Below are positions 1 through 58,325 of a stretch of DNA of 58,325 nt, piece after piece. Source of the DNA: Vicinamibacteria bacterium (GTDB lineage: Bacteria; Acidobacteriota; Vicinamibacteria; Vicinamibacterales; UBA8438); the NCBI GenBank assembly GCA_963577695.1, contig CAUZAY010000001.1, positions 1 through 58,325 on the forward strand, written 5' to 3'. Both the position numbers and the translations under genes were made by a program. The notes below the pieces were generated by a model. It saw only the letters and a list, made by a program, of their open reading frames with translations, was not told the origin of the DNA and searched no databases. Numbering within the stretch: the first letter of the stretch is position 1; each line of letters begins with the position of its first letter.

Positions 1-575
1 TCCACCGGCTGGGGTTCATCGCTCTCTTCGGACCGTCGGAACGCCTGAAAATCTGCGAATGGATAGTAGCCCCGATGCATCGCGGTCACGAGCCGCCATT
101 CCTCGGCGGTCCGGCGCTGGCTCACGATCCGCCCCATCGAGTGGCAGGTGGTGCAGGTCTGCTTGACGTCGGCGTCCTCGTACGCCTGGTCATCCGACCG
201 GCGCTCGGCCTCGAACGCGGCTGGACCGGCTTCTTCGGGAGCCAAGCCAAGGTTGTTGGCCAGGTACCGGACGACCTCACGCGCCGTCTCCGGGGCGATC
301 GTCAGATCATTCAGCATCACCATCCTGCGGATGGTCTGCTGCCAGCCCTCCGGCGTGGTACGCCGAAACGAGATGCGAGACAGCTGGCCGTCATCGTCCG
401 GCCGATGACACGAACCACACGCCTGTCGCACCGTGGCGTCCGCGATCGGAATGCCCGGCTCCGCCGCGGCATCTGTCGCCTGAGCCGCCACGGTCGACGG
501 GGCAACGGCCGCGAGCGCCAGACAGACAGCTGTCGCTAATCGGTGCGTGGGCGGAATGATGTGTGGCAGGCGCAT
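1..575 (-). CDS. qhpA: Quinohemoprotein amine dehydrogenase alpha-subunit-like protein, N-terminal dihaem cytochrome c domain (5' part only; the gene runs off the left edge)
   Basis: Not in the ORF track because no stop lies in the window. My translation from the ATG at complement(573..575) gives MRLPHIIPPTHRLATAVCLALAAVAPSTVAAQ (signal peptide) ...VRQACGSCHRPDDDGQLSRISFRRTTPEGWQQTIRRM...KQTCTTCHSMGRIVSQRRTAEEWRLVTAMHRGYYP, open to position 1. It has two CxxCH haem c motifs with flanks (TPEGW, CH..R....RRT.E.W) that I associate with the QhpA haem-binding domain. The neighbours are qhpG/F/E-like. Confidence 0.6.
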   Translation of the reverse strand, partial: MRLPHIIPPTHRLATAVCLALAAVAPSTVAAQATDAAAEPGIPIADATVRQACGSCHRPDDDGQLSRISFRRTTPEGWQQTIRRMVMLNDLTIAPETAREVVRYLANNLGLAPEEAGPAAFEAERRSDDQAYEDADVKQTCTTCHSMGRIVSQRRTAEEWRLVTAMHRGYYPFADFQAFRRSEESDEPQPV

Positions 576-737
576 ACTCGGCGGCTCAGTCCGACCCTTT
601 TTAGCATACGTCCCGCACGAGCGGCGCGAAATTCGCACACTACGATTCGTGGTCGCATTGACTCAGTCCGACCCGGGCGCGCGATAATGCGCGCCCCGCG
701 GTCGCGGAGTGGGGCATTCGGGGTCCCCGCGGAGCGG

Positions 738-762
738 CCGCGTGGGGTTCGGGGCGCAGCCC
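738..762 (+). repeat. GC-rich dispersed intergenic repeat, copy 1 (CCGCGTGGGGTTCGGGGCGCAGCCC)
   Basis: 25/25 nt identical to the reverse complement of 23675..23699. The flanks are also similar (CCCCGCGGAG..CGGCCG vs CCCCGCAGGA..CGGCCG). A degenerate core occurs at 21180..21197. It can fold locally (CCCCGCGG / CCGCG-T-GGGG). Confidence 0.6.
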
Positions 763-926
763 GTCTAGGGTTTCCGAGCGAGGCGTCCGCCTAGCGGCGT
801 TGCTGCGTCGGTCACAGCCCACCTGGCTGCTCCCTCCTTGCGCCTGGCCAGACGAACGCCTCGCCCGGAAACCACCCGCCAGTATCTTGCAGAAACCTGC
901 CAGATATCGAGCGGTGACGAGAGCGG

Positions 927-2456
927 TCAGGAGATATCCACGAGTGCCCCCTTGGCCAGGAGCACCGACAACGCCCCCAGAAAGTCGGGCAGGCTGACCG
1001 GGGGGCACCGCCGGATATACGCCTCGAAGAGGTCCGGCACCTGCTCATGCTCGGGGGCCAATTCCACCAGCCGCACCAGGTCGATATCCCGCAGGAATCG
1101 GACGCCATGCCCGTCGGCTGGCCAGGTCGGGAGGACGAGCCGCTCTTCGAGCACCACCTCCCGGGTGGTGAGCGCGGGTCTGGCTTCGATCCGAAGCCTG
1201 TCGCCGCGTCGTAATCTGATCTGGCGTGCCCCACGCAGCGCCTCGAAAGCGGCGAGCACGGCTGCATCCTCGCGTAGCCGGGCGATGTCGACATCCGCCG
1301 CCGGCTCTGGCCCCGCCGCTGGGTCCCCGGCGCTCGCGCGTCCTGTCCAGAACGGGTGCAGGTGACGCGCTGCCGCTTCGGCGAAGAAGGTCGTTGACTG
1401 CCGGACGGAGGCGTCGTGAATCTCCCGCTCCCGCGCCGTGAACAGCTCGAGCGCCACACCGGCGAGCGAGACGTTGGTCAACGAGGTGTGGACGACGACC
1501 GCCGCCAACCACGCCGACGCGAGCGCCTTCTTGACGCCGTAAGACGACAGGGGGTCGATGAACGAGGCCGCGTCCCCCACTAGCAGGACGCCCGGGCCAC
1601 CGCAAACGTCTGCGTGGTACAGGGATGCGTCGCAGCCCCACGGGACCGTGTCCCGGGTCGCGCCCTCGAGCAGACCACGTAGCGCCGCCGTCTTACCGAT
1701 CTCGCGTTCGTATCGGGAAATCACGCCGCGGTCGGCCCCCAGGTCGGTCGTGCGAGGGTCGACCATGACGGTGACGTAGCGTCGCTGTGGGGTGACCGGC
1801 ACCGACCACGCCCAGCCATCCGCATAGGTCTCGACCAGGGTGTGACTGGCATCGGCGAGGCCCCAGCCATCGGGCCGCGTCCAGGTCGCCGCCAAGGCGA
1901 GCGTCGTCTGGGTGGGGTCCGCGACCCGGTAGCCACGTCGAGCCACCACACCGGCGCGACCGGAACAATCGAGCACGAAGGAGGCCTGCACTGCGTGGCG
2001 AGGCTGGTCTTCGGTGTCGTACTCGACGGTGGACACCGCGGGACCGGCGCGGCCGCTCGCTGACGCGAGCCGTACGTCGCGCACGAGCGCGCTCCTCACC
2101 ACCTGGGCCCCGGCCGAGGCCGCAAGCCGCAGCAACAGTACGTCGAAATCGTGCCGCACCACCTGCCAGCCGGTGGCCCCGTCGACGAACGCAGCCGTCC
2201 GCGTGGTGCCCTCGCCCCACCACACCGTGTTGCCGGTGCTGGCCAGGAACCCGCCGTTGTTGATGGCGTCGGTGGCGCCGAGCAGGTCGAACAGCTTCTC
2301 GCAACTTGGTGGCAGCGATTCGCCTAGCGACCGCGTGTGGTCGACCGTTCGTGTCAACAACCGGACGGAGTGCCCCCACGAGGCCAGCAACCGGGCCGCG
2401 GCGGCCCCGGCCGGTCCACCCCCGATGATGACCGCGTCGAACGGTTCGATAACCAC
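927..2456 (-). CDS. qhpG: FAD-dependent monooxygenase, QhpG-like (candidate Trp hydroxylase for cysteine tryptophylquinone biogenesis)
   Basis: 509-aa ORF with N-terminal dinucleotide fold VIIGGGPAGAAAA, a GD motif (LVGDAASFIDPLSSYGVKKA) and GWAWSVP. It lies between qhpA-like and qhpF/E-like genes. The ~140-aa C-terminal extension has no domain I recognise. GTG start. Confidence 0.6.
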   Translation of the reverse strand: MVIEPFDAVIIGGGPAGAAAARLLASWGHSVRLLTRTVDHTRSLGESLPPSCEKLFDLLGATDAINNGGFLASTGNTVWWGEGTTRTAAFVDGATGWQVVRHDFDVLLLRLAASAGAQVVRSALVRDVRLASASGRAGPAVSTVEYDTEDQPRHAVQASFVLDCSGRAGVVARRGYRVADPTQTTLALAATWTRPDGWGLADASHTLVETYADGWAWSVPVTPQRRYVTVMVDPRTTDLGADRGVISRYEREIGKTAALRGLLEGATRDTVPWGCDASLYHADVCGGPGVLLVGDAASFIDPLSSYGVKKALASAWLAAVVVHTSLTNVSLAGVALELFTAREREIHDASVRQSTTFFAEAAARHLHPFWTGRASAGDPAAGPEPAADVDIARLREDAAVLAAFEALRGARQIRLRRGDRLRIEARPALTTREVVLEERLVLPTWPADGHGVRFLRDIDLVRLVELAPEHEQVPDLFEAYIRRCPPVSLPDFLGALSVLLAKGALVDIS

Positions 2457-2562
2457 CCGCGCATTGTGTCCCGTGTCGCGACGGCGGAGCCAGCGGCACG
2501 GCTTTCCACATACAATCCCATCCGACCTGCAGGCACACTCCTGACGAGATCGGATCTGCCGT

Positions 2563-4416
2563 GTGATCGATCCGCACTTCCGCCGCGCTTTGACCTACCT
2601 GACGCCGTACTGGGGACGACTGACCCTAGTGCTGGTGCTGAGCCTTGTCTCGACAGTGACGTCGTTGCTGATCCCCCTACTCTCTCAGTGGCTCATCGAT
2701 GACGCGATCCTTGGGGCTGACCCCGCCGCGCTGCGACTCGTCGTGCTGTCGTTTGTCGGCACCACCGTGCTCGGGTTTGGCCTCAACGTCTGGAGCGGGC
2801 TGCGATACACACGCGTCTCGGCCGACATCCTCTTCGACATGCGGCTGGCGCTTTACCGGCACCTGCAAGCGCTGTCGCCGCGCTTCTACGCCCGGACCCG
2901 CTTCGGCGACATCATGTCGCGGCTGAACACCGACATCGGCGAAATTCAGCGCGTGGCGGCCGAAGTGGTGCTGGCCTGGGTGGGCAACGTCCTGTTCCTG
3001 CTGGGCGCCGTCGGCATGCTCGCGTACCTGGACACGCAGCTCTTCCTGGTCGGCATCGCCCTGCTACCGGTCAGCGTATGGGCGTTAGTGCACTACCGTC
3101 GTCGGCTCGAAGGACGGGTCGAGACCCTGCGTGACCGTAGCGCCGACATCGGCAGCTTCCTCATCGAGACCCTGCAGGGCGTGAAACTGGTCGTGACGTC
3201 CAACGCCCAGCCGCGTGAAGTGGCGCGGTTCCGGGAACGGAACACCCGCTTCATCGACGCACTGATGGCGATGCAGTGGACCAGCTATCTGTCCGGCGGG
3301 TTGCCTGGAGCGGTGCTCTCTGGCGGCTCCGCGCTCGTGTTTCTGTACGGAGGGCTCCGCGTCATCGACGGCACGCTCACGCTGGGGACGCTCGTGGCGT
3401 TCATGGCCTACCAGATGCGGTTGTTCGGGCCGGTGCAAGCCCTGATGGGGCTCTATACAAGCCTGGCGACGGTGCGGGTCTCCCTGCGGCGGGTCCATGA
3501 AATTCTGGATGTCGCGCCGGAAGTGGTCGAAAGCCCTACGCCCGTCTCTCTCTCCGCCGTGCGAGGCGAGATCCAGTTGGACGATGTCACCTTTTCGTTC
3601 GATCGCGGCGCGCCGGTGCTGGAGCATGTCAGCGTACGGGTCGCGCCGGGCGAGTGCCTCGCGATCGTCGGACCGAGCGGCGGCGGCAAGAGTACCGTCG
3701 CGGACCTGTTGCTGCGTCTGGTCGACCCCGATGCGGGGTGCGTCCGGTTGGATGGACACGACCTTCGGACCTTGCGACTGGCGGAACTGCGGACCCATGT
3801 CGCGCTGGTAGACCAGGAGCCGTCGGTATTCCACGCCTCCGTCGCTGACAACATTCGCTATGGGCGGCCCGACGCCAGCGACTCGGCGCTGGAGGCGGCC
3901 GCGCACGCCGCCGGCCTCGACGCGTTCATCGCGACGTTGCCGGACGGCTTCGATACCACGCTGGGGGAGCGAGGCGCCGCCTTTTCGGCCGGAGAGCGGC
4001 AACGCGTGGCGGTGGCCAGAGCGTTGCTCGCGGACCCGACCGTGCTCGTGCTCGACGAAGCGACCGCGGCGCTCGACCCCCGGTCAGAGCGGAAGGTCAT
4101 CGACGGCTACGAGACCGTCATGCGGGGGCGCACGACCATCCTCATCACCCACCGGGCCTCGGTGGCCAGCCGGGCCGACCGGGTCGTGGTGCTGGACGAC
4201 GCGCGGATTGTCGAGGAGGGAACGCCGGCCGACCTGTTGGCGCGGTCGGGCCGGTTCGCTGAACTGTTCGCGGTGGATGGGGACGAGGCCAACGGTCCGC
4301 CTCGGTCATCGACGGCAGCCGAGCCTCCGGTGGCCGCGGGCCCAGTCTCGGGGGAACCGGGCAGCGCCCCGCCGACGGCAGAGACCACAACATCGTCCGA
4401 AACGGCCGGCGGGTGA
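2563..4416 (+). CDS. qhpF: ABC exporter, fused permease/ATPase (QhpF-like)
   Basis: 617 aa. N-terminal multi-TM region, Walker A GPSGGGKST, signature FSAGERQRV and Walker B VLVLDEAT. Pro/Ser/Thr-rich C-terminal tail. Its stop overlaps the start of the next gene (GTGATG at 4413..4418). Confidence 0.8.
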   Translation: MIDPHFRRALTYLTPYWGRLTLVLVLSLVSTVTSLLIPLLSQWLIDDAILGADPAALRLVVLSFVGTTVLGFGLNVWSGLRYTRVSADILFDMRLALYRHLQALSPRFYARTRFGDIMSRLNTDIGEIQRVAAEVVLAWVGNVLFLLGAVGMLAYLDTQLFLVGIALLPVSVWALVHYRRRLEGRVETLRDRSADIGSFLIETLQGVKLVVTSNAQPREVARFRERNTRFIDALMAMQWTSYLSGGLPGAVLSGGSALVFLYGGLRVIDGTLTLGTLVAFMAYQMRLFGPVQALMGLYTSLATVRVSLRRVHEILDVAPEVVESPTPVSLSAVRGEIQLDDVTFSFDRGAPVLEHVSVRVAPGECLAIVGPSGGGKSTVADLLLRLVDPDAGCVRLDGHDLRTLRLAELRTHVALVDQEPSVFHASVADNIRYGRPDASDSALEAAAHAAGLDAFIATLPDGFDTTLGERGAAFSAGERQRVAVARALLADPTVLVLDEATAALDPRSERKVIDGYETVMRGRTTILITHRASVASRADRVVVLDDARIVEEGTPADLLARSGRFAELFAVDGDEANGPPRSSTAAEPPVAAGPVSGEPGSAPPTAETTTSSETAGG

Positions 4417-5123
4417 TGAGCGACCGACCGGTTCGGGTGGCCGTGATCGACAGCGGCGTCAATGCCTCCCACCCTCACATCGGCACCGTGGCGGGCGGCG
4501 TCGCCATCGCGGCCGACGGCTCGACCCATCCTGACTATCTCGACCGACTCGGGCACGGGACGGCCGTGGCGGCCGCCATCAAAGAACGCGCGCCCGGCGC
4601 CGACCTGCTCACCGTGAAGGTGTTTCACCGCGACCTCACGGCCCCGATCGAGGCGCTCGTCGCCGCCATAGACTGGTCCGCGGGGCAGCAGGCGGATCTG
4701 ATCAACCTCAGCCTGGGTACGGCGAATCCGGACCACGCCGCGGTGTTGGCGGACGCGGTAGCACGGGCCATCGACGCCGGTGCGTTGCTGGTCGCGGCCG
4801 GCACGAGTGACGGTGTGGACTACCTGCCCGGCAGTCTGCCGGGGGTCGTCAGGGTCGAGCTCGACTGGGCGTGTCCGCGGCTTGGGGTGACTGTGACGGG
4901 GAAGAGTGCCGCCGCGGTGTGCCGCGCGTCGGGCTACGCGAGACCGATGCCGGGAGTGCCGCTCGAGCGCAACCTGAAAGGCATCAGTTTCGCCGTCGCG
5001 AACACCACGGGTGTCCTTGCCCGCGAACTGCGAGCCGGCGGCCGCGCGTCAGTCACGATCGCTTTCGAGGCCCTACGACGCGGCGGCGCCGGGAACGGCC
5101 AAAGAGACAACCTTTCTTCCTGA
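4413..5123 (+). CDS. qhpE: Small subtilisin-like (S8) serine peptidase, QhpE-like
   Basis: 236 aa with Asp (VAVIDSGV), His (LGHGTAVAA) and Ser ([12 protein letters not shown]) triad blocks in S8 order. The size and the position after the ABC exporter match the qhpF-qhpE pair of QHNDH operons. The start could be GTG 4413 or ATG 4416. Confidence 0.65.
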
Positions 5124-5326
5124 GACCTCAATGGACCGATCGGCCGGTGTTCAGCTTGGCGCGGCTGATCGGTCAGATCCGGTGCCAACGGGCGCGGACC
5201 GCCCGACGTGCACCGCGACTCGCTCCGGCGTTCCCGCGGGAACGTCCGCGGCCGACAGGCTCGCGCGTCCCAGGCTCGGCCGAGGAGAACGACCCGTGTG
5301 CGGGCGGTGAGGCCGCCCTGAGCGAC

Positions 5327-5884
5327 GTGGACGAGAAGAGTCAGATTCAGGCGCTGGACCGGACCCAACCCGGGCTCCCGATGAAGAAGGGCCGCTGTGG
5401 GACGCTCACACATGACTACAAGCGCCACGGCACGACGACCTTGTTCGCTGCGCTGAACATGCTGACCGGTCAGGTCATCGGCGAATGCCACGGGCGGCAT
5501 CGGCATCAAGAGTTTCTGAAGTTTCTTCGCCAGCTCCACCGCGCCTTCCCCCGTCGCTTGGACCTCCACCTCATTCTGGACAACTACGGCACCCATAAAC
5601 ATCCGACCGTGCGGGCCTGGCTGGCGGCCCATCCGCGTTTCAATCTTCACTTCACCCCGACCGGCGCATCCTGGCTCAATCTCGTCGAGAGCTGGTTCAG
5701 TCAGCTCACGCAGAAACGTCTCCGCCGCGGGGTGTTTCGCAGTGTCGGCGAACTCGTCGCCGCCATCGAGGACTACCTCCAGCACTACAACGACAACCCC
5801 AAGCCCTTCGTCTGGACTGCGACGGTCGATGCGATTCTAAAGAAGGTCGGGAAGTGTAAAGTTATTCTTGGGACACATCACTAG
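5327..5884 (+). mobile_element. IS630-family transposase, DDE catalytic-domain fragment (N-terminal DNA-binding part missing or degenerate)
   Basis: [44 protein letters not shown]...[12 protein letters not shown]...[16 protein letters not shown] is a textbook IS630/Tc1-like DD(35)E core. Upstream sequence 5124..5326 gives no HTH-like translation in any frame. The track ORF (4871..) only exists by overlapping qhpE. No terminal inverted repeats found. Confidence 0.7.
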
Positions 5885-5919
5885 GAGTCGGCAGGAGAGC
5901 CGACCCGTCGGGCCGACTC
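5885..5919. terminator. Hairpin between convergent genes (possible bidirectional terminator)
   Basis: GAGTCGGC (5885..5892) pairs with GCCGACTC (5912..5919), with an inner GCCGAC/GTCGG. It sits between the transposase stop (5884) and the stop of the minus-strand gene (5939). No U-tract. Confidence 0.3.
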
Positions 5920-5938
5920 TCACCAGGCGCAACCAGCG

Positions 5939-6409
5939 TTAATGGCCCTGTCGGGTCAGCGGAATGTCGAACTCACCGCCAGGCGTCTTGACGGAAATGG
6001 TGAAGGTATCGCCGGCCAGACTGTAACTGAGCTCTTCCAGACCGGCGACCTCGCCGTTGTTCTTGAAACTCACGGAGTTGTCGCCAATCGCGGTCAGATT
6101 CATCACCTGAAATCCGTCGTACCGCGGCTCCATCCCCGGGTTCCATTGTTTGAGGCGCAGCACCAGGGAATCTCCCACTTCCTCGACGACAATGAACTCC
6201 ATCATATTCATGGCGCCGTCACCATCCATCCCTCTCACCAGCGAGGCGATAGAACCGCCTCTGGGCGGGGCCCAATTCTCTTCGAGACCGTCGCTACTGT
6301 AGCGCCCGGTCATCCAGGCGAGATCGGTGACCTTGGCCGACGGCCCCTGCGCGAGCGCGGGGACGGACACCAGGAGAGCAAGAATAGACAGGATAAGCAG
6401 ACGCCGCAT
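5939..6409 (-). CDS. Small secreted protein, DUF6265-like
   Basis: The internal ATG at 6409 gives MRRLLILSILALLVSVPALAQG (signal peptide) followed by DLAWMTGRYSS...EENWAPPRGGS...MEFIVVEE. The longer track ORF (to 6565) would add an Arg-rich non-signal N-terminus and overlap DUF1552. Last gene of ankyrin/DUF1592/DUF1552 module 1. The family name is from memory. Confidence 0.55.
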   Translation of the reverse strand: MRRLLILSILALLVSVPALAQGPSAKVTDLAWMTGRYSSDGLEENWAPPRGGSIASLVRGMDGDGAMNMMEFIVVEEVGDSLVLRLKQWNPGMEPRYDGFQVMNLTAIGDNSVSFKNNGEVAGLEELSYSLAGDTFTISVKTPGGEFDIPLTRQGH

Positions 6410-6557
6410 GGCACTTCCCTTCAGAGTGTAGGAACGAACACGAGGCCTTGGGGGGTCCCAGGAGCCCCGAACGAGCGCTTCGTGACGAGGATGCCCGTAT
6501 CGGGCGGCGGACGTCAAGGCGAAGCCAAGCCGTGGGCGTGTCCGACGGCCCTGGCTG

Positions 6558-7889
6558 CTAGACACCCGACAAGAGGGGCAACTCCCCGGTGCTGTCGCCG
6601 AACGTCTCCACGTTGACGCCGAACTTGTCGAGGAGGCTCAACGACAGATTGGCCAGTGGGGTACCTTTCGGGTACACGAGGTGGCGATTCCCCGCCAGCC
6701 CATTCTCCGGTCCACCGATGACGACGACCGGCACACTGTAGTTGTTGTGGGTGTTGCCGTCGCTCATGCCCTTGCCGTAGAGGACGACCGTGCTGTCCAG
6801 CAGCGTCCCATCGGCCTCTGGAATCGACTGCAGTTTGTTCAAGTAGTACGCAAGGGTTTCGACGTGATACGTGTTCAGTTTGGAGAAGTCTTTCATCTTC
6901 TCCGGGTTGTTGCCGTGGTGCGACATGGAATGGTGCGCCTCCGGCAAACCAATCTCGTTGTAGGCACGATTGATGTTTTCGCGCGCCATCATGAAGGTCG
7001 TGACCCGGGTGACGTCCGCCTGGAACGTGAGGACCTGCAGGTCGAACATCAGCTCGGCGTACTCCCTGAACGTGTCCGGCACCCCGACCGGACGTTCCGG
7101 GAGATCGAAGTCGCGATTGGTCGACTCGGCCCGGGCGATGCGCTGTTCCACGTCGCGAATCGCGCCGAGATACTCGCCGAGCTTGGCCCGGTCCGGCCCG
7201 CCCAGCTTGTTCGACAGTGTCGCGATCTCCTGCGACAGGCCGTCAAGAATACTGCGGTCTTCCTGCACACGCACCGCGCGCTCTTCGGCGGTGTCCCCAC
7301 TGCCAAACAACCGCTCGAAGACGAAGCGCGGGTTCGTTTCCGCCGGCAGCGGCATCGTGGGGCTTTTCCACGCCATGGAGTTCATGTAGGCGCAGGCGTA
7401 GCCGTGGTCGCAGGCGCCGACGACGTCGTTGCGATCCACCGACACTTCCAACGACGACAGCTTCGAGTCACGGCAGATGCGCTCGGCGATCAGTTGATCG
7501 ATGGTGGTGCCGGCCTGCACATCCGCACCCTCGGTCTGCTTCGGATGCACCGAGCTCATGAACGCCGGAGCGGCGCGTGGGTGCTGGCCGCCGGAGTCGC
7601 CCTGGTCCGTCGCCGGGAAGTTGTCCAGGCCGGTGAAGACGAGCATCCGATCCCGGTAGGGCTCCAGCGGCGTCAGGGTCGGCGAGAGCTGGAACCGGAC
7701 CCCCTCGGTGGGCGGCGTCCAATCGAACATGTTGGCGCCATTCCCGACGTAGATCGCCGCGAACCGCGGCGTCCCCGGAGCCCGAGCCGACAGGGCCGGC
7801 ACCATCGCATCGAGGAACGGCAAGGCCAGCGTGGCGCCCATGCCGCGCAGGAACGTCCGTCGGGGTAACGCCATCTTGGTGATCACCAT
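6558..7889 (-). CDS. DUF1552 (HxxSHH) domain protein with Tat-like signal, paralogue 1
   Basis: MVITKMALPRRTFLRGMGATLALPFLDAM (twin-Arg signal) and EAHHSMSHHG (HxxSHH). About half of the residues are shared with 46528..47868. ATG 7889 is preferred over TTG 7895 by analogy with the paralogue (MIITK..). Confidence 0.85.
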   Translation of the reverse strand: MVITKMALPRRTFLRGMGATLALPFLDAMVPALSARAPGTPRFAAIYVGNGANMFDWTPPTEGVRFQLSPTLTPLEPYRDRMLVFTGLDNFPATDQGDSGGQHPRAAPAFMSSVHPKQTEGADVQAGTTIDQLIAERICRDSKLSSLEVSVDRNDVVGACDHGYACAYMNSMAWKSPTMPLPAETNPRFVFERLFGSGDTAEERAVRVQEDRSILDGLSQEIATLSNKLGGPDRAKLGEYLGAIRDVEQRIARAESTNRDFDLPERPVGVPDTFREYAELMFDLQVLTFQADVTRVTTFMMARENINRAYNEIGLPEAHHSMSHHGNNPEKMKDFSKLNTYHVETLAYYLNKLQSIPEADGTLLDSTVVLYGKGMSDGNTHNNYSVPVVVIGGPENGLAGNRHLVYPKGTPLANLSLSLLDKFGVNVETFGDSTGELPLLSGV

Positions 7890-7916
7890 GGACAACAGCC
7901 TCTCATGTTTCGCACG

Positions 7917-10361
7917 TCAGTTCGCGTGCTCTTGCGCCATCCGCATCTGAAACGGCGTGCTGGCGACAATGCCTTGTATGAGCGAGGCAAAGGCGTAGTT
8001 CTCGGCCGCGGCCGCGCGCTTGATCTGCCGAACCACGGGCGCATCCGTCGCCTCCAACCCTCTTCCCAACGCGTAGGTCAGCAGTCGGTCGGTCACCGTG
8101 GTCAAGAAGTCATCCGAGTGACTCAGCAACACCGCGCGAAGCTCGGCCGGGCCGGCGAACGTCGTGCCGTCGGGGAACTTGGCTGATGGGTCGATCGGCA
8201 CACCGGACGGATAGATCTCCCGCCATTCGCCGATCGCGTCGAAGTTTTCGAGCGCGAAACCGAGCTGGTCCATCTGCGCGTGACAACTCGCGCAGACGGG
8301 GTTGGCCCGGTGCGCCGCCATCTGCTCGCGGATCGGGAGCACCTTTCGCGGGTCTCTGTCCTCTTCGAGGTCCGGTACGTCAGGCGGCGGCGGCGGTGGC
8401 GGGGCGCCGAGAATGTTGTCCAGAATCCACTTGCCGCGGATGACCGGCGAGGTTCGATTCGCTCGCGAGGTGCCGGTGAGAATGGAACCCTGCCCGAGCA
8501 GCCCGCGGCGAACGCTGTCGGCCGGCAGCGATACGCGTCTGAACCGCGCTCCGCGCACGCCGGGAATCCCGTAGTGAGTCGCCAGCCGCTCGTTCAGGAA
8601 CGTGTAGTCCGCATCCAGCAGGTCGAGGACACTGCGGTTTTCGCGGATGATGCTGTCGAAGAACAACTGTGTCTCGCGCTCGAAGGCCGTCCGTAGTCCG
8701 TCGTCGAAATGGAACAGCAGCTCCGGGCTCGGCTGCAACGCGGCCACATTGCGGATGTGCAGCCACTGGCCGGCGAAGTTGTCGACCAGCGCCTGGGAAC
8801 GCGGGTCCGCCAGCATGCGTTGCACTTGCTGTTGCAGCACGTCAGGTTCGTGGAGCGTCTCCTTCACCGCCATGTCCACCAGTTCATCATCCGGGATGCT
8901 GCTCCAGAGGAAGAACGCGAGACGCGAGGCCAGTTCGAGATCGGAGATGCGATAGGGCGTATCGGGCGCGACCGACGCCGGCTGTGCCTCGAACCGGAAC
9001 AGGAAGTTGGGGCTGACCAGTATCCCTCGCACCGCCAGTTCGATGCCGGACTCGAACCCGCCGGCGCGCGCCCCGTCACGATACAAGGACATCGGAATCT
9101 CGAGATCCGCATCGGTCAACGGGCGCCGGTAGGCTCGACGTGCCAGCGTCGCAATGATGGTGTTCGCGCAGGCCGCGTCGTCGGCATCTGAGCCGGCCGG
9201 CGGCGTGCAGACGAGCAGTCGGCGACGGCTGGGCGAGTCGCCGACAGACGCGGCTCCGGCCGGTGGAGCAGTGATCGTCACGCTGGAGATCGCGGGCTCA
9301 CCGTTACCCGCGCGGTAGGGATCCCGACGCAGATCCGGGTCGAACAGATCCTCGACGTAGGCCGAGGTCTTGGCCGCGAAGTACACCTGCACCTGATACG
9401 CGCCAGCCTTGACCGGAACCTGGAATCGCAAGCTCTCCAGGATCGCCTCAATGCGATCGTCTCCGCGCAGCCCCTCCAGGGCGGGTCCCCCGACAATGCC
9501 GGTCCAGACCCGGACCCCGTCGAGACTCACGTCGAGCTGATGCGGCTCGGCCGTGACCCCCACGAATCCCCCGTCGACGCCCCCTTCTCTCGGCCGCATG
9601 TCGAAGCGGTAGTCCCCGTCGACCGGGAAGTAATAGCGAAACACGGTGCCACCCCGCGACCCGAACGGCAGGTCATCGCTGATACGGTCGCCCTGATCGC
9701 GATCGGTGGGCACCAAGATCGTCTCCGGCGGTGGCGACCCCCGTAGCCGTCCCAGTGCCATCTGACTGATCTTCGCGGCCGCGCTCAGATACCGCTCCGT
9801 CAGGGCCGACGACAACGTCAGCGCGTCCGCATTGTTGTCGAACCCGTACGCCGCGTTGTCCGCCGGCAGCAGAGACGTATCAACGTCCACCGCAAACAGG
9901 TCGCGCACAGCGTTGCGATACTCGGCGCGGTTCAGTCGATGCAGCGTGGGCCGGCCCGGGTTGGGATGCTCCAGCGCACCGCGGTCGAGCTGGGTCTCGA
10001 GCCACGTGGCCACGTCATTCGAGGAGGCTGCGTCCGGCCGCGGCCGTCCGGCCGGGGGCATCGCGCCCGTCCGCAGCTTGCGGACGACCTGTTCCCACAC
10101 GTCCGCACGCGCGGGCACCTGGGCCATATCCAGGGTGTCGAGCGCGAGCCCGCCGATCTGAGCCCGTTCGTTGTGACACGCGAAGCAGTACTGCCGCAAC
10201 ACGGCCCGAACCTCCGGCTCGGCCACGTCGGCGGGCTCCTGGGCCAGGCGACCGGGAGCCGGCGACGGGGTCGGACCTGCCGCGCCCATCTGCGCGTGAG
10301 CGAAGACGCCGGCAAGGATACAGACGAGGCCGATGACCCGCGCCGGTCGACGGGGCGTCAT
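7917..10361 (-). CDS. DUF1592-family multidomain haem c protein (DUF1587/1592/1595/1588/1585-type), paralogue 1
   Basis: Signal peptide, then CFACHNE near the N-terminus and CASCHAQMDQLGFALENFD near the C-terminus. Collinear with 47865..50282. The ATG at 10361 overlaps the ankyrin gene stop (ATGA, 10358..10361). Confidence 0.85.
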   Translation of the reverse strand: MTPRRPARVIGLVCILAGVFAHAQMGAAGPTPSPAPGRLAQEPADVAEPEVRAVLRQYCFACHNERAQIGGLALDTLDMAQVPARADVWEQVVRKLRTGAMPPAGRPRPDAASSNDVATWLETQLDRGALEHPNPGRPTLHRLNRAEYRNAVRDLFAVDVDTSLLPADNAAYGFDNNADALTLSSALTERYLSAAAKISQMALGRLRGSPPPETILVPTDRDQGDRISDDLPFGSRGGTVFRYYFPVDGDYRFDMRPREGGVDGGFVGVTAEPHQLDVSLDGVRVWTGIVGGPALEGLRGDDRIEAILESLRFQVPVKAGAYQVQVYFAAKTSAYVEDLFDPDLRRDPYRAGNGEPAISSVTITAPPAGAASVGDSPSRRRLLVCTPPAGSDADDAACANTIIATLARRAYRRPLTDADLEIPMSLYRDGARAGGFESGIELAVRGILVSPNFLFRFEAQPASVAPDTPYRISDLELASRLAFFLWSSIPDDELVDMAVKETLHEPDVLQQQVQRMLADPRSQALVDNFAGQWLHIRNVAALQPSPELLFHFDDGLRTAFERETQLFFDSIIRENRSVLDLLDADYTFLNERLATHYGIPGVRGARFRRVSLPADSVRRGLLGQGSILTGTSRANRTSPVIRGKWILDNILGAPPPPPPPDVPDLEEDRDPRKVLPIREQMAAHRANPVCASCHAQMDQLGFALENFDAIGEWREIYPSGVPIDPSAKFPDGTTFAGPAELRAVLLSHSDDFLTTVTDRLLTYALGRGLEATDAPVVRQIKRAAAAENYAFASLIQGIVASTPFQMRMAQEHAN

Positions 10362-11932
10362 TTCGCCAGGACCTCCTCGGGAATCGCGGCCGCGCACGGA
10401 GCCGGGCACGCGATTTCCTTGGCACCCAACGCCCGCAGCAGCACCGCGGTCTGCGGGTGCGCGGCGAACGAATTGCCGTACTCGACCCCGTCGGCAACCC
10501 GCAACGGTGTGCGTCCGTCTTTGGCGACAACGTCCAGCCGCGCACCCTGATCGAACAGATACTGCACCACGCTATTGGCGCCCCGATAGGCCGCCGCATG
10601 CATGGCGGTCTCTCCAACATCGCTCACAAAGTTGACGTCCGCTCCGTGCTCTTCCACGAGCATCCTGACCGCCTCGAGCACCTGGGCTTCGTTGGCACGG
10701 TCCTGGTTCGACGCCCAGGAAATACCGGCCGCCGCCATCAACGTGGTCGTGTTGTCCACGGTGTTGATCGTCGGGTCGGCTCCATGCTCGAGCAACACAC
10801 GCATCACCTCGACATCCGCGGCCTTCGCCGCGAGCATCAACGCGGTCGCGCCCGTCATGTGCCGGCGATACCGGGCGCCAGACCATCTTGGCTCCTCCTG
10901 CGTGTTCCGCCCGTTGACGTCGGCGCCGTGCGCCAGCAACGACTCGATCACGCGCAGCCGGTCGAGGTTCACGACGATGAACTGATCGCTGATGTGCCAG
11001 TTGGCCACATGCACCGCGGCCTGCAACGGTTTCCCGAAGATATTGCCCCTCGGCACCGTCTCGGAATCGCGCTCGCTGTAGCCGATTCTCCTAAACTCCA
11101 GCGGCATCGGCCGGGCCCGGACCCCCTGCACCGTCAGCCGAGTCGATCCCCCCTCGACGTTGGGATCCGCGCCTTCATCGAGCAGGAGATCCACGAGGTC
11201 TTCGTGTCCGTTGATCACCGCCATGAGCAACGAACTCGCGCCATCAGGACGCTGCTCGTTGACGTCGGCCCCGGCCGCAAGCAGGGCCCGAACGGCGGGG
11301 AGGCTCCCCTTCCGCACGGCAAACATGAACGGCGTCGCGCCGCTGTTGGAGTGCGCGCGGGTGTCCGCACCCTGATCGATCAGGGCTTCGACGACGGAGA
11401 CGTGCCCTTCGATCGCCGCCCACATGAGCGCGGATTGTCCGTTCCAGGTTTCTGCCGCGTTGATGTCGGCGCCAGCGCCCACCAGTGCGTGCACCGCATC
11501 CACGTGTCCGGAACGCGCCGCCAGCATGAGCGGCGTCTCGCCCGCATTCACCGCGTGCCGCGGATCGTTCGGATCAGCACCAGCGGATACCAGCTGCTCG
11601 ATGATCGCCGCGCTGCCGTTTTGCGACGCCAGACCGAGCGGCGTCACTCCATAGTTGTTCGACTGGTTCACGTCGGCCCCGGCGCCGATCAACAGCGCCG
11701 TCGTGTCCGCGTCGTTCACATACACGGCCCAATGCAAGGCGGTCGCGCCATCGCCCAGTGCCGCGTTGACATCGACGCGTGCCTCGATCAGCGACCGCAC
11801 GGCAGCCGTATCGCCCCGCCGCACCGCGTCGACCAGCGGCACGTCTGCCCCGGCGGCCCCGAGGCTGCTTCCCGCCAGGCCTAGACCGGCCACGATTACC
11901 GCCACCGCCGGTACACATCGCACTCGCATCAT
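10358..11932 (-). CDS. Secreted ankyrin-repeat protein, paralogue 1
   Basis: Signal peptide MMRVRCVPAVAVIVAGLGLAGSSLGAAGA, then many ANK units (GATALHWAV..D..LL..GADVN; ETPLMLAARSGHVDAVHALVGAGADIN, etc.). Collinear with 44845..46494. Confidence 0.85.
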   Translation of the reverse strand: MMRVRCVPAVAVIVAGLGLAGSSLGAAGADVPLVDAVRRGDTAAVRSLIEARVDVNAALGDGATALHWAVYVNDADTTALLIGAGADVNQSNNYGVTPLGLASQNGSAAIIEQLVSAGADPNDPRHAVNAGETPLMLAARSGHVDAVHALVGAGADINAAETWNGQSALMWAAIEGHVSVVEALIDQGADTRAHSNSGATPFMFAVRKGSLPAVRALLAAGADVNEQRPDGASSLLMAVINGHEDLVDLLLDEGADPNVEGGSTRLTVQGVRARPMPLEFRRIGYSERDSETVPRGNIFGKPLQAAVHVANWHISDQFIVVNLDRLRVIESLLAHGADVNGRNTQEEPRWSGARYRRHMTGATALMLAAKAADVEVMRVLLEHGADPTINTVDNTTTLMAAAGISWASNQDRANEAQVLEAVRMLVEEHGADVNFVSDVGETAMHAAAYRGANSVVQYLFDQGARLDVVAKDGRTPLRVADGVEYGNSFAAHPQTAVLLRALGAKEIACPAPCAAAIPEEVLAK

Positions 11933-11966
11933 TGACGTCCTGTAATGACTTCAAATCCTACTATGT

Positions 11967-11989
11967 CTAGCAGCCCGTGGGAGAAGTCC
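11967..11989 (+). repeat. Third copy of the CTAGCAGCCC(R)TGG..AAGTC motif
   Basis: CTAGCAGCCCGTGGGAGAAGTCC resembles both arms of the 16982..17147 inverted repeat (CTAGCAGCCCATGGTGAAAGTC / CTAGCAGCCCGTGGTGAAAGTC). Similarity continues into ..C-CTGCA. It lies 35 nt upstream of the exonuclease ATG. GTCTAGCAGCC also occurs (reverse complement) at 6552..6562. Confidence 0.45.
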
Positions 11990-12023
11990 TCTGCAGGAGT
12001 GCGATAAACTTCCCGCCGGAATC

Positions 12024-12861
12024 ATGAATGTCGAACTGTTCGCGCAACAACTGGCCGCCCACCTTCGGCTGACCCGCCCGCTCGTATGCGTCGATCTTGA
12101 GGCCACGGGCGTCTGGCCCGGGCAAGACCGGATCGTGCAGATTGCGACCGCGACTATCTTCCCGGACGGCCGCGTGTCGACCTGGTCATCGCTGGTGAAT
12201 CCCGAGCAGGCGATACCAGCCGCGGCCCAGACGATCCACGGCATCAGCGACACGATGGCGGCGTCTTCGCCGACGTTCGCGCAGTTGGCTCCGGAGATCG
12301 CGACACTCCTCGCCGAGCGCGACCTGACGGGCTACAACGTCGAACGGTACGACCGCCGACTGTTGGCCGCCGAATTTCGACGGGTGGGACACGAGGATCC
12401 GATGGCCGATGCCCGGGTCATCGACGCCTACACCATCTTCGCGCGCCAGGAGCCTCGCAGTCTCGACGCGGCGTTACGTTTCTACGGGGTCGAGACGGGA
12501 GAGGCCGCACGACGCCAGAAGCGATGTCGAGGCCACCGTCGGCGTCCTGGCCGCGCAACTCCACACGTATCGCAACCTGCCGAAGACGGTCGACGCGCTA
12601 CACGCCTGGCTCTACCCGAGCGACCCGAACCGCATCGATGCCGACGGGAAGCTCGTGTGGCGTGACGGCGTCGCGACCGTCGCGTTCGGAGCCCAGGCCG
12701 GAACCGCTCTCACGGAACTGGCGGACAACGACCGCAGCTTTCTCGAGTGGGTGCTGCGCAAGGACTTCTCGCCCGAGGTCAAGGCGATCATCGAGGCGGC
12801 CCTGGAGGGACGATTCCCCGTCCGTCCGCCGGCAGAGTCGGGTTCGACTGCGGGTGGGTGA
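12024..12861 (+). pseudogene. DEDD (DnaQ-like) 3'-5' exonuclease with DUF3820-like C-terminal domain, interrupted by a 1-nt frameshift
   Basis: Exo I VCVDLEATG and Exo II GYNVERYDRRLL lie in ORF 12024..12665. Exo III HDARSDVEAT and the C-terminal domain (FLEWVLRKDFSPEVK) lie in ORF 12409..12861. The frames join as ..FYGVETGE-A-HDARSD.. if one nt is removed within 12504..12507 (GCCG). Confidence 0.7.
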
Positions 12862-12988
12862 GGTCGTCAGTGAGGTCGCCCACCGGCAGGGAGTCGTCGT
12901 CCCACGGCGACCGGCGCTGGGTCACGAAACCGACACTCTGGCGAGCACCCGTGTCGTCCGTGCCCCAACGCCGCCGAACGCGTCGCCC

Positions 12989-13342
12989 TTAGGCCGTCTC
13001 CGGCATCGCCATGATCGGAATGATTTCGATGGTGCCATCTGCGACGGTCAGATGCGGACAGGTCAGCGACAGACGCTGGATCCCCTTCACGCTCTTGCCT
13101 TCGAGGATGCAGTAGCCCCCCACGAAACTGGCGTGGTTGCCCGCTCGCTTCGCCTTGACGGCCTTCGCTTTCCCGACGATCTGCGTGGCCGAGGAACTCT
13201 GTACAGCCGCGCCGTCAACAAAGGCGCCGGACTTGACCAGCTTTTCCATGTACGCGCCCCACTTCTTCATGAGGCGTTCGTTTTCTTTTGGCGACAGCTT
13301 GCTGCCGTCTCCGCCGCGATACAACACTAGGAACCTCGCCAT
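12989..13342 (-). CDS. YciI-like family protein
   Basis: MARFLVLYRGG...SPKENERLMKKWGAYMEKLVKSGAFVDG...VGGYCILEGKS...IEIIPIM fits the YciI/DGPF-type pattern. Strong SD (GAGGAG) lies 7 nt before ATG 13342. Confidence 0.7.
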   Translation of the reverse strand: MARFLVLYRGGDGSKLSPKENERLMKKWGAYMEKLVKSGAFVDGAAVQSSSATQIVGKAKAVKAKRAGNHASFVGGYCILEGKSVKGIQRLSLTCPHLTVADGTIEIIPIMAMPETA

Positions 13343-13464
13343 GATCAATCTCCTCAAAAAGTGGACCGTGGGTGCGAGTATAGCGGCATCGGTCGAGCGC
13401 GTCGCCGCGGGGAACGGTACGATGTGCCAGGTACGAACTAAGCAACAGAGTGGAGGATCCCGAC

Positions 13465-14403
13465 ATGAGAGCCTTGACGCTGCACCTTCTTCTGATCGGG
13501 TGCGTGCTGGCCGCGGCAGTCCAGCCGATACACGCCGCGCAATCGGATCCGCTGCAGGCGATGGTGCTGACCGGTCAGAACAACCACGGCTGGCAGGTCC
13601 TCAGCGCCCACTACCAGAACATCCTGGAGGACACGGGCCTGTTTGAGGTGGACGTGGTGACCAGTCCGCCGCCGGGCGGTGACATGACCGATTTCGCCCC
13701 TGACTTCAGCCGGTACGACGTCGTGGTGATCGAGTACAACGGCGACGAGTGGCCGGACACGGTCAAGCGGTCATTCGAACGCTACATGGAGCAGGGCGGC
13801 GGCATGGTGTACGCGCATGCGGTGAACCACACGTTTACGGACTGGCCGGGCTTCAACGAGATGATGGGCATTGGCGGCTGGGGTGGGCGCGACGAGACGG
13901 CGGGTCCCTACGTCAAGTACCGCGACGGCAAGATGGTGCTCGACCACCGACCCGGCCACGCCGGCGAGTGCGTGGACGCGCATGCGTTCTCGGTCGTCAC
14001 CCGCGACACGGCACATCCGATCATGCGTGGGCTTCCCTCTGCGTGGCTCCACGGAACCGACGAGCTCTACAGCAACCAACGGGGTCCGGCCAAGAACATG
14101 ACCATCCTGGCCACCGCCTACTCGGACCCCGCTCGCGAAGCGCACTGGGGGGTCGAAACCCACGGCACCGGAGAACACGAGCCGATGATCTATACCGTCG
14201 AGTACGGGGAGGGTCGGGTACTTGGCACCGCCATGGGCCACGTTGACGGCGGCGCGCCGGTCGGTTCGGGGCCGTGGCCGGCCATCGACTGCGTGGGGTT
14301 CATCACGTTGATTCAACGCGGCGCCGAGTGGGCGGCTACGGGCAAGGTCACCCAAACGGTTCCGGCCGCCTTTCCGACCGCGACCGAGGTCAGTCTCCGG
14401 TAG
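13465..14403 (+). CDS. ThuA domain-containing secreted protein
   Basis: Signal peptide MRALTLHLLLIGCVLAAAVQPIHA, then MVLTGQNNHGWQ...YDVVVIEYNGDEWP...HEPMIYTVEYGEGRVLGTAMGH, typical of ThuA. GGAGG precedes ATG 13465. Confidence 0.8.
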   Translation: MRALTLHLLLIGCVLAAAVQPIHAAQSDPLQAMVLTGQNNHGWQVLSAHYQNILEDTGLFEVDVVTSPPPGGDMTDFAPDFSRYDVVVIEYNGDEWPDTVKRSFERYMEQGGGMVYAHAVNHTFTDWPGFNEMMGIGGWGGRDETAGPYVKYRDGKMVLDHRPGHAGECVDAHAFSVVTRDTAHPIMRGLPSAWLHGTDELYSNQRGPAKNMTILATAYSDPAREAHWGVETHGTGEHEPMIYTVEYGEGRVLGTAMGHVDGGAPVGSGPWPAIDCVGFITLIQRGAEWAATGKVTQTVPAAFPTATEVSLR

Positions 14404-14509
14404 TGCGCGGACACGCTTGTGCCCCATCGAACCGACGCGTACCCTGAGGCGTGGTCCTAGTCGCGGCCGTCGGCACACTGCCCCGCATCGCGCCCCAAGG
14501 GAGTTTCAG

Positions 14510-15556
14510 ATGACAGCCCATCGTGTCTTCGTGTCACACACCACGTTCCTCTTTGCCGCCACGTTGCTGGTGTCTCTGGCCGCCAGCCCGGCCGCGGCCC
14601 AGACGCTGCGCACGGCCGATGGCCGGCCCGACCTGCAGGGAGTGTGGGACTTTCGCACCATGACGCCGCTCCAGCGCCCGAGTGACTTGGGCGAAAAGGC
14701 GTTCCTGACGGCCGAAGAGGCCGCAGCGCAGGAAGCCGGTGTGGCCGCGCGGCGCGCCCGACTGCTCGAGCCGAGCGAGGTGCGGACCGAACCGCTTCCG
14801 GCCGGCGGCGGTGGTCGTGAGGTTGGCGGCTACAACGACTTCTGGCTCGACTACGGCACCACGATCGTTGGCGATCGCCGGACCTCTCTCATCGTCGACC
14901 CAGCCAACGGGCGTCTCCCGGCGCTGACACCGGAAGGCGAGGCGTTGCGACAGGTCGGCTCCCTCTGGGAAGACCTGCCGATCGACGGGCTCGTACGCGT
15001 CCGCAGTGCGGGGACCGGTTCCGACTACCCGGAAGACCGCGGACTCGCTGAGCGCTGTCTGGTCGGGTTCAACAGCGGGCCGCCGATGATGCCGAGCGGT
15101 TACAACAACAACATGCAGCTGTTCCAGACGCCGGGCGCCGTGGTCATTCTCAACGAGATGGTGCACGACGTGCGCATCATCCCGCTCGACGCACGACCGC
15201 ATCTTCCGGGCTCCGTCGGCCAATGGGCCGGGAGCTCGGTGGGTCGCTGGGAGGGCGACACGCTCGTGGTCGAAACGACGAACATGACCGACAAGACGGC
15301 GAGCTTCGAACCATCGGCCACGACCGCGATCGGCACCGGCGTCACGATGACGTTGACGGAACGGTTCAGCCGACTGAACGAGGACACGCTGCTCTACGAA
15401 TACACCGTCGACGACCCGACCATTTTCACCAGTCCGTTCACCGTCGCCGTCCCGATGCGCCGGTCCGACGAGCCGATGTTCGAATACGCATGTCACGAGG
15501 GGAACTACGGCCTGCTGAATATCCTGACCGGAGCCCGGGTGGCGGAGGCCCGCTAG
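14510..15556 (+). CDS. Secreted hypothetical protein (conserved unknown family)
   Basis: AAGGGAG SD, then ATG 14510. Signal peptide ..LLVSLAASPAAAQ, then RPDLQGVWDFRT...GRWEGDTLVVETTN, a pattern seen in uncharacterised periplasmic proteins. Natural amino-acid composition, unlike the antisense ORF. Confidence 0.65.
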   Translation: MTAHRVFVSHTTFLFAATLLVSLAASPAAAQTLRTADGRPDLQGVWDFRTMTPLQRPSDLGEKAFLTAEEAAAQEAGVAARRARLLEPSEVRTEPLPAGGGGREVGGYNDFWLDYGTTIVGDRRTSLIVDPANGRLPALTPEGEALRQVGSLWEDLPIDGLVRVRSAGTGSDYPEDRGLAERCLVGFNSGPPMMPSGYNNNMQLFQTPGAVVILNEMVHDVRIIPLDARPHLPGSVGQWAGSSVGRWEGDTLVVETTNMTDKTASFEPSATTAIGTGVTMTLTERFSRLNEDTLLYEYTVDDPTIFTSPFTVAVPMRRSDEPMFEYACHEGNYGLLNILTGARVAEAR

Positions 15557-15587
15557 GTTTCCGCGCGAGGCACGTTTCAGCCGCCCG

Positions 15588-16523
15588 TCAAATCACGGCG
15601 GGGACCCGGACCAGCACATAGGTGATGTGTCCCCCCTCGGGCACCAGGTACCCGTGGGGCGTCGCGGCCGGGATGTGGAGCATGTCCCCGGCGGCCACGG
15701 GGTACCGCGTCCCACCGGCGATCCCTGACCCGAACGTCCCATCTCGATCGAGCATCTCGCCGCCGACCAGCAACTGCCCCGCCCCGCTCTTCACGAACAC
15801 CAGGTCAATGATGTCGTCGTGAATCTCGGGACGCCCGTCGGCGTCGCGATGGATGAACCGGAAGCGATGGGACCGTGTCGGACTCCCAAAATCGGCGAGC
15901 GTCTCGCGGGCGGAGCGATCGGGTCGGATTCTCGTGGCCAGCGACGCGTCGCGGCGCGCCAACTCGTCGGCGCCCCAGCGCACGAAGCCGGGTGGTTGTA
16001 GGTCGAGAACAGGCGCGTCGTCAGGGATCACACCCCCGGCGAGCAGCGCGGGAATGCGCACGAGCACGTAGGTGATGTAGCCTTGCTCAGGCACCAGGTA
16101 GCGGTGCGGGGTATCGGCCGGAATACGTAGAATGTCACCCGGGCCCACAAAGTGCCGCACACCACCGACGATGTCCGTGCCGGTGTACTCACCATTCTCG
16201 CCGCCGGTAATGTCGATCAGATCGCCGCCCACGAGCAACGTGGCCGCCCCGCTGTAAACGTAGACGACGTCGTCGATGTTCGCATGCTGCTCAGGCACGC
16301 CGTCCGCGTTCCGGTGGATGAGTCGGAAGCGATGGGATCCACTGGGGTGACCGTATGCGGCGAGCGTCTCGCGAGCCGAATGATCGGGACCCACACGCGC
16401 GGACAGCGCCGCGTGCCGCCCCCGCAGATCGGCCTCGGTCCACTTGACGAAACCAAGCTCCTCGGTCTGCAGGGCTGGGAGCGCGACCGCCGCCGCGAGA
16501 ACGAACCGGAGTGACGTCGTCAT
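15588..16523 (-). CDS. Secreted bicupin protein
   Basis: ATG 16523 with AAGGAG SD. Two internally duplicated halves (..HRFRLIHRNADGVPEQHANIDDVVYVYSGAATLLVGG../..HRFRFIHRDADGRPEIHDDIIDLVFVKSGAGQLLVGG.., each ending PHRYLVPE/PHGYLVPE). Confidence 0.7.
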   Translation of the reverse strand: MTTSLRFVLAAAVALPALQTEELGFVKWTEADLRGRHAALSARVGPDHSARETLAAYGHPSGSHRFRLIHRNADGVPEQHANIDDVVYVYSGAATLLVGGDLIDITGGENGEYTGTDIVGGVRHFVGPGDILRIPADTPHRYLVPEQGYITYVLVRIPALLAGGVIPDDAPVLDLQPPGFVRWGADELARRDASLATRIRPDRSARETLADFGSPTRSHRFRFIHRDADGRPEIHDDIIDLVFVKSGAGQLLVGGEMLDRDGTFGSGIAGGTRYPVAAGDMLHIPAATPHGYLVPEGGHITYVLVRVPAVI

Positions 16524-16542
16524 GACCCGCTCCTTTGACGAT

Positions 16543-16941
16543 TCAGTGTGCCCACGGATCGTAGTCTCCGAAGCTCCAGAGATACCCCTCGAGATCCTTG
16601 CAGGTGTAACCGCGGCCGCCGTAGTCCTGGTCCTGGATGTCCAGCACCATCTCGGCCCCGGCCGCCTTGGCACTCGCATAGTGGGCGTCGGCGTCTTCTA
16701 CGACCACGTAGGCGCTCTGCGTGTTGGTGCCGGCCTCAGCCGGGGTGGAAACGAGGTCGTCGTAGCCGCCGCCGTGCGTGGACGCGCTTCCGAGCATGAT
16801 CATGCCGTGGCCGAAGACCAGCTGAGCGTGCGCGATGGTTTCACCCTCACCCGGCACGACGAGCTGCTTCTCGAAACCGAACGCGCGGCACAGCCACTCG
16901 ATCGCTTTCGGCGCATCCTTGTAGCGAAAACTGGGAATCAC
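16543..16941 (-). CDS. VOC (glyoxalase/bleomycin-resistance fold) family protein
   Basis: IPSFRYKDAPKAIEWLCRAFGFE...AHAQLVFGHGMIMLGS...YGGRGYTCKDLEGYLWSFGDYDPW. GTG start at 16941 without its own SD. See the upstream mini-ORF. Confidence 0.8.
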   Translation of the reverse strand: MIPSFRYKDAPKAIEWLCRAFGFEKQLVVPGEGETIAHAQLVFGHGMIMLGSASTHGGGYDDLVSTPAEAGTNTQSAYVVVEDADAHYASAKAAGAEMVLDIQDQDYGGRGYTCKDLEGYLWSFGDYDPWAH

Positions 16942-16970
16942 GGTAGCGGTCGTGTCTTGGGTCTAGACAT
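16938..16970 (-). other. 10-codon upstream mini-ORF (MSRPKTRPLP*), coupled to the VOC gene by a GTGA overlap, or else the true VOC start displaced by an indel
   Basis: GGAGGAG (16975..16981) lies 4 nt upstream of the ATG at 16970. The stop TGA (16938..16940) overlaps the VOC GTG (16939..16941). Confidence 0.3.
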
Positions 16971-16981
16971 GGGTGCTCCTC

Positions 16982-17147
16982 CTAGCAGCCCATGGTGAAA
17001 GTCCCGCTGCATTCGACGGACGCTGAATCCCGTCGATCTGCGTTGTTCATCGGTCGCATACTGCCGGTATTCTCCCTCTTCTCGCCTTGTTCGACGGGCC
17101 CAGCGCCCGTCTCGGTGCGACGCGCGACTTTCACCACGGGCTGCTAG
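16982..17147 (-). repeat. 166-nt long-stem inverted-repeat element directly abutting the VOC-gene SD (candidate structured leader RNA or MITE-like insert)
   Basis: The arms are 16982..17003 (CTAGCAGCCCATGGTGAAAGTC) and 17126..17147 (GACTTTCACCACGGGCTGCTAG), 22 nt with one difference. That difference is a G-U wobble only in the minus-strand transcript. The interior has nested helices (TCGACGG/CCGTCGA, GTCGCA/TGCGAC, GACGGGC/GCCCGTC). Confidence 0.5.
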
Positions 17148-17320
17148 TGTCCCGCGCGGACCATCGGGTACGGCCGAGCCCGGTCAACGGTATTGGACCG
17201 CCCGACTCAATGCAATGCGTGGTTGCACCACGGGCCGCACGCCCGAGTCGCTCACATTCGGACCAATCCGTCGTCTCCCCTCCCGGGCCGGGGTAAAATC
17301 CCGCACCTGACTCGTGGGTC

Positions 17321-17488
17321 AATTAGGACCCTGGTCGAAATAAAGTTGCCATCTTTGGCGCCGCGGCGCCTGGCCGGCCAGGCGCGAGGAGCGCGCATAC
17401 CGGGAGTATGTAAGCGACGAGCAACGCCGACGGGCGGGATGCCCCGGCGGCCAAAATGGTAACTTTATTTCGATCAGGGTCCTTAGTT
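17321..17488 (+). repeat. 168-nt element with ~40-nt AT-rich inverted-repeat arms, 38 nt upstream of the zf-PARP gene (candidate leader hairpin or MITE)
   Basis: Left arm AATTAGGACCCTGGTCGAAATAAAGTTGCCATCTTTGGCGCC; reverse complement of the right arm AACTAAGGACCCTGATCGAAATAAAGTTACCATTTTGGCCGCC. Both substitutions are G-U compatible in the plus-strand RNA. The centre holds a perfect 20-nt palindrome GCGCCTGGCCGGCCAGGCGC. The arms are strikingly AT-rich for this genome. Confidence 0.5.
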
Positions 17489-17525
17489 CCCACATCCAGA
17501 ATCGCGTCCAACGGAAGGAACAACC

Positions 17526-18140
17526 ATGGCGGAAGAAGACGCCCCGGCAGCCACGCCGGAACCGGAGCTCGCGCCGTACCTGCTCGAATCCGCTCGTTCG
17601 AGCCGTTCGAAGTGCCGTACCTGCAGACGAAAGATCGAAAAGGACACGCTACGGCTCGGGATTCTCCTCGAAGGCCCATTTGGCACGGGCTACCTGTGGC
17701 ATCACCTCACCTGCGCCGCGCGGCGTCGACTCGAGGACGTCGAAGCCGCGTACGAGCAACAGGCGTTCGCCGATGGACTGCAGGTGCCCCCATTGGCCGA
17801 ACTCCAGGCGCTCAAGGAGAAGGCGGAGCAAGCACGGGCGGAGCGTAAGGAGCTGCCATACGTGGAACGCGCCCCGAGCGGGCGCTCGAAATGCAAGAAC
17901 TGCGGCAAGGCCATCGACCAGGACGCGCTGCGCGTGGTGCTGGCGCGGGAGGTCTCCTTCGGCAACCAGGTCCGAGCGACCCCCATCAACGTCCACCCCG
18001 AATGTGTCCACGCGGAACTCGAATCGGAGGACTGCATGACCGAGGTCGACGGGTTCGAGGCCCAGCTGCGCCAGAACAGCACGCTCGAATCGTCGGTCGT
18101 TGATGAAGCGGTGGCGGCCATTGGCGTGCTCGAAGGCTAG
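17526..18140 (+). CDS. Tandem PARP-type zinc-finger (zf-PARP) protein
   Basis: There are two CxxC...HxxC units with PARP/Lig3 finger flanks. The first is ESARSSRSKCRTCRRKIEKDTLRLGILLEGPFGTGYLWHHLTC. The second is ERAPSGRSKCKNCGKAIDQDALRVVLAREVSF...INVHPEC followed by VDGFEAQL. 204 aa with no catalytic domain. GGAAGGAA SD. Confidence 0.8.
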   Translation: MAEEDAPAATPEPELAPYLLESARSSRSKCRTCRRKIEKDTLRLGILLEGPFGTGYLWHHLTCAARRRLEDVEAAYEQQAFADGLQVPPLAELQALKEKAEQARAERKELPYVERAPSGRSKCKNCGKAIDQDALRVVLAREVSFGNQVRATPINVHPECVHAELESEDCMTEVDGFEAQLRQNSTLESSVVDEAVAAIGVLEG

Positions 18141-21100
18141 TGTCCTGTGGACCGCGCTTCTGGTCTTGGCCGCGGCCTCGGCCGCGGCCCAAGCGCCTGA
18201 CGAGGACTGGCGTGTCTTCGACACCGAGCATTTTCGAATCACGTATCCGCTGCGGCTGCGCGGTCTGGCCGTGCGCGTGGCCGACCGAGCCGAAACGGGC
18301 CCGCACGGGCCTCCAGGCGCAGTTCGACGAGCCGCCAGCGGCCGCCATCGACATCGTGGTCACAGACCACACCGACGCGAGTAACGGATTCGCGACCGTC
18401 GCCCCCTGGAATCGCATCACGATCTTCGCGCCGCCTCCCATCGAGGGGTTCGAGCTAGCGTACTTCGACGACTGGCTCGAGCTCGTCGTCACCCACGAAC
18501 TGGCCCACATCTTTCACCTGGACCGACGGGGACAGCTAGGTGCACTGGCCAAGGCCGCGTTCGGGCGGGCGCCGGTGCGCTGGCCGATCTTTCCGAATAG
18601 CGCGTTGCCCCGGTGGGCGGTGGAAGGCCTCGCCACCTACTTCGAGTCGTCGCTCACCGAGGCGGGACGGGTCCAAGGCACGTTTCACGAGATGGCCCTC
18701 CGCACGGCGGTCCTGGAAGGCGCCTTCGAGACGTTGCCGCAGGTGTCTGGCGAGACCCAGGTCTGGCCAGCGGGGAACCGACCCTATATCTATGGCTCGC
18801 TGTTCTTCGATCATTTGACCCGAGAGTATGGCCGGGAAAGGATGGCCGACTTCGCCCGCGCGGTCGATGGACAAGTCGTGCCGTTCCGCATGAACGCCGC
18901 AGCCCGGCACTCGTTCGGCGTCAGCTTCACCGACGCGTTCGCCCAGTGGGCCGGCACGCTCGACACCCGATACGCCGGTTTGGCGGCTGAGTTGGAGCGA
19001 CATGCGCCACTGACCCGAGGCGAGCCGATTGCTGGGGACGGGCGCTGGGCGCTGTACCCCACACTGGCCCCTGACGGCGCCACCCTGGCGTTCGCTCGCT
19101 CCGACGGGTCGTCCGACGCCCAGATTCATCTAACCAGCGCCACCGGCACCGCCCCCCGCACGTTGACCCGGACCAACGGCCTCACCCAGTTGGATTGGTC
19201 CCCGGACGGCCGGGTCGTGTTCTCGCAGATCGAGTTCATCGACCCCTATCGGAGCTACAAGGACCTCTACATCGCGAACCCGGCGAACGGCCGCATCCGC
19301 AGGGTCACCCGCGGGGCGCGGCTCGATTTTCCGTCGGTCTCCCCGGATGGCGGACGAGCCCTGGCAGTGCAACAGGGCGAGGGTCGTACCTGGATCGTGG
19401 TAGTGGACCTGACGACCGGCGCGGTCTCGCCGCTGGTAGAACCGGCCGACGACGTGCACTGGGCCTACCCGGCCTGGTCGCCCGACGGCCGATGGATCGC
19501 GGCATCACGTTGGGAGCCCGGCGCCTTCTACGACCTGCTGGTCCTGGACGCGACCGGTCGAACAGTGGACCGGGTGACCAGGGACCGGGCCATCGACCTG
19601 GCGCCCACCTGGACCCCAGACTCGCACCGCGTCCTGTGGGCCTCGGACCGAACCGGTATCCCGAATCTCTTCGCGGCGGACATCGGAGACGATGGCCGGG
19701 CGGGCGCGATCCGCCAGGTCACCAACCTGCGCACGGGCGGGTCGTACCCGGACGTGGACCTGACCGCCACGTGGATCTACTTCAGCGCCTATCACGCGGA
19801 CGGTTGGCGTGTGGAACGTATTCCCTACGACCCTACGACGTGGGTCAGCCCGGCTCCCACCAACAATCGATTCACGGCTGGCGGTGGAACCACCTTCGAA
19901 CCCGATTCGCCTCGCGCTGGCGTCAGCGTTGAGGGCGAGGAACGTCCGCACCGACCGTTCCCATCACTGTTCCCTCGGTTCTGGACTCCCATCTTCGCGG
20001 GCGGCGAAACGCGCCGCGGCACGCGGGTGCTGGGCCCGCGCGTGGGGATCTCGACCTGGGCGATCGACACCGTCCAGCGCCATGCGGCCGAGGCCGCGCT
20101 CAGTTACGAACCCCAGGGCGATCGGTTCAGCGGTGGCCTCAGGTATTCGTTCGCGGGCCTGGGCACGCCGATTCTCGGCTTCTCGGTGGCGCAACGCCAC
20201 ACATCAGCGGGGTTCGCGGCCGAGGACCCCTCGACAGACGGCGTACCACCGGGACGGCGGGACCTTTTCCTGGTGACACGGGAGCAAGAACTCCGAACCG
20301 ACCTCACCATGATTCGACGGCGGGTTCGCAGTATCGCCACTCTCTCGGTGGGTGCGTCCTATGTCTGGGAGCGTCAGCAACTGCTGAATGACAGCCTGGC
20401 CACGGAGCGCGTCTTTTCGCCAAGACGACCCACCAGCGGCCTACCCCAGCTCGATGCGACGGCGAGCTACGTCAACACGCGTCTGCACGCGTTCTCGATC
20501 AGCCCGGAGGACGGCATCCGTGGATTCGTCAGGACCAGACGGCGATGGGACCCCGCCGTGCCGGCCTCGCTCGCGGGAACACCAGGCGCGGACGCCTCCT
20601 GGACCGACCTTTCCGGCGACATCCGGCTGTACAAGTCGGTCGGGTTGCCCGGGTTCGCGAACCACGTGCTGGCGTTCCGCGCCAGCGGTGGACGGGCATC
20701 GGGAAGCGGCGCCGACGCGTTCTTCTACAGTGTCGGGGGAACGACGGGACAGGCAGAGGCGATCACCGGGTTGACGCTGCTCAGTGCGTCCGCCCGCCCG
20801 TTCCCCATCCGCGGCTACCCGTTCGGCATTCGCTCCGGGTCCAGAGCCTGGTCGGCATCGGTCGAGTATCGGATGCCGCTCGCGCGCGTGAACCGGGGAC
20901 TGGGGGGCGTCCCGCTGTACCTCGACTGGATCAGTGGCAGCGTGTTCGTCGATGCCGGCAACGCCTGGGGCCCGCGCGTGCCGCTGACCGGATTCGACAA
21001 CCCGCGCGACAGCCCCCTGGCCTCGGTCGGTGGAGAACTGCTGATGAACGGGGTGCCCCTGTGGACGGCGCTCACGGTCCTGCGGACCGGCATTGCGGTC

Positions 21101-21157
21101 CCGCTACGGGACGAGGGCGGGCCAACGGCGTATGTGCGGCTGGGGTTGCCCTTTTGA
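18103..21157 (+). pseudogene. Secreted HExxH peptidase / TolB-like (PD40) beta-propeller / Omp85-like beta-barrel fusion protein, interrupted by a 1-nt frameshift near the 5' end
   Basis: The signal peptide plus WRVFDTEHFRITYP..VRVADRAE are in the frame of ORF 18100..18384. The rest is in ORF 18140..21157: VVTHELAHIFH, repeated SPDG../TPDS.. PD40 units, and a C-terminal ..VEYRMPL...LYLDWISGSVFVDAGNAW. Deleting one A of AAA 18293..18295 joins them as ..ADRAE-RARTGLQAQF.. Confidence 0.75.
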
Positions 21158-23664
21158 GCCTGAACCAACCCGGAGCTGGGCCCCGAACCCCGCGCGGGCG
21201 CTGTGCGGGGTCGCCGCAGTGCCCCACTCCGCGCCCGGCCGTCCGGGCTCGCCATCTCCTGCTGTTCGCACTCATGGCCGCGCCAGCGGCAGCCATCGCG
21301 CAGCCCCCAGTGACGGTGACCGGGCACGTGATCGACGGTGTCACCCAGGAGCCGCTGGCCGGGGTGCGGGTCGAAAGCGGCCGCGACGCCGTGACCACCG
21401 AGCTGGGTGGCCGTTTCTCTATCGACGTCGGCGTGGCCGACACCACACTGCGATTTCAGGCCGACGGATACCTGGACACGGTCGCACTCATCGACGGGCC
21501 GGAGCTGGAGGTTCGACTCTTCCCGAACGCGTTCGCCGAAACCGTGGAGGTGCTCTCGGGAACCGACCCGCAGGAGCGACCCTCGTCGACCCCCGTCGCC
21601 CCGGCCGACGTCTTTCGAGCCCCCGGCAGCATCGACAACGTCTTCCGGACACTCGACACCCTGCCTGGGATTGCATCCACCGACGACTTCGGCAGCCGGC
21701 TCGCGGTGCGCGGCGGCACGCCTGACCAAAACCTGACGGTGATGGACGGCGTCGAGGTGCACAACCCGTATCGTCTCTTTGGCATAGCCAGCGCGTTCAA
21801 CCCCGAAACGGTCGAAAACTTCCAGCTGAGCGCCGGCGGATTCGGCGCGGCGTATGGCGATCGGTTGTCGTCCCTGCTGATCGTCGAGAACCGCCCGGGC
21901 GACGACGAGTTCGGGGGGTCCGGCGCGTTGAGCGTGACGGATGCCAACGTCGTGCTGGAAGGGGCGACGCCCGTTGGAGACAACGGCACCTGGCTCTTCA
22001 GCGCCCGGCGCACGTACTACGACCTGGTCGCAGGGCGTCTGCAAGATCAGACGTTCCCGTCGTTCGCGGACCTCCAGCTGCAAGCGGGATGGAAGTTCGG
22101 CGCGGGACATCGGCTGACACTCACGGGACTGCGCAGTATCGAAGACGCCGACCTGAATTTCGACGTCAACCGGGAGGGCGAGCGGGCCGCGCTGGGGTCG
22201 GACGTGACCAATGGACTGGCGTCGGCCCGTCTCGATGCCATCCTCGGCGAGCGCGCCACGTCGACGACCATCGTGTCGTGGTATCGCAACCGGGAGCAGC
22301 TCAACTTCGACGGCCAGGTGCGCGCCGACGCGAGGCGCTCGAACACGCCGGACAGCGACCTCGCATTCGGACTCAACACCATCCTCTTCGACCGGTCGAT
22401 CGACGTCCGTGACGTCTCGATGCGACAGGAACTCGGGGTTCAGGTATCACCCCGACACCTCCTCGGCGCCGGCATCGAGCTGCATCACCTCGAGACGGGT
22501 GTCGGCTTCACCATCGTGGGGAACCGGAACCAGACCCAGGCGAACGGGTCGAGCATTCAGGGCGGCGCGGGACTGCCCGACAACCTGCAGTCCGCGCTGC
22601 GCGGCACCCGGAGCGGACTCTGGCTACAGGACACCTACACCCCGTCCCCCCGCGTGTCGTTCGAACCAGGTCTGCGGGTGGATTGGAGCACCATCAACGG
22701 CGGCACCACACTGTCACCCCGCATCGCGGCGAGCTACGCGGTGGGTCGTGGCGCGCGCGTGCGCGTGGCGGGCGGGCTGTACACACAGAGCCCGGGCTAC
22801 GAAAAGCTCACCCAGTCGGACTACTTCCTCGATCTGTCGAGTCCGCGTGAGCAAGGTCTACGGCACGAGCGGGCGACACACGTCGTAATCGGCCTCGAGC
22901 AGGCATTGGCTAGGGCGCTGACGGCGCGGGTCGAGGGCTACTACAAGCGTTTCGACGATCTGCTCCTGGGTCGCCTCGAGAGCGAGCCCGAGCGACTCGA
23001 GCGACTCGCGCAGTACGACTTTCCCGAGCCCCTGAGTGCGAGTGTACCCACCGCGCCACTGATTCTGAGCGCCCCCTCGAACGACGCCGGGGGCACCGCC
23101 TACGGACTCGACGTGTTCCTCAGCCACACCGACGCGTCGGCGCGGCTCACCGGGTGGCTCTCCTACGCGTGGGGTCGGGCGAATCGCGAGAGCTACGGCC
23201 GGCGGTACGCGTTCGAATACGACCGACGCCACGCGTTCAACGCGGTGGGTCGCTATCGGCTCACCAGTCGGTGGGAGGTGGCAGCGACCGCCCGACTCGC
23301 CAGCGGCTTCCCGCACACCGCCCCGGTCGGGCTGCGGATCTCCGCCGTCGAAGATGAGCGGGGCCGGCTCGTACCGGAGACAGACTCAACCGGAGCCTTC
23401 ATCTACACGGTCGACTACGGCAGCATCGACAACCTGAACGAGGCGAGGCTACCCTACTATGCCCGTCTCGATGTCAGAGCCACATACCGACGAGGCCGGT
23501 GGTCCCTCTACGTCGAGGTGCTCAATCTGCTCGATCGGGACAACGCGGTAAGCCTGGACCCGCGGCTTAGGCACGACCCGGACTCGACAATGCCCCGACT
23601 CTCGGAAGTGCCGTCTGAAGGTTTCCCGCGCATTCCAACGTTTGGTCTGCGCGTGCGGTTTTAG
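21154..23664 (+). CDS. TonB-dependent receptor with N-terminal carboxypeptidase-regulatory-like domain
   Basis: VTVTGHVIDGVTQEPLAGVRVESG...GRFSI (CarbopepD_reg-like), a plug region (IDNVFRTLDTLPGI..RGG..DQN..MDGVEV.NPYRLFG), a long barrel, and the terminal ..FGLRVRF. The start is uncertain: TTG 21154 (overlapping the previous stop) or ATG 21274. The track start at 20545 lies inside the upstream gene. Confidence 0.8.
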   Translation: MSLNQPGAGPRTPRGRCAGSPQCPTPRPAVRARHLLLFALMAAPAAAIAQPPVTVTGHVIDGVTQEPLAGVRVESGRDAVTTELGGRFSIDVGVADTTLRFQADGYLDTVALIDGPELEVRLFPNAFAETVEVLSGTDPQERPSSTPVAPADVFRAPGSIDNVFRTLDTLPGIASTDDFGSRLAVRGGTPDQNLTVMDGVEVHNPYRLFGIASAFNPETVENFQLSAGGFGAAYGDRLSSLLIVENRPGDDEFGGSGALSVTDANVVLEGATPVGDNGTWLFSARRTYYDLVAGRLQDQTFPSFADLQLQAGWKFGAGHRLTLTGLRSIEDADLNFDVNREGERAALGSDVTNGLASARLDAILGERATSTTIVSWYRNREQLNFDGQVRADARRSNTPDSDLAFGLNTILFDRSIDVRDVSMRQELGVQVSPRHLLGAGIELHHLETGVGFTIVGNRNQTQANGSSIQGGAGLPDNLQSALRGTRSGLWLQDTYTPSPRVSFEPGLRVDWSTINGGTTLSPRIAASYAVGRGARVRVAGGLYTQSPGYEKLTQSDYFLDLSSPREQGLRHERATHVVIGLEQALARALTARVEGYYKRFDDLLLGRLESEPERLERLAQYDFPEPLSASVPTAPLILSAPSNDAGGTAYGLDVFLSHTDASARLTGWLSYAWGRANRESYGRRYAFEYDRRHAFNAVGRYRLTSRWEVAATARLASGFPHTAPVGLRISAVEDERGRLVPETDSTGAFIYTVDYGSIDNLNEARLPYYARLDVRATYRRGRWSLYVEVLNLLDRDNAVSLDPRLRHDPDSTMPRLSEVPSEGFPRIPTFGLRVRF
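21180..21197 (-). repeat. Degenerate copy of the GC-rich dispersed repeat core
   Basis: GCCCCGAACCCCGCGCGG compared with GCCCCGAACCCCACGCGG at 23682..23699. It lies in the short region between the peptidase-fusion gene and the TonB-dependent receptor. Confidence 0.35.
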
Positions 23665-23674
23665 TACTCAGACG

Positions 23675-23699
23675 GGGCTGCGCCCCGAACCCCACGCGG
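23675..23699 (-). repeat. GC-rich dispersed intergenic repeat, copy 2 (inverted relative to 738..762)
   Basis: GGGCTGCGCCCCGAACCCCACGCGG is the exact reverse complement of 738..762. It lies just after the TonB-dependent receptor stop. Confidence 0.6.
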
Positions 23700-24036
23700 T
23701 CCGTCGGCCGACCTAGTCCTGCGGGGCTATCCGCCTCAGTGCCTCGCCAACCCCACAATCGCCACCAGGATAGCTGTTCCGACCCTTCTGCCGGGAGGGC
23801 GTCGGTGGCTACCCGTTGACCGGATAGATCCAGATCTGGCCCTGCTCCTCTGGCCCGACCACCAGACCACGCGTTGACCGTCCGGGCACTGGAGGTGGCG
23901 AGGGCTCTGTAGGAGGTCGGCGTGGACCAGCGTGGGATTGCTTCTGTCGCGGTCGATCCTCATCAGCCTGTCACTTCCGGAGACACCGGCTCACTCGGCG
24001 CGCACGTTTTGCTACGGCCCCCCTGGTCAATCGGAT

Positions 24037-24405
24037 TCATGTCTTGACCTCCGCGCGAGCGACGGTGGCCGCGATCGAGATGACCACGGTCATCGCGAGC
24101 CCCCCCGTGAGAGAAAGCCCTCGGTGCTTCATCAGCATCCGAGCGCCGAGCCGGACGTCCAGCCAGCCGACGTCCAGCCACGGGAGTCCGCGCGCGGCAC
24201 GGGTCGCCTCGCGAAGCTGCGAGACTCCGCCCAGCTCTACTCGCGCCGCCCGGCGGGCCTGGTCAGTGCTCATGCCCCGAGCCACTTTGTCGGCCTCCGA
24301 GAGCGCCAGATGCGTCGCCAACTCCTCGTTGAACTCGCGGTCGAGTCGGTCGGGGCGGAGCCAAGCCCGAAGCTGCGCCCACATGGTCCGCAATCGCGCC
24401 GGCAC
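24037..24405 (-). pseudogene. ADOP-type (MacB/FtsX-like) permease, N-terminal fragment only
   Basis: MPARLRTMWAQLRAWLRPDRLDREFNEELATHLA...ARRAARVELGG..QLREA is the characteristic cytoplasmic N-terminus plus first TM of acidobacterial duplicated orphan permeases (normally ~800-900 aa). The ORF stops after 122 aa and nothing permease-like follows in 23700..24036. Confidence 0.6.
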
Positions 24406-24408
24406 CGG

Positions 24409-24753
24409 TCAGCTCCGCTCCGCCGGCTGCAGGACACGCCCGATCACCCCGGCGATTCGCTCCCAGTTCTCGGTTTCGGCTTGCAATTGGGTCCGGCCAG
24501 CCTTGGTCAACGTGTATTACTTGGCCCGGCGGTTGTTGTCCGAGGTTCCCCACTCGGCACTGATCCACGCTTTCTGGACCAAACGCACCGGACACAGGTA
24601 GATCGTGCCCTGGTTGACGACGAGCGCGTCCTGGCCGACCTGCTCGATTCGGCGGGCGATGCCGTAGCCGTGGAGCGGGCCGAGCTGTTCCAGCGTCTTG
24701 AGCACCATCAGGTCGAGCGTGCCTTGAAGAATCGGAGATTTGGTGTCTGTCAT
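24409..24753 (-). pseudogene. PadR-family transcriptional regulator with an in-frame TAA
   Basis: MTDTKSPILQGTLDLMVLKTLEQLGPLHGYGIARRIEQ...WGTSDNNRRAK-TAA-YTLTKAGRTQLQAETENWERIAGVIGRVLQPAERS*. The stop at complement(24517..24519) replaces the aromatic residue of the conserved RAK(Y/F)Y.LT block (compare KAKFYRLTRTGR in the paralogue at 33582). The 115-codon frame is otherwise intact. Confidence 0.75.
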
Positions 24754-24761
24754 GAACCCTT

Positions 24762-24810
24762 ACATGTGGGATGTAAAGACGAGAGCGACAAATTCCATGT
24801 GGGATGTCAA
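24762..24810 (-). promoter_or_regulatory. Two direct repeats T(T/G)ACATCCCACATG upstream of the padR pseudogene (candidate PadR operator/promoter)
   Basis: On the minus strand the sequence reads ..cctcTTGACATCCCACATGGaatttgtcgctctcgtcTTTACATCCCACATGTaagggttcATG. The repeats start 33 bp apart and the distal one contains TTGACA. ATCCCACATG recurs at the start of the second padR (33574..33584). Confidence 0.4.
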
Positions 24811-24874
24811 GAGGAGCGATGTCGGGAGCCGCCCCGGGACCACCGTTCCACCTGGCGGTCGATTTCTACGCGGG

Positions 24875-25705
24875 CTACTCGGGGGACGGAGTCTCAACGC
24901 GTGTGGCCAACTGATACACCCCGCGCGCCGGTGTGGTCGCGTAGCCGTCGGCTACCAGCGCCCGATTGCCGAGACCGGCCTCGGGGCGGGACAGCCCGGT
25001 CACGCGAGCCAGTTCGCCGGGAATCGTCAGCCCGGCTCCCGTCAGAAAGCATCGGGCGATTTCCCGGACCGCGTTGTCGCGGCGCACTCGCCGGGTGAGC
25101 GGTGTCGGAAACCGTCCGATGCCCAGCGTCCAGATGTAGGTAAACCTCGGTTGGTAGACGACCTCGCTGGGGACGACGAGCATCACCGCCTGGAGCTCAT
25201 CCAAGGCTCGTGTAAACGTCCGTCGATCGGTCACCCCCGATTCGGCCCGCAGATCCGCCGTGGCGAGCTCCCACTCCTGACGCAAGACGCGCAGGACCCG
25301 ACGGGCGTCCTGGCTCAAGTGCCGCGTCTCGTCGGACTTTCGGATACCCCACACCGCATGAAAGTAGGGGATCATGCGCGGCGCGAGGAACATCGCTTTG
25401 CCGCGCGACAGCTTGGCGTAATACGTCTTGCCGCGCCGCACGAGCTGGTCCTTCAACTGCCAGGTGAGCGACGCCTCCGGGTCTTTCTGGACGTTGCGCG
25501 GCATCACGGCGTCGCGGCGTCCACATACCGCGACATAGAGCGATGGACCCGGACGGCGTGCGTCAGTGAGGCAAGCGGCGAACCCGTTGCGCTCGACGAA
25601 CCGCTCCGCGTCGAGGGGGGTCTCGACCTGGAGGCTCCCTTCCCGCTGCCAGCGTTCGTCGCGGTAATCTTCGATGTCCGGTGGGATGTGCGGGCGAGGT
25701 CTCAT
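24875..25705 (-). CDS. Hypothetical protein (possible winged-helix region)
   Basis: 276-aa ORF with natural composition (K/Y/F/E-containing), whereas the antisense track ORF 24740..25840 is Arg/Pro/Gly-rich. No family assigned with confidence. Confidence 0.55.
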
Positions 25706-25862
25706 GCGGCTGCGCGGCTGGGCTCATGCGTGAGGCTGGTCAGTCGGCGTCCACCCGGGCCACGTTCGCCGAGTCGTCAGCGACCTCCACGATTGAACCG
25801 TAGGATACCGCGCGCGCGCCGCCCCGTCCGCGCGATATGATTGGCCGCATATCGGAGGCATC

Positions 25863-27797
25863 ATGAACAGATTCGCGCCAATGCTCGCCGCCACCACCAC
25901 CCTCGCGCTGTTGCTGCCTGGAGACGCGGTCGCGCAGATCGCGGAGTTCGATCTGGACGTCATCGAGTCGCCCGCACTCGACGGACAGCGCTTCGGCGAG
26001 GCCGGTCAATACGAGCTATTGCGAGGCATCGTCACCGGGGCAGTCGACCCGAACGACCCGCGCAACCAAGACATCGTGAATCTTGATCGCGCAACTCGGA
26101 ATGACGCCGGGCGGGTGGCGTACCGCACGACCGTCGAAATCTACCGACCGGTCGACATGACGCGGTGGAACCGCGGGATTTACCACACGGTGTCGAACCG
26201 CGGCCGATCCGGCCCGGCCGAGGTCGCGCTCCTCGAACGGGGCTTCGCGTTCGTACAGGTTGGATGGCAAGGTGACCTGACCCCCACCGACTCGAACATC
26301 GTCGCCTACCTGCCGGTCGCGACACAGGCAGACGGTGCGCCGATCGTCGGTCCGGCGCTCGAGGAGTTCATTTTCGACGACGCCGAGCAGGTGTCGCGTC
26401 GAACCTTGACCTATCCGGCTGCCTCGCTCGATTCGCGCGGCGGGATGATCTCGGTCAGGGCGAGTCAACGCGCGCGCCGCGAGACCCCGACCGATCTCGA
26501 CTGGACCTTTGTGAGCCCGACGGAGGTCGAGATTACGCGACCGGCCGGATTCGATGGCGGTGCGATCTACGAGTTCATCTATGAGGCCAAGGACCCGATC
26601 GTGATGGGCCTCGGCTTCGCCGCGATGCGCGACGCCATCTCATTCCTGCGGTACGAAGACACGGATGGCACCGGCCACACCAATCCACTCGCCACCGGAG
26701 GCCTGCCACGCACGGCGATCTCCCTCGGCGTGTCGCAGAGCGGTCGAATGTTGCGGGACTTTCTGTATCAGGGCTTCAACGAAGACGTGGCCGGCCGGAT
26801 CGTCTTCGACGGCATGCACCCGAACATCGCGGGGTCACGCAAGAGCTTCACGAACTATCAGTTCTCTCAGCCGGGTCGCTGGCAGAAGCAACACGAGGAC
26901 CACAACTACCCCGGCGACCAGTTCCCTTTTACCTATGCCACGTTGACGGACCCGATCAGCGGCCGCACGGATGGGCTGCTCGAGCGATGCCGCGTGTCGG
27001 GCACCTGTCCGAAGATCATCCACAGCGACGGCGAGGCGGAACTCTGGCAGGCGAGGGCGTCCCTGGTCGTGACCGACTCCCGTGGCCAGCACATCGAACA
27101 GCCGGATAACGTGCGGGTGTACCTGATTGCCGGTGTCCGACACGGTGGTGGCCCCGGCGTGCACGCGGCGACGCCGACACAGGGCATCTGTCAAAACCTG
27201 AACAATCCCCTGGCGCTGAGTCAGACCCGCGCGGCGTTGAGCCTCGCGCTGCAGGAGTGGGTGGCGCACGATATCGAGCCGCCGCCGAGTCGGTTCCCGA
27301 CCGTGGCAAACGGCGGACTTGTCACCGCCACCAGCATCGGCTTTCCGGATATCCCGGGGGTGACATACTCAGGATCGTACAATCCGCTGTCGCTGGCCGA
27401 TCATCGGTCGATGCCGCCGATGCAGGGCAACCCCTACACCGTGCTCGTGGCACGAACCGATACCGACGGCAACATGACCGGCGGTGTGCGACACCCCAAT
27501 CTCGCGGCGCCAATCGGCACGCATACGGGATGGAACCTGCGGCGTGAGGGCTTTGCCGCTGGCCAGCAATGTGGAGGCGCCGGGTCATACATCCCGTTCC
27601 CGGCCACCCGCGCCGACCGCGAATCCGCGAATGACCCTCGGCCGTCGTTCGAGGAACGGTATCCAAACCACGCCGCCTATGTGCGTGCGGTGTCTGACGC
27701 CGCTGACGCGTTGGTACGCGACCGTCTGCTGCTCCAGGGCGACGCGGACGACATTGTTTCGCTGGCGCGAGGCAGCCGCGACAAGACCGAAGACTAG
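25863..27797 (+). CDS. Secreted alpha/beta-hydrolase-domain protein (large uncharacterised family)
   Basis: Signal peptide MNRFAPMLAATTTLALLLPGDAVAQ. 644 aa with ..YRTTVEIYRP..NRG..FAFVQVGWQGD.. and ..GVSQSGRMLRDFLYQGFN.. (nucleophile-elbow-like GxSxSG). Its stop overlaps the next start (TAGTG, 27795..27799). Confidence 0.65.
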   Translation: MNRFAPMLAATTTLALLLPGDAVAQIAEFDLDVIESPALDGQRFGEAGQYELLRGIVTGAVDPNDPRNQDIVNLDRATRNDAGRVAYRTTVEIYRPVDMTRWNRGIYHTVSNRGRSGPAEVALLERGFAFVQVGWQGDLTPTDSNIVAYLPVATQADGAPIVGPALEEFIFDDAEQVSRRTLTYPAASLDSRGGMISVRASQRARRETPTDLDWTFVSPTEVEITRPAGFDGGAIYEFIYEAKDPIVMGLGFAAMRDAISFLRYEDTDGTGHTNPLATGGLPRTAISLGVSQSGRMLRDFLYQGFNEDVAGRIVFDGMHPNIAGSRKSFTNYQFSQPGRWQKQHEDHNYPGDQFPFTYATLTDPISGRTDGLLERCRVSGTCPKIIHSDGEAELWQARASLVVTDSRGQHIEQPDNVRVYLIAGVRHGGGPGVHAATPTQGICQNLNNPLALSQTRAALSLALQEWVAHDIEPPPSRFPTVANGGLVTATSIGFPDIPGVTYSGSYNPLSLADHRSMPPMQGNPYTVLVARTDTDGNMTGGVRHPNLAAPIGTHTGWNLRREGFAAGQQCGGAGSYIPFPATRADRESANDPRPSFEERYPNHAAYVRAVSDAADALVRDRLLLQGDADDIVSLARGSRDKTED

Positions 27798-28684
27798 TGT
27801 CCGTGGCCGACGCCCCATCGTTCCCCGCCAGCGGGCCTCACGAGTACGACCGCTTCGCTGACATTTACGATGTCTGGACCGAGACCGCCGCGTCGACGCA
27901 GGCCAACCTGCGGTTCTACGTCGATGCCTACCTGGCGGCGCAGGGACCCGTGGTGGAGTTGGGCGTCGGTGACGGACGCATCGCCGTGCACGCGGCGACG
28001 CGGGGCTGCTCCGTGATCGGGGTGGACGCATCCAGCGCCATGCTGGACCTGTGCCGGGCGCGCGCGACACGGGCCGGGGTCACCGACCGCGTCGACCTGC
28101 GGCAGGCCGATTTTCGAGACTTCACGCTGACCGAACCGGCCGACCTCATTGCGCTCCCGTACCACAGCATCGGGCACTTGACCACACTCGACGACAAGCG
28201 TCGCGCGCTCCACCAGGTGTTCACACAACTTCGACCGGGTGGACGGTTCATCTTCGACGACTTCCTCATGACTCCCGCGCTCATCACGCACATGCGGCAG
28301 ATGCAGCTGCGAGCCATGTATCCGTCGTCGTCATCATCCCCGACCCCGCCGCCTCGCGCATCGACCGCACGCTCACCGGAACAGGACACCCTCCTGTGGG
28401 TCACCTCGCTCGTGGACGAATCGTCCCAATCGCTCACGGTCGTTACGTGGGAGGATCTCCTGCACCCCGACGGGCGTCTCGACACGCGACGCTATCGCCG
28501 GCTGAGTCTGAGCTGGCTGCTCCCGACCCAGGCGCGACAACTGCTCGACGACGCCGGGTTCGAGGTTGAGGCCTGTTTCGGCGACTTTCAGCGCACCCCA
28601 TTCGCTGACGCCACCGCGGTGGAGCAGGTCTGGATCGCGCGCAAGCCCACACCAGACAACGCTAACGTGAGGACCACGACGTGA
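27797..28684 (+). CDS. Class I SAM-dependent methyltransferase
   Basis: Motif I VVELGVGDGRIA, post-I VIGVDASSAML and LRPGGRFIFDDF. It carries an internal low-complexity insert YPSSSSSPTPPPRASTARSPEQ. Confidence 0.8.
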   Translation: MSVADAPSFPASGPHEYDRFADIYDVWTETAASTQANLRFYVDAYLAAQGPVVELGVGDGRIAVHAATRGCSVIGVDASSAMLDLCRARATRAGVTDRVDLRQADFRDFTLTEPADLIALPYHSIGHLTTLDDKRRALHQVFTQLRPGGRFIFDDFLMTPALITHMRQMQLRAMYPSSSSSPTPPPRASTARSPEQDTLLWVTSLVDESSQSLTVVTWEDLLHPDGRLDTRRYRRLSLSWLLPTQARQLLDDAGFEVEACFGDFQRTPFADATAVEQVWIARKPTPDNANVRTTT

Positions 28685-29043
28685 CGATCGGGACAACGGG
28701 GCTCAAGAATCTGCGGATCGATTGTGTGGTGGGCGTCTACGACCACGAGCGCGCGACACCCCAGCCGGTGCTGTTCGACATCGAGTTGGACTACGACTTC
28801 GCGGCCGCAGCCGGCTCCGACGCCATCGGCGACGCCATGGACTATGACCGCGCCGCCACCGCGGTAACGGCGCTGGTCCAGGAGCGCCAGTTCGCGCTGC
28901 TGGAAAGCATGGCGGAAGCGGTCGCGGCGCACTTGCTGGACGAGATGCCACCGGTACAGACCGTGCGTCTGGAGATCAGAAAGCCGCAGGCCGTGCCGGC
29001 CGCCGCTGGTTCGTTCGTGCGGGTGGAGCGCACCCGCGGATGA
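28681..29043 (+). CDS. folB: Dihydroneopterin aldolase (FolB/FolX-type T-fold protein)
   Basis: 120 aa. LKNLRIDCVVGVYDHERATPQPVLFDIELDYDF...SDAIGDAMDYDRAATAVTALV..RQFALLESMAE is the FolB pattern. The GTG start overlaps the upstream stop (GTGA). Confidence 0.8.
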   Translation: MTIGTTGLKNLRIDCVVGVYDHERATPQPVLFDIELDYDFAAAAGSDAIGDAMDYDRAATAVTALVQERQFALLESMAEAVAAHLLDEMPPVQTVRLEIRKPQAVPAAAGSFVRVERTRG

Positions 29044-29771
29044 GTGTGTCCGGTGACGCACCGGTGGCGGTGGTGACCGGCGGAGCCCGGCGACTCGGCC
29101 GCCACCTGTGCATGATGCTGGCTGCACGCGGCTTCGACCTCGTGGTGCTCTATCGCACGGCGGAGGCAGACGCTCGGTCGCTCACGTCGGAGGTCAAGGC
29201 CCGCGGTCGGCGCGCCCGAGCGCTCCAGGTGAATGTCGCCGTCGAGGCGGAAGTGGCGTCGGTGTTCCAGAACATCCGAGCCGCCGAAGACCGGGTCGAT
29301 CTCCTGGTCAACAATGTCGGCAACTACAACCCGCAGCATGTGACCAAGCTCGACCCGACCGTGTGGGATGCGACCCTCGCCGCCAATCTATCGGGGGCCT
29401 TCTATTGCTGCTATCACGCGCTTCCGTTCATGTCTGACAATGGGAACATCATCAATGTCGGCATGGCCGGGTTGGAGGGGATCCGCGCCAACGTCCACGG
29501 CACCGACTACTACGTCAGCAAGACCGGTCTGCTCGTGTTGACGCGTGCGCTGGCGGCGGCGCACGCCGACCGTCGGATCCGCGTGAACATGGTGTCGCCG
29601 GGACAACTCGACAACTCCATCGATCTCCCGCCACCGGACAAGATCGGCCGGACCGTGCCGCTGGGCCGGGCCGGGCATCTCGCCGACGTCACCCAGGCGG
29701 TCGAATATCTGCTCGACGCCAGCTACGTCACCGGCGTCAACATCGACATCTCAGGTGGCTACCGGCTCTAG
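29040..29771 (+). CDS. Short-chain dehydrogenase/reductase (pteridine-reductase/FolM-like glycine motif)
   Basis: VAVVTGGARRLGRHLC, NNVGN, and catalytic YYVSK. The ATG overlaps the folB stop (ATGA). Confidence 0.8.
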   Translation: MSVSGDAPVAVVTGGARRLGRHLCMMLAARGFDLVVLYRTAEADARSLTSEVKARGRRARALQVNVAVEAEVASVFQNIRAAEDRVDLLVNNVGNYNPQHVTKLDPTVWDATLAANLSGAFYCCYHALPFMSDNGNIINVGMAGLEGIRANVHGTDYYVSKTGLLVLTRALAAAHADRRIRVNMVSPGQLDNSIDLPPPDKIGRTVPLGRAGHLADVTQAVEYLLDASYVTGVNIDISGGYRL

Positions 29772-30963
29772 AACCGTGCGTCTCAGCGGACGGTCCCTGG
29801 CCACCACCGCCACGTCCCTGCTCCCTCTGTGGGACCGGGCGGCCGAGTGGAAGTGCCGTCTCCGCATGGTGGCCGGAGCCCGGCAGTTCCTGTATCTCTC
29901 GACCTACTACCTGGAGTACGACGCGTACGGCACCCAACTGCTCACAGACCTGGTCGAAGCGCAGCGACGCGGGGTTGCGGTGCACCTGCTGATCGACCGC
30001 TTTGGCCAGACGCTTGGCGGCGTGCTGATGAGAGCGGACGTCCAGGCGACGCTTGCCGCCCGACTCGACGACCTCCGCACGGCGGGGGCGACGGTCGAGT
30101 TCTACGCGCCGCAACACTACCTGCAGCGGCGACTGGGCGGTGGCCAGCATGTCAAGATTCAGGTCTCCGAGGCAGGTGAAGCGGTGTTCGGGAGCAGCAA
30201 CATCACCGCCTCGAGTTTCGAGCGTTGGCACGAATACTCCGTCGCGGTGCGCGGACCCATCGTGCCCACGCTGTTGGCCAGCTACCGCGAGATTGGCGGC
30301 ACGGTGGACGACACCCACCTGCGGCACCTGGAGGAGAACGCAGCCAATCCGCCAGCGGACATCGCGCGCAACGTCGACCTCGAATACTGGTTCTGCAACC
30401 CGAATCTGCACCAGGGCCGGCGAGGGCCACTCTGGTGGCGCGGCCGGAACGTGGTGACCGACCGCCTGGTGGCCCTGGTGGATGGCGCCCGCGAGCGACT
30501 CCAGATCACCGCGTTCTATTTCAAGCCGATACCGGCGTTGATGGACGCGGTGTTCCGAGCCGCTCGCCGGGGGGTGCAGATAGAGGTGTACCATTCGCAT
30601 CGGGAGGCACTCGACGCCACCGACCTGGCGTGGATTGCGGCGGCGGCCAGTTACGACCGGCTGCTGGACGCGGGCGTGCGCATCTATGAGCATCGGTGCG
30701 GCGAGCACTCGAAAATCGTGCTCGTGGACGCCGGCCCGGTCGCCTTCGGCAGCTACAACTTCGAGGACGCCGCGCACGACCGGCTCGCGGAGGCGATGCT
30801 GGCCACGCGCGATGCCCGCGCCGTGGCCCACGCGTCATCCATCTTCGACGAGCTGCGTGGGGACCCAAACAACATTCCGGTCACGAACCCGTTCCGAGAC
30901 CGGCTCTCCCGATCGCTGAGGTGCCGACTGGCGTTGATGGGCCGTTTCAAGCGATGGATGTAG
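29755..30963 (+). CDS. Phospholipase D superfamily protein with two HKD motifs
   Basis: HKD-1 is HVKIQVSEAGEAVFGSSNI (Glu in the Asp position). HKD-2 is HSKIVLVDAGPVAFGSYNF (canonical). No TM segment seen. The start is GTG 29755 (17-nt overlap with the SDR gene) or GTG 29776. Confidence 0.8.
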   Translation: MATGSRTVRLSGRSLATTATSLLPLWDRAAEWKCRLRMVAGARQFLYLSTYYLEYDAYGTQLLTDLVEAQRRGVAVHLLIDRFGQTLGGVLMRADVQATLAARLDDLRTAGATVEFYAPQHYLQRRLGGGQHVKIQVSEAGEAVFGSSNITASSFERWHEYSVAVRGPIVPTLLASYREIGGTVDDTHLRHLEENAANPPADIARNVDLEYWFCNPNLHQGRRGPLWWRGRNVVTDRLVALVDGARERLQITAFYFKPIPALMDAVFRAARRGVQIEVYHSHREALDATDLAWIAAAASYDRLLDAGVRIYEHRCGEHSKIVLVDAGPVAFGSYNFEDAAHDRLAEAMLATRDARAVAHASSIFDELRGDPNNIPVTNPFRDRLSRSLRCRLALMGRFKRWM

Positions 30964-30979
30964 TCGAGAGGACACCGGC

Positions 30980-31567
30980 GTGACGCCACAAGACCTGCGG
31001 TTCACAGAAATCGAGCACAAGTTCCTGGTCGACGACCGGTTCGACCTGGCCGTCTTCGACACGACCTTGGGCGACCTGGGCCCAGAGAAGACCACGTCGA
31101 TACAGGTCCGCGACCGCTACTACCTGACCGCGGGCGGGCAAGCCGGAGGATTTCTCATCCGGCATCGTTTCGACCCCGAGCTGCACCATCTGACGCTGAA
31201 GGCCGTGGGACCGGACACCGAGGCGCGCTCAGAGATCAACCTCGACCTCGGCCACCATGCCGGCGACCAGCAGGCCGCGGTCGACGCGTTTCTCGACCGG
31301 CTTGGGGTTGAGTGGCGCGGCACGCTCCAGAAGGACCTGCGCGTGTGGCAATTCGCGGACATAGAAGTGGTCCACTACTGCGCCACGACCGAGACCCGGG
31401 CCGTCCGATGTGTGGAATTCGAAGCGACCCACAAACCCTCGCTGACCGACGCGCTCGACGTCGTGCACCGGTATGAGCGTGCGACCGGGTTTGACGAGCG
31501 GGATCGGTCACGCCTGTCACTTCCGCAAATGCTCTTTCCGGAAATCGCGGTGGCGTTCGGGGACTAA
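30980..31567 (+). CDS. CYTH domain protein (triphosphate tunnel metalloenzyme / class IV cyclase fold)
   Basis: N-terminal EIEHKFLV (ExExK signature), 195 aa. It lies 16 nt after the PLD gene. Confidence 0.75.
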   Translation: MTPQDLRFTEIEHKFLVDDRFDLAVFDTTLGDLGPEKTTSIQVRDRYYLTAGGQAGGFLIRHRFDPELHHLTLKAVGPDTEARSEINLDLGHHAGDQQAAVDAFLDRLGVEWRGTLQKDLRVWQFADIEVVHYCATTETRAVRCVEFEATHKPSLTDALDVVHRYERATGFDERDRSRLSLPQMLFPEIAVAFGD

Positions 31568-31593
31568 CGCGAGCGACCGGCAACCGGGTCGCG

Positions 31594-33336
31594 TCAGGGC
31601 AGCTTGAAGACGAACAGCGTGTTGCCGCGACCTGGCTGCTGGATCTCCGGCGTGAGTCCGCGGAAATTGATACCGCCACCGGCCGCAATGGCGAGGTATT
31701 GCACGCCGTCGTGCATGTAGGAGACCGGAAACCCGCCCGCGCTCGAGTTGAGAATCTGCTCCCACAGGATGTCGCCACTGCGGGCGTCGAAGGCGCGAAA
31801 CCGCCGGGCGTCATCGGTCACGAACACCAGACCGCCACCGGTGGTCAGCACCGAACCACCCATGCCGGCCCGCTGCCGATACACCCAGAGCGGCTGGCCG
31901 GTGGTCAGGTCCATGGCCGTGAACTGACCGATTTCGCCGTCGATGTCCGGGGCCGGTGCCTGCGCGATCCGGGCCGACCCGTGGTGGGCGCCAGGCCGGT
32001 CACGGAACTGATTGAGCGTCAGGTCCATGCAGACGTTGTTGGTCGGCGCGTACAGCGCGTTCGTTCCAGGGTGGTAGGCGGTCGCCTGCCAGTTGATACC
32101 ACCCAAGGCGCTCGGGCAGACGAACACGGGCTTCCCCACCTCCGGGAACTTCAACGCTGAGTTGAGAATGACCCGGCGGCTCTCGGCGTCGATATCCACC
32201 ACGACGTTCTGATAGTTGGTGGGCTCGGCCCACAGGAACGCACCGGTCGCGGCGTCCAGGGCCCAGACGATGCCGGTCTTGCCCGGGATGCCGGTCACGA
32301 TCTTGCGGCGCCCGCCCGGCGTGATCGAACTGTTCTTCCACCGAACCGCGGCGTCCGGCGAGACCTCTGTCTCGACCACTAACCGGGCGTAGGGATGGTC
32401 GAGATCCCACTCGTCATTGGGAATGTGTTGAAAATACCAGACGATGTCTCCCGTGTCGGCATTCAACGCCAGCGTGGAATTCGTATAGAGGACGTCGCCG
32501 TCTCCGGTTCCGCGCTGGACGGAGCCCCATGGAATCGGCACCCCCACTCCGGTATAGATCAGGTTCAACTCCGGGTCGTAGCTCGGTGAGTTCCACGCGG
32601 AGCCGCCGCGACGGTCCTCGTCCGGCACGTCACCCCAGCTGTCGTAACCAAACTCGCCCCGGCCAGGGATGGTGTAGGTGCGCCACGCCTCCTCACCCGT
32701 GTCGACGTCGTGGGCCGACACCCAGCAGCGGGTGTTGAGGTGATAGCAGCCCGACATGCCAGCGACGACGCGCCCTTTGATCACCATCGGGCCGCCGGAG
32801 TAGTGCTGGCCGATGGTCCAGTCGCCGACCTCCACGTCCCACGCGACGTCGCCCGTACGCGCATCCAGGGCGACCAGATGGGCGTCGTGAGTCGCGATAA
32901 ACAACTTGTCTTGATAGAGAGCACCGTTGCGGTTCGCACACGACAACCTCGCCGCGTGGTCGACGCGCTCGCGGCGATACTGCCAAATGCGGGACCCGTC
33001 ACGCACGTCGAGCGCCTCGACGAAGTCGCACGCCTGCACCAGGAACATCATCCCGTCGTGCACCAGCGGGGTCGTTTCCTGAAGACCTTCGCCCATTGTC
33101 CAGGCCCAGGCGAGACGGAGGGTGCCGACATTGGATGTGTTGATCTGGTCGAGTGGGCTGTGGCCCCAGTGGCCGTAGGTCCGCCGCCACATGGGCCAGT
33201 CGCCGGGCGCCGGATCGACGAGCATCTCGTCGGTCACTGGCGTGTAGCTGTCGGCGACCGACTGCGCCGACACGACAGACCCGGCGACCACGACGAGGCA
33301 CAAGACACCAATCACCCACCGGCACGCTATTCGCAT
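31594..33336 (-). CDS. PQQ-dependent dehydrogenase, methanol/ethanol family-like beta-propeller
   Basis: ATG 33336 with GGGAGAG SD. Signal peptide MRIACRWVIGVLCLVVVAGSVVSAQS. W-rich propeller repeats throughout (..LRLAWAW.., ..GDVAWD.., ..GDIVWY.., ..GAFLW.., ..GQPLW.., ..GDILW..). Confidence 0.8.
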   Translation of the reverse strand: MRIACRWVIGVLCLVVVAGSVVSAQSVADSYTPVTDEMLVDPAPGDWPMWRRTYGHWGHSPLDQINTSNVGTLRLAWAWTMGEGLQETTPLVHDGMMFLVQACDFVEALDVRDGSRIWQYRRERVDHAARLSCANRNGALYQDKLFIATHDAHLVALDARTGDVAWDVEVGDWTIGQHYSGGPMVIKGRVVAGMSGCYHLNTRCWVSAHDVDTGEEAWRTYTIPGRGEFGYDSWGDVPDEDRRGGSAWNSPSYDPELNLIYTGVGVPIPWGSVQRGTGDGDVLYTNSTLALNADTGDIVWYFQHIPNDEWDLDHPYARLVVETEVSPDAAVRWKNSSITPGGRRKIVTGIPGKTGIVWALDAATGAFLWAEPTNYQNVVVDIDAESRRVILNSALKFPEVGKPVFVCPSALGGINWQATAYHPGTNALYAPTNNVCMDLTLNQFRDRPGAHHGSARIAQAPAPDIDGEIGQFTAMDLTTGQPLWVYRQRAGMGGSVLTTGGGLVFVTDDARRFRAFDARSGDILWEQILNSSAGGFPVSYMHDGVQYLAIAAGGGINFRGLTPEIQQPGRGNTLFVFKLP

Positions 33337-33567
33337 TGCTCTCTCCCTGGACCAGCGCCCACCCGAAGACCGTCGCAACGATGGCGCCATTCTACGGCAG
33401 ATCGGCCGCCGGCGCGCTCTCCGGCGCGAGGTACCAACGGGGCGCGTCTGCGATGCGCAGGACGGGAACCGCACCTAGGCGGCGCGCTAACCGCGAAGGA
33501 CAGTCGTCCGCAGTGCGGACCCGACCGGACAACACCTATGGCATACCCATAGAGTGTTGAAGTAATC

Positions 33568-33582
33568 TGTGGATATCCCACA
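33568..33582. promoter_or_regulatory. Near-perfect palindrome TGTGGATATCCCACA overlapping the padR start codon (candidate autoregulatory operator)
   Basis: It shares ATCCCACATG with the repeats at 24762..24810. A second palindrome CTATGG-CATAC-CCATAG lies about 30 nt upstream. Confidence 0.35.
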
Positions 33583-34079
33583 TGACTAAGACGTCCTCGA
33601 AGACAGATGTATGGCAAGGCACGTTGGCGCTGATGATCCTCAAGACGCTCGAGGCGCTCGGACCGCTGCACGGCTACGGGGTCGCCCGTCGCATCGAACA
33701 GACCAGTGGCGACCTGCTGGCGATCAACTACGGCACGCTCTACCCCCAACTGATGAAGCTCGAGCAGGAGGGCTACATCGCGGGTGAGTGGGGCGTCTCA
33801 GAGAACGGCCGGAAAGCTAAGTTCTACCGACTCACGCGGACCGGTCGTACTCGACTCGCGTCGGCCACACAGGACTGGGAGCAGGCCGGAGCGATCATGG
33901 CCAAGTTCCTGGCGCCAAAGGAGGCGTACATTGGGCGGCGTCGGCGGGGTCCACTGTTCTCATCGGGTGGTTCGCGGTCGGCTGGTGGCGGTCGCGAAAC
34001 GTCGGAGTGGCCACACTATCCGCCCCACCTGGACGGGAAACAAGAACGGTTAACTTTTGCCGCAAGCAAGGCAACATAA
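33582..34079 (+). CDS. PadR-family transcriptional regulator (acidobacterial type) with an anomalous ~50-aa C-terminal extension and no permease partner
   Basis: WQGTLALMILKTLEALGPLHGYGVARRIEQ...GTLYPQLMKLEQEGYIAGEWGVSENGRKAKFYRLTRTGR. Homology ends near residue ~113. The tail (RRRRGPLFSSGGSRSAGGGRE..) looks non-native. Confidence 0.8.
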   Translation: MTKTSSKTDVWQGTLALMILKTLEALGPLHGYGVARRIEQTSGDLLAINYGTLYPQLMKLEQEGYIAGEWGVSENGRKAKFYRLTRTGRTRLASATQDWEQAGAIMAKFLAPKEAYIGRRRRGPLFSSGGSRSAGGGRETSEWPHYPPHLDGKQERLTFAASKAT

Positions 34080-34169
34080 ATGTTGCGTAATACGCAAACG
34101 CGCCCGATTCCATGAGAACGCAACTCGTCGATGGCTGCTTCAAAAGACTGCTTTCACGTCATTCAACCG

Positions 34170-34198
34170 TTGACAGAATTGGCACAGAAGCCTCTAAT
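34170..34198 (+). promoter_or_regulatory. Sigma-70-like promoter for aqpZ
   Basis: TTGACA (34170..34175), a 17-nt spacer, then TCTAAT (34193..34198). AGGAG SD lies about 10 nt before ATG 34252. The 15-nt palindrome TTGCGTA-A-TACGCAA lies at 34083..34097 upstream. Confidence 0.45.
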
Positions 34199-34251
34199 GC
34201 GGAAACTCAGCGCTCGACAACCCAAGCAATAACAGCACAGGAGATCGCGTT

Positions 34252-34944
34252 ATGAACGTCAAGGCTACGATCGCAGAACTTATAGGCACCTTCATCCTTG
34301 TTTTCATTGGAACAGCCACGGCCGTTCTGGCTGGCTCAACACTACTCGGCGAGAGTGGCATGCCCATTCTAGCGATTGCCTTCGCGTTCGGCTTTACCCT
34401 GATGGTGCTGGTTTACACGATCGGACCAATTTCGGGCTGTCACATCAATCCGGCCGTGACGATTGCGATGCTCATCGCCAAGAAGATTTCAGTTAAAGAT
34501 GCTGTCCCCTACATGGTTGCACAAGTCATTGGCGGCATTTTGGCCAGCGTGGTTCTGCGGGCGCTGTTAACAGGCATCCAGACCTACAGCGTCGGACAAC
34601 ATGGGCTCGGCGCCAACGGCATCGCGCTCGGCGACCTCATGACACCTGGATCGATGCTCGGTTTCGAAATCGTGCTGACAGCCCTCTTCCTTTACGTCAT
34701 CTTCAACGCCACATCGTCCAGGGCAACCCCCGGCGCAGCCGGCCTGGCCATCGGCGGATTTCTGTTTGTGGCCCATTTGATCGGCGTACCGCTGGGCGAC
34801 TCGTCATTGAACCCAGCCCGTAGCATTGGCCCAGCTCTACTGCAGGGCGGTGCAGCCGTCAGCGAGCTTTGGATCTTCGTCGTTGGCCCAATCGTTGGCG
34901 CCGTGATTGGCGCCTTGCTCTACAAGCTGACCGCTGACGAATAG
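34252..34944 (+). CDS. aqpZ: Aquaporin Z (MIP family water channel)
   Basis: 230 aa with both NPA boxes (SGCHINPAVT and SLNPARS) and six hydrophobic segments. Codon usage is visibly AT-richer than the neighbouring genes. Confidence 0.9.
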   Translation: MNVKATIAELIGTFILVFIGTATAVLAGSTLLGESGMPILAIAFAFGFTLMVLVYTIGPISGCHINPAVTIAMLIAKKISVKDAVPYMVAQVIGGILASVVLRALLTGIQTYSVGQHGLGANGIALGDLMTPGSMLGFEIVLTALFLYVIFNATSSRATPGAAGLAIGGFLFVAHLIGVPLGDSSLNPARSIGPALLQGGAAVSELWIFVVGPIVGAVIGALLYKLTADE

Positions 34945-34972
34945 AGTTCGCCGAAAGGCAATTCCCCAAAAC

Positions 34973-34994
34973 GCTGAGCCACAAACGGCTCAGC
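34973..34994 (+). terminator. Hairpin downstream of aqpZ
   Basis: GCTGAGCC-ACAAAC-GGCTCAGC (8-bp stem), followed by a second small hairpin ACGCG-CATA-CGCGT. No U-tract. Confidence 0.3.
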
Positions 34995-35042
34995 AACGCG
35001 CATACGCGTCATCTTAACGCCATCGGGCCATCCACAGCGCTG

Positions 35043-36735
<1,693 letters not shown>

Positions 36736-36989
36736 GCTCAGCGTGGTGCTCGGCAATAGCGGGCAGCCCTGGCCGGCGGCGGACTTCGGGTCTCGCAGTC
36801 AGCAATGAACGCGACGGCGAACCGATTGCATCGAACGAATCGTGCCGAACCCAGGTCCACGTCTGGTCGCGATGTGTGCGCCCTGGCTCGTCGGGGTTCG
36901 ACCCTATTGCACGGCGGTCCCCGCTTGCGCCCACGGCGGCCGCCCGGATACAGTCCCGCGTAGCACTCCGGAAACCCGGCCAGGACCTC

Positions 36990-39900
36990 ATGCTGCGACC
37001 CCAGATCCGCCTCGGGCTGACCGCTATCGTGGCGCTGTGGGTCGCCTTCCCCGTCTCCGCCCAACCGGGGTTAGACCCCACGGCCGAGCAGGCTGAGTTC
37101 TTCGAGACCACCATCCGGCCGCTGCTGGCCGACAACTGCTATCAGTGCCACAGCGCTCAGACCGCGGCGCCGTTCGGCGGATTGCGGTTGGACAGCCGTG
37201 AAGGATTGCTGGCGGGCGGCGACACCGGACCCGCGCTGGTGCCGGGTGACGCCGGTGCGAGCGCGCTGGTACAGCGGGTTCAGGGACGACCGGTGCTGAT
37301 GCCGCCGACCGGGGCGTTGGCCCAGGAGGAGATCGTCGCGCTCGCCGCTTGGATCGAGATGGGCGCGCCGTGGTCCGAAGGCGCCGCCGCCGATGCCGGC
37401 ACGCCCGATCCGTCGGAACCGTTCGACCTCGACCGGCGCCGTCGCACGCACTGGGCCTGGCAGCCGGTCCGCCCGGTGCCGCCGGCGGAGGTCTCCGACC
37501 CGGCGTGGTCCGTTCGGCCCGTCGACCGCTTCATCCGAGCGCGGCTCGACATCGAGGGGCTGGCGCCGGCCGGTCCCGCCGACCGCCACACGCTCATCCG
37601 CCGGCTGTCGTTCGACCTGCGCGGGCTGCCGCCGACGCCGGCCGAGGTCGCGCGCTTCGTCGGCGATGTCTCGCCAGATGCCTACGAGGCCCTGGTCAAC
37701 CGCTATCTCGATTCGCCGCACTTCGGCGAACGCTGGGCCCGTCATTGGATGGACCTGGTCCGCTACAGCGACTCACACGGCAGCGAGGGCGACCCGGACA
37801 TTCCGGAGGCGTGGCGCTATCGCGACTACCTGATCCGGGCGCTGAACGCCGACGTGCCCTACGACCAACTCGTTCGCGAGCACCTGGCCGGCGACCTGTT
37901 GGCCGAGCCCCGGATCGACCCGGACGGCGGCCTGAACGAGTCCATCATCGCGACCGCGCACTACCGTCTCGTCGAGCACGGCTACCAGCCGGTGGATCCG
38001 TGGGAAGACCGGGTGAAGTGGACGGACAACCAGGTGGACGTAGTGTCGAAGGCGTTCATGGGGCTGACCGTGTCCTGTGCTCGCTGTCACGACCACAAGT
38101 TCGACGCGATCAGCCAGACGGACTACTACTCGTTGTTCGGAACGCTGTATGGAGCCAGGCCGACCCAGCGCGCCATCGACGCCCCGGCGCGGCTCGAGAC
38201 CAACAAGGCGGCGCTGGTCGAGACGAAGGCGGACATTCGCCGCCGTCTGGCCGACGTCTGGCTCGACGCGGTGGACGAGGTGCCGGCACGGCTGGCCGCA
38301 CTGGCGGACCCGTCCGCGGGCGTCGAGTCCCCGACAGATGCCACGGGATTGCCCCGTGTGGACGAAGCCGGCCCGGCCGAACCCGACGGCACCCTTCTGT
38401 CCGCCTGGCGCGAGCTGTCCGTGGTCGAGTCCGCCGCGTTCCCGACGATCTTTACCGCGTGGCGGGACCGCTGGGTCGGCGAGATCGCCGAGCGCGAGCG
38501 CTTCAACGCAGCGCGGTTCGAGACCGCGTGGGATTTCAGCGGACCCGACTACGCCGCGACGGTCGGGCACGGGACCGGACGGACCGCCGAGCCGTCGCCG
38601 CCCGGGGAGTTCGTGGTCCAACGCCGTGGCGACCGGGTGTTGAACGGGATCTACCCCGGCGGCGCCTACACGCACCTGCTGAGCGATAAGCACCCGGGCG
38701 TCGTCCAGACGCCGCGGTTCACGATCGACGACGACTTCATCAGCCTGCGGATGCTGGGCGGTAACCTCAGCTTCGCCAACCTCATCATCGAGAACTACGC
38801 CGTGCCACGTGGCGGCATCTACAACCTGCGCTACAGCCCGAAGCAGGACGAGATGCACTGGGCGCAGTGGGATACCAGCTTCTGGAAGGGGTTCTCCGCC
38901 TACATCGAGTTCGCGACCCAGGACGACGTCACCCAGTTCTTTTTCGACCCGGAGGACAGCGCCCGGCCCAACCGGCCGACTCGGCGCCGGGATGGGCGGT
39001 CGTCGATCGGCATCAGCCAGGTGTTGTTTCACGATGTCGACGAGACGCCACGTGACACGGTGGTGTCACTGCGGCATCTGCTGGATGCGACCGCGAGCCG
39101 ACCGCCGACGACGAGAGACGAGCTGGCCGCGGCCGTGGCCGACGCCCTCCGTGAAGTGGTCTCGACCTGGCGCGAGGGTCCGCTGAGGGAGCGCCAGGCG
39201 GCGTTCCTCGACGAGGCGTTGCGCGCCGACCTGTTGCCACGTTCGCTCGAAGATCTAGAGTCGCTGCGGGACGTCGTCGCCGAATATCGGCGGCTCGAGC
39301 GAGATGTGCCGGTGGCGCGACGGGCGCCTGGGGTGGTGGACGAGGCGGCGCCGGACCAGCCGTTGCTGGTGCGGGGGAACCACAAGAGCCTGGGCGACCC
39401 GGTGCCCCGCGGCTTCCTGAGCGCGCTGGACGGCACACCGTATTCGGAGCCGGGGCAAGTCCGGCTCCGACTGGCAGAGGCCATCACCGACCCGTCCAAC
39501 CCGCTTACCGCGCGGGTCGCCGTCAACCGGGTGTGGCGGCACCTGTTCGGGTATGGGCTGGTCCGGACCGTGGACAACTTCGGTCGCCTCGGCGACCCGC
39601 CCTCCCATCCCGGACTGCTCGACACGGTGGCCGCCGACTTCATTCAGGATGGCTACTCACTGAAGCGGCTCGCGCGGCGACTCGTCCGGACCGAGACGTA
39701 CCGAATGGGCAGCGTGGCGGCGCCGGCGGCGATCGAGCGGGACCCCGACAACCGATTGCTGCAGCACGCCAACCTGCGGCGGCTCGACGCCGAGGCGATC
39801 CGCGACTCGATGCTGTCGGTCAGCGGCCGGCTCGATACGACGATGTACGGGCCAGCGGTTCCGGTCCACTACGCCGCGCGGCACGGTCTGACCGAGGCAG

Positions 39901-40340
39901 ACCCTGAAAGGGGCCCGGTGGACGGCGACGGCCGCCGGAGTATCTATCAGGAGATCCGTCGGAACGCCTACAACCCGTTCCTCCAGGTGTTCGACCAGCC
40001 CAAGCCGGCCTCCACCCGTGGTCAGCGTGACTCCACCAACGTGCCAGCCCAGTCGCTCACGCTCCTCAACAGCCCGTTCGTGATCGGCCAGGCCGCCGAG
40101 TGGGGGCGACGGCTGGCCGAGGGGGAGGCGGGGACCGTTGACGGACGGCTCGACCACATGTATCTCAAGGCGTTCGCGCGTCGTCCGACCGACGGCGAAC
40201 GTGCCCGGGTGGTCGAGTACCTGCACGGGGTGGCAACCGGACGCGGCACCTCGACCGATCTGCTGCTCTACGACTCGCAGGTCTGGCAGGATGTCGCCCA
40301 CAGTCTCTTCAATCTCAAGGAGTACCTCTTCGTCAGGTAA
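36990..40340 (+). CDS. PSCyt1 / PSCyt2 (DUF1549) / PSD1 (DUF1553) multidomain haem c protein
   Basis: ATG 36990 gives the signal peptide MLRPQIRLGLTAIVALWVAFPVSAQ, then CYQCHS (haem c), later ..CARCHDHKFD.. (DUF1549 hallmark) and a DUF1553-like C-terminus. The track N-terminal extension (36693..) overlaps the katG end and is not credible. Confidence 0.85.
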   Translation: MLRPQIRLGLTAIVALWVAFPVSAQPGLDPTAEQAEFFETTIRPLLADNCYQCHSAQTAAPFGGLRLDSREGLLAGGDTGPALVPGDAGASALVQRVQGRPVLMPPTGALAQEEIVALAAWIEMGAPWSEGAAADAGTPDPSEPFDLDRRRRTHWAWQPVRPVPPAEVSDPAWSVRPVDRFIRARLDIEGLAPAGPADRHTLIRRLSFDLRGLPPTPAEVARFVGDVSPDAYEALVNRYLDSPHFGERWARHWMDLVRYSDSHGSEGDPDIPEAWRYRDYLIRALNADVPYDQLVREHLAGDLLAEPRIDPDGGLNESIIATAHYRLVEHGYQPVDPWEDRVKWTDNQVDVVSKAFMGLTVSCARCHDHKFDAISQTDYYSLFGTLYGARPTQRAIDAPARLETNKAALVETKADIRRRLADVWLDAVDEVPARLAALADPSAGVESPTDATGLPRVDEAGPAEPDGTLLSAWRELSVVESAAFPTIFTAWRDRWVGEIAERERFNAARFETAWDFSGPDYAATVGHGTGRTAEPSPPGEFVVQRRGDRVLNGIYPGGAYTHLLSDKHPGVVQTPRFTIDDDFISLRMLGGNLSFANLIIENYAVPRGGIYNLRYSPKQDEMHWAQWDTSFWKGFSAYIEFATQDDVTQFFFDPEDSARPNRPTRRRDGRSSIGISQVLFHDVDETPRDTVVSLRHLLDATASRPPTTRDELAAAVADALREVVSTWREGPLRERQAAFLDEALRADLLPRSLEDLESLRDVVAEYRRLERDVPVARRAPGVVDEAAPDQPLLVRGNHKSLGDPVPRGFLSALDGTPYSEPGQVRLRLAEAITDPSNPLTARVAVNRVWRHLFGYGLVRTVDNFGRLGDPPSHPGLLDTVAADFIQDGYSLKRLARRLVRTETYRMGSVAAPAAIERDPDNRLLQHANLRRLDAEAIRDSMLSVSGRLDTTMYGPAVPVHYAARHGLTEADPERGPVDGDGRRSIYQEIRRNAYNPFLQVFDQPKPASTRGQRDSTNVPAQSLTLLNSPFVIGQAAEWGRRLAEGEAGTVDGRLDHMYLKAFARRPTDGERARVVEYLHGVATGRGTSTDLLLYDSQVWQDVAHSLFNLKEYLFVR

Positions 40341-40347
40341 GCCTGCC

Positions 40348-41817
40348 ATGTGCTTCGACCCGCGCCATCACCACGACCATCCGGCCCCACGCCCCTTCCA
40401 GACCCGGCGCGAGATGCTGCGCCACACGTCGACCGGCTTCGGCTTTCTCGCCCTGTCGGCGCTGATGGCCGATCGGGCCTACGGGGGGCGGGCCCAGGAG
40501 ACGTCGGACGGGCCGCTGGCGGCAAAGGCACCACACTTCGCTCCGAAAGTGAAGAACGTCATCTTCTGCTACATGTCCGGTGGCCTCTCGCACATCGACT
40601 CGTTCGACCCGAAGCCCCGGCTCGCCGCCGAGGCGGGCCGGCCGATGCCGTTCCGGACCGAGCGGACGATGTTCAACGAGGACGGCAACATCCTGCCGAG
40701 CCCCTGGGAGTTCACGCGGTATGGGCAGAGCGGCATACCAGTGAGCGCGCTGTTTCCGCACATCGGGTCGGTCGCCGACGAACTCACCGTCATCCGCTCG
40801 ATGACCGCGCCGTTCATGGAGCACGCGCAGGCGAACTTCTACTTCCATGCCGGCATGCCGTTCAATGGGTTCCCGAGCCTGGGCGCGTGGGTGACCTACG
40901 GGCTGGGGACCGAGAACCAGAACCTGCCAGGGTTCGTGGTGCTTGGCAGCGGCGGCATCCCGCTGGGCGGAGTGAACGTGCTCGGCAACGGCTTTCTGCC
41001 GGCGGTGCATCAAGGCTCCTTTATCTATCCCGAGAATCCGGAGCCGCTGAACAACGTCCGGCCACGGGAGACCGATGCCAGTCAGCGAGAACGGCTGGGC
41101 CTCGTCGGTGACCTGGATGCGGGGTTCGTCGAACAGGTCGGTGGCGACCGACAGGTGGAGGCCGCCATCGACAACTACGAGATCGCCTACCGGATGCAGA
41201 CCGCGGTGCCCGAACTGGTCGACCTGTCGGAGGAGACCCAGGCGACGACGCAGCTCTACGGCATGGACTCGTCCAACGCCTCGACGGCCGCCTATGGACG
41301 GCAATGTCTGGTCGCGCGCCGACTGGTCGAGCGGGGGGTCCGATTCGTCGAGCTGACCATGGTGGGCACCGACGGGATGGGGCAGGCGGCCAATCCTTGG
41401 GATCAGCACACCAAGTTGATCGAGGGACATGCCGCCAACGCGCTCACGGTGGATCAGCCGGTGGCCGGTCTGGTCAAGGACCTGCAGTCGCGTGGTCTGC
41501 TCGACGAGACCCTCGTCATCTTCTCCGGCGAGTTCGGCCGGACCCCGTTCGTACAAGGCACCAACGGCCGTGACCACAACCCCTACGGCTTCAGCCTCTG
41601 GCTGGCCGGCGGCGGTCTCAAGAAGGGGTTCATCTACGGCCAGACCGACGAGTATGGCTACCGGGTGGTCGAGAACGCCCACACCGTGCGCGACCTGCAC
41701 GCCACCGTCCTGACACTGCTCGGGCTCGACTACCGCGGTCTGACCTACCGGTTCGGCGGCCGCGACTACCGCCTGGCCGACGTCGACGGCCACCCGATTC
41801 GGGGCATTCTGGCCTGA
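40348..41817 (+). CDS. DUF1501 domain protein (sulfatase/phosphatase-superfamily fold, Tat signal)
   Basis: TRREMLRHTSTGFGFLALSAL (twin-Arg region), ..VIFCYMSGGLSHIDSFDPKP.., ..GRDHNPYGFSLWLAGGG... It lies 7 nt after the PSD1 gene, which is the canonical partner arrangement. Confidence 0.85.
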   Translation: MCFDPRHHHDHPAPRPFQTRREMLRHTSTGFGFLALSALMADRAYGGRAQETSDGPLAAKAPHFAPKVKNVIFCYMSGGLSHIDSFDPKPRLAAEAGRPMPFRTERTMFNEDGNILPSPWEFTRYGQSGIPVSALFPHIGSVADELTVIRSMTAPFMEHAQANFYFHAGMPFNGFPSLGAWVTYGLGTENQNLPGFVVLGSGGIPLGGVNVLGNGFLPAVHQGSFIYPENPEPLNNVRPRETDASQRERLGLVGDLDAGFVEQVGGDRQVEAAIDNYEIAYRMQTAVPELVDLSEETQATTQLYGMDSSNASTAAYGRQCLVARRLVERGVRFVELTMVGTDGMGQAANPWDQHTKLIEGHAANALTVDQPVAGLVKDLQSRGLLDETLVIFSGEFGRTPFVQGTNGRDHNPYGFSLWLAGGGLKKGFIYGQTDEYGYRVVENAHTVRDLHATVLTLLGLDYRGLTYRFGGRDYRLADVDGHPIRGILA

Positions 41818-41858
41818 CCGCGTCAACGGAGTTTGAACCGAGAGGAAGGGGGCTACCG

Positions 41859-42719
41859 ATGATGGATCGCTTGAGACGAAAGATACTCAAGACGGGTGCC
41901 GCGGCGACGGTGATGGCGGCAGCGCCGGGGGTGTTCGCGCAACAGACCGGCCAGAGCGAAGCGGCCTTGTCCTTCTACCAGGAGGGGGACGTTCGCATTC
42001 GCTATGAGGCAGCTGGCTCCGGATTTCCGCTGCTGGTGATCCCGGGTGGGGGCTTGAATTCGACGATCGCCGGCTTGGCTACGCATCCCTTCAACCCGAT
42101 GGAGGAGCTCAGCGGCGAGTACCGGTGCATTGCGGCGGACCTGCGCAACGGCAACCGCGGCCAATCGTCTGGTCCGCTGGAGGTGGACCGGCCGTGGGAT
42201 TCTCATACCGACGACCATCTCGGTGTGATGGATCACTTGGGCATCGACAAATTCATGGTGCTGGGTTTTTGCATCGCCGGCCCGTTCATCTGGAACCTCC
42301 TGCGTCGGGCGCCCAATCGGGTGGTCGCGGCCGTGCTGGCGCAGCCCAGCGGGTGGAGTCGCGAGACCCCTACACTGTTCTACGACAACAACATGAGCGG
42401 ATGGGGGCCAGACCTGGTCCAGCGTCGGCCCGAGATCACGACAACCATGGTCGACGCGTTCCTGACGAAGATGTACCTCGACAACCAGGATTTCGTCTTC
42501 ACCGTCACCCGCGACTTCGTACGCCAGTGCCAGACCCCGATTCTGATCCTGCCCGACGACATCCCGGCACATCCGTACGAGGTCGCGATGGAGGCCGCCA
42601 TGCTGGCGCCGCAGTCCGAGCTGAGCATGTTCCCGTGGAAGCAGCCCGCGGAGCGGATTCCTCTGGCGGTTCGCCAGATACGGTCGTTCCTCCGGGCGCA
42701 TCGGCCGGCTTCCGCTTGA
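41859..42719 (+). CDS. Alpha/beta hydrolase with Tat-type signal
   Basis: MMDRLRRKILKTGAAATVMAAAPGVFAQ, then ..GSGFPLLVIPGGG.., ..MVLGFCIAGPF.. (nucleophile-elbow position). Confidence 0.65.
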   Translation: MMDRLRRKILKTGAAATVMAAAPGVFAQQTGQSEAALSFYQEGDVRIRYEAAGSGFPLLVIPGGGLNSTIAGLATHPFNPMEELSGEYRCIAADLRNGNRGQSSGPLEVDRPWDSHTDDHLGVMDHLGIDKFMVLGFCIAGPFIWNLLRRAPNRVVAAVLAQPSGWSRETPTLFYDNNMSGWGPDLVQRRPEITTTMVDAFLTKMYLDNQDFVFTVTRDFVRQCQTPILILPDDIPAHPYEVAMEAAMLAPQSELSMFPWKQPAERIPLAVRQIRSFLRAHRPASA

Positions 42720-42780
42720 AACGCAGGCGCCAACGGGTCCTACGCACTGATTTGGACCTGGACAAACCGGAGGACATACC

Positions 42781-44844
42781 ATGAAGACCACGACCGCCGC
42801 GTGCGCGCTGGCCGCCTACGTCGTCGCAACCGGCACGGCCAGCACCGCCGTCGGAGCGGTCGTGCCGCTGGATATGAGCGGTGTCCAATCCGGGGTAGTG
42901 ACAGTCACCGAGACCGGAGACGCCGTCGTCGTGGCCTGGCCGGATGAGAGTGGGCAGACATGGCGGGCCACGTTCTCACTCGATCCGGAGACGCCGCTCA
43001 TCCGGTCGATCGAGGCCGGCGACACGGTCATCGTGTCGAACGCTCGCCCCTACTATCAGGGCGAGACCGGCACGCGCCGACGCGGCTGGAATGCGTTCTT
43101 CGACTACCCACCAGCGCACCCGAATGGCACCCGGACGGTGCAGGGCGTGTTCACCCTTCGCGGCGCCACCGCCCGCACCGTCGGGGACCGCGTCGAGATT
43201 CTGTTCGATGGTCTGAAGATGGGCGTCTTCGACGACGGGGGCATCGCTTACACGATCTTTCCCGGCAGCCGCCTGATTCAGCAGGAAGCGGTCCTGACGA
43301 CATACCAGGCCGACGTCGCCTACTACTACGACGCCGGATGGGAGATGGCGGCCACGGCCGACCGTGTCGTCGGGGGCAACATGGCGACCCATGTCAGCTA
43401 CTACGACACGACCGGCGCGCTGCAGGAAGATGTGAGTACCGGTTTCGACCCGGAGCGGGTCCCGGTCCAGGTGCGCTATCGCACGCTGGCGCTCGAGACC
43501 GGGCAGGGCAGCGTCGCGGTGTTTCCGGCGCCGCATCAATATTTCTTTCCGCGCGACTTCACCTCGAACCTCGGCTATCTCTGGCATCGCTCGTGGCGCG
43601 GTCGGGTGTCGCTCGGTATCAGGCAGATCCGCGACACCAACTGGCGGTTCTATCCCTGGATGAATGCCCCTCCGGGCCAGACCCAACGGATGTCGGTGTT
43701 CTTCCTGTTGTCGTCCGGCGCGCCAGCCGACACCCTCGACGACGTCCTGGCCTACACGAACCGCGATCGGTTCCGCCCGGTCGAGGGCTACAAGACGATG
43801 AGCACGCACTGGCACTTGGCCTATACGATGCAGGCGCTCGAGCATGGCTTCGACTGGACCCCGCCGTTCAAACCGGTGCTGAAGGCGATGGGGGTCGATG
43901 CGTCGATCATCATGGACTTCCACGGCGACGGACATCCGCGCGACCTGACCGATCTACGGCTCGACGAACTGGACGCGTACTTCACGGCGCTGCGCGCGCA
44001 ATCGGAACCGGACTTCTTATTGATCCCGAGCGAAGAGGCCAACGTGCACTTCGGGGGACACTGGGCGCTGTTCTTCCCACAACCGGTCTACTGGTTCATG
44101 GACCGGCCGGAGGGTGGCCAGTTCGAGATGACGCACCCCAAGTACGGCAAGGTCTACAGCACCGCGAATGCCGAGGAACTGCTCGAACTGGTGCGCCGCG
44201 AGGGCGGGTTCATGTATCAAACCCACCCGCGCACGAAAGGGTCGACCGGTTTTCCCGATCAGATCGCGCAGATGGACCATTTCCAGGACCCGGCCTATCT
44301 TGGCGCCGGCTGGAAGGCGATGCCGTCGGACCCGTCCTCACCGCGCCTGGGCGAGCGGTCACTGACGCTGCTCGACGACCTGAGCGCTCAAGGGATTCGC
44401 AAAGAGATCTTCGGCGAGGTCGACGTGTTCCAGCTTGATGACACGCACGAGCTGTACGCGCACATGAACATCAACTACATCAAGCTGGATGAGTTGCCCT
44501 CGTTCGACCGGTGGGGCGAAGCACTCGAACCGCTTGCGAACGGCGACTTCTTCACCACCACCGGCGAGGTGCTGCTCGCGAACGTCGACTGGTCCAAGTC
44601 GACCGACGACGAGATCGCGGTGACGGGACAGCTCGACTGGACGTTCCCTTTGCGCTTCGCGGAAGTCGTCTGGGGCGACGGCGACGAGACGCATCGAGAG
44701 ATGTTCCCGATGACCCACACGCCCTCGTTCGGCGCCACGCCGTTCGAGTTCACGGTCGACGCCGCCGGATGGGACTGGGCGCGGATCGCCGTCTGGGACG
44801 TGGCCGCCAACGGCGCGTTCGTCAACCCCACCTGGCGGGACTGA
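42781..44844 (+). CDS. Secreted hypothetical protein (His/Asp-rich C-terminal half, possibly a metal-dependent hydrolase)
   Basis: 687 aa, signal peptide, natural composition. The blocks STHWHLAY, DFHGDGHPRD, EEANVHFGGHW, YQTHPRTKG and DDTHELYAH suggest a metal site. No family assigned. Confidence 0.6.
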   Translation: MKTTTAACALAAYVVATGTASTAVGAVVPLDMSGVQSGVVTVTETGDAVVVAWPDESGQTWRATFSLDPETPLIRSIEAGDTVIVSNARPYYQGETGTRRRGWNAFFDYPPAHPNGTRTVQGVFTLRGATARTVGDRVEILFDGLKMGVFDDGGIAYTIFPGSRLIQQEAVLTTYQADVAYYYDAGWEMAATADRVVGGNMATHVSYYDTTGALQEDVSTGFDPERVPVQVRYRTLALETGQGSVAVFPAPHQYFFPRDFTSNLGYLWHRSWRGRVSLGIRQIRDTNWRFYPWMNAPPGQTQRMSVFFLLSSGAPADTLDDVLAYTNRDRFRPVEGYKTMSTHWHLAYTMQALEHGFDWTPPFKPVLKAMGVDASIIMDFHGDGHPRDLTDLRLDELDAYFTALRAQSEPDFLLIPSEEANVHFGGHWALFFPQPVYWFMDRPEGGQFEMTHPKYGKVYSTANAEELLELVRREGGFMYQTHPRTKGSTGFPDQIAQMDHFQDPAYLGAGWKAMPSDPSSPRLGERSLTLLDDLSAQGIRKEIFGEVDVFQLDDTHELYAHMNINYIKLDELPSFDRWGEALEPLANGDFFTTTGEVLLANVDWSKSTDDEIAVTGQLDWTFPLRFAEVVWGDGDETHREMFPMTHTPSFGATPFEFTVDAAGWDWARIAVWDVAANGAFVNPTWRD

Positions 44845-46494
44845 CTACGGTTGTGTCTGGGCGACGAACTCGGCCGCCATCCGCTCGTCACGTTCCATCG
44901 CCGCGCGCACCTGGTCGGGTCGGGTCTGAAAGCAGTCGAGGCACACGGAGGGGTCGACGTGGTGGTCCTCAGGGTCGAGTCCGCGGGCCTGCATGAGCTC
45001 GCGCAGGCGGTCGGCGGTGTGGGTCTGCGCCTTGTAGAAATCTGAATAGCTGAGCCCGTTGGCCAGGGCGAGGGGGGTCCATCCCTCGACCGTACGTGGG
45101 TCGAGATCGGCGCCTTGCTCTACCAGATAGTCCACGAGGGCGTTGACGCCCCGGAACGCGACGCCGTGGAGCGCCGTCTCACCACGGTCGTTGACCGCGT
45201 TGACGTCGGTGCCGAGCTCGACGCACATCCGCACCGCCTCGAACACCTCCGGCTCCTGCCCGGGCAGTGATCCGCCGTCTTCACCGGGAATGAAGATGGC
45301 GATACCGGCCGCCACCATCAGCGGCGTGGTCCCGTCAGCGCTTGGCATGAGCGGGTCGGCACCCGCGGCCACCAGCACCCGCATCGCTTCCACATCGGTG
45401 TTCTTCGCGGCGAGGAAAAACGCGGTCGCGCCAAGGCGATTCAGCCGGCTCCGCTGGCCATCCTTCATCCCGTTCCGGCTCATGCGGGCATCGACGTCCA
45501 CCCCGCGCGCTATCAGCTTGTGGATGACATCGATGCTGTCGACCCGTCCGGTCGGAATCGGGCCGGCCTGGCCGCCACTCGGATTGGGCCGCCGGGTGCG
45601 CACGACCTGGTGCAGGGCGTTCCACCCGGCCCCGGCCAGCGTCGGGTCAGCGCCGCGGTCGAGCAGGTAGTCGGCCAGCTCCCAGTTGGCGTTCGCGGCG
45701 GCGACCACAAGCGCGCTCTGACCGTCGGACAACAGATCGTTGACGTCGGCCCCGGCGTCGAGCAGCACGCGTGTCGCATCGAGCTGACCAGCCCGGGCCG
45801 CGAACAACAACGCGGTGAACCCGGTGGCGCGTGGGCTCGAGAAATAGCTGCCGCCAGCCGATGGCTCCTGCCGGGGCGTCCGGGCACGTACGTCCGCACC
45901 ATGTTCGACCAGCACCTCGATGGCGGCCGCGTTGTTCCGGGCCGCCGCCCACATGAGCGCGGTCTGGCCTGACCCAGGGTCGGTGACGTTGGGATCGGCT
46001 CCCGCCGTCAACAACCGTCGGACCACGTCGGCCACGCCGGCGCGAGCCGCGGTCATCAACACCGTCTCACCACCCGGCAAGGCGGTGTGTGGGTCAGCGC
46101 CGGCATCCAGGAGACGACCGAGGACCGCGGCATTCCCGTTCGAGGCCGCGAGGCTGATCGGTCGGATGCCGTATCGGTTCGCCATCGCCACGTCAGCGCC
46201 ACGGGCGAGAAGCAACCTCACCAGCTCGTCGTGATCCTGGTGTACGGCCCAGTGCAACGCGGTCGCGCCGTCAGGCGTGGTGTGGTTGACGTCGGCGCCG
46301 CCCGAGAGGAGCGTGCCCACCGCCGTCAGGTCGCCGGTCTTCACGGCGGCGATCAGCGGCACATCGTCCGCCTTCGCCAAGGCTTCGGCGGACAGGTCCG
46401 CTGTGGGGACCAGGCCGAAGATGAGGGTCACGAAGACCGATAGGGTCGAGAGTCGCAATTCAGTCATCGGCGGCCACGGTTTTCTGGAACGCAC
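44845..46494 (-). CDS. Secreted ankyrin-repeat protein, paralogue 2
   Basis: Collinear with 10358..11932 (..DVPLIAAVKTGDLTAVGTLLSGGADVNHTTPDGATALHWAV..). The start is uncertain (GTG 46494 or ATG 46467). Confidence 0.85.
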   Translation of the reverse strand: MRSRKPWPPMTELRLSTLSVFVTLIFGLVPTADLSAEALAKADDVPLIAAVKTGDLTAVGTLLSGGADVNHTTPDGATALHWAVHQDHDELVRLLLARGADVAMANRYGIRPISLAASNGNAAVLGRLLDAGADPHTALPGGETVLMTAARAGVADVVRRLLTAGADPNVTDPGSGQTALMWAAARNNAAAIEVLVEHGADVRARTPRQEPSAGGSYFSSPRATGFTALLFAARAGQLDATRVLLDAGADVNDLLSDGQSALVVAAANANWELADYLLDRGADPTLAGAGWNALHQVVRTRRPNPSGGQAGPIPTGRVDSIDVIHKLIARGVDVDARMSRNGMKDGQRSRLNRLGATAFFLAAKNTDVEAMRVLVAAGADPLMPSADGTTPLMVAAGIAIFIPGEDGGSLPGQEPEVFEAVRMCVELGTDVNAVNDRGETALHGVAFRGVNALVDYLVEQGADLDPRTVEGWTPLALANGLSYSDFYKAQTHTADRLRELMQARGLDPEDHHVDPSVCLDCFQTRPDQVRAAMERDERMAAEFVAQTQP

Positions 46495-46527
46495 GGGCCA
46501 GTCCGCCGCAGCCTTGGCGAAGGCGGG

Positions 46528-47868
46528 CTACAAGCCGGCAAGCGTGCCGGTGCTGTCGGCGATCTGGTCGACCTGCACGTCGACTTTCTCGAGCACGCTC
46601 AGCCCGAGGTTCATGAACGGTGTGTGCAACGGATATTTCAAGTGGCGATTGCCGGCCAGACGTCCGGCGCCGCCACCGACGAGCGCGACCGGCAGGTCGA
46701 ACGGCGTGTGGTGGTCCCCGTCGCCCATCCCGCAGCCGTAGAGAAGCATGCTGTGGTCGAGCAAGGTGCCGTCGCCATCCGGCGTCGCTCGCATTTTCTC
46801 GACAAACCGCGCGAACAACGACAGGTGATAGACGTTCACCTTCGTGTACTGCTCGACGTTGTGCGGCTCCATCTGATGATGGGAAATCGTGTGATGCCCC
46901 TCCGGCACCCCGATGTCGGGATAGGTGCGGCCACTCTGCTCGCGGGCCATCTGGGTACAGCTCACCCGGGTGACGTCAGCCTGGTAGGCGAGCAGCAGCA
47001 GGTCGTAGAGCAGCTTCACGTGCTCGTCGTAAGTGTCAGGCACCCCAGACGGCTGCTCCAGTGACGGCAGTGGCGTGGCCGCGTTTGTCTGCTCGGCCCG
47101 CTGTATGCGGCGCTCGACCTCCCGCACGGTCTGCAGGTAGTCGTCGACCATGTGGCGGTCGCCGGCGCCCAGTCGATGTCTGAGATCGCCGAGTCGACCG
47201 GTCACCGCATCCAGGATGCTGCGGTCCGTGCGCATGTCGGCCAATCGCGCCGAGACGCTGCCCCCGTCCCCGAACATGCGCTGGAAGACCACCCGCGGAT
47301 CCCGCTCGTGCGGCAACGGGGTCGTGTCGTCCCGCCAGGAGGTCGAGTTCAGATACGCGCAGGCGTAACCGTTCTCGCAGTTCCCGACCAGAAAGTTAGA
47401 GTCCGCCGTCAGCTCAAGCGACCGCAGCGAGGTCTCGGCTCCCAGCCGATCGGCGGCGTACTGATCCACGGTCTTGCCGGCCCGCAGATCGGCCCCTTCC
47501 GTCTTATACGGGAGCACGCCGTTCAGCCAACCCGCGTGCGCACGACTGTGCACCCCGCCGCCTTCGTTGGGGCTGACCACACCGCGATTGCTCAGACCGC
47601 TCACGACCGTGAGTTGATCGCGAAATGGGGCCAACGGCTCGAGGATCGGCGTCATCCCGAAGTTCGATCCGCCGTCGCCGGCCGGATGAAAGTTCGGCAG
47701 GAACATGCCGTTCGGCCCGTAGAAGAAGCCGAGACGGCGCACCGGCGGGGCAGCGGTTTGCGCGCGCGCCAGCGCCGGGACCATCGCGTCGAGAAAAGGC
47801 ACGGCCAGCGTCGCGCCGAGCCCGCGAAGCACGGTGCGCCGAGACAGCGAGGTCTTGGTAATGATCAT
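46528..47868 (-). CDS. DUF1552 (HxxSHH) domain protein with Tat-like signal, paralogue 2
   Basis: MIITKTSLSRRTVLRGLGATLAVPFLDAM and EGHHTISHH. The ATG overlaps the upstream stop (ATGA, 47865..47868). Confidence 0.85.
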   Translation of the reverse strand: MIITKTSLSRRTVLRGLGATLAVPFLDAMVPALARAQTAAPPVRRLGFFYGPNGMFLPNFHPAGDGGSNFGMTPILEPLAPFRDQLTVVSGLSNRGVVSPNEGGGVHSRAHAGWLNGVLPYKTEGADLRAGKTVDQYAADRLGAETSLRSLELTADSNFLVGNCENGYACAYLNSTSWRDDTTPLPHERDPRVVFQRMFGDGGSVSARLADMRTDRSILDAVTGRLGDLRHRLGAGDRHMVDDYLQTVREVERRIQRAEQTNAATPLPSLEQPSGVPDTYDEHVKLLYDLLLLAYQADVTRVSCTQMAREQSGRTYPDIGVPEGHHTISHHQMEPHNVEQYTKVNVYHLSLFARFVEKMRATPDGDGTLLDHSMLLYGCGMGDGDHHTPFDLPVALVGGGAGRLAGNRHLKYPLHTPFMNLGLSVLEKVDVQVDQIADSTGTLAGL

Positions 47869-50282
47869 GATTCCGCAGCCCTCATCAAGAACGGCTCGCT
47901 CCGCACGATGCCGAGAATGATCGACTGGAACGGATAGCCGTCAGCCTCCGTCTCGCGCAGAATTCGGCGAATAGCCGGCATGTCGTAATACTCGATACCC
48001 CGCCCCAACGCATAGGTCAGGAGCTTTTCCGTCACGGTCATGACGAACCGCTCCGGATGCGCGGTGAGCGCCTCGCGCAGCCCGGCGGCGCCGTCGAACG
48101 CCGTGCCGTCGGGTAGCACCCCTGAGGCGTCGATCTGATTGTACGACTCATCGACGTCTCGCCACCGGCCGATCGCGTCGAAATGTTCCAGCGCAAACCC
48201 AGCCGGGTCGATCATCGCGTGACACGCCGCGCACGCCGGATTGTCCCGATGCGCGCGCATCCGCTCGCGCATGGTCGCCGTCTTCGCCTGCGTCTTGCGG
48301 TCAGCCAGCGCCGGCACGTTCGGGGGCGGGTCTGGTGGCGGGGTGCCCAGCACGTTGTTCAGGATCCACTTGCCTCGCAACACCGGCGACGTTCGGATCG
48401 CGTGCGAGGTCAGGGTGAGGATACTCCCGTGTCCCAGAATGCCCCCGCGCGGGCTGTCGGGGGGCAACGCCACGCGACGAAAGTGGCTGTCCACCACGTT
48501 CGGGATGCCGTAGTGGGTGGCCAATCGTTCGTTGAGATAGGTGTAGTCGGCGTCCAGCAGATCCAGCACGCTGCGGTCCTCGCGCACGACGCTGTCGAAG
48601 AACAGTTCCGTCTCGCGGATAAAACTCTGCCGCAGGTTTTCGTCGAACGCCAGCGAGTACGGGTCGCCGGGACGCACCGACGGGTCGGCCAGGTTGCGGA
48701 ACTGGAGCCACTGGCCGGCGAAGTTCTCGGTCAGCGCCTGTGATTTCGGATCGGCGATCATCCGCCGCACCTGGCGTTCGAGCTCAGCCGGCTCGCTCAG
48801 GCGTCCATCCTCGGCGACGGTCAGGAGCGCGTCGTCGGGAATGCTGCTCCAGAGGAAGAACGACAGCCGCGAGGCCAGCTCGAGATCGCCGACCCGATAC
48901 CCGCCAGACGGCGGCGCGTCCACCGGATCGGTCTCGAGACGGAACAGGAAGTCAGGGCTGGCCAGCAGATAGCGGAGCGCCATCTCGATGCCAGTCTCGA
49001 AGTCGTCGCCGTCGTCGCGCGCCGCGTCGTAGAACCCGAGCAGTACACGCACGTCGTCGTCGGTGGCCGGTCGGCGGTAGGCGCGGCGGGCCAGCGCGCC
49101 GAGAATCGCTGCGGCGCACCCGGCCTCGTCGGACGACGCCGACGGGTCGCATACGAACAGCTGACGCCGGCTGGGCGTGTCGCCGGACCCGCGAGCGTCA
49201 TACGGACCGGCGATGGTCACGCTGCGCACCGTCGGAATCGCGCCGGCGACGCCACCGCGACGCGGGTTCTGGAACGGCTCACGCACCTGCTCGACCAGCG
49301 CCGCCGAGTTGCGGTAGAAGGTGACACCGATATCGTGCGGTCCGGCCGACACCGGCACTCGCACCGTCAGACCGCCACCGGTGAGACCGGGATGCGGTTC
49401 CGTTCCCGGACCGAGCGTCACCAGCTCGACCTGGTCTCCATCCACGGTGACCTCGAAGCGGTGTGGCACGCGGCCGCTGCGAGTGCGCGCCAACTCGACC
49501 TGAATCTCGTACTCGGCATCCTGGGAAAACAGATGGCTGACCACCGTGCCGCCGCGCGTACCGAACCCCAACATCTCGACCCGGTCGTGCTGCTGCATGT
49601 CGGTCGCGATGCGATAGGTATCGGACGTCACGGCGGGCGGTGGACTCCCCACCGCCAACCGGCTCACGGTCTTGGCGGCGGCCAGATACCGCTCGAGCAG
49701 CGACTGGGACAACCGCAGCGCGTCACCAATATTGTCGAACCCACGGCTCGAGTCGTCGGCCGGGAGCAGATCCGCCACGGGGACGTCGAGTGCCAGCAGG
49801 TCACGAACCGCGTTGCGATACTCGACACGATTGAGCCGGTGCAGAGACGCCGTCCGACCGGGGTTCGGACGCGACGCCGCGGCGTTGTCGAGTTCCGTTT
49901 CCAGCCAGGTCAGCAACGCGCGTTCCTCCGCCGCGTCGGGCCGAGGGCGCCCGGCCGGCGGCATCATGCCACCCCGCAGCTTCCGTACCACCTGTTCCCA
50001 GGATTCGGCGTTGTCGCCGACCGCGTCCAGATCGAGGGTGTCGAGTGTCAGTCCGATGGCGCGCAACTGACTGACCAGGGGCGACGGCGCGGTCCCCGCG
50101 CCCTGCACGATCTGTTCGCTGTGGCAGGTGACGCAGTAGCGGTCGAGCAGCGCACGCGGCTCGTCTGCGGCGGCGTCCGACCGCTGGCCAGCAGCGACGG
50201 GGTCCGCCGGGACCATGCCCGTCATGAGCAGCGTCGACACGAACCCGATGATGGCGAATCGCTTGTGAAGCACAGTTGTCAC
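47865..50282 (-). CDS. DUF1592-family multidomain haem c protein, paralogue 2
   Basis: CVTCHSEQ near the N-terminus and CAACHAMIDPAGFALEHFD near the C-terminus. The GTG start overlaps the PQQ dehydrogenase stop (GTGA, 50279..50282). Confidence 0.85.
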   Translation of the reverse strand: MTTVLHKRFAIIGFVSTLLMTGMVPADPVAAGQRSDAAADEPRALLDRYCVTCHSEQIVQGAGTAPSPLVSQLRAIGLTLDTLDLDAVGDNAESWEQVVRKLRGGMMPPAGRPRPDAAEERALLTWLETELDNAAASRPNPGRTASLHRLNRVEYRNAVRDLLALDVPVADLLPADDSSRGFDNIGDALRLSQSLLERYLAAAKTVSRLAVGSPPPAVTSDTYRIATDMQQHDRVEMLGFGTRGGTVVSHLFSQDAEYEIQVELARTRSGRVPHRFEVTVDGDQVELVTLGPGTEPHPGLTGGGLTVRVPVSAGPHDIGVTFYRNSAALVEQVREPFQNPRRGGVAGAIPTVRSVTIAGPYDARGSGDTPSRRQLFVCDPSASSDEAGCAAAILGALARRAYRRPATDDDVRVLLGFYDAARDDGDDFETGIEMALRYLLASPDFLFRLETDPVDAPPSGGYRVGDLELASRLSFFLWSSIPDDALLTVAEDGRLSEPAELERQVRRMIADPKSQALTENFAGQWLQFRNLADPSVRPGDPYSLAFDENLRQSFIRETELFFDSVVREDRSVLDLLDADYTYLNERLATHYGIPNVVDSHFRRVALPPDSPRGGILGHGSILTLTSHAIRTSPVLRGKWILNNVLGTPPPDPPPNVPALADRKTQAKTATMRERMRAHRDNPACAACHAMIDPAGFALEHFDAIGRWRDVDESYNQIDASGVLPDGTAFDGAAGLREALTAHPERFVMTVTEKLLTYALGRGIEYYDMPAIRRILRETEADGYPFQSIILGIVRSEPFLMRAAES

Positions 50283-52336
50283 TGGGGTAGCGCGAGCGCG
50301 ATGAGTCCGGGGGCGCCCTGGCCGCCAACGGTCAGCGCAATGTATTGCACGCCATCGAGCATGTAGGTCATGGGGGTGCCGATGGCCCCACCGCCCAGGT
50401 CCACAGACCCCACCGGCTGCCCGGTCGTCTTGTCATAGGCGACCAGCCGGGGACCACCATCGGTCCCACCGGCCGTCAGCGCGTGAATGAGCAGGGTCTT
50501 GGTCAACACCGGACCGCTCCGACTGTCGTCGCCCCCTAGCGGCGGGAGGTCGAGACCGCGGAGCATCGGGTGATTGCGAATACGGTCGCCGTTGCCGAGC
50601 GGTGTCATCCAGACATGCTCGCCGGTGTTCATGTCGATGGCGGTCATCCTCGAATACGGCGGTTTCCAAAGCGGCAGCCCTTGGGGCATCTGTGGGCGGC
50701 GATCAGGGTTGCCCGCCTCGATGAACGAGGCACCCCCGCGGCTCAGGATGTAATCGAGCGTCGAGGGCTCACCGGCGTCCGGACGCCGGAACCGCATGAC
50801 CGAATGCACGTTGCGCGACGGCACGTAGAGAATGCCGGTCTCGGGATCGACCGCGGCGCCGGACCAGTTGGCCCCACCGCCGGCGCTGGGTCGAAAGATG
50901 GTGCCCTGGAGCGACAGCGGTGTGAACAGCGGGCCCAGCCGGAACCCCTCGACCGCCTCCACCGCCATTTGCCGAATCTCAGGCGTGAAATCGACCAGAT
51001 CGTCGAGGGTGGCCCCTTGCGTGTCGAACGGCGCCGGGCGGGTGGGGAACGGCTGGGTCGGTGACAGGACCTCCCCCTCCAGGTCGGTCTCGGTGTTCAC
51101 CTCGCGTTCGTCGATCGGCCAGATTGGCTCGCCGGTCACCCGGTCGAACGCGTAGACGAACCCTTGTTTGGTGACCTGCGCGACCGCCTTGATGTCACGC
51201 CCGTCGACGGTGATATCGAGCAGGTTCGGCGCCGTCGGGTTGTCGTAGTCCCAGACCCCGTGATGCACCATCTGGAAGTGCCACACGCGCTGTCCGGTTT
51301 GCAGGTCGACCGCCACCAGGCTTTCGGCAAACAAGTTATCACCCGGTCGGTGTCCGCCATAGTAGTCGGATGTCGGCGTGCTTGTCGGCAGATAGACATA
51401 CCCGAGTTCCGGGTCCACGCTCATGTTCGACCAGCTGTTGGCGTTCCCCGAATAGCGCCACGACTCGTTCAGCCAGGTCTCGCTGCCGAACTCGTCGGCG
51501 CTCTGCGGAATGTTGTGGAAATCCCACCGGTGCCGGCCCGTGCGAGCGTCGTAGGCGCGCGCGAACCCCGGGGGCATCTCCTTGGTGATGCTGAAGTCGT
51601 TGATCGACGACCCCACGATGATGGTGTCACCGACCACCAACGGCGCCGACTGTGACGAGAGCGGCAGCAGGTTCAAGTTGTCGCGCTGGCCGCGCGTGGC
51701 GCGTGGCAGGTTCTCGGTCAGGTCGACGCGCCCGGCGTCGCCGAACTCGGCCGCCGGCAACCCGGTCTTCGCATCGACCGACACCAGGAACCCGTCGCCG
51801 GTGCCCCACACGACCCTGGCCTCGTCGCCGTTCTCCCAGTAGCCCACGCCTCGGTGCGCCCACGGCGCCGGGGCCGGCGTGCCGGCTTCGTAGATGCGCG
51901 GATCGTGCACCCACAGCGTCGCTCCCGTCCTCGCGTCGATGGCCGCGGCCTGATAGAGCGGGGTACTCAGATACAGCACGCCGTCGACCATCAGCGGCGT
52001 CGCCACCAACCGACCGGCCCCCGGTCGTGTCACCCAGCGGTCTGGCTCTTCCTCCTCGAGCAGGTCGAACAGCGTCCCGGCCGGTACGACCGACGCGCCA
52101 CGCTCTCCTTCGACGATCAAGTGCGTGTCGGCGGTACGCCATCGCCAGACCACCTCGAGGTCCCCGAAGTTGTCAGCGGTAATCTGGTCGAGCGGGGAGT
52201 ATTTCGAACTGTAAGTGTCGGCCGCATAGGTGCGCCACTCGCCGTTCCGCGCCCCCGGCTGGGCGGTCACCGGCGCCGGCAGACACGCCAGACCCAGGAA
52301 TCCGAGGATCGGTATGGTCAAGCAGCGACTGGACAT
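50279..52336 (-). CDS. PQQ-dependent dehydrogenase (soluble, glucose/quinate-type propeller)
   Basis: Signal peptide MSSRCLTIPILGFLGLACLPAPVTAQ from ATG 52336, then GEWRTYAADTYSSKYSPLDQI and repeated W-motif blades (..GATLWVHD.., ..GQRVWHFQMVHHGVWDYD.., ..GEPIWP.., ..GEHVW..). Confidence 0.8.
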   Translation of the reverse strand: MSSRCLTIPILGFLGLACLPAPVTAQPGARNGEWRTYAADTYSSKYSPLDQITADNFGDLEVVWRWRTADTHLIVEGERGASVVPAGTLFDLLEEEEPDRWVTRPGAGRLVATPLMVDGVLYLSTPLYQAAAIDARTGATLWVHDPRIYEAGTPAPAPWAHRGVGYWENGDEARVVWGTGDGFLVSVDAKTGLPAAEFGDAGRVDLTENLPRATRGQRDNLNLLPLSSQSAPLVVGDTIIVGSSINDFSITKEMPPGFARAYDARTGRHRWDFHNIPQSADEFGSETWLNESWRYSGNANSWSNMSVDPELGYVYLPTSTPTSDYYGGHRPGDNLFAESLVAVDLQTGQRVWHFQMVHHGVWDYDNPTAPNLLDITVDGRDIKAVAQVTKQGFVYAFDRVTGEPIWPIDEREVNTETDLEGEVLSPTQPFPTRPAPFDTQGATLDDLVDFTPEIRQMAVEAVEGFRLGPLFTPLSLQGTIFRPSAGGGANWSGAAVDPETGILYVPSRNVHSVMRFRRPDAGEPSTLDYILSRGGASFIEAGNPDRRPQMPQGLPLWKPPYSRMTAIDMNTGEHVWMTPLGNGDRIRNHPMLRGLDLPPLGGDDSRSGPVLTKTLLIHALTAGGTDGGPRLVAYDKTTGQPVGSVDLGGGAIGTPMTYMLDGVQYIALTVGGQGAPGLIALALPQ

Positions 52337-52477
52337 CGGTGACTCAGACGGCACGCGGGACACACGGATACCGGCTCAGTCTACGCTTTTCAGGAACTCC
52401 GTTCCAGACAACGTGCGGCCCGATCAGCTTACGAACTACCAAGCCCGCTTGTAGTGGTCAGGTCTACCCGGCCCGAG

Positions 52478-53929
52478 TCACGGCAGGACTTCTCTGACGA
52501 CCCCGTCGTGTTTGTTCATCAGGAAGATCCGGCCGTCCGGCCCCGTGCCAAAGCGCAGATCCACACGCACGGCGGGTTCGAACCCCAACGCGCGGGTCTT
52601 CTCGGCGACCAGTTGGAGCAGTGTCTTGACGTCGGCGCCGTCGCGGAGCAACACCCGGCGAATCGCATCTTGTCCGCCATCGGGCAGGTCGTCGGCCGAC
52701 AGGTGAAAGATTTCGCCTTGCGGGAAATCCGAGAACAACACACGGTCCTGCAGTTGCGGGATGGCGTCGTGTCGATACACGAGCACGCCCCCCGCGGCCG
52801 ATCGGGACTGCAGCAGTGGATCGAGCTGGCCGTATTCGACGACCGGGTAGGTGATCCCGGGCTCGCTCCGCTGGTCGTTGAGATCGACGGCCTGGCGACT
52901 GATGAAGCGGAAGCTCCCTTCCCAACTGCTCCACCCCAGGTCAGCACCAGCGGTGACCAGACTTAGCTCTTCGACGATGTTCTGACCGATGTCGGTGACG
53001 AACATGTTGCCGTTCACCTGATCCCAGGCGAGGCCCTGCGGGTTTCTGAGACCGGAGGCGAAGATCTCAGGAAGCGTCTGGTCGAGCCCGTCTCCGGCGT
53101 AGGGATTGTCGGGCGGGATCCCGTACTGGCCGTTCCGGCTGTCGGAGCCCACCGGCTGAACCCGCAAGATCTTGCCGAACGCCACCCCGAGGTTCTGACC
53201 GAGATCCATCGGATCGCCGCCGCTGCCCCCGTCAGCGAGACCGACATAGAGCATGCCGAAGTCGGGATCACCCGGGGTCGCGAACGGGTTGAACGCAATG
53301 TACCCGCCGTTGTGGTTGCGGAACGGCTGTTCGACCCTGAGCAGCATCCGTGGCGGTCCGCCGTCGTACGAGGCCGCCCCGGCGTCGCGGGCGGAGAACT
53401 CGACCAGCACGGTGTCGTGCGAGTCCTGGCCTCCACCCGACACGAAGTCCGGCTCCGGGGCCGTGTCTCGCGTGTCCATCCAGGCGTACAGCCTGCCGTA
53501 GCCGGCGGTCCCCGCCACGCCGAACTGGGGGTGCAACGCGAAGCTCTGGACCCCTTGCTCGCGCCCGGCAAACTCCACCGGAAGGCCCCACCGGGGGTCG
53601 TTGATATCCAGATAGAGCGCCACCTCGCCGCCATAGCCGATCGTGTAGACGGGCCCCTGCATGTCGTTGACGAACAAACGCCCCGACTCGGGCTCGTCGA
53701 CGAGACGCATCGGGCGTGCCCGCTTCCCCGCCACGTCCGGGAGGGTCGCAAACTCGGTGTACCCAACGACGATCACCCCCTCAGACGCCTCGATCGGGTC
53801 AGGAAAGGGATCGTTGGGCACCTGCGCGCGGGCCGCGATGCTGGCAAACATGACCGTGGCGGCTGCGACGGCACCGGCCAGAGCCGATCGCGCAATCAGC
53901 GTCACCGACGTCATCTTCATCTCACCCAT
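52478..53929 (-). CDS. PQQ-dependent sugar dehydrogenase (sGDH/YliI-like six-bladed propeller)
   Basis: Signal peptide ..AVAAATVMFASIAARAQ, then ..FRNHNGGYIAFNP.., ..GLRNPQGLAWD..GNMFVTDIGQN..EE... The start is one of the ATGs at 53929, 53920 or 53914. Confidence 0.8.
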   Translation of the reverse strand: MGEMKMTSVTLIARSALAGAVAAATVMFASIAARAQVPNDPFPDPIEASEGVIVVGYTEFATLPDVAGKRARPMRLVDEPESGRLFVNDMQGPVYTIGYGGEVALYLDINDPRWGLPVEFAGREQGVQSFALHPQFGVAGTAGYGRLYAWMDTRDTAPEPDFVSGGGQDSHDTVLVEFSARDAGAASYDGGPPRMLLRVEQPFRNHNGGYIAFNPFATPGDPDFGMLYVGLADGGSGGDPMDLGQNLGVAFGKILRVQPVGSDSRNGQYGIPPDNPYAGDGLDQTLPEIFASGLRNPQGLAWDQVNGNMFVTDIGQNIVEELSLVTAGADLGWSSWEGSFRFISRQAVDLNDQRSEPGITYPVVEYGQLDPLLQSRSAAGGVLVYRHDAIPQLQDRVLFSDFPQGEIFHLSADDLPDGGQDAIRRVLLRDGADVKTLLQLVAEKTRALGFEPAVRVDLRFGTGPDGRIFLMNKHDGVVREVLP

Positions 53930-53972
53930 CTCGTCACCGCGCCGGCGGTCAGGCTGCCGGCCAACCGGGCCA

Positions 53973-56138
53973 TTACACGCGCGCGAGGTCGTGATGCTTG
54001 ATCGGAAGGTCCCGGACACGAATACCGGTTGCCGCGAAAATGGCGTTGGTGACCGCGGCCGCGATCGGCGGGACCCCCGGTTCACCCAATCCGCCCGGAC
54101 GCGTGTCAGACCGAATGAACTCGACGCTGATGCGTGGCGCATCGGCCAGGTGAATCATTTGATGGTCGCCGAAGTTGGTCTGGACGACACGGCCCTCCGC
54201 AATCGTGATCTCCCCCACCATGGCCGCCGACAGCCCGAAGATGATGCCGCCCTCGATCTGGGCCTTCGCCGAGTCGAGGTTGACGTAGTCACCGCAGTCG
54301 GCGACGGCGTGCACGTGACGGACCCGGAGCGTGCCCTCCCGAGACACGGCCACGTGCGCCACTTGCGCCACGATGGTCCCGAAGCTTTCGCACACCGCGA
54401 TTCCGCGGCCTTCACCCTCGGGCAGCGGACTGTCCCAGTCGGCCATGGCCGCGACCTTTTCCACGGCGGCCCGAAAGCGCGGCTCCTCGTCGAGCAAATC
54501 GCGTCGGAAGTGATAGGGGTCCTTGCCGGCAGCATGGGCCAACTCGTCGACAAACGACTCCTTGAAGAACCCGTGCTGCGAGTTGAGCACCGATCGCCAG
54601 GCCCCCAGTCGGATCGGATGCGCCGCGTCCCGCCCGTCTGCTTGCTTGTCGGCAATGGCATACGGCATGAACACCGACTCGCCATCGCCGCCGCCAGCGT
54701 AGTGGCAGGCGACCTTGAGCGGCCTGCCGTCCGCGTCGAGCGCCGCGGCGAACCGCGCCATACCGGCGGGCCGATAGTAGTCATGCTGGATGTCGTTCTC
54801 GCGGCTCCACACCAGCTTCACCGGTGTCGGGGACATCACCTTCGCGATACGAGCGGCGAGATCCACGTAGTCGAACGTAAAGGGCAGACGTCGTCCGTAG
54901 CCACCGCCCAACAGCAGGTTCGTGAGGTGAACCTGGTCAGGGTCGAGTTCGAGGGCGGCGGCGGCGACGGAGCGCGCGTTGAGCGGATCCTGGACGCCGG
55001 CCCAGACCTCGGCGCGATCACCGTCGACGCGCACCGTGGCCACCATCGGCTCCATCGTCGCGTGGGCGAGGAACGGGACCCGATAGTCCGCGGTCACCAC
55101 CTGTGCGGCCTCGTCCGGCATCGCGGGGGCCTCGCCGATCGACTCGTCGAAGGCGGCGAAGATCGAGGCGCTCGAGACGTTGCCGTGCCCGGCATCGTCG
55201 TAGGTCGGGGTCAGCGCGGCCAGTGCCACCCGGGCGCGCCAGTAGCTGTCGGCGACGACGGCCACCGCCTCGTCGAGCTGCACCACGCGGGTGACCCCCG
55301 GCATCGCCTCGGCCGGGGCGGGGTCGACCGAGACGAGCATGCCGCCCTGTACCGGTGCGATATCGACGGCGGCGTAGAGCATGCCCGGCAGCGTGAAGTC
55401 GATGCCGTAGACGGCGCTCCCGTCGACTTTGGGCGGAATGTCGAACCGCGGCGGGGACGTGCGACGCAGCGTGTAGGTCTCCGGGTCCTTCAGGTCGGGA
55501 CTCGAGGGCACCGGCTTCGCCGCCGCTGCCCTCGCCAACTCACCGAAGGTCGCACTCTGGCCGGAGCCGGCATGCGTCACCCGAGACTGGGTCGCCGCGC
55601 AGTCCGATGCGGCGACACCGAACCGGTCCGCCGCGGCCTCGAGCAGCATCTCCTTGGCGGCGGCGCCGGCCAGGCGCATGCCGTAATGCCCCGTGCCCCG
55701 GACAGCCGTCGAACCGCCCGTGGCCTGCGAGCCGAACCACCGCGCCAGCCGGTAGGAGCCATAGTCGACGGCCCGTCCCATGGGGGCCGGTATGGCATCG
55801 CCCACGAACGCACGGAGGATGAACGCGTTGGCATACATGTCGAGGGCCGGCGCCTCTTCGATCCGGACCTGGGCCCAGTCGGCCTCCATCTCCTCGGCCG
55901 CCATCATCGCCAGCCCCGTCAACGCCCCCTGTCCCATTTCGCAATGCGGGACGAGGATCGTCACGAGGTTGTCCGGCGTGACCGTGATCCAGGTCGTCAG
56001 TTCGCCCTTCTCTTCGGCGTCAGCGGACACGACGCTGTGTCGACTGGGCGAGAAGATGACACCGCCGATCCCCAGGACGAACCCGCCGCCGACCAGGCTC
56101 CCGGCGCCGATGAACGCGCGTCGTGTCCACCTACGCAT
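53973..56138 (-). CDS. Molybdopterin-binding subunit of a xanthine-dehydrogenase-family oxidoreductase (IorB/aldehyde-oxidase-type, Tat signal)
   Basis: MRRWTRRAFIGAGSLVGGGFVLG from ATG 56138 (AGGAG SD). The large two-domain body is typical of IorB-like beta subunits, and it directly follows the 2Fe-2S subunit gene. Confidence 0.85.
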   Translation of the reverse strand: MRRWTRRAFIGAGSLVGGGFVLGIGGVIFSPSRHSVVSADAEEKGELTTWITVTPDNLVTILVPHCEMGQGALTGLAMMAAEEMEADWAQVRIEEAPALDMYANAFILRAFVGDAIPAPMGRAVDYGSYRLARWFGSQATGGSTAVRGTGHYGMRLAGAAAKEMLLEAAADRFGVAASDCAATQSRVTHAGSGQSATFGELARAAAAKPVPSSPDLKDPETYTLRRTSPPRFDIPPKVDGSAVYGIDFTLPGMLYAAVDIAPVQGGMLVSVDPAPAEAMPGVTRVVQLDEAVAVVADSYWRARVALAALTPTYDDAGHGNVSSASIFAAFDESIGEAPAMPDEAAQVVTADYRVPFLAHATMEPMVATVRVDGDRAEVWAGVQDPLNARSVAAAALELDPDQVHLTNLLLGGGYGRRLPFTFDYVDLAARIAKVMSPTPVKLVWSRENDIQHDYYRPAGMARFAAALDADGRPLKVACHYAGGGDGESVFMPYAIADKQADGRDAAHPIRLGAWRSVLNSQHGFFKESFVDELAHAAGKDPYHFRRDLLDEEPRFRAAVEKVAAMADWDSPLPEGEGRGIAVCESFGTIVAQVAHVAVSREGTLRVRHVHAVADCGDYVNLDSAKAQIEGGIIFGLSAAMVGEITIAEGRVVQTNFGDHQMIHLADAPRISVEFIRSDTRPGGLGEPGVPPIAAAVTNAIFAATGIRVRDLPIKHHDLARV

Positions 56139-56154
56139 CGCGCTCCTCTTGGCC

Positions 56155-56625
56155 TTAGGCATCGCGCCCCTCCTTGCCGTCGCTGACCGCATGGATAGCC
56201 CGACGCACCCTGGCGAACGTGCCGCACCGACAGATGTTGGTGATGGTGGCGTCAATCTGCTCGTCGCTAGGATGGGGTCGCTCGTCGAGCATCGCCGTGA
56301 CAGCCATGATCATCCCCGACTGACAATACCCACACTGCGGTACCTGATGGGTAATCCACGCCTCCTGCACCTTGTGAAGCGTGCCATTGGTCGCCAGGCC
56401 TTCGATGGTCGTGACGGCCGAGCCCTCCGCGCCAGACACCGGAAATGAGCACGAGCGGACGGCCCGTCCTTCGATCTGCACGGTGCACGCGCCACACGCG
56501 CCGATGCCACAACCGAACTTCGTGCCGGTAAAACCCAGCGTGTCGCGAAGCACCCAGAGCAGTGGCGTCTCCGGTTCGACGTCCACTGAATGGGTCTGAC
56601 CATTCACGGTGAGGGTAATCGCCAT
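56155..56625 (-). CDS. (2Fe-2S)-binding small subunit of the same oxidoreductase
   Basis: [49 protein letters not shown]... and ..[26 protein letters not shown] before ATG 56625. Confidence 0.85.
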
Positions 56626-57001
56626 CCGTGCCTCCAGTCGCGAATCAGATACCGACCTCGCCACGCCCGGTGAACTGGGAACTCACCGTGTGGTCAGCGC
56701 GAGCCGTTCGCGCCTATCGTAACGGGAAACGGCGGAACGTGCCGGTCGGTTCGAACCCCCGACCACACATGCGACATTGGTGTCCTTGCGCAACAGGGCG
56801 ACCTAATGCTGAGGACGGGGAGCGCCGTGCACTCCAGTAACGAAGGTGTCCGAGTGCATATTGGGGGCATTTGCCGAGTCTTCCAACGCACACGACACGG
56901 ATCCGCCGCTCGGAGTGTTGGAATAAATGGGTCCACCAGAGGGTCACACTGCATAACGGCGAGATTCGGAAGTAGAACCGCTGTACTATTGGGCGGATCC
57001 A

Positions 57002-58325
57002 GTGCGTCAAGTTTCAACGACCAGCGAGCGCGGCGCGACGACACATGCGGCGTGTCTGATGGTTCTGCTCACCATCGGGCTCTGTCTCGGCCCATCGACG
57101 ACCGAGGCACAGCCAGGCGCTACAGGTGGCCCCGGCGCGCTCGTGGGACGGTTCGAGCGGAACGCCCCGTCTCTGGGTGACCGGCTGCCAAATCTGCCGG
57201 TCTACGACCGGGAGGGTCAGCAGCACCGTCTCACGACGCTGCTGCGTGGTCGCTACACGGTGCTCGTACTCGGCTGTCTCACTTGACCGCCATTCCTCGC
57301 CAACGTCTCCCGGGTGGAGACGATCGAACGCGACTACACGCCACAGGGTGTCCAGTTCTATTACCTGTACAAACAGCTCGCTCATCCAGAGCTCGACCAC
57401 TACGTCGACCCCTACACGCTCGAAGAACGGCTCATGCACGTGGCACAGGCTGAGCGACAGCTCGGGTCGCGTATTCCGTGGATCGCGGATGCGATGACCA
57501 ACGAGTTGAAACATGCCCTGGGTGACATGCCCAACTCGGAATTCATCATCGACCCGGACGGACGCGTAGTGAACCGCCGAGCCTGGAGCGACCCTGAGGC
57601 GCTCCGCACCGACCTCGAGCGGCTCATCGGACCGGTGGCGGAGCCGACCCGTGTGTCCGACCTCGACCTGCCGTCCACGCCGCCAGTGGCCACCGTGGCC
57701 AAGGGCATCGTGCCACGTCTGACACCACCCGGGCGCATGAGCACCCTCACGGTTCGCCCCGACCTGGACGGTACGGAGCTGCCGTTCTACACCAAGCTCC
57801 GGGCCGACGTCGACACCGAATTTCTACGCACTGGCGCCGGCACACTGTTGCTCGGGTTTCACATCGATCCGCTGTATCACATGCATTGGAACAATCTGGC
57901 GCCCCCGTTGACCTGGGCGGTGACGGCGCCGGACGGGGTGCGCGTCACGCCGTCGTCGGCCACGTTCGCCACCATCGAGGAGCCGGCAGACGCCGATCCG
58001 CGTGAGTTCCTCGTCGACCTCGCCGCCGACGACATGACCGCGTCGTTCGACCTGAGCGTCACCTACTACGCGTGTGACGATGCCAACACCTTCTGCATCC
58101 CGGTGACCCAGGGCTACGCGGTCAGCCTGGGGGTGGACCCGGACGCCGGCCGGGTGTTTGGCGCCGGACGTGGAGGGGGTCGGTTTGGAGGGCGCGGTGG
58201 GCCGGGCGGGATGGTCGAGCGCGTCAATCGAGTCAGAGGCTGGGACACGAACGGCGACGGTCTGGTGGCCCGGAGCGAAGCGCCGGAACCGATGCGAGAC
58301 GTGTTTGACCGGATGGACGAAAACG
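57002..58325 (+). CDS. Candidate selenoprotein: secreted iodothyronine-deiodinase-like thioredoxin-fold domain (CxxU) fused to a DsbD-alpha-like domain and an EF-hand-like motif. It has an in-frame TGA at 57284..57286 and its 3' end lies beyond the window.
   Basis: The track ORF 57002..57286 ends ..RGRYTVLVLGCLT-TGA. I translated the same frame codon by codon and it stays open for all remaining 1039 nt (PPFLANVSRVETIERDYTPQGVQFYYLYKQLAHPELDHY...DAMTNELKHALGDMPNSEFIIDPDGRVVNRRAWSDPEALRTDLERLIG...). This matches the deiodinase pattern FGSxT-U-PxF...IYIxEAHxxD...P.R.YII..G.I. The downstream part has HIDPLYHMHWNN..YYACDDANTFCIPV and DTNGDGLVARSE. Confidence 0.65.
57304..57322 (+). promoter_or_regulatory. 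SECIS-like hairpin 17 nt downstream of the in-frame UGA
   Basis: CGTCTCC (57304..57310) / loop CGGGT / GGAGACG (57316..57322), a perfect 7-bp stem. The apical loop starts 24 nt after the UGA and has G at its second position. Confidence 0.5.

Follow-up and report, generated by a model that had tools for sequence, protein, structure and literature searches.

The window (the whole 58,325-nt stretch of DNA analyzed, from a marine acidobacterium) contained an intact gene for a small protein made of two PARP-type zinc fingers (zf-PARP), preceded by a ribosome-binding site and by two palindromic repeats (Table 1). A profile search found no second zf-PARP gene in its assembly (G000; 4.39 Mb, 460 contigs, 86% complete). 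In eukaryotes, PARP-type fingers are the textbook example of a sensor for DNA strand breaks. A bacterial protein that is conserved and consists of two such fingers only would be a minimal, enzyme-free form of such a sensor and could model break recognition without allosteric output; the bacterial two-finger family also bears on the origin of the eukaryotic module.

Table 1. Features of the zf-PARP locus, with positions counted from the first nucleotide of the window
Feature	Position	Strand	Remarks
RNase_T/DEDD exonuclease gene	12024..12665	+	4.9 kb upstream of the zf-PARP gene
VOC/glyoxalase-fold gene, divergent	16543..16941	-	PF00903, E 7.4e-12; context only, without functional link
MITE-like element, 166 nt	16982..17147	.	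Dispersed repeat; 26-nt terminal inverted repeats carrying CTAGCAGCCCNTGG
Candidate -10 box TAAAAT	17294..17299	+	Inside GGGTAAAATCCCGCA; conserved in L004
MITE-like palindromic element, 168 nt	17321..17488	.	Dispersed repeat; 43-nt inverted arms
Shine-Dalgarno GGAAGGA	17513..17519	+	6 nt 5' of the ATG; kept in L003, L004 and L047
Two-finger zf-PARP protein gene	17526..18140	+	615-nt intact ORF, 204 aa; stop TAG 18138-18140
Finger 1, ~aa 17-108	17574..17849	+	HMMER alignment to PARP1 F1 and F2
Finger 1 zinc ligands C30, C33, H60, C63	Codons 17613-17615, 17622-17624, 17703-17705, 17712-17714	+	
Finger 2, ~aa 109-204	17850..18137	+	34.8 bits alone
Finger 2 zinc ligands C123, C126, H157, C160	Codons 17892-17894, 17901-17903, 17994-17996, 18003-18005	+	

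A preliminary description of this DNA had placed the gene next to a divergent VOC gene and about 5 kb from a DEDD exonuclease gene, and both were where it had put them. ThuA-like, unknown and cupin genes lay between the exonuclease gene and the zf-PARP locus, and an AlkZ-related gene was found 7 kb downstream. The VOC, exonuclease, AlkZ-related and intervening genes accompanied the zf-PARP gene only in the closest relatives. No conserved neighbor was found across the loci of the subfamily to which the window protein belongs, and no repair gene recurred among them; the neighbors were unrelated (PurF-like, histidine kinase, FG-GAP, NHL, MacB-like and unknown proteins).

The same description had read a DNA-damage context from the motif CTAGCAGCCC.TGG near the VOC and exonuclease genes. 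The sharing of the motif was real, with three copies of CTAGCAGCCCNTGG (11967, 16982 and, on the minus strand, 17134) vs 0.02 expected. Two of the three copies, however, belonged to a single 166-nt inverted-repeat element, one copy in each arm, and the motif marks the terminal inverted repeats of that element, for which at least 58 matches were found in the genome (40 of 120 candidates scored). The 168-nt palindrome had at least 45 genome matches (40 of 163 candidates scored). The 166-nt element was absent from the locus in two near-identical strains (L047, protein 100% identical; L003, protein 98% identical), where the empty site was a single CTAG, and the 168-nt element was absent in L003 (empty site T(C/T)AG). 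Both elements were missing from the relatives in other phyla, and neither was matched in Rfam. The dozens of genomic matches, together with the empty sites in near-identical strains, identify both elements as MITE-like mobile insertions rather than operators or binding targets. We therefore rejected CTAGCAGCCCNTGG as a damage-regulon box, and likewise the idea that the 168-nt palindrome is a gene-specific regulatory element or binding target.

A consensus promoter scan gave no full sigma-70 match upstream of the zf-PARP gene. The sequence GGGTAAAATCCCGCA was kept amid diverged DNA in L004 (protein 89% identical), and L003 had GGGTAACATCCCGCA (TAACAT) at this place. The 168-nt element is inserted downstream of this candidate promoter and upstream of the ribosome-binding site, so that it probably lies within the 5' UTR and adds a large hairpin there in this strain. 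A scan for SOS control with GTTC-N7-GTTC, which we take to be the acidobacterial LexA motif, gave 50 matches vs 49 expected, none of them in the promoter region. The local context of the gene thus holds no functional information, and its regulon-like motifs are the ends of transposable elements: the architectural interpretation of the preliminary description was right, whereas its hint of a DNA-damage regulon was wrong.

The two fingers and their contact residues

The Pfam profile search matched PF00645 (zf-PARP) in two stretches of the 204-aa product (E 1.6e-22; 80.5 bits vs the curated cut-off of 39.3 bits), as expected of the stand-alone tandem protein that had been proposed. No other Pfam family scored above its cut-off, in agreement with the proposed lack of a catalytic domain, and NCBIfam gave no match to the product. 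When the fingers were scored singly in the genome search, finger 1 reached 48.8 bits and finger 2 reached 34.8 bits, below the cut-off. Since the zinc site is followed by a helical extension in both fingers (GLQVPPLAELQALKEKAE in finger 1; VDGFEAQLRQNS...VDEAVAAIG in finger 2), the protein comprises two complete zf-PARP domains. The linker between them was very short, and they were preceded by an N-terminus of 16 residues that was acidic and proline-rich. The strings SSRSKC / SGRSKC, WHHLTC, VHPEC and VDGFE, listed earlier as marks of the family, were all present. The ligand spacing had been given as 28/30, which held for finger 2 (C123-x2-C126-x30-H157-x2-C160) and not for finger 1 (C30-x2-C33-x26-H60-x2-C63); 28/30 is the spacing of human PARP1.

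Among 5.8 billion proteins searched, 464 relatives were found. The matches listed were approximately 200 aa long with PF00645 only, and the names given by their sources, where there were any, were mostly "hypothetical protein." Bacterial two-finger zf-PARP proteins are already annotated by Pfam in public data; a literature search for experimental work on any bacterial zf-PARP member found none. Loss of the zinc ligands was not seen in orthologs: all eight were invariant in 60 relatives (60-87% identity), as were R24, S25, R27, R43, W58, R120, R136 and F145. In the same set, K39 was nearly invariant, and position 52 was always F or Y.

The DNA interface of PARP1 F2, defined by NMR and mutagenesis (Eustermann et al., PMC3094755), consists of loop L1 (K119, S120, R122, K134), residues R138 and W157 of the sheet, and loop L2 (L151, I154). 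The PARP1 contact-residue set was kept throughout finger 1 and only in part in finger 2 (Table 2). Finger 1 probably does most of the DNA binding, with finger 2 as an auxiliary, given the full contact set in finger 1, the loss of the Trp and one basic residue from finger 2, and the low score of finger 2 alone. Finger 2 also contained a nearly invariant cysteine (Cys170, in "EDC.TE") that was specific to the subfamily of the window protein and had no obvious partner.

Table 2. Residues of the window protein aligned by HMMER with DNA-contact residues of PARP1 F2
PARP1 F2	Finger 1	Finger 2
K119	R24	P117 (basic residue lost)
S120	S25	S118
R122	R27	R120
K134	K39	Q132 (K in most relatives)
R138	R43	R136
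L151	F52	F145 (hairpin tip)
W157	W58	N155 (Trp lost)

A high-confidence AlphaFold2 model based on the alignment of 60 relatives (mean pLDDT 90.9, pTM 0.69) placed strands at residues 18-22, 42-50 and 53-60 in finger 1 and at 112-115, 135-145 and 148-156 in finger 2, followed by helices. This predicted fold agrees with the zf-PARP fold described in PMC3094755, a three-stranded antiparallel sheet, with a long hairpin that bears the first pair of ligands, and then helices that bear the second. All Foldseek matches in the PDB with E < 0.01 were to PARP1 Zn1/Zn2 or to the ligase III finger, with 9mi8 (PARP1 on nicked DNA) and 2n8a (the NMR structure of F1F2 with DNA) at the top. By PDB sequence search, the best solved relatives were likewise PARP1 F1F2 (2n8a, E 4.9e-13) and the ligase III finger.

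The window protein and the F1/F2 fingers of human PARP1 (Zn1/Zn2; 2n8a, 4av1, 3od8, 3odc, 9mi8) thus belong to the same Pfam family and share the predicted fold. Their tandem fingers are collinear over approximately 170 residues, with a common C-x2-C...H-x2-C site, the arginines that grip the backbone, and a hydrophobic hairpin tip. Finger 2 has the x30 spacing of PARP1 F2, whereas the x26 of finger 1 is unlike PARP1. Unlike PARP1, the window protein has a very short linker between its fingers and no Zn3, BRCT, WGR or catalytic domain, and its second finger lacks the Trp that matters for binding by PARP1 F2. The N-terminal finger of DNA ligase III alpha (1uw0), a nick sensor, is of the same family and fold; it is, however, a single finger joined to a ligase, and no ATP-dependent ligase was detected in the window genome. 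Plant-type ZDP-like proteins (P0160, P0239) use several zf-PARP fingers as a damage-targeting module, but these are fused to a PNK3P 3'-phosphatase domain, an end-processing enzyme, whereas the window protein lacks any enzyme domain. A small PARP-type zinc-finger protein that has no PARP activity, Hpz1, is known from Schizosaccharomyces pombe, and its loss results in sensitivity to UV and hydroxyurea (PMC3435320). Hpz1 is likened here by its description and, unlike the window protein, is eukaryotic, nuclear, linked to Rad3/ATR and cell-cycle regulated; its case indicates that a genome-maintenance role is possible for a noncatalytic zf-PARP protein (PMC3435320).

Distribution, subfamilies and descent

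The preliminary description had called zf-PARP modules uncommon in bacteria, which was roughly right: PF00645 was present in 29 of 401 sampled Acidobacteriota genomes, and a search of 1.84 billion library proteins gave 556 clusters at 50% identity that matched the window protein. The best of these clusters were mostly bacterial-looking proteins of approximately 175-210 aa. Within the taxonomic family of the source organism, PF00645 was found in its own genus only (401-genome sample). When phyla were surveyed with one representative genome per species, the window type of protein occurred in metagenome-assembled genomes (MAGs) of Acidobacteriota (Vicinamibacterales, "Marinacidobacterales"), Planctomycetota, Gemmatimonadota and Myxococcota. 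Stand-alone bacterial two-finger proteins, which were approximately 175-210 aa long, usually began right at the first finger. Elsewhere in bacteria, the two-finger module was fused to HEAT-like, DKNYY, 5-FTHF cyclo-ligase or large unknown domains and, presumably, as judged by eye, to LRR/TIGR02996-like domains.

Two subfamilies were distinguished. Subfamily A, which includes the window protein, was represented in the 401-genome sample by five genomes (G351, G331, G054, G020 and G204; 50-95% identity to the window protein). Subfamily B was found in 22 genomes from 17 genera and 11 families (31-41% identity to the window protein). Subfamily B proteins are likewise stand-alone, with two fingers, approximately 175-200 aa and a collinear arrangement, but their ligand spacing is x28/x27 rather than the x26/x30 of the window protein. 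Unlike B, subfamily A has the acidic N-terminal extension and the conserved Cys170.

Ku was present in all 22 carriers of subfamily B vs 154 of the 401 genomes overall (hypergeometric P = 3e-10 counted by genome, 8e-8 counted by genus). Both P values overstate the association, since related genomes do not count as independent. In five genomes, the distance between the subfamily B gene and Ku was 4-10 kb, and a full LigD adjoined Ku in both of the annotated subfamily B loci. The gene order was Ku, LigD, DUF72 and the zf-PARP gene (174 aa) in one of them (L070), and Ku, LigD, a gene for a 1424-aa RNaseH-like/SF1 helicase protein and the zf-PARP gene in the other (L071).

In subfamily A, four of the five sampled carriers were Ku-negative, as was the source genome. 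The single Ku-positive carrier of the sample (G331) also had a subfamily B copy. Ku was found in three of five further subfamily A genomes reached through their loci (the other two being G401 and G402). In total, 4 of 11 subfamily A genomes had Ku, which was indistinguishable from the background. The window protein showed neither the co-occurrence with Ku nor the proximity to Ku and LigD that characterized the Ku/LigD-associated subfamily. The split provides two testable hypotheses, with subfamily B strictly accompanying Ku and subfamily A independent of Ku.

With subfamily B as the root of the tree, a long, fully supported branch led to subfamily A, and within subfamily A the Acidobacteriota sequences formed two well-supported clades. 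The clade of the window protein (support 99/99) included two Planctomycetota sequences, one of which (L007) was in typical planctomycete synteny. The other Planctomycetota sequences formed a basal comb of subfamily A. Starred branches of the subfamily A tree required at least three label changes per phylum, which, together with the patchy presence of the gene, suggests transfer of the subfamily A gene between phyla. Mis-binned MAG contigs are a possible alternative source of the cross-phylum mixing.

In a phylogeny of the individual fingers, which had 96 columns and weak support, the bacterial second fingers fell into one group (SH-aLRT 88) and the sampled eukaryotic fingers into another (93), nested among the bacterial first fingers. 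The eukaryotic fingers included were few (F1 and F2 of a PARP1 ortholog, and fingers of ZDP-like and multi-finger proteins). Because the eukaryotic fingers grouped together among bacterial first fingers, the tree hints that the bacterial tandem and PARP1 F1F2 are probably not orthologous finger for finger. It offers a similar hint that bacteria did not recently acquire the tandem as a fragment of a eukaryotic PARP1. One could go further and imagine old prokaryotic stand-alone break sensors, ancestral to the fingers of PARP1, ligase III and ZDP, with one branch that partners end joining and always accompanies Ku, and a horizontally mobile, Ku-independent branch, that of the window protein, serving a pathway of break or structure sensing as yet undescribed in bacteria; we consider this speculation unlikely.

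Proposed function and alternatives

We infer zinc binding, DNA-break binding and a biological role for the window protein. Our main reading, to which we assign a probability of approximately 0.5, is that it is a small, cytoplasmic, noncatalytic zinc protein that binds DNA nicks, gaps or ends. The break-binding reading rests on domain homology, on the strictly conserved contact surface and, at the level of the family, on the tie of subfamily B to Ku and LigD. Each finger would hold one zinc ion through C-x2-C...H-x2-C, and the arginines of loop L1 and strand beta-2 would grip the phosphate backbone. At the end of each beta-2/beta-3 hairpin, a hydrophobic residue (F52 and F145 in fingers 1 and 2, respectively) would stack against the terminal base pair that is left exposed. 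Finger 1 would be the principal binder, with finger 2 probably assisting on the other side of the break. With neither a catalytic domain nor an obvious partner domain, the protein would have to produce a physical output: capping or protection of the break, bending of the DNA, or marking of the site for other factors. In this reading the gene is accessory, and it has probably moved between phyla of marine bacteria.

In the lineage of the window, the protein would act without Ku/LigD and without a PARP enzyme. Neither Ku nor an ATP-dependent ligase was found in the 86%-complete source genome, and the PARP catalytic domain (PF00644) gave no match there, a negative that is weak because control genomes were equally silent; these results also told against the DNA-damage context proposed earlier. 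A trans-acting PARP enzyme, Ku or LigD as partner was accordingly rejected for this 86%-complete genome. The protein itself contained neither the WGR nor the PARP catalytic domain of a PARP1-type, break-activated ADP-ribosyl transferase.

PARP-type fingers, those of PARP1 included, also bind non-B DNA (hairpins, cruciforms) and RNA, so that "break" may be too narrow a word for the ligand. The window protein could recognize a nucleic-acid structure other than a break, such as a hairpin, a cruciform or structured RNA, and have a nucleoid-associated or regulatory role. The absence of repair-gene context and of a Ku link from subfamily A, and the divergence of finger 2 from the break-binding consensus, would fit such a ligand; the complete set of PARP1 nick-contact residues in finger 1 and the tie of sister subfamily B to end-joining genes would not. 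We regard a nonbreak ligand as possible, with a minor share of the probability.

Reuse of the PARP-type fold in a protein-protein adaptor, or in a zinc module with a ligand other than nucleic acid, is improbable. The lack of a catalytic output and of a conserved neighbor would suit it, and the bacterial fusions of the two-finger module (HEAT-like, LRR/TIGR02996-like, DKNYY, 5-FTHF cyclo-ligase) are what a recruitment module might show. The basic and aromatic DNA-contact surface is, however, strictly conserved, and all characterized members of the fold bind DNA.

An accessory role in Ku/LigD end joining, like that suggested for subfamily B by its association with these genes, would require that Ku and LigD were missed in an assembly that was just 86% complete. 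Neither was detected in the source genome, and Ku was not found in a genome of the same genus that was 96% complete (G351), in three genomes that were 94-99% complete and had subfamily A only (G020, G054 and G204), or in G401 and G402. With the long, fully supported branch that separates subfamily A from B, these observations make the end-joining role quite improbable.

Descent from a phage- or plasmid-borne end-capping or anti-nuclease protein was considered in view of the patchy distribution, the cross-phylum mixing in the tree and the transposases that flanked the zf-PARP gene in one relative. No relatives were matched in 72,556 plasmids, 50,697 phages or the IMG/VR viral contigs, and PADLOC gave no match to the protein, which leaves this origin very unlikely. 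A functional tie to the upstream palindromic elements, through binding of their hairpins or regulation by way of them, merits almost no credence, and neither does a damage regulon that would unite the gene with the VOC and exonuclease genes through the shared motif. In favor of such links are the position of the elements directly 5' of the gene and the further copy of the motif ahead of the exonuclease gene, but the dispersal of both elements and their absence from the locus in near-identical strains (both in L003, the 166-nt one in L047) and from the relatives in other phyla effectively refute a specific link.

In several Planctomycetota, a deoxyhypusine-synthase-like (DS) gene was directly upstream of the zf-PARP gene, and in one of them (L052) it overlapped the zf-PARP start by 4 nt. 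We rejected a functional linkage and consider the arrangement to be lineage-specific synteny, since DS was present in 318 of the 401 Acidobacteriota genomes (79%) and missing in two subfamily A carriers (G020 and G054), and since the DS gene of the source genome was on another contig, unlinked to the zf-PARP gene. An apparent fusion of DS with the fingers (P0117) looks like a frameshift artifact (contig coverage 3.4x). Long upstream open frames in three other relatives (L009, L010 and L043) encoded no extra domain. Genes for NadA, a GT2 glycosyltransferase and XseA were seen near the DS/zf-PARP pair in Planctomycetota.

MITE-like elements near the zf-PARP gene

Two MITE-like families were represented in the window, and their positions are listed with those of two genes in the following table. 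The 166-nt element had 58 matches in the genome, many of them with an identity of 85–99%, and was inserted at CTAG, adjoining the ribosome-binding site of the VOC gene. It was missing from both near-identical strains (L047 and L003), and a solo copy of its terminal repeat was found ahead of the exonuclease gene (11967-11980). The 168-nt element (45 genome matches; insertion point T(T/C)AG) was present in L047 and absent from L003, and its sequence had no match in an Rfam search. This insertion probably falls within the zf-PARP 5′ UTR.

Features near the zf-PARP gene, with their positions in the window
Feature	Position	Strand	Description
MITE-like element, 166 nt	16982-17147		26-nt terminal inverted repeats, CTAGCAGCCCATGGTGAAAGTCCCGC...
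Second MITE-like family, 168 nt	17321-17488		43-nt AT-rich arms and GC-rich core
Secreted PD40/Tricorn-like/Omp85-like protein gene	18100-21157		~1000 aa; downstream of zf-PARP gene
AlkZ-related gene	24875-25705	(-)	PF24741, E 2.6e-25

Genes 3′ of the zf-PARP gene

In L047, the start of the downstream PD40/Tricorn-like gene overlapped the 3′ end of the zf-PARP gene by 38 nt. The copy in the window was frameshifted by an extra A (GAAACGG, 18293-18295, vs. GAACGG in L047), which is either a genuine mutation or an artifact of the assembly. The DNA 3′ of the zf-PARP gene was entirely different in L003. The AlkZ-related gene, a possible DNA glycosylase relative, was located 7 kb 3′ of the zf-PARP gene, adjoining a PadR pseudogene, and was retained only in the closest strains.

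Cys170 and relatives of the two-finger protein

Cys170 (codon 18033-18035) was a lone cysteine in the motif EDC.TE, between the helices of finger 2. It was near-invariant within the subfamily of the window's protein and specific to it, being absent from the Ku-linked subfamily B; no obvious zinc or disulfide partner was found for this residue.

The two-finger module was also N-terminal in larger proteins of 918–996 aa (P0176, P0190, P0212, and P0244) and 533–568 aa (P0170, P0178, P0186, P0187, and P0213), the origin of which looks bacterial (unconfirmed). The 350–800 residues after the module had no Pfam match; in the 533–568-aa set, we take the C-terminal region to be LRR/TIGR02996-like.

A deoxyhypusine-synthase-family gene was found directly 5′ of the zf-PARP gene in several Planctomycetota (loci L052, L007, L030, L032, L033, and L034), and in L052 (6697-8642) its end reached 4 nt into the zf-PARP gene (ATGA overlap). 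This association was not seen in Acidobacteriota. NadA, a GT2 glycosyltransferase, and XseA were recurrent nearby in these Planctomycetota loci. Ku-LigD adjoined the subfamily B two-finger genes in loci L070 (G284:C22) and L071 (G340:C41). In L071, the zf-PARP gene came directly after a gene whose 1424-aa product has the domains RNase_H_2, AAA_11, and AAA_12 (SF1 helicase), an arrangement that could represent a larger gene cluster for end processing.

Follow-up and report, generated by a model that had tools for sequence, protein, structure and literature searches.

At the 3' end of a 58,325-nt stretch of a Vicinamibacteria bacterium contig (CAUZAY010000001.1; hereafter the window), a reading frame of 441 codons runs from GTG 57002 to 58324, broken at codon 95 by an in-frame TGA (57284-57286) and open from there on. 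Its translation passes through VLVLGCLT-(TGA)-PPFLANVSRVETIERDY, the same frame, open downstream region and flanking residues that a first-pass annotation of the letters had described. The full protein is 531 aa long, as taken from the near-identical metagenome contigs L081 and L082 and from the protein P0001, and the remaining 90 codons, which carry more EF-hands, form a 3' end that lies past the window. We put at about 0.85 the probability that the window holds the 5' four-fifths of a genuine selenoprotein gene. Sequence comparison makes it very probable that the TGA at 57284 encodes selenocysteine in a redox protein predicted to be secreted. The features of the gene are collected in Table 1.

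Table 1. Features of the selenoprotein gene at the end of the window, with the basis of each assignment.
Feature	Position	Strand	Details	Basis
Selenoprotein gene, 5' part	57002..58325	+	441 of 531 codons	Frame translation; near-identical contigs L081/L082; P0001
Predicted signal peptide	57002..57109	+	Residues 1-36; h-region ACLMVLLTIGLCLG; likely cleavage between TEA and QP	Read from sequence
Thioredoxin-fold redox domain (deiodinase / TlpA-ResA / Prx-like)	57143..57640	+		Pfam, PDB profile, Foldseek
CxxU redox motif	57275..57286	+	Cys92 (TGT 57275-57277), Leu, Thr, Sec95	GCLT-U-P invariant in loci and alignment
Codon 95, UGA very probably read as selenocysteine	57284..57286	+		TGA in 84/85 loci, TCA in 1; Cys in 41 read-through relatives
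Bacterial SECIS-type hairpin	57304..57322	+	Stem 57304-57310 / 57316-57322; loop 57311-57315 (CGGGU)
Invariant Ala-His-Pro	57380..57388	+	His128; aligns with AHP of the deiodinase IYIEEAHP block
DsbD-alpha-like beta-sandwich	57644..58150	+		AF2 model pLDDT 92; Foldseek; sub-cut-off Pfam DsbD_N
Invariant Cys pair of the beta-sandwich	58073-58075, 58094-58096	+	Cys358 and Cys365, C-x6-C
Gly/Arg-rich linker	58151..58240	+		Sequence reading; equivalent segment of a homologue model has pLDDT < 50
First EF-hand loop	58244..58279	+	DTNGDGLVARSE	Pfam on full-length P0001
Second EF-hand loop	from 58316	+	DEN..., cut by the window end

The reading of the UGA as selenocysteine, proposed in the first-pass annotation, is borne out by comparison with related loci. 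Of 85 loci, which represent at least seven phyla, 84 have TGA in this column, within an invariant GCLT-U-PPF, and the remaining one has TCA (Ser). The loci sampled come from Acidobacteriota (Vicinamibacteria), Planctomycetota, Verrucomicrobiota, Gemmatimonadales, Gammaproteobacteria, Latescibacterota and Krumholzibacteriia. Carriers with a complete genome include OZ252227.1, OZ240205.1, OY761158.1 and CP170459.1. Across them the protein is conserved in frame on both sides of the codon, as GCLT upstream and as PPF...RDY...LAHP downstream. Cysteine, the residue expected to align with the UGA in orthologues, is indeed found there in the full-length homologues P0071 (GCLTCPAF) and P0098 (GCLTCPIF) and in most read-through relatives (41 CxxC cluster representatives among 60 read-through domains). 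Finding Cys forms took an exhaustive search; when the N-terminal domain alone was used in a word-indexed search, all matches were post-UGA fragments. One scan of species-representative genomes yielded 295 relatives, many family members come from marine metagenomes, and on the sequences gathered the family is almost exclusively in the Sec form. A sequencing error at the TGA is excluded, because the identical codon, followed by the same downstream protein P0001, is present in four independent metagenome contigs (L081-L084, from four different JGI samples).

What would direct selenocysteine to this codon? In bacteria, SelB bound to Sec-tRNA(Sec) is brought by a SECIS element to the ribosome that has paused at the UGA, and bSECISearch allows 16-37 nt between the UGA and the loop. 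The hairpin CGUCUCC/CGGGU/GGAGACG is the centroid structure of its segment, with a stem that begins 17 nt and a loop that begins 24 nt after the UGA, and thus lies within these limits while also having an invariant loop G. Taken alone it is unremarkable in DNA of 66% GC: comparison with dinucleotide shuffles gives the 62-nt segment a z of -0.11, with 83 of 200 shuffles folding at least as well, and Rfam gave nothing relevant either in the whole window at gathering thresholds or in 57200-57420 under permissive ones. It is therefore comparative evidence, rather than its own stability, that sets the hairpin above chance. Its offset is identical in all 78 distinct sequences, with a loop of 3-5 nt across relatives, and loop position G29 (57312) is invariant (78/78) though the residue it helps to encode varies between R, S and G. 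Stem cells are paired in 88.5% of cases, against 33-51% with the partner slid. Pair 21-39 occurs as CG (48), GC (9), UA (6) and AU (2), exchanged through synonymous third positions; together with two other pairs this makes three with compensatory changes, and none of 500 shuffles reached the observed covariation score. A C.A mismatch occurs in the stem of 42 of the 78 sequences. Entropy at the third codon positions of the stem is 0-0.29 bits, compared with a mean of 1.52 elsewhere, and the Glu codon in the stem is GAG in every sequence (78/78), against 58% GAG elsewhere in the same genes. The SECIS-like hairpin claimed from the single sequence has thus held up on its fixed offset, its pairing, the three compensatory pairs, the invariant G and the frozen third positions, and at the level of sequence this comparative evidence shows 57304-57322 to be a bacterial SECIS element.

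Searches of the 58-kb window and of the fetched loci gave no selA, selB, selD or tRNA-Sec: the roughly 32 window ORFs annotated with Pfam include no selA, selB or selD, and no DsbD or CcdA, and scans of the window and 60 loci detected no tRNA-Sec. We assume that the source organism has the Sec machinery. Complete selA/selB/selD sets have been reported in Planctomycetes (PMC4807772) and selenoproteins in Acidobacteria (PMC1794560).

The protein begins with a signal-peptide-like segment. The GTG start is assumed, ATG 57059 being an alternative, and orthologues have typical signal peptides ending in ...AQ; residues 1-28 of a homologue model have pLDDT < 50. The domain that follows has a thioredoxin fold with Sec as the second residue of a Cys-x-x-Sec motif, and profile and fold comparison shows its active site to be most like that of the iodothyronine deiodinases. 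The best PDB profile match is Dio3 (4TR3; 1.2e-6), aligned through TCPPF and AHP, and the T-U-P-P-F and (I/V)Y-x-x-x-A-H-P blocks, both invariant in the family, align directly with it. The longest single-domain alignments from Foldseek are those with Dio2 and Dio3 (175-177 columns; Dio2 9H48 at TM 0.76 and rmsd 2.3 A), and ResA reaches a TM of about 0.8. The deiodinase resemblance that the first-pass annotation had claimed stands in this form; as a family assignment, however, it is borderline. T4_deiodinase (PF00837) scores 28.2 bits on the window protein (30.9 on the domain alone) against a cut-off of 27, while AhpC-TSA and Redoxin stay below threshold; among 30 family members, PF00837 matches 29, Redoxin 29 and AhpC-TSA 28, the latter two profiles with best E-values (2.6e-9 and 1.4e-10, respectively) better than those of PF00837. 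NF038285, the NCBIfam model for the bacterial 'deiodinase family protein', gives 54.3 bits against a cut-off of 250, over profile positions 174-323 of 347. The Ser at Sec-3 of deiodinases and the second Glu of IEEAHP, moreover, are replaced by Cys92 and Leu126, both invariant. The Dio3 structure paper reportedly assigns roles to that Ser and to the acidic residues of EEAHP. Placing the protein among the peroxiredoxins or in NF038285 was considered, and both assignments were rejected for reasons of motif and score.

Next comes an Ig-like beta-sandwich domain in which a pair of Cys residues is invariant. Its resemblance to the DsbD alpha domain, as first claimed from the sequence, is weakly supported. 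In favour, Cys358 and Cys365 align with the Cys pair of DsbD-alpha in the last beta-hairpin (BLASTP E = 7e-5 against a provisional reference sequence), and the DsbD-alpha structures 1JPE, 1L6P, 1JZD, 1VRS, 3PFU and 5NHI are among the top Foldseek matches, with the highest identities (15-20%). These matches are nonetheless weak (E >= 3.9e-3, TM 0.32-0.57), and other Ig-like folds score similarly. DsbD_N (PF11412), with a cut-off of 25 bits, reaches 19.6 in the window protein and 22.8 on the domain alone, and at E < 0.1 it picks up 11 of 26 members (best 6.6e-6); a sequence profile of the domain found no solved DsbD-alpha in the PDB. The Cys pair could also be a structural disulfide. For the whole model, the best Foldseek match is the C-terminal thioredoxin-plus-beta-sandwich part of DipZ, a reductase of the DsbD/CcdA family (2HYX, 5CYY; E = 5.6e-11). 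After the Gly/Arg-rich linker, the EF-hand noted in the first-pass annotation is confirmed on full-length P0001, in which EF-hand_6 (45.0 bits, cut-off 25), EF-hand_5 (45.2, 25.9), EF-hand_1 (39.9, 25.4) and EF-hand_7 (38.9, 30) all exceed their Pfam cut-offs. EF-hands vary among members in number, from 0 to 6, and in position.

How might these domains work together? We propose that the protein, exported by virtue of the signal-peptide-like N-terminus that we read by eye, would act as a periplasmic thiol/selenol-disulfide oxidoreductase, with a Cys92-Sec95 selenenylsulfide as its catalytic redox centre. The Cys pair of the DsbD-alpha-like domain may serve as a tethered relay between this centre and a DsbD/CcdA/ScsB-type membrane reductase encoded elsewhere, by analogy with DsbD-alpha serving CcmG, DsbC or periplasmic peroxiredoxins. 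The EF-hands would form an accessory calcium-dependent module, accessory because their number and position differ between members. Taken jointly, we give these steps about even odds. All-against-all clustering of the neighbours at 80 loci gave no conserved partner, and since no neighbouring gene is conserved, no DsbD/CcdA partner could be linked to the family. The most recurrent neighbour clusters (4-9 loci) are kinases, sulfatases, TPR, SDR and PQQ proteins, simply abundant families.

The same selenoprotein may instead be a periplasmic selenol peroxidase of the Prx/GPx-like kind, in which peroxide would convert Sec95 to a selenenic acid, Cys92 would resolve it and the DsbD-alpha-like domain would recycle the enzyme. 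The frequent AhpC-TSA and Redoxin matches in the family speak for this, as do the 1-Cys and Bcp peroxiredoxins among the Foldseek matches. A peroxiredoxin-like mechanism has been proposed for mammalian Dio3, and cell-envelope peroxiredoxins reduced via DsbD/ScsB-type systems are known. The peroxiredoxin signature P-x3-T-x2-C is absent, however: Sec-3 is an invariant Cys rather than Thr, and position -7 is hydrophobic rather than Pro. With both profiles also below their cut-offs in the window protein, we regard a peroxidase as unlikely.

Of the two functions suggested at first, thiol-redox chemistry suits the CxxU pair better, and reductive dehalogenation is possible yet less likely. A deiodinase-type reductive dehalogenase acting on halogenated aromatics in the periplasm would account for the fit of T-U-P-P-F and A-H-P to the deiodinase active-site blocks, for the rank of Dio3 and Dio2 in the profile and structure comparisons and for a PF00837 score just above cut-off, and would be in keeping with the many members from marine metagenomes. 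Against it, the invariant Cys in place of the deiodinase Ser makes a classical CxxU/CxxC redox pair, an invariant Leu is aligned with the second Glu of the Dio3 IEEAHP, the NF038285 score falls far short, and disulfide exchange is suggested both by the CxxC relatives and by the DsbD-alpha-like fusion; the neighbourhoods of the loci show no linked gene related to halogens. We consider such an enzyme distinctly improbable. Equally speculative is a self-contained periplasmic machine, in which a deiodinase-type Sec site with its own DsbD-alpha-like relay and calcium gating by the EF-hands would dehalogenate an environmental substrate reductively, as deiodinases do, or reduce it in some other Sec-dependent way. 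If true, no earlier bacterial homologue of the deiodinases would have had a defined source of electrons.

All these readings take the UGA as selenocysteine. If the TGA were a real stop, the locus would be either a pseudogene or two genes, one for a secreted stub of 94 aa and one for an EF-hand protein of 427 aa with its start at GTG (Val105), and public pipelines do annotate the TGA as a stop. IMG calls split it into a 75-aa stub and a 427-aa protein, TGA-bearing members are truncated or split at the UGA in all public gene calls examined, and those named are called 'EF-hand domain-containing protein' or 'hypothetical'. Likewise, of the 319 proteins retrieved with a match to the redox-domain profile, 259 start downstream of the UGA column, as expected when gene callers stop at UGA; since the calls break there, the redox domain and the signal peptide are lost from annotation. 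A stop would cut the thioredoxin fold inside its active-site motif, however, while both halves are kept in frame and register at 85 loci across phyla and the Cys homologues are continuous, and a pseudogene would keep neither the TGA in 84 of 85 lineages nor a hairpin with covariation. Even with the lack of Sec machinery in the window counted in its favour, a genuine stop is therefore barely credible. It is just as hard to believe that a variant code or non-specific read-through places one of the twenty usual amino acids at the UGA. Other genes of the window end in TGA, among them the DUF1592-family gene (7917-7919, minus strand), and a window-wide scan for TGA with coding signal on both sides left 57284 as the one credible site. 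The phyla represented by the loci are many and use the standard code, relatives have Cys rather than Trp or Gly at the aligned position, and the conserved hairpin with its invariant loop G is a Sec-specific signal. Two other selenoprotein suspects in the window, high-GC3 ORFs abutting in frame at 7917 and 46528 on the minus strand, were rejected: an ordinary junction of DUF1592 and DUF1552 genes explains one, and the codon at the other is TAG.

The selenoprotein family described here occurs largely in Acidobacteriota and Planctomycetota, phyla that are not prominent in the selenoprotein literature consulted, and it opens the role of bacterial deiodinase-like proteins to study. Its fusion to a DsbD-alpha-like domain allows a source of electrons to be predicted, and natural CxxC, Ser and DxxD variants are ready-made controls.

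How does this protein compare with known systems? Its architecture, which the first-pass annotation could not place with any characterised deiodinase homologue, has none in the literature searched either. Bacterial 'deiodinase-like' selenoproteins of marine metagenomes have been described from the Sargasso Sea in 2005 (PMC1088965) and are listed under PF00837 in reviews of 2022 and 2026 (PMC9312934, PMC13188914). They share with the window protein a Sec-UGA, a bacterial SECIS, a match to PF00837 (borderline in the window protein), Cys homologues and a presumed redox role. The catalogued family, for which the reviews give MFL2763324.1 and MBO99264.1 as representatives, is listed as UxxC, however, whereas the window protein has CxxU, lacks Cys at the three positions that follow Sec, and has the added DsbD-alpha-like domain, EF-hands and signal peptide; on the published motif description the two are probably distinct. 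No match was found among the 119 families in the catalogue of the 2026 review. The selenoprotein candidates in Table S9 of a genome paper on planctomycetes, some of them 'hypothetical' and some AhpC/TSA, could include a family member.

With Dio1-3 (4TR3, 9H48) the protein shares a thioredoxin/Prx-like fold, Sec in T-U-P-P-F at the start of the first helix and A-H-P about 30 residues further on (Foldseek TM 0.71-0.76, rmsd 2.3-3.0 A; sequence identity 18-20%), but it has Cys instead of Ser at Sec-3, Leu for the second Glu of IEEAHP, a signal peptide in place of a membrane anchor and two extra domains. DsbD, DipZ and ScsB with their clients CcmG, ResA and TlpA similarly pair a thioredoxin-fold domain of CxxC type with an Ig-like domain bearing a Cys pair, and ResA and TlpA are strong single-domain matches in both the PDB profile and the Foldseek comparisons. 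In contrast to DsbD/DipZ/ScsB, the window protein is without the membrane (beta) domain, none being encoded nearby, and has Sec for the second Cys; compared with DsbD, the order is Trx then Ig, the pair is C-x6-C rather than C-x5-C and DsbD_N remains below the Pfam cut-off. Finally, SELENON of animals, a eukaryotic protein of other fold and motif with a 3'-UTR SECIS and no detected homology, offers an analogy only, in that it too joins a Sec redox centre to a calcium sensor of EF-hand type in an oxidising compartment of extracytoplasmic type (PMC7474598).

The ORF starts at a GTG (57002, forward strand), and the TGA at 57284-57286 is its codon 95, after which the frame remains open over the last 346 codons of the window. 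The residues on either side of this TGA are as quoted in the first-pass annotation, which had proposed a selenocysteine (Sec) codon within a CxxU motif. In contigs near-identical to the window, reading through the UGA yields a 531-aa protein, of which residues 1-441 lie inside the window, and typical signal peptides are present at the start of orthologues.

Features of the candidate selenoprotein gene and its product
Feature	Location	Strand	Basis
Hairpin CGUCUCC-CGGGU-GGAGACG, 7 bp	57304-57322	+	17 nt past UGA; centroid fold
Redox domain	residues ~48-213	+	Pfam profiles, PDB profile, Foldseek
Beta-sandwich domain	residues ~215-383	+	predicted model, pLDDT 92

With U entered as C, the joined translation retrieved 906 relatives; coverage is limited to ~76% of the query in nearly all of them, since these entries open immediately past the TGA column. 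One of them, P0001, is 100% identical and has Val105 as its first residue; IMG calls it as a 427-aa protein with a separate 75-aa stub ahead. Among all retrieved proteins matching the redox-domain profile, the column is absent in 259, owing to truncated gene calls, and is Cys (CxxC) in 41. The alignment of Cys orthologues suggested by the first-pass annotation thus places Cys opposite the UGA, both in these 41 proteins and in the few full-length relatives, P0071 (GCLTCPAF) and P0098 (GCLTCPIF); a further full-length relative, P0078, has Ser. P0071, a Cys homologue, served as query for an exhaustive HMMER search, in which 181 of 4154 matches fell below 1e-30.

Scanning one genome per GTDB species, we found 295 relatives, and examined 85 loci: the best 80 of these, four metagenome contigs carrying P0001, and the window. 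TGA occupies the exact column, within an invariant GCLT-[TGA]-PPF, in 84 of the 85, and TCA in one. The loci come from Acidobacteriota (Vicinamibacteria, Thermoanaerobaculia, Terriglobia/Bryobacterales), Planctomycetota, Verrucomicrobiota, Gemmatimonadales, Gammaproteobacteria, Latescibacterota and Krumholzibacteriia. Elsewhere in the window TGA is a normal stop, and scanning the window revealed no other in-frame TGA with a coding look on both sides. A true stop codon, a pseudogene, an error in sequencing and a variant genetic code can all be effectively excluded. Judged from these alignments, selection maintains UGA 57284 as a sense codon that is equivalent to Cys.

The sole sense codon at the Sec column among the 85 loci, TCA (Ser) in L047:10139-10201 (the locus of P0078), is one base off TGA and is followed by a still perfect hairpin; it represents either a recent Sec-to-Ser change, with the RNA element not yet lost, or a base-call error. 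Two loci have in-frame stops besides the Sec codon, L017 upstream of it (~10200-10246, CHGL*RDGK) and L049 just ahead of the AHP motif (~10136-10230, YYI*KPLAHP); these are probably pseudogenes or assembly errors.

The hairpin reported after the UGA was found exactly as claimed. Its stability alone is not statistically unusual in 66% GC DNA (z = -0.11 against shuffles), and the case therefore rests on the comparison of related sequences, here 78 different segments of 63 nt, each with the UGA at its start. Their alignment is ungapped, with the hairpin at positions 21-39 in 78/78. Standard pairs fill 88.5% of cells in register, against 33-51% with the 3' partner slid by 1-3 columns, and the observed covariation score was equalled by 0 of 500 shuffles. 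The closing pair 21-39 (CG 48, GC 9, UA 6, AU 2) changes via synonymous third positions of Asn/Lys and Thr codons, and pairs 23-37 and 27-33 show one compensatory change each. Loop residue G29 is invariant while the encoded residue varies between Arg, Ser and Gly; third-codon positions 24, 27, 33 and 36 in the stem have entropies of 0-0.29 bits, compared with a mean of 1.52 bits outside it. Glu in the stem is encoded by GAG in all 78 segments, whereas over the following 300 codons of these genes GAG accounts for only 58% of the codons for Glu. A C.A mismatch at pair 25-35 occurs in 42 of the 78, those encoding Pro instead of Ser there. bSECISearch allows the loop 16-37 nt past the UGA, in agreement with the limits used in the first-pass annotation. 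At the level of comparative sequence, then, a conserved SECIS-type hairpin lies downstream of UGA 57284, and together with the TGA in 84/85 loci and Cys in relatives it bears out the proposed Sec codon. Following the established bacterial pathway, SelB carrying Sec-tRNA(Sec) would bind the hairpin and insert Sec at this UGA.

Neither Sec machinery genes nor tRNA genes were found within the 58,325-nt window. Complete Sec-insertion gene sets are known in Planctomycetes, a Rhodopirellula included (PMC4807772), and Acidobacteria carry selenoproteins (PMC1794560). The selenoprotein gene adjoins a 2Fe-2S and molybdopterin dehydrogenase gene pair in divergent orientation. No neighbour is conserved across 80 loci, and the surrounding genes therefore offer no hint of function. 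Elsewhere in the window are two paralogous three-gene sets of differing gene order (6561-11950 and 44848-50432, both reverse strand), each encoding an ankyrin-repeat protein, a DUF1592/PSD-PSCyt cytochrome-like protein and a DUF1552 (HXXSHH) protein. An ORF at 17487-18137 (forward) encodes a pair of PARP-type zinc fingers (zf-PARP, 80 bits). This domain senses DNA nicks and occurs mostly in eukaryotes, which makes it unexpected in a bacterial genome.

What chemistry might the protein perform? The redox domain is deiodinase-like at its active site, as indicated by Pfam, PDB-profile and structural matches. Among PDB sequences, the best hit of a family profile is mouse Dio3 (4TR3, 1.2e-6), aligned via TCPPF and AHP, and ResA- and TlpA-type oxidoreductases come next. 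The AlphaFold model of a Cys homologue (mean pLDDT 86) best matches, as a whole, the thioredoxin-plus-beta-sandwich C-terminal part of M. tuberculosis DipZ (DsbD/CcdA-family); the redox domain alone matches Dio2 (TM 0.76, rmsd 2.3 A), Dio3, ResA and peroxiredoxins. The deiodinase resemblance first noted thus stands for the active site, with T4_deiodinase (PF00837) scoring 28.2 bits where the cut-off is 27, but does not extend to a clean family assignment. AhpC-TSA and Redoxin fall just under their cut-offs in the window's protein, and among 30 diverse members Redoxin matches 29, T4_deiodinase 29 and AhpC-TSA 28, with the best E-values for AhpC-TSA and Redoxin. The domain is not cleanly a PF00837 member, and membership of NF038285, the NCBIfam bacterial deiodinase model, is rejected, the score being 54 where 250 is the cut-off; among NCBIfam's selenoprotein-specific models, none gave a match.

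The second domain had been described as DsbD-alpha-like. This is weakly supported: the domain is modelled with confidence as a beta-sandwich, and its Cys pair, C358/C365, is invariant in every alignment; DsbD_N is sub-threshold in the window's protein (19.6-22.8 against 25), although it matches 11 of 26 family members (best 6.6e-6), and a sequence profile against the PDB did not find DsbD-alpha. The top Foldseek hits include solved DsbD-alpha structures, and no others reach higher identities; their E-values are weak, however, and scores are similar for other Ig-like folds. In a BLASTP comparison with a hand-entered E. coli DsbD-alpha sequence, C358/C365 align with its redox pair (E = 7e-5). 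An invariant FH(I/L)DPLY segment within this domain (57644-58150) aligns weakly and not significantly (E = 4.4) with WHEDEFY of the same hand-entered sequence, which we take to be the cap-loop region shielding its Cys pair.

The predicted EF-hands scored above Pfam cut-offs on the full-length protein. Members of the family have between 0 and 6 loops; six loci carry the block at the N-terminus (L032, L033, L051, L053, L065, L069; Sec at residue 260-277), about 20 loci lack it, and in P0098 a C-terminal esterase/lipase domain takes its place. P0186 (808 aa) carries two tandem CxxC copies of the redox domain, and a redox-dead branch (P0255, P0263, P0271, P0276, P0284, P0294, P0307, P0309, P0314, P0331) has DxxD, DxxN or ExxD for CxxU/CxxC, its members being 680-830 aa long with an N-terminal extension of ~400 residues.

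We favour, with a probability of about 0.5, an exported thiol/selenol-disulfide oxidoreductase with a Cys92-Sec95 centre, a DsbD-alpha-like relay and accessory EF-hands. Cys92 and Sec95 would alternate between a selenolate/thiol state and a selenenylsulfide, the Cys pair of the DsbD-alpha-like domain would be a tethered relay linking them to a DsbD/CcdA/ScsB-type reductase in the membrane whose gene lies elsewhere, and the EF-hands may form an accessory calcium-dependent module. A selenol peroxidase, to which the AhpC-TSA and peroxiredoxin matches are relevant, seems unlikely. Less probable still is a genuine deiodinase-like dehalogenase: the Dio2 and Dio3 matches are set against Cys in place of the deiodinase Ser three residues before Sec, which makes a classical CxxU pair, and Leu in place of the second Glu of EEAHP, both being positions that matter in deiodinases. 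A tryptophan-halogenase-like flavoenzyme (930-2594, reverse) and a haem peroxidase (35044-36732, forward), relevant only to dehalogenation, lie 20-55 kb from the selenoprotein gene, with no evidence of linkage to it.

In conclusion, there is good support for a widespread selenoprotein family that has a new domain architecture and is systematically mis-annotated. As the first-pass annotation had suspected, this architecture is not known from characterised deiodinase homologues, the combination of a PF00837-like CxxU domain, DsbD_N and EF-hands occurring in none of 119 catalogued selenoprotein families. Individual members may be among the unnamed candidates in genome papers. Deiodinase-like bacterial selenoproteins have been on record since 2005 (PMC1088965), and compilations from 2022 and 2026 give that family a UxxC motif (PMC9312934, PMC13188914), in contrast to the CxxU found here; compared by description, the two are unlikely to be identical.
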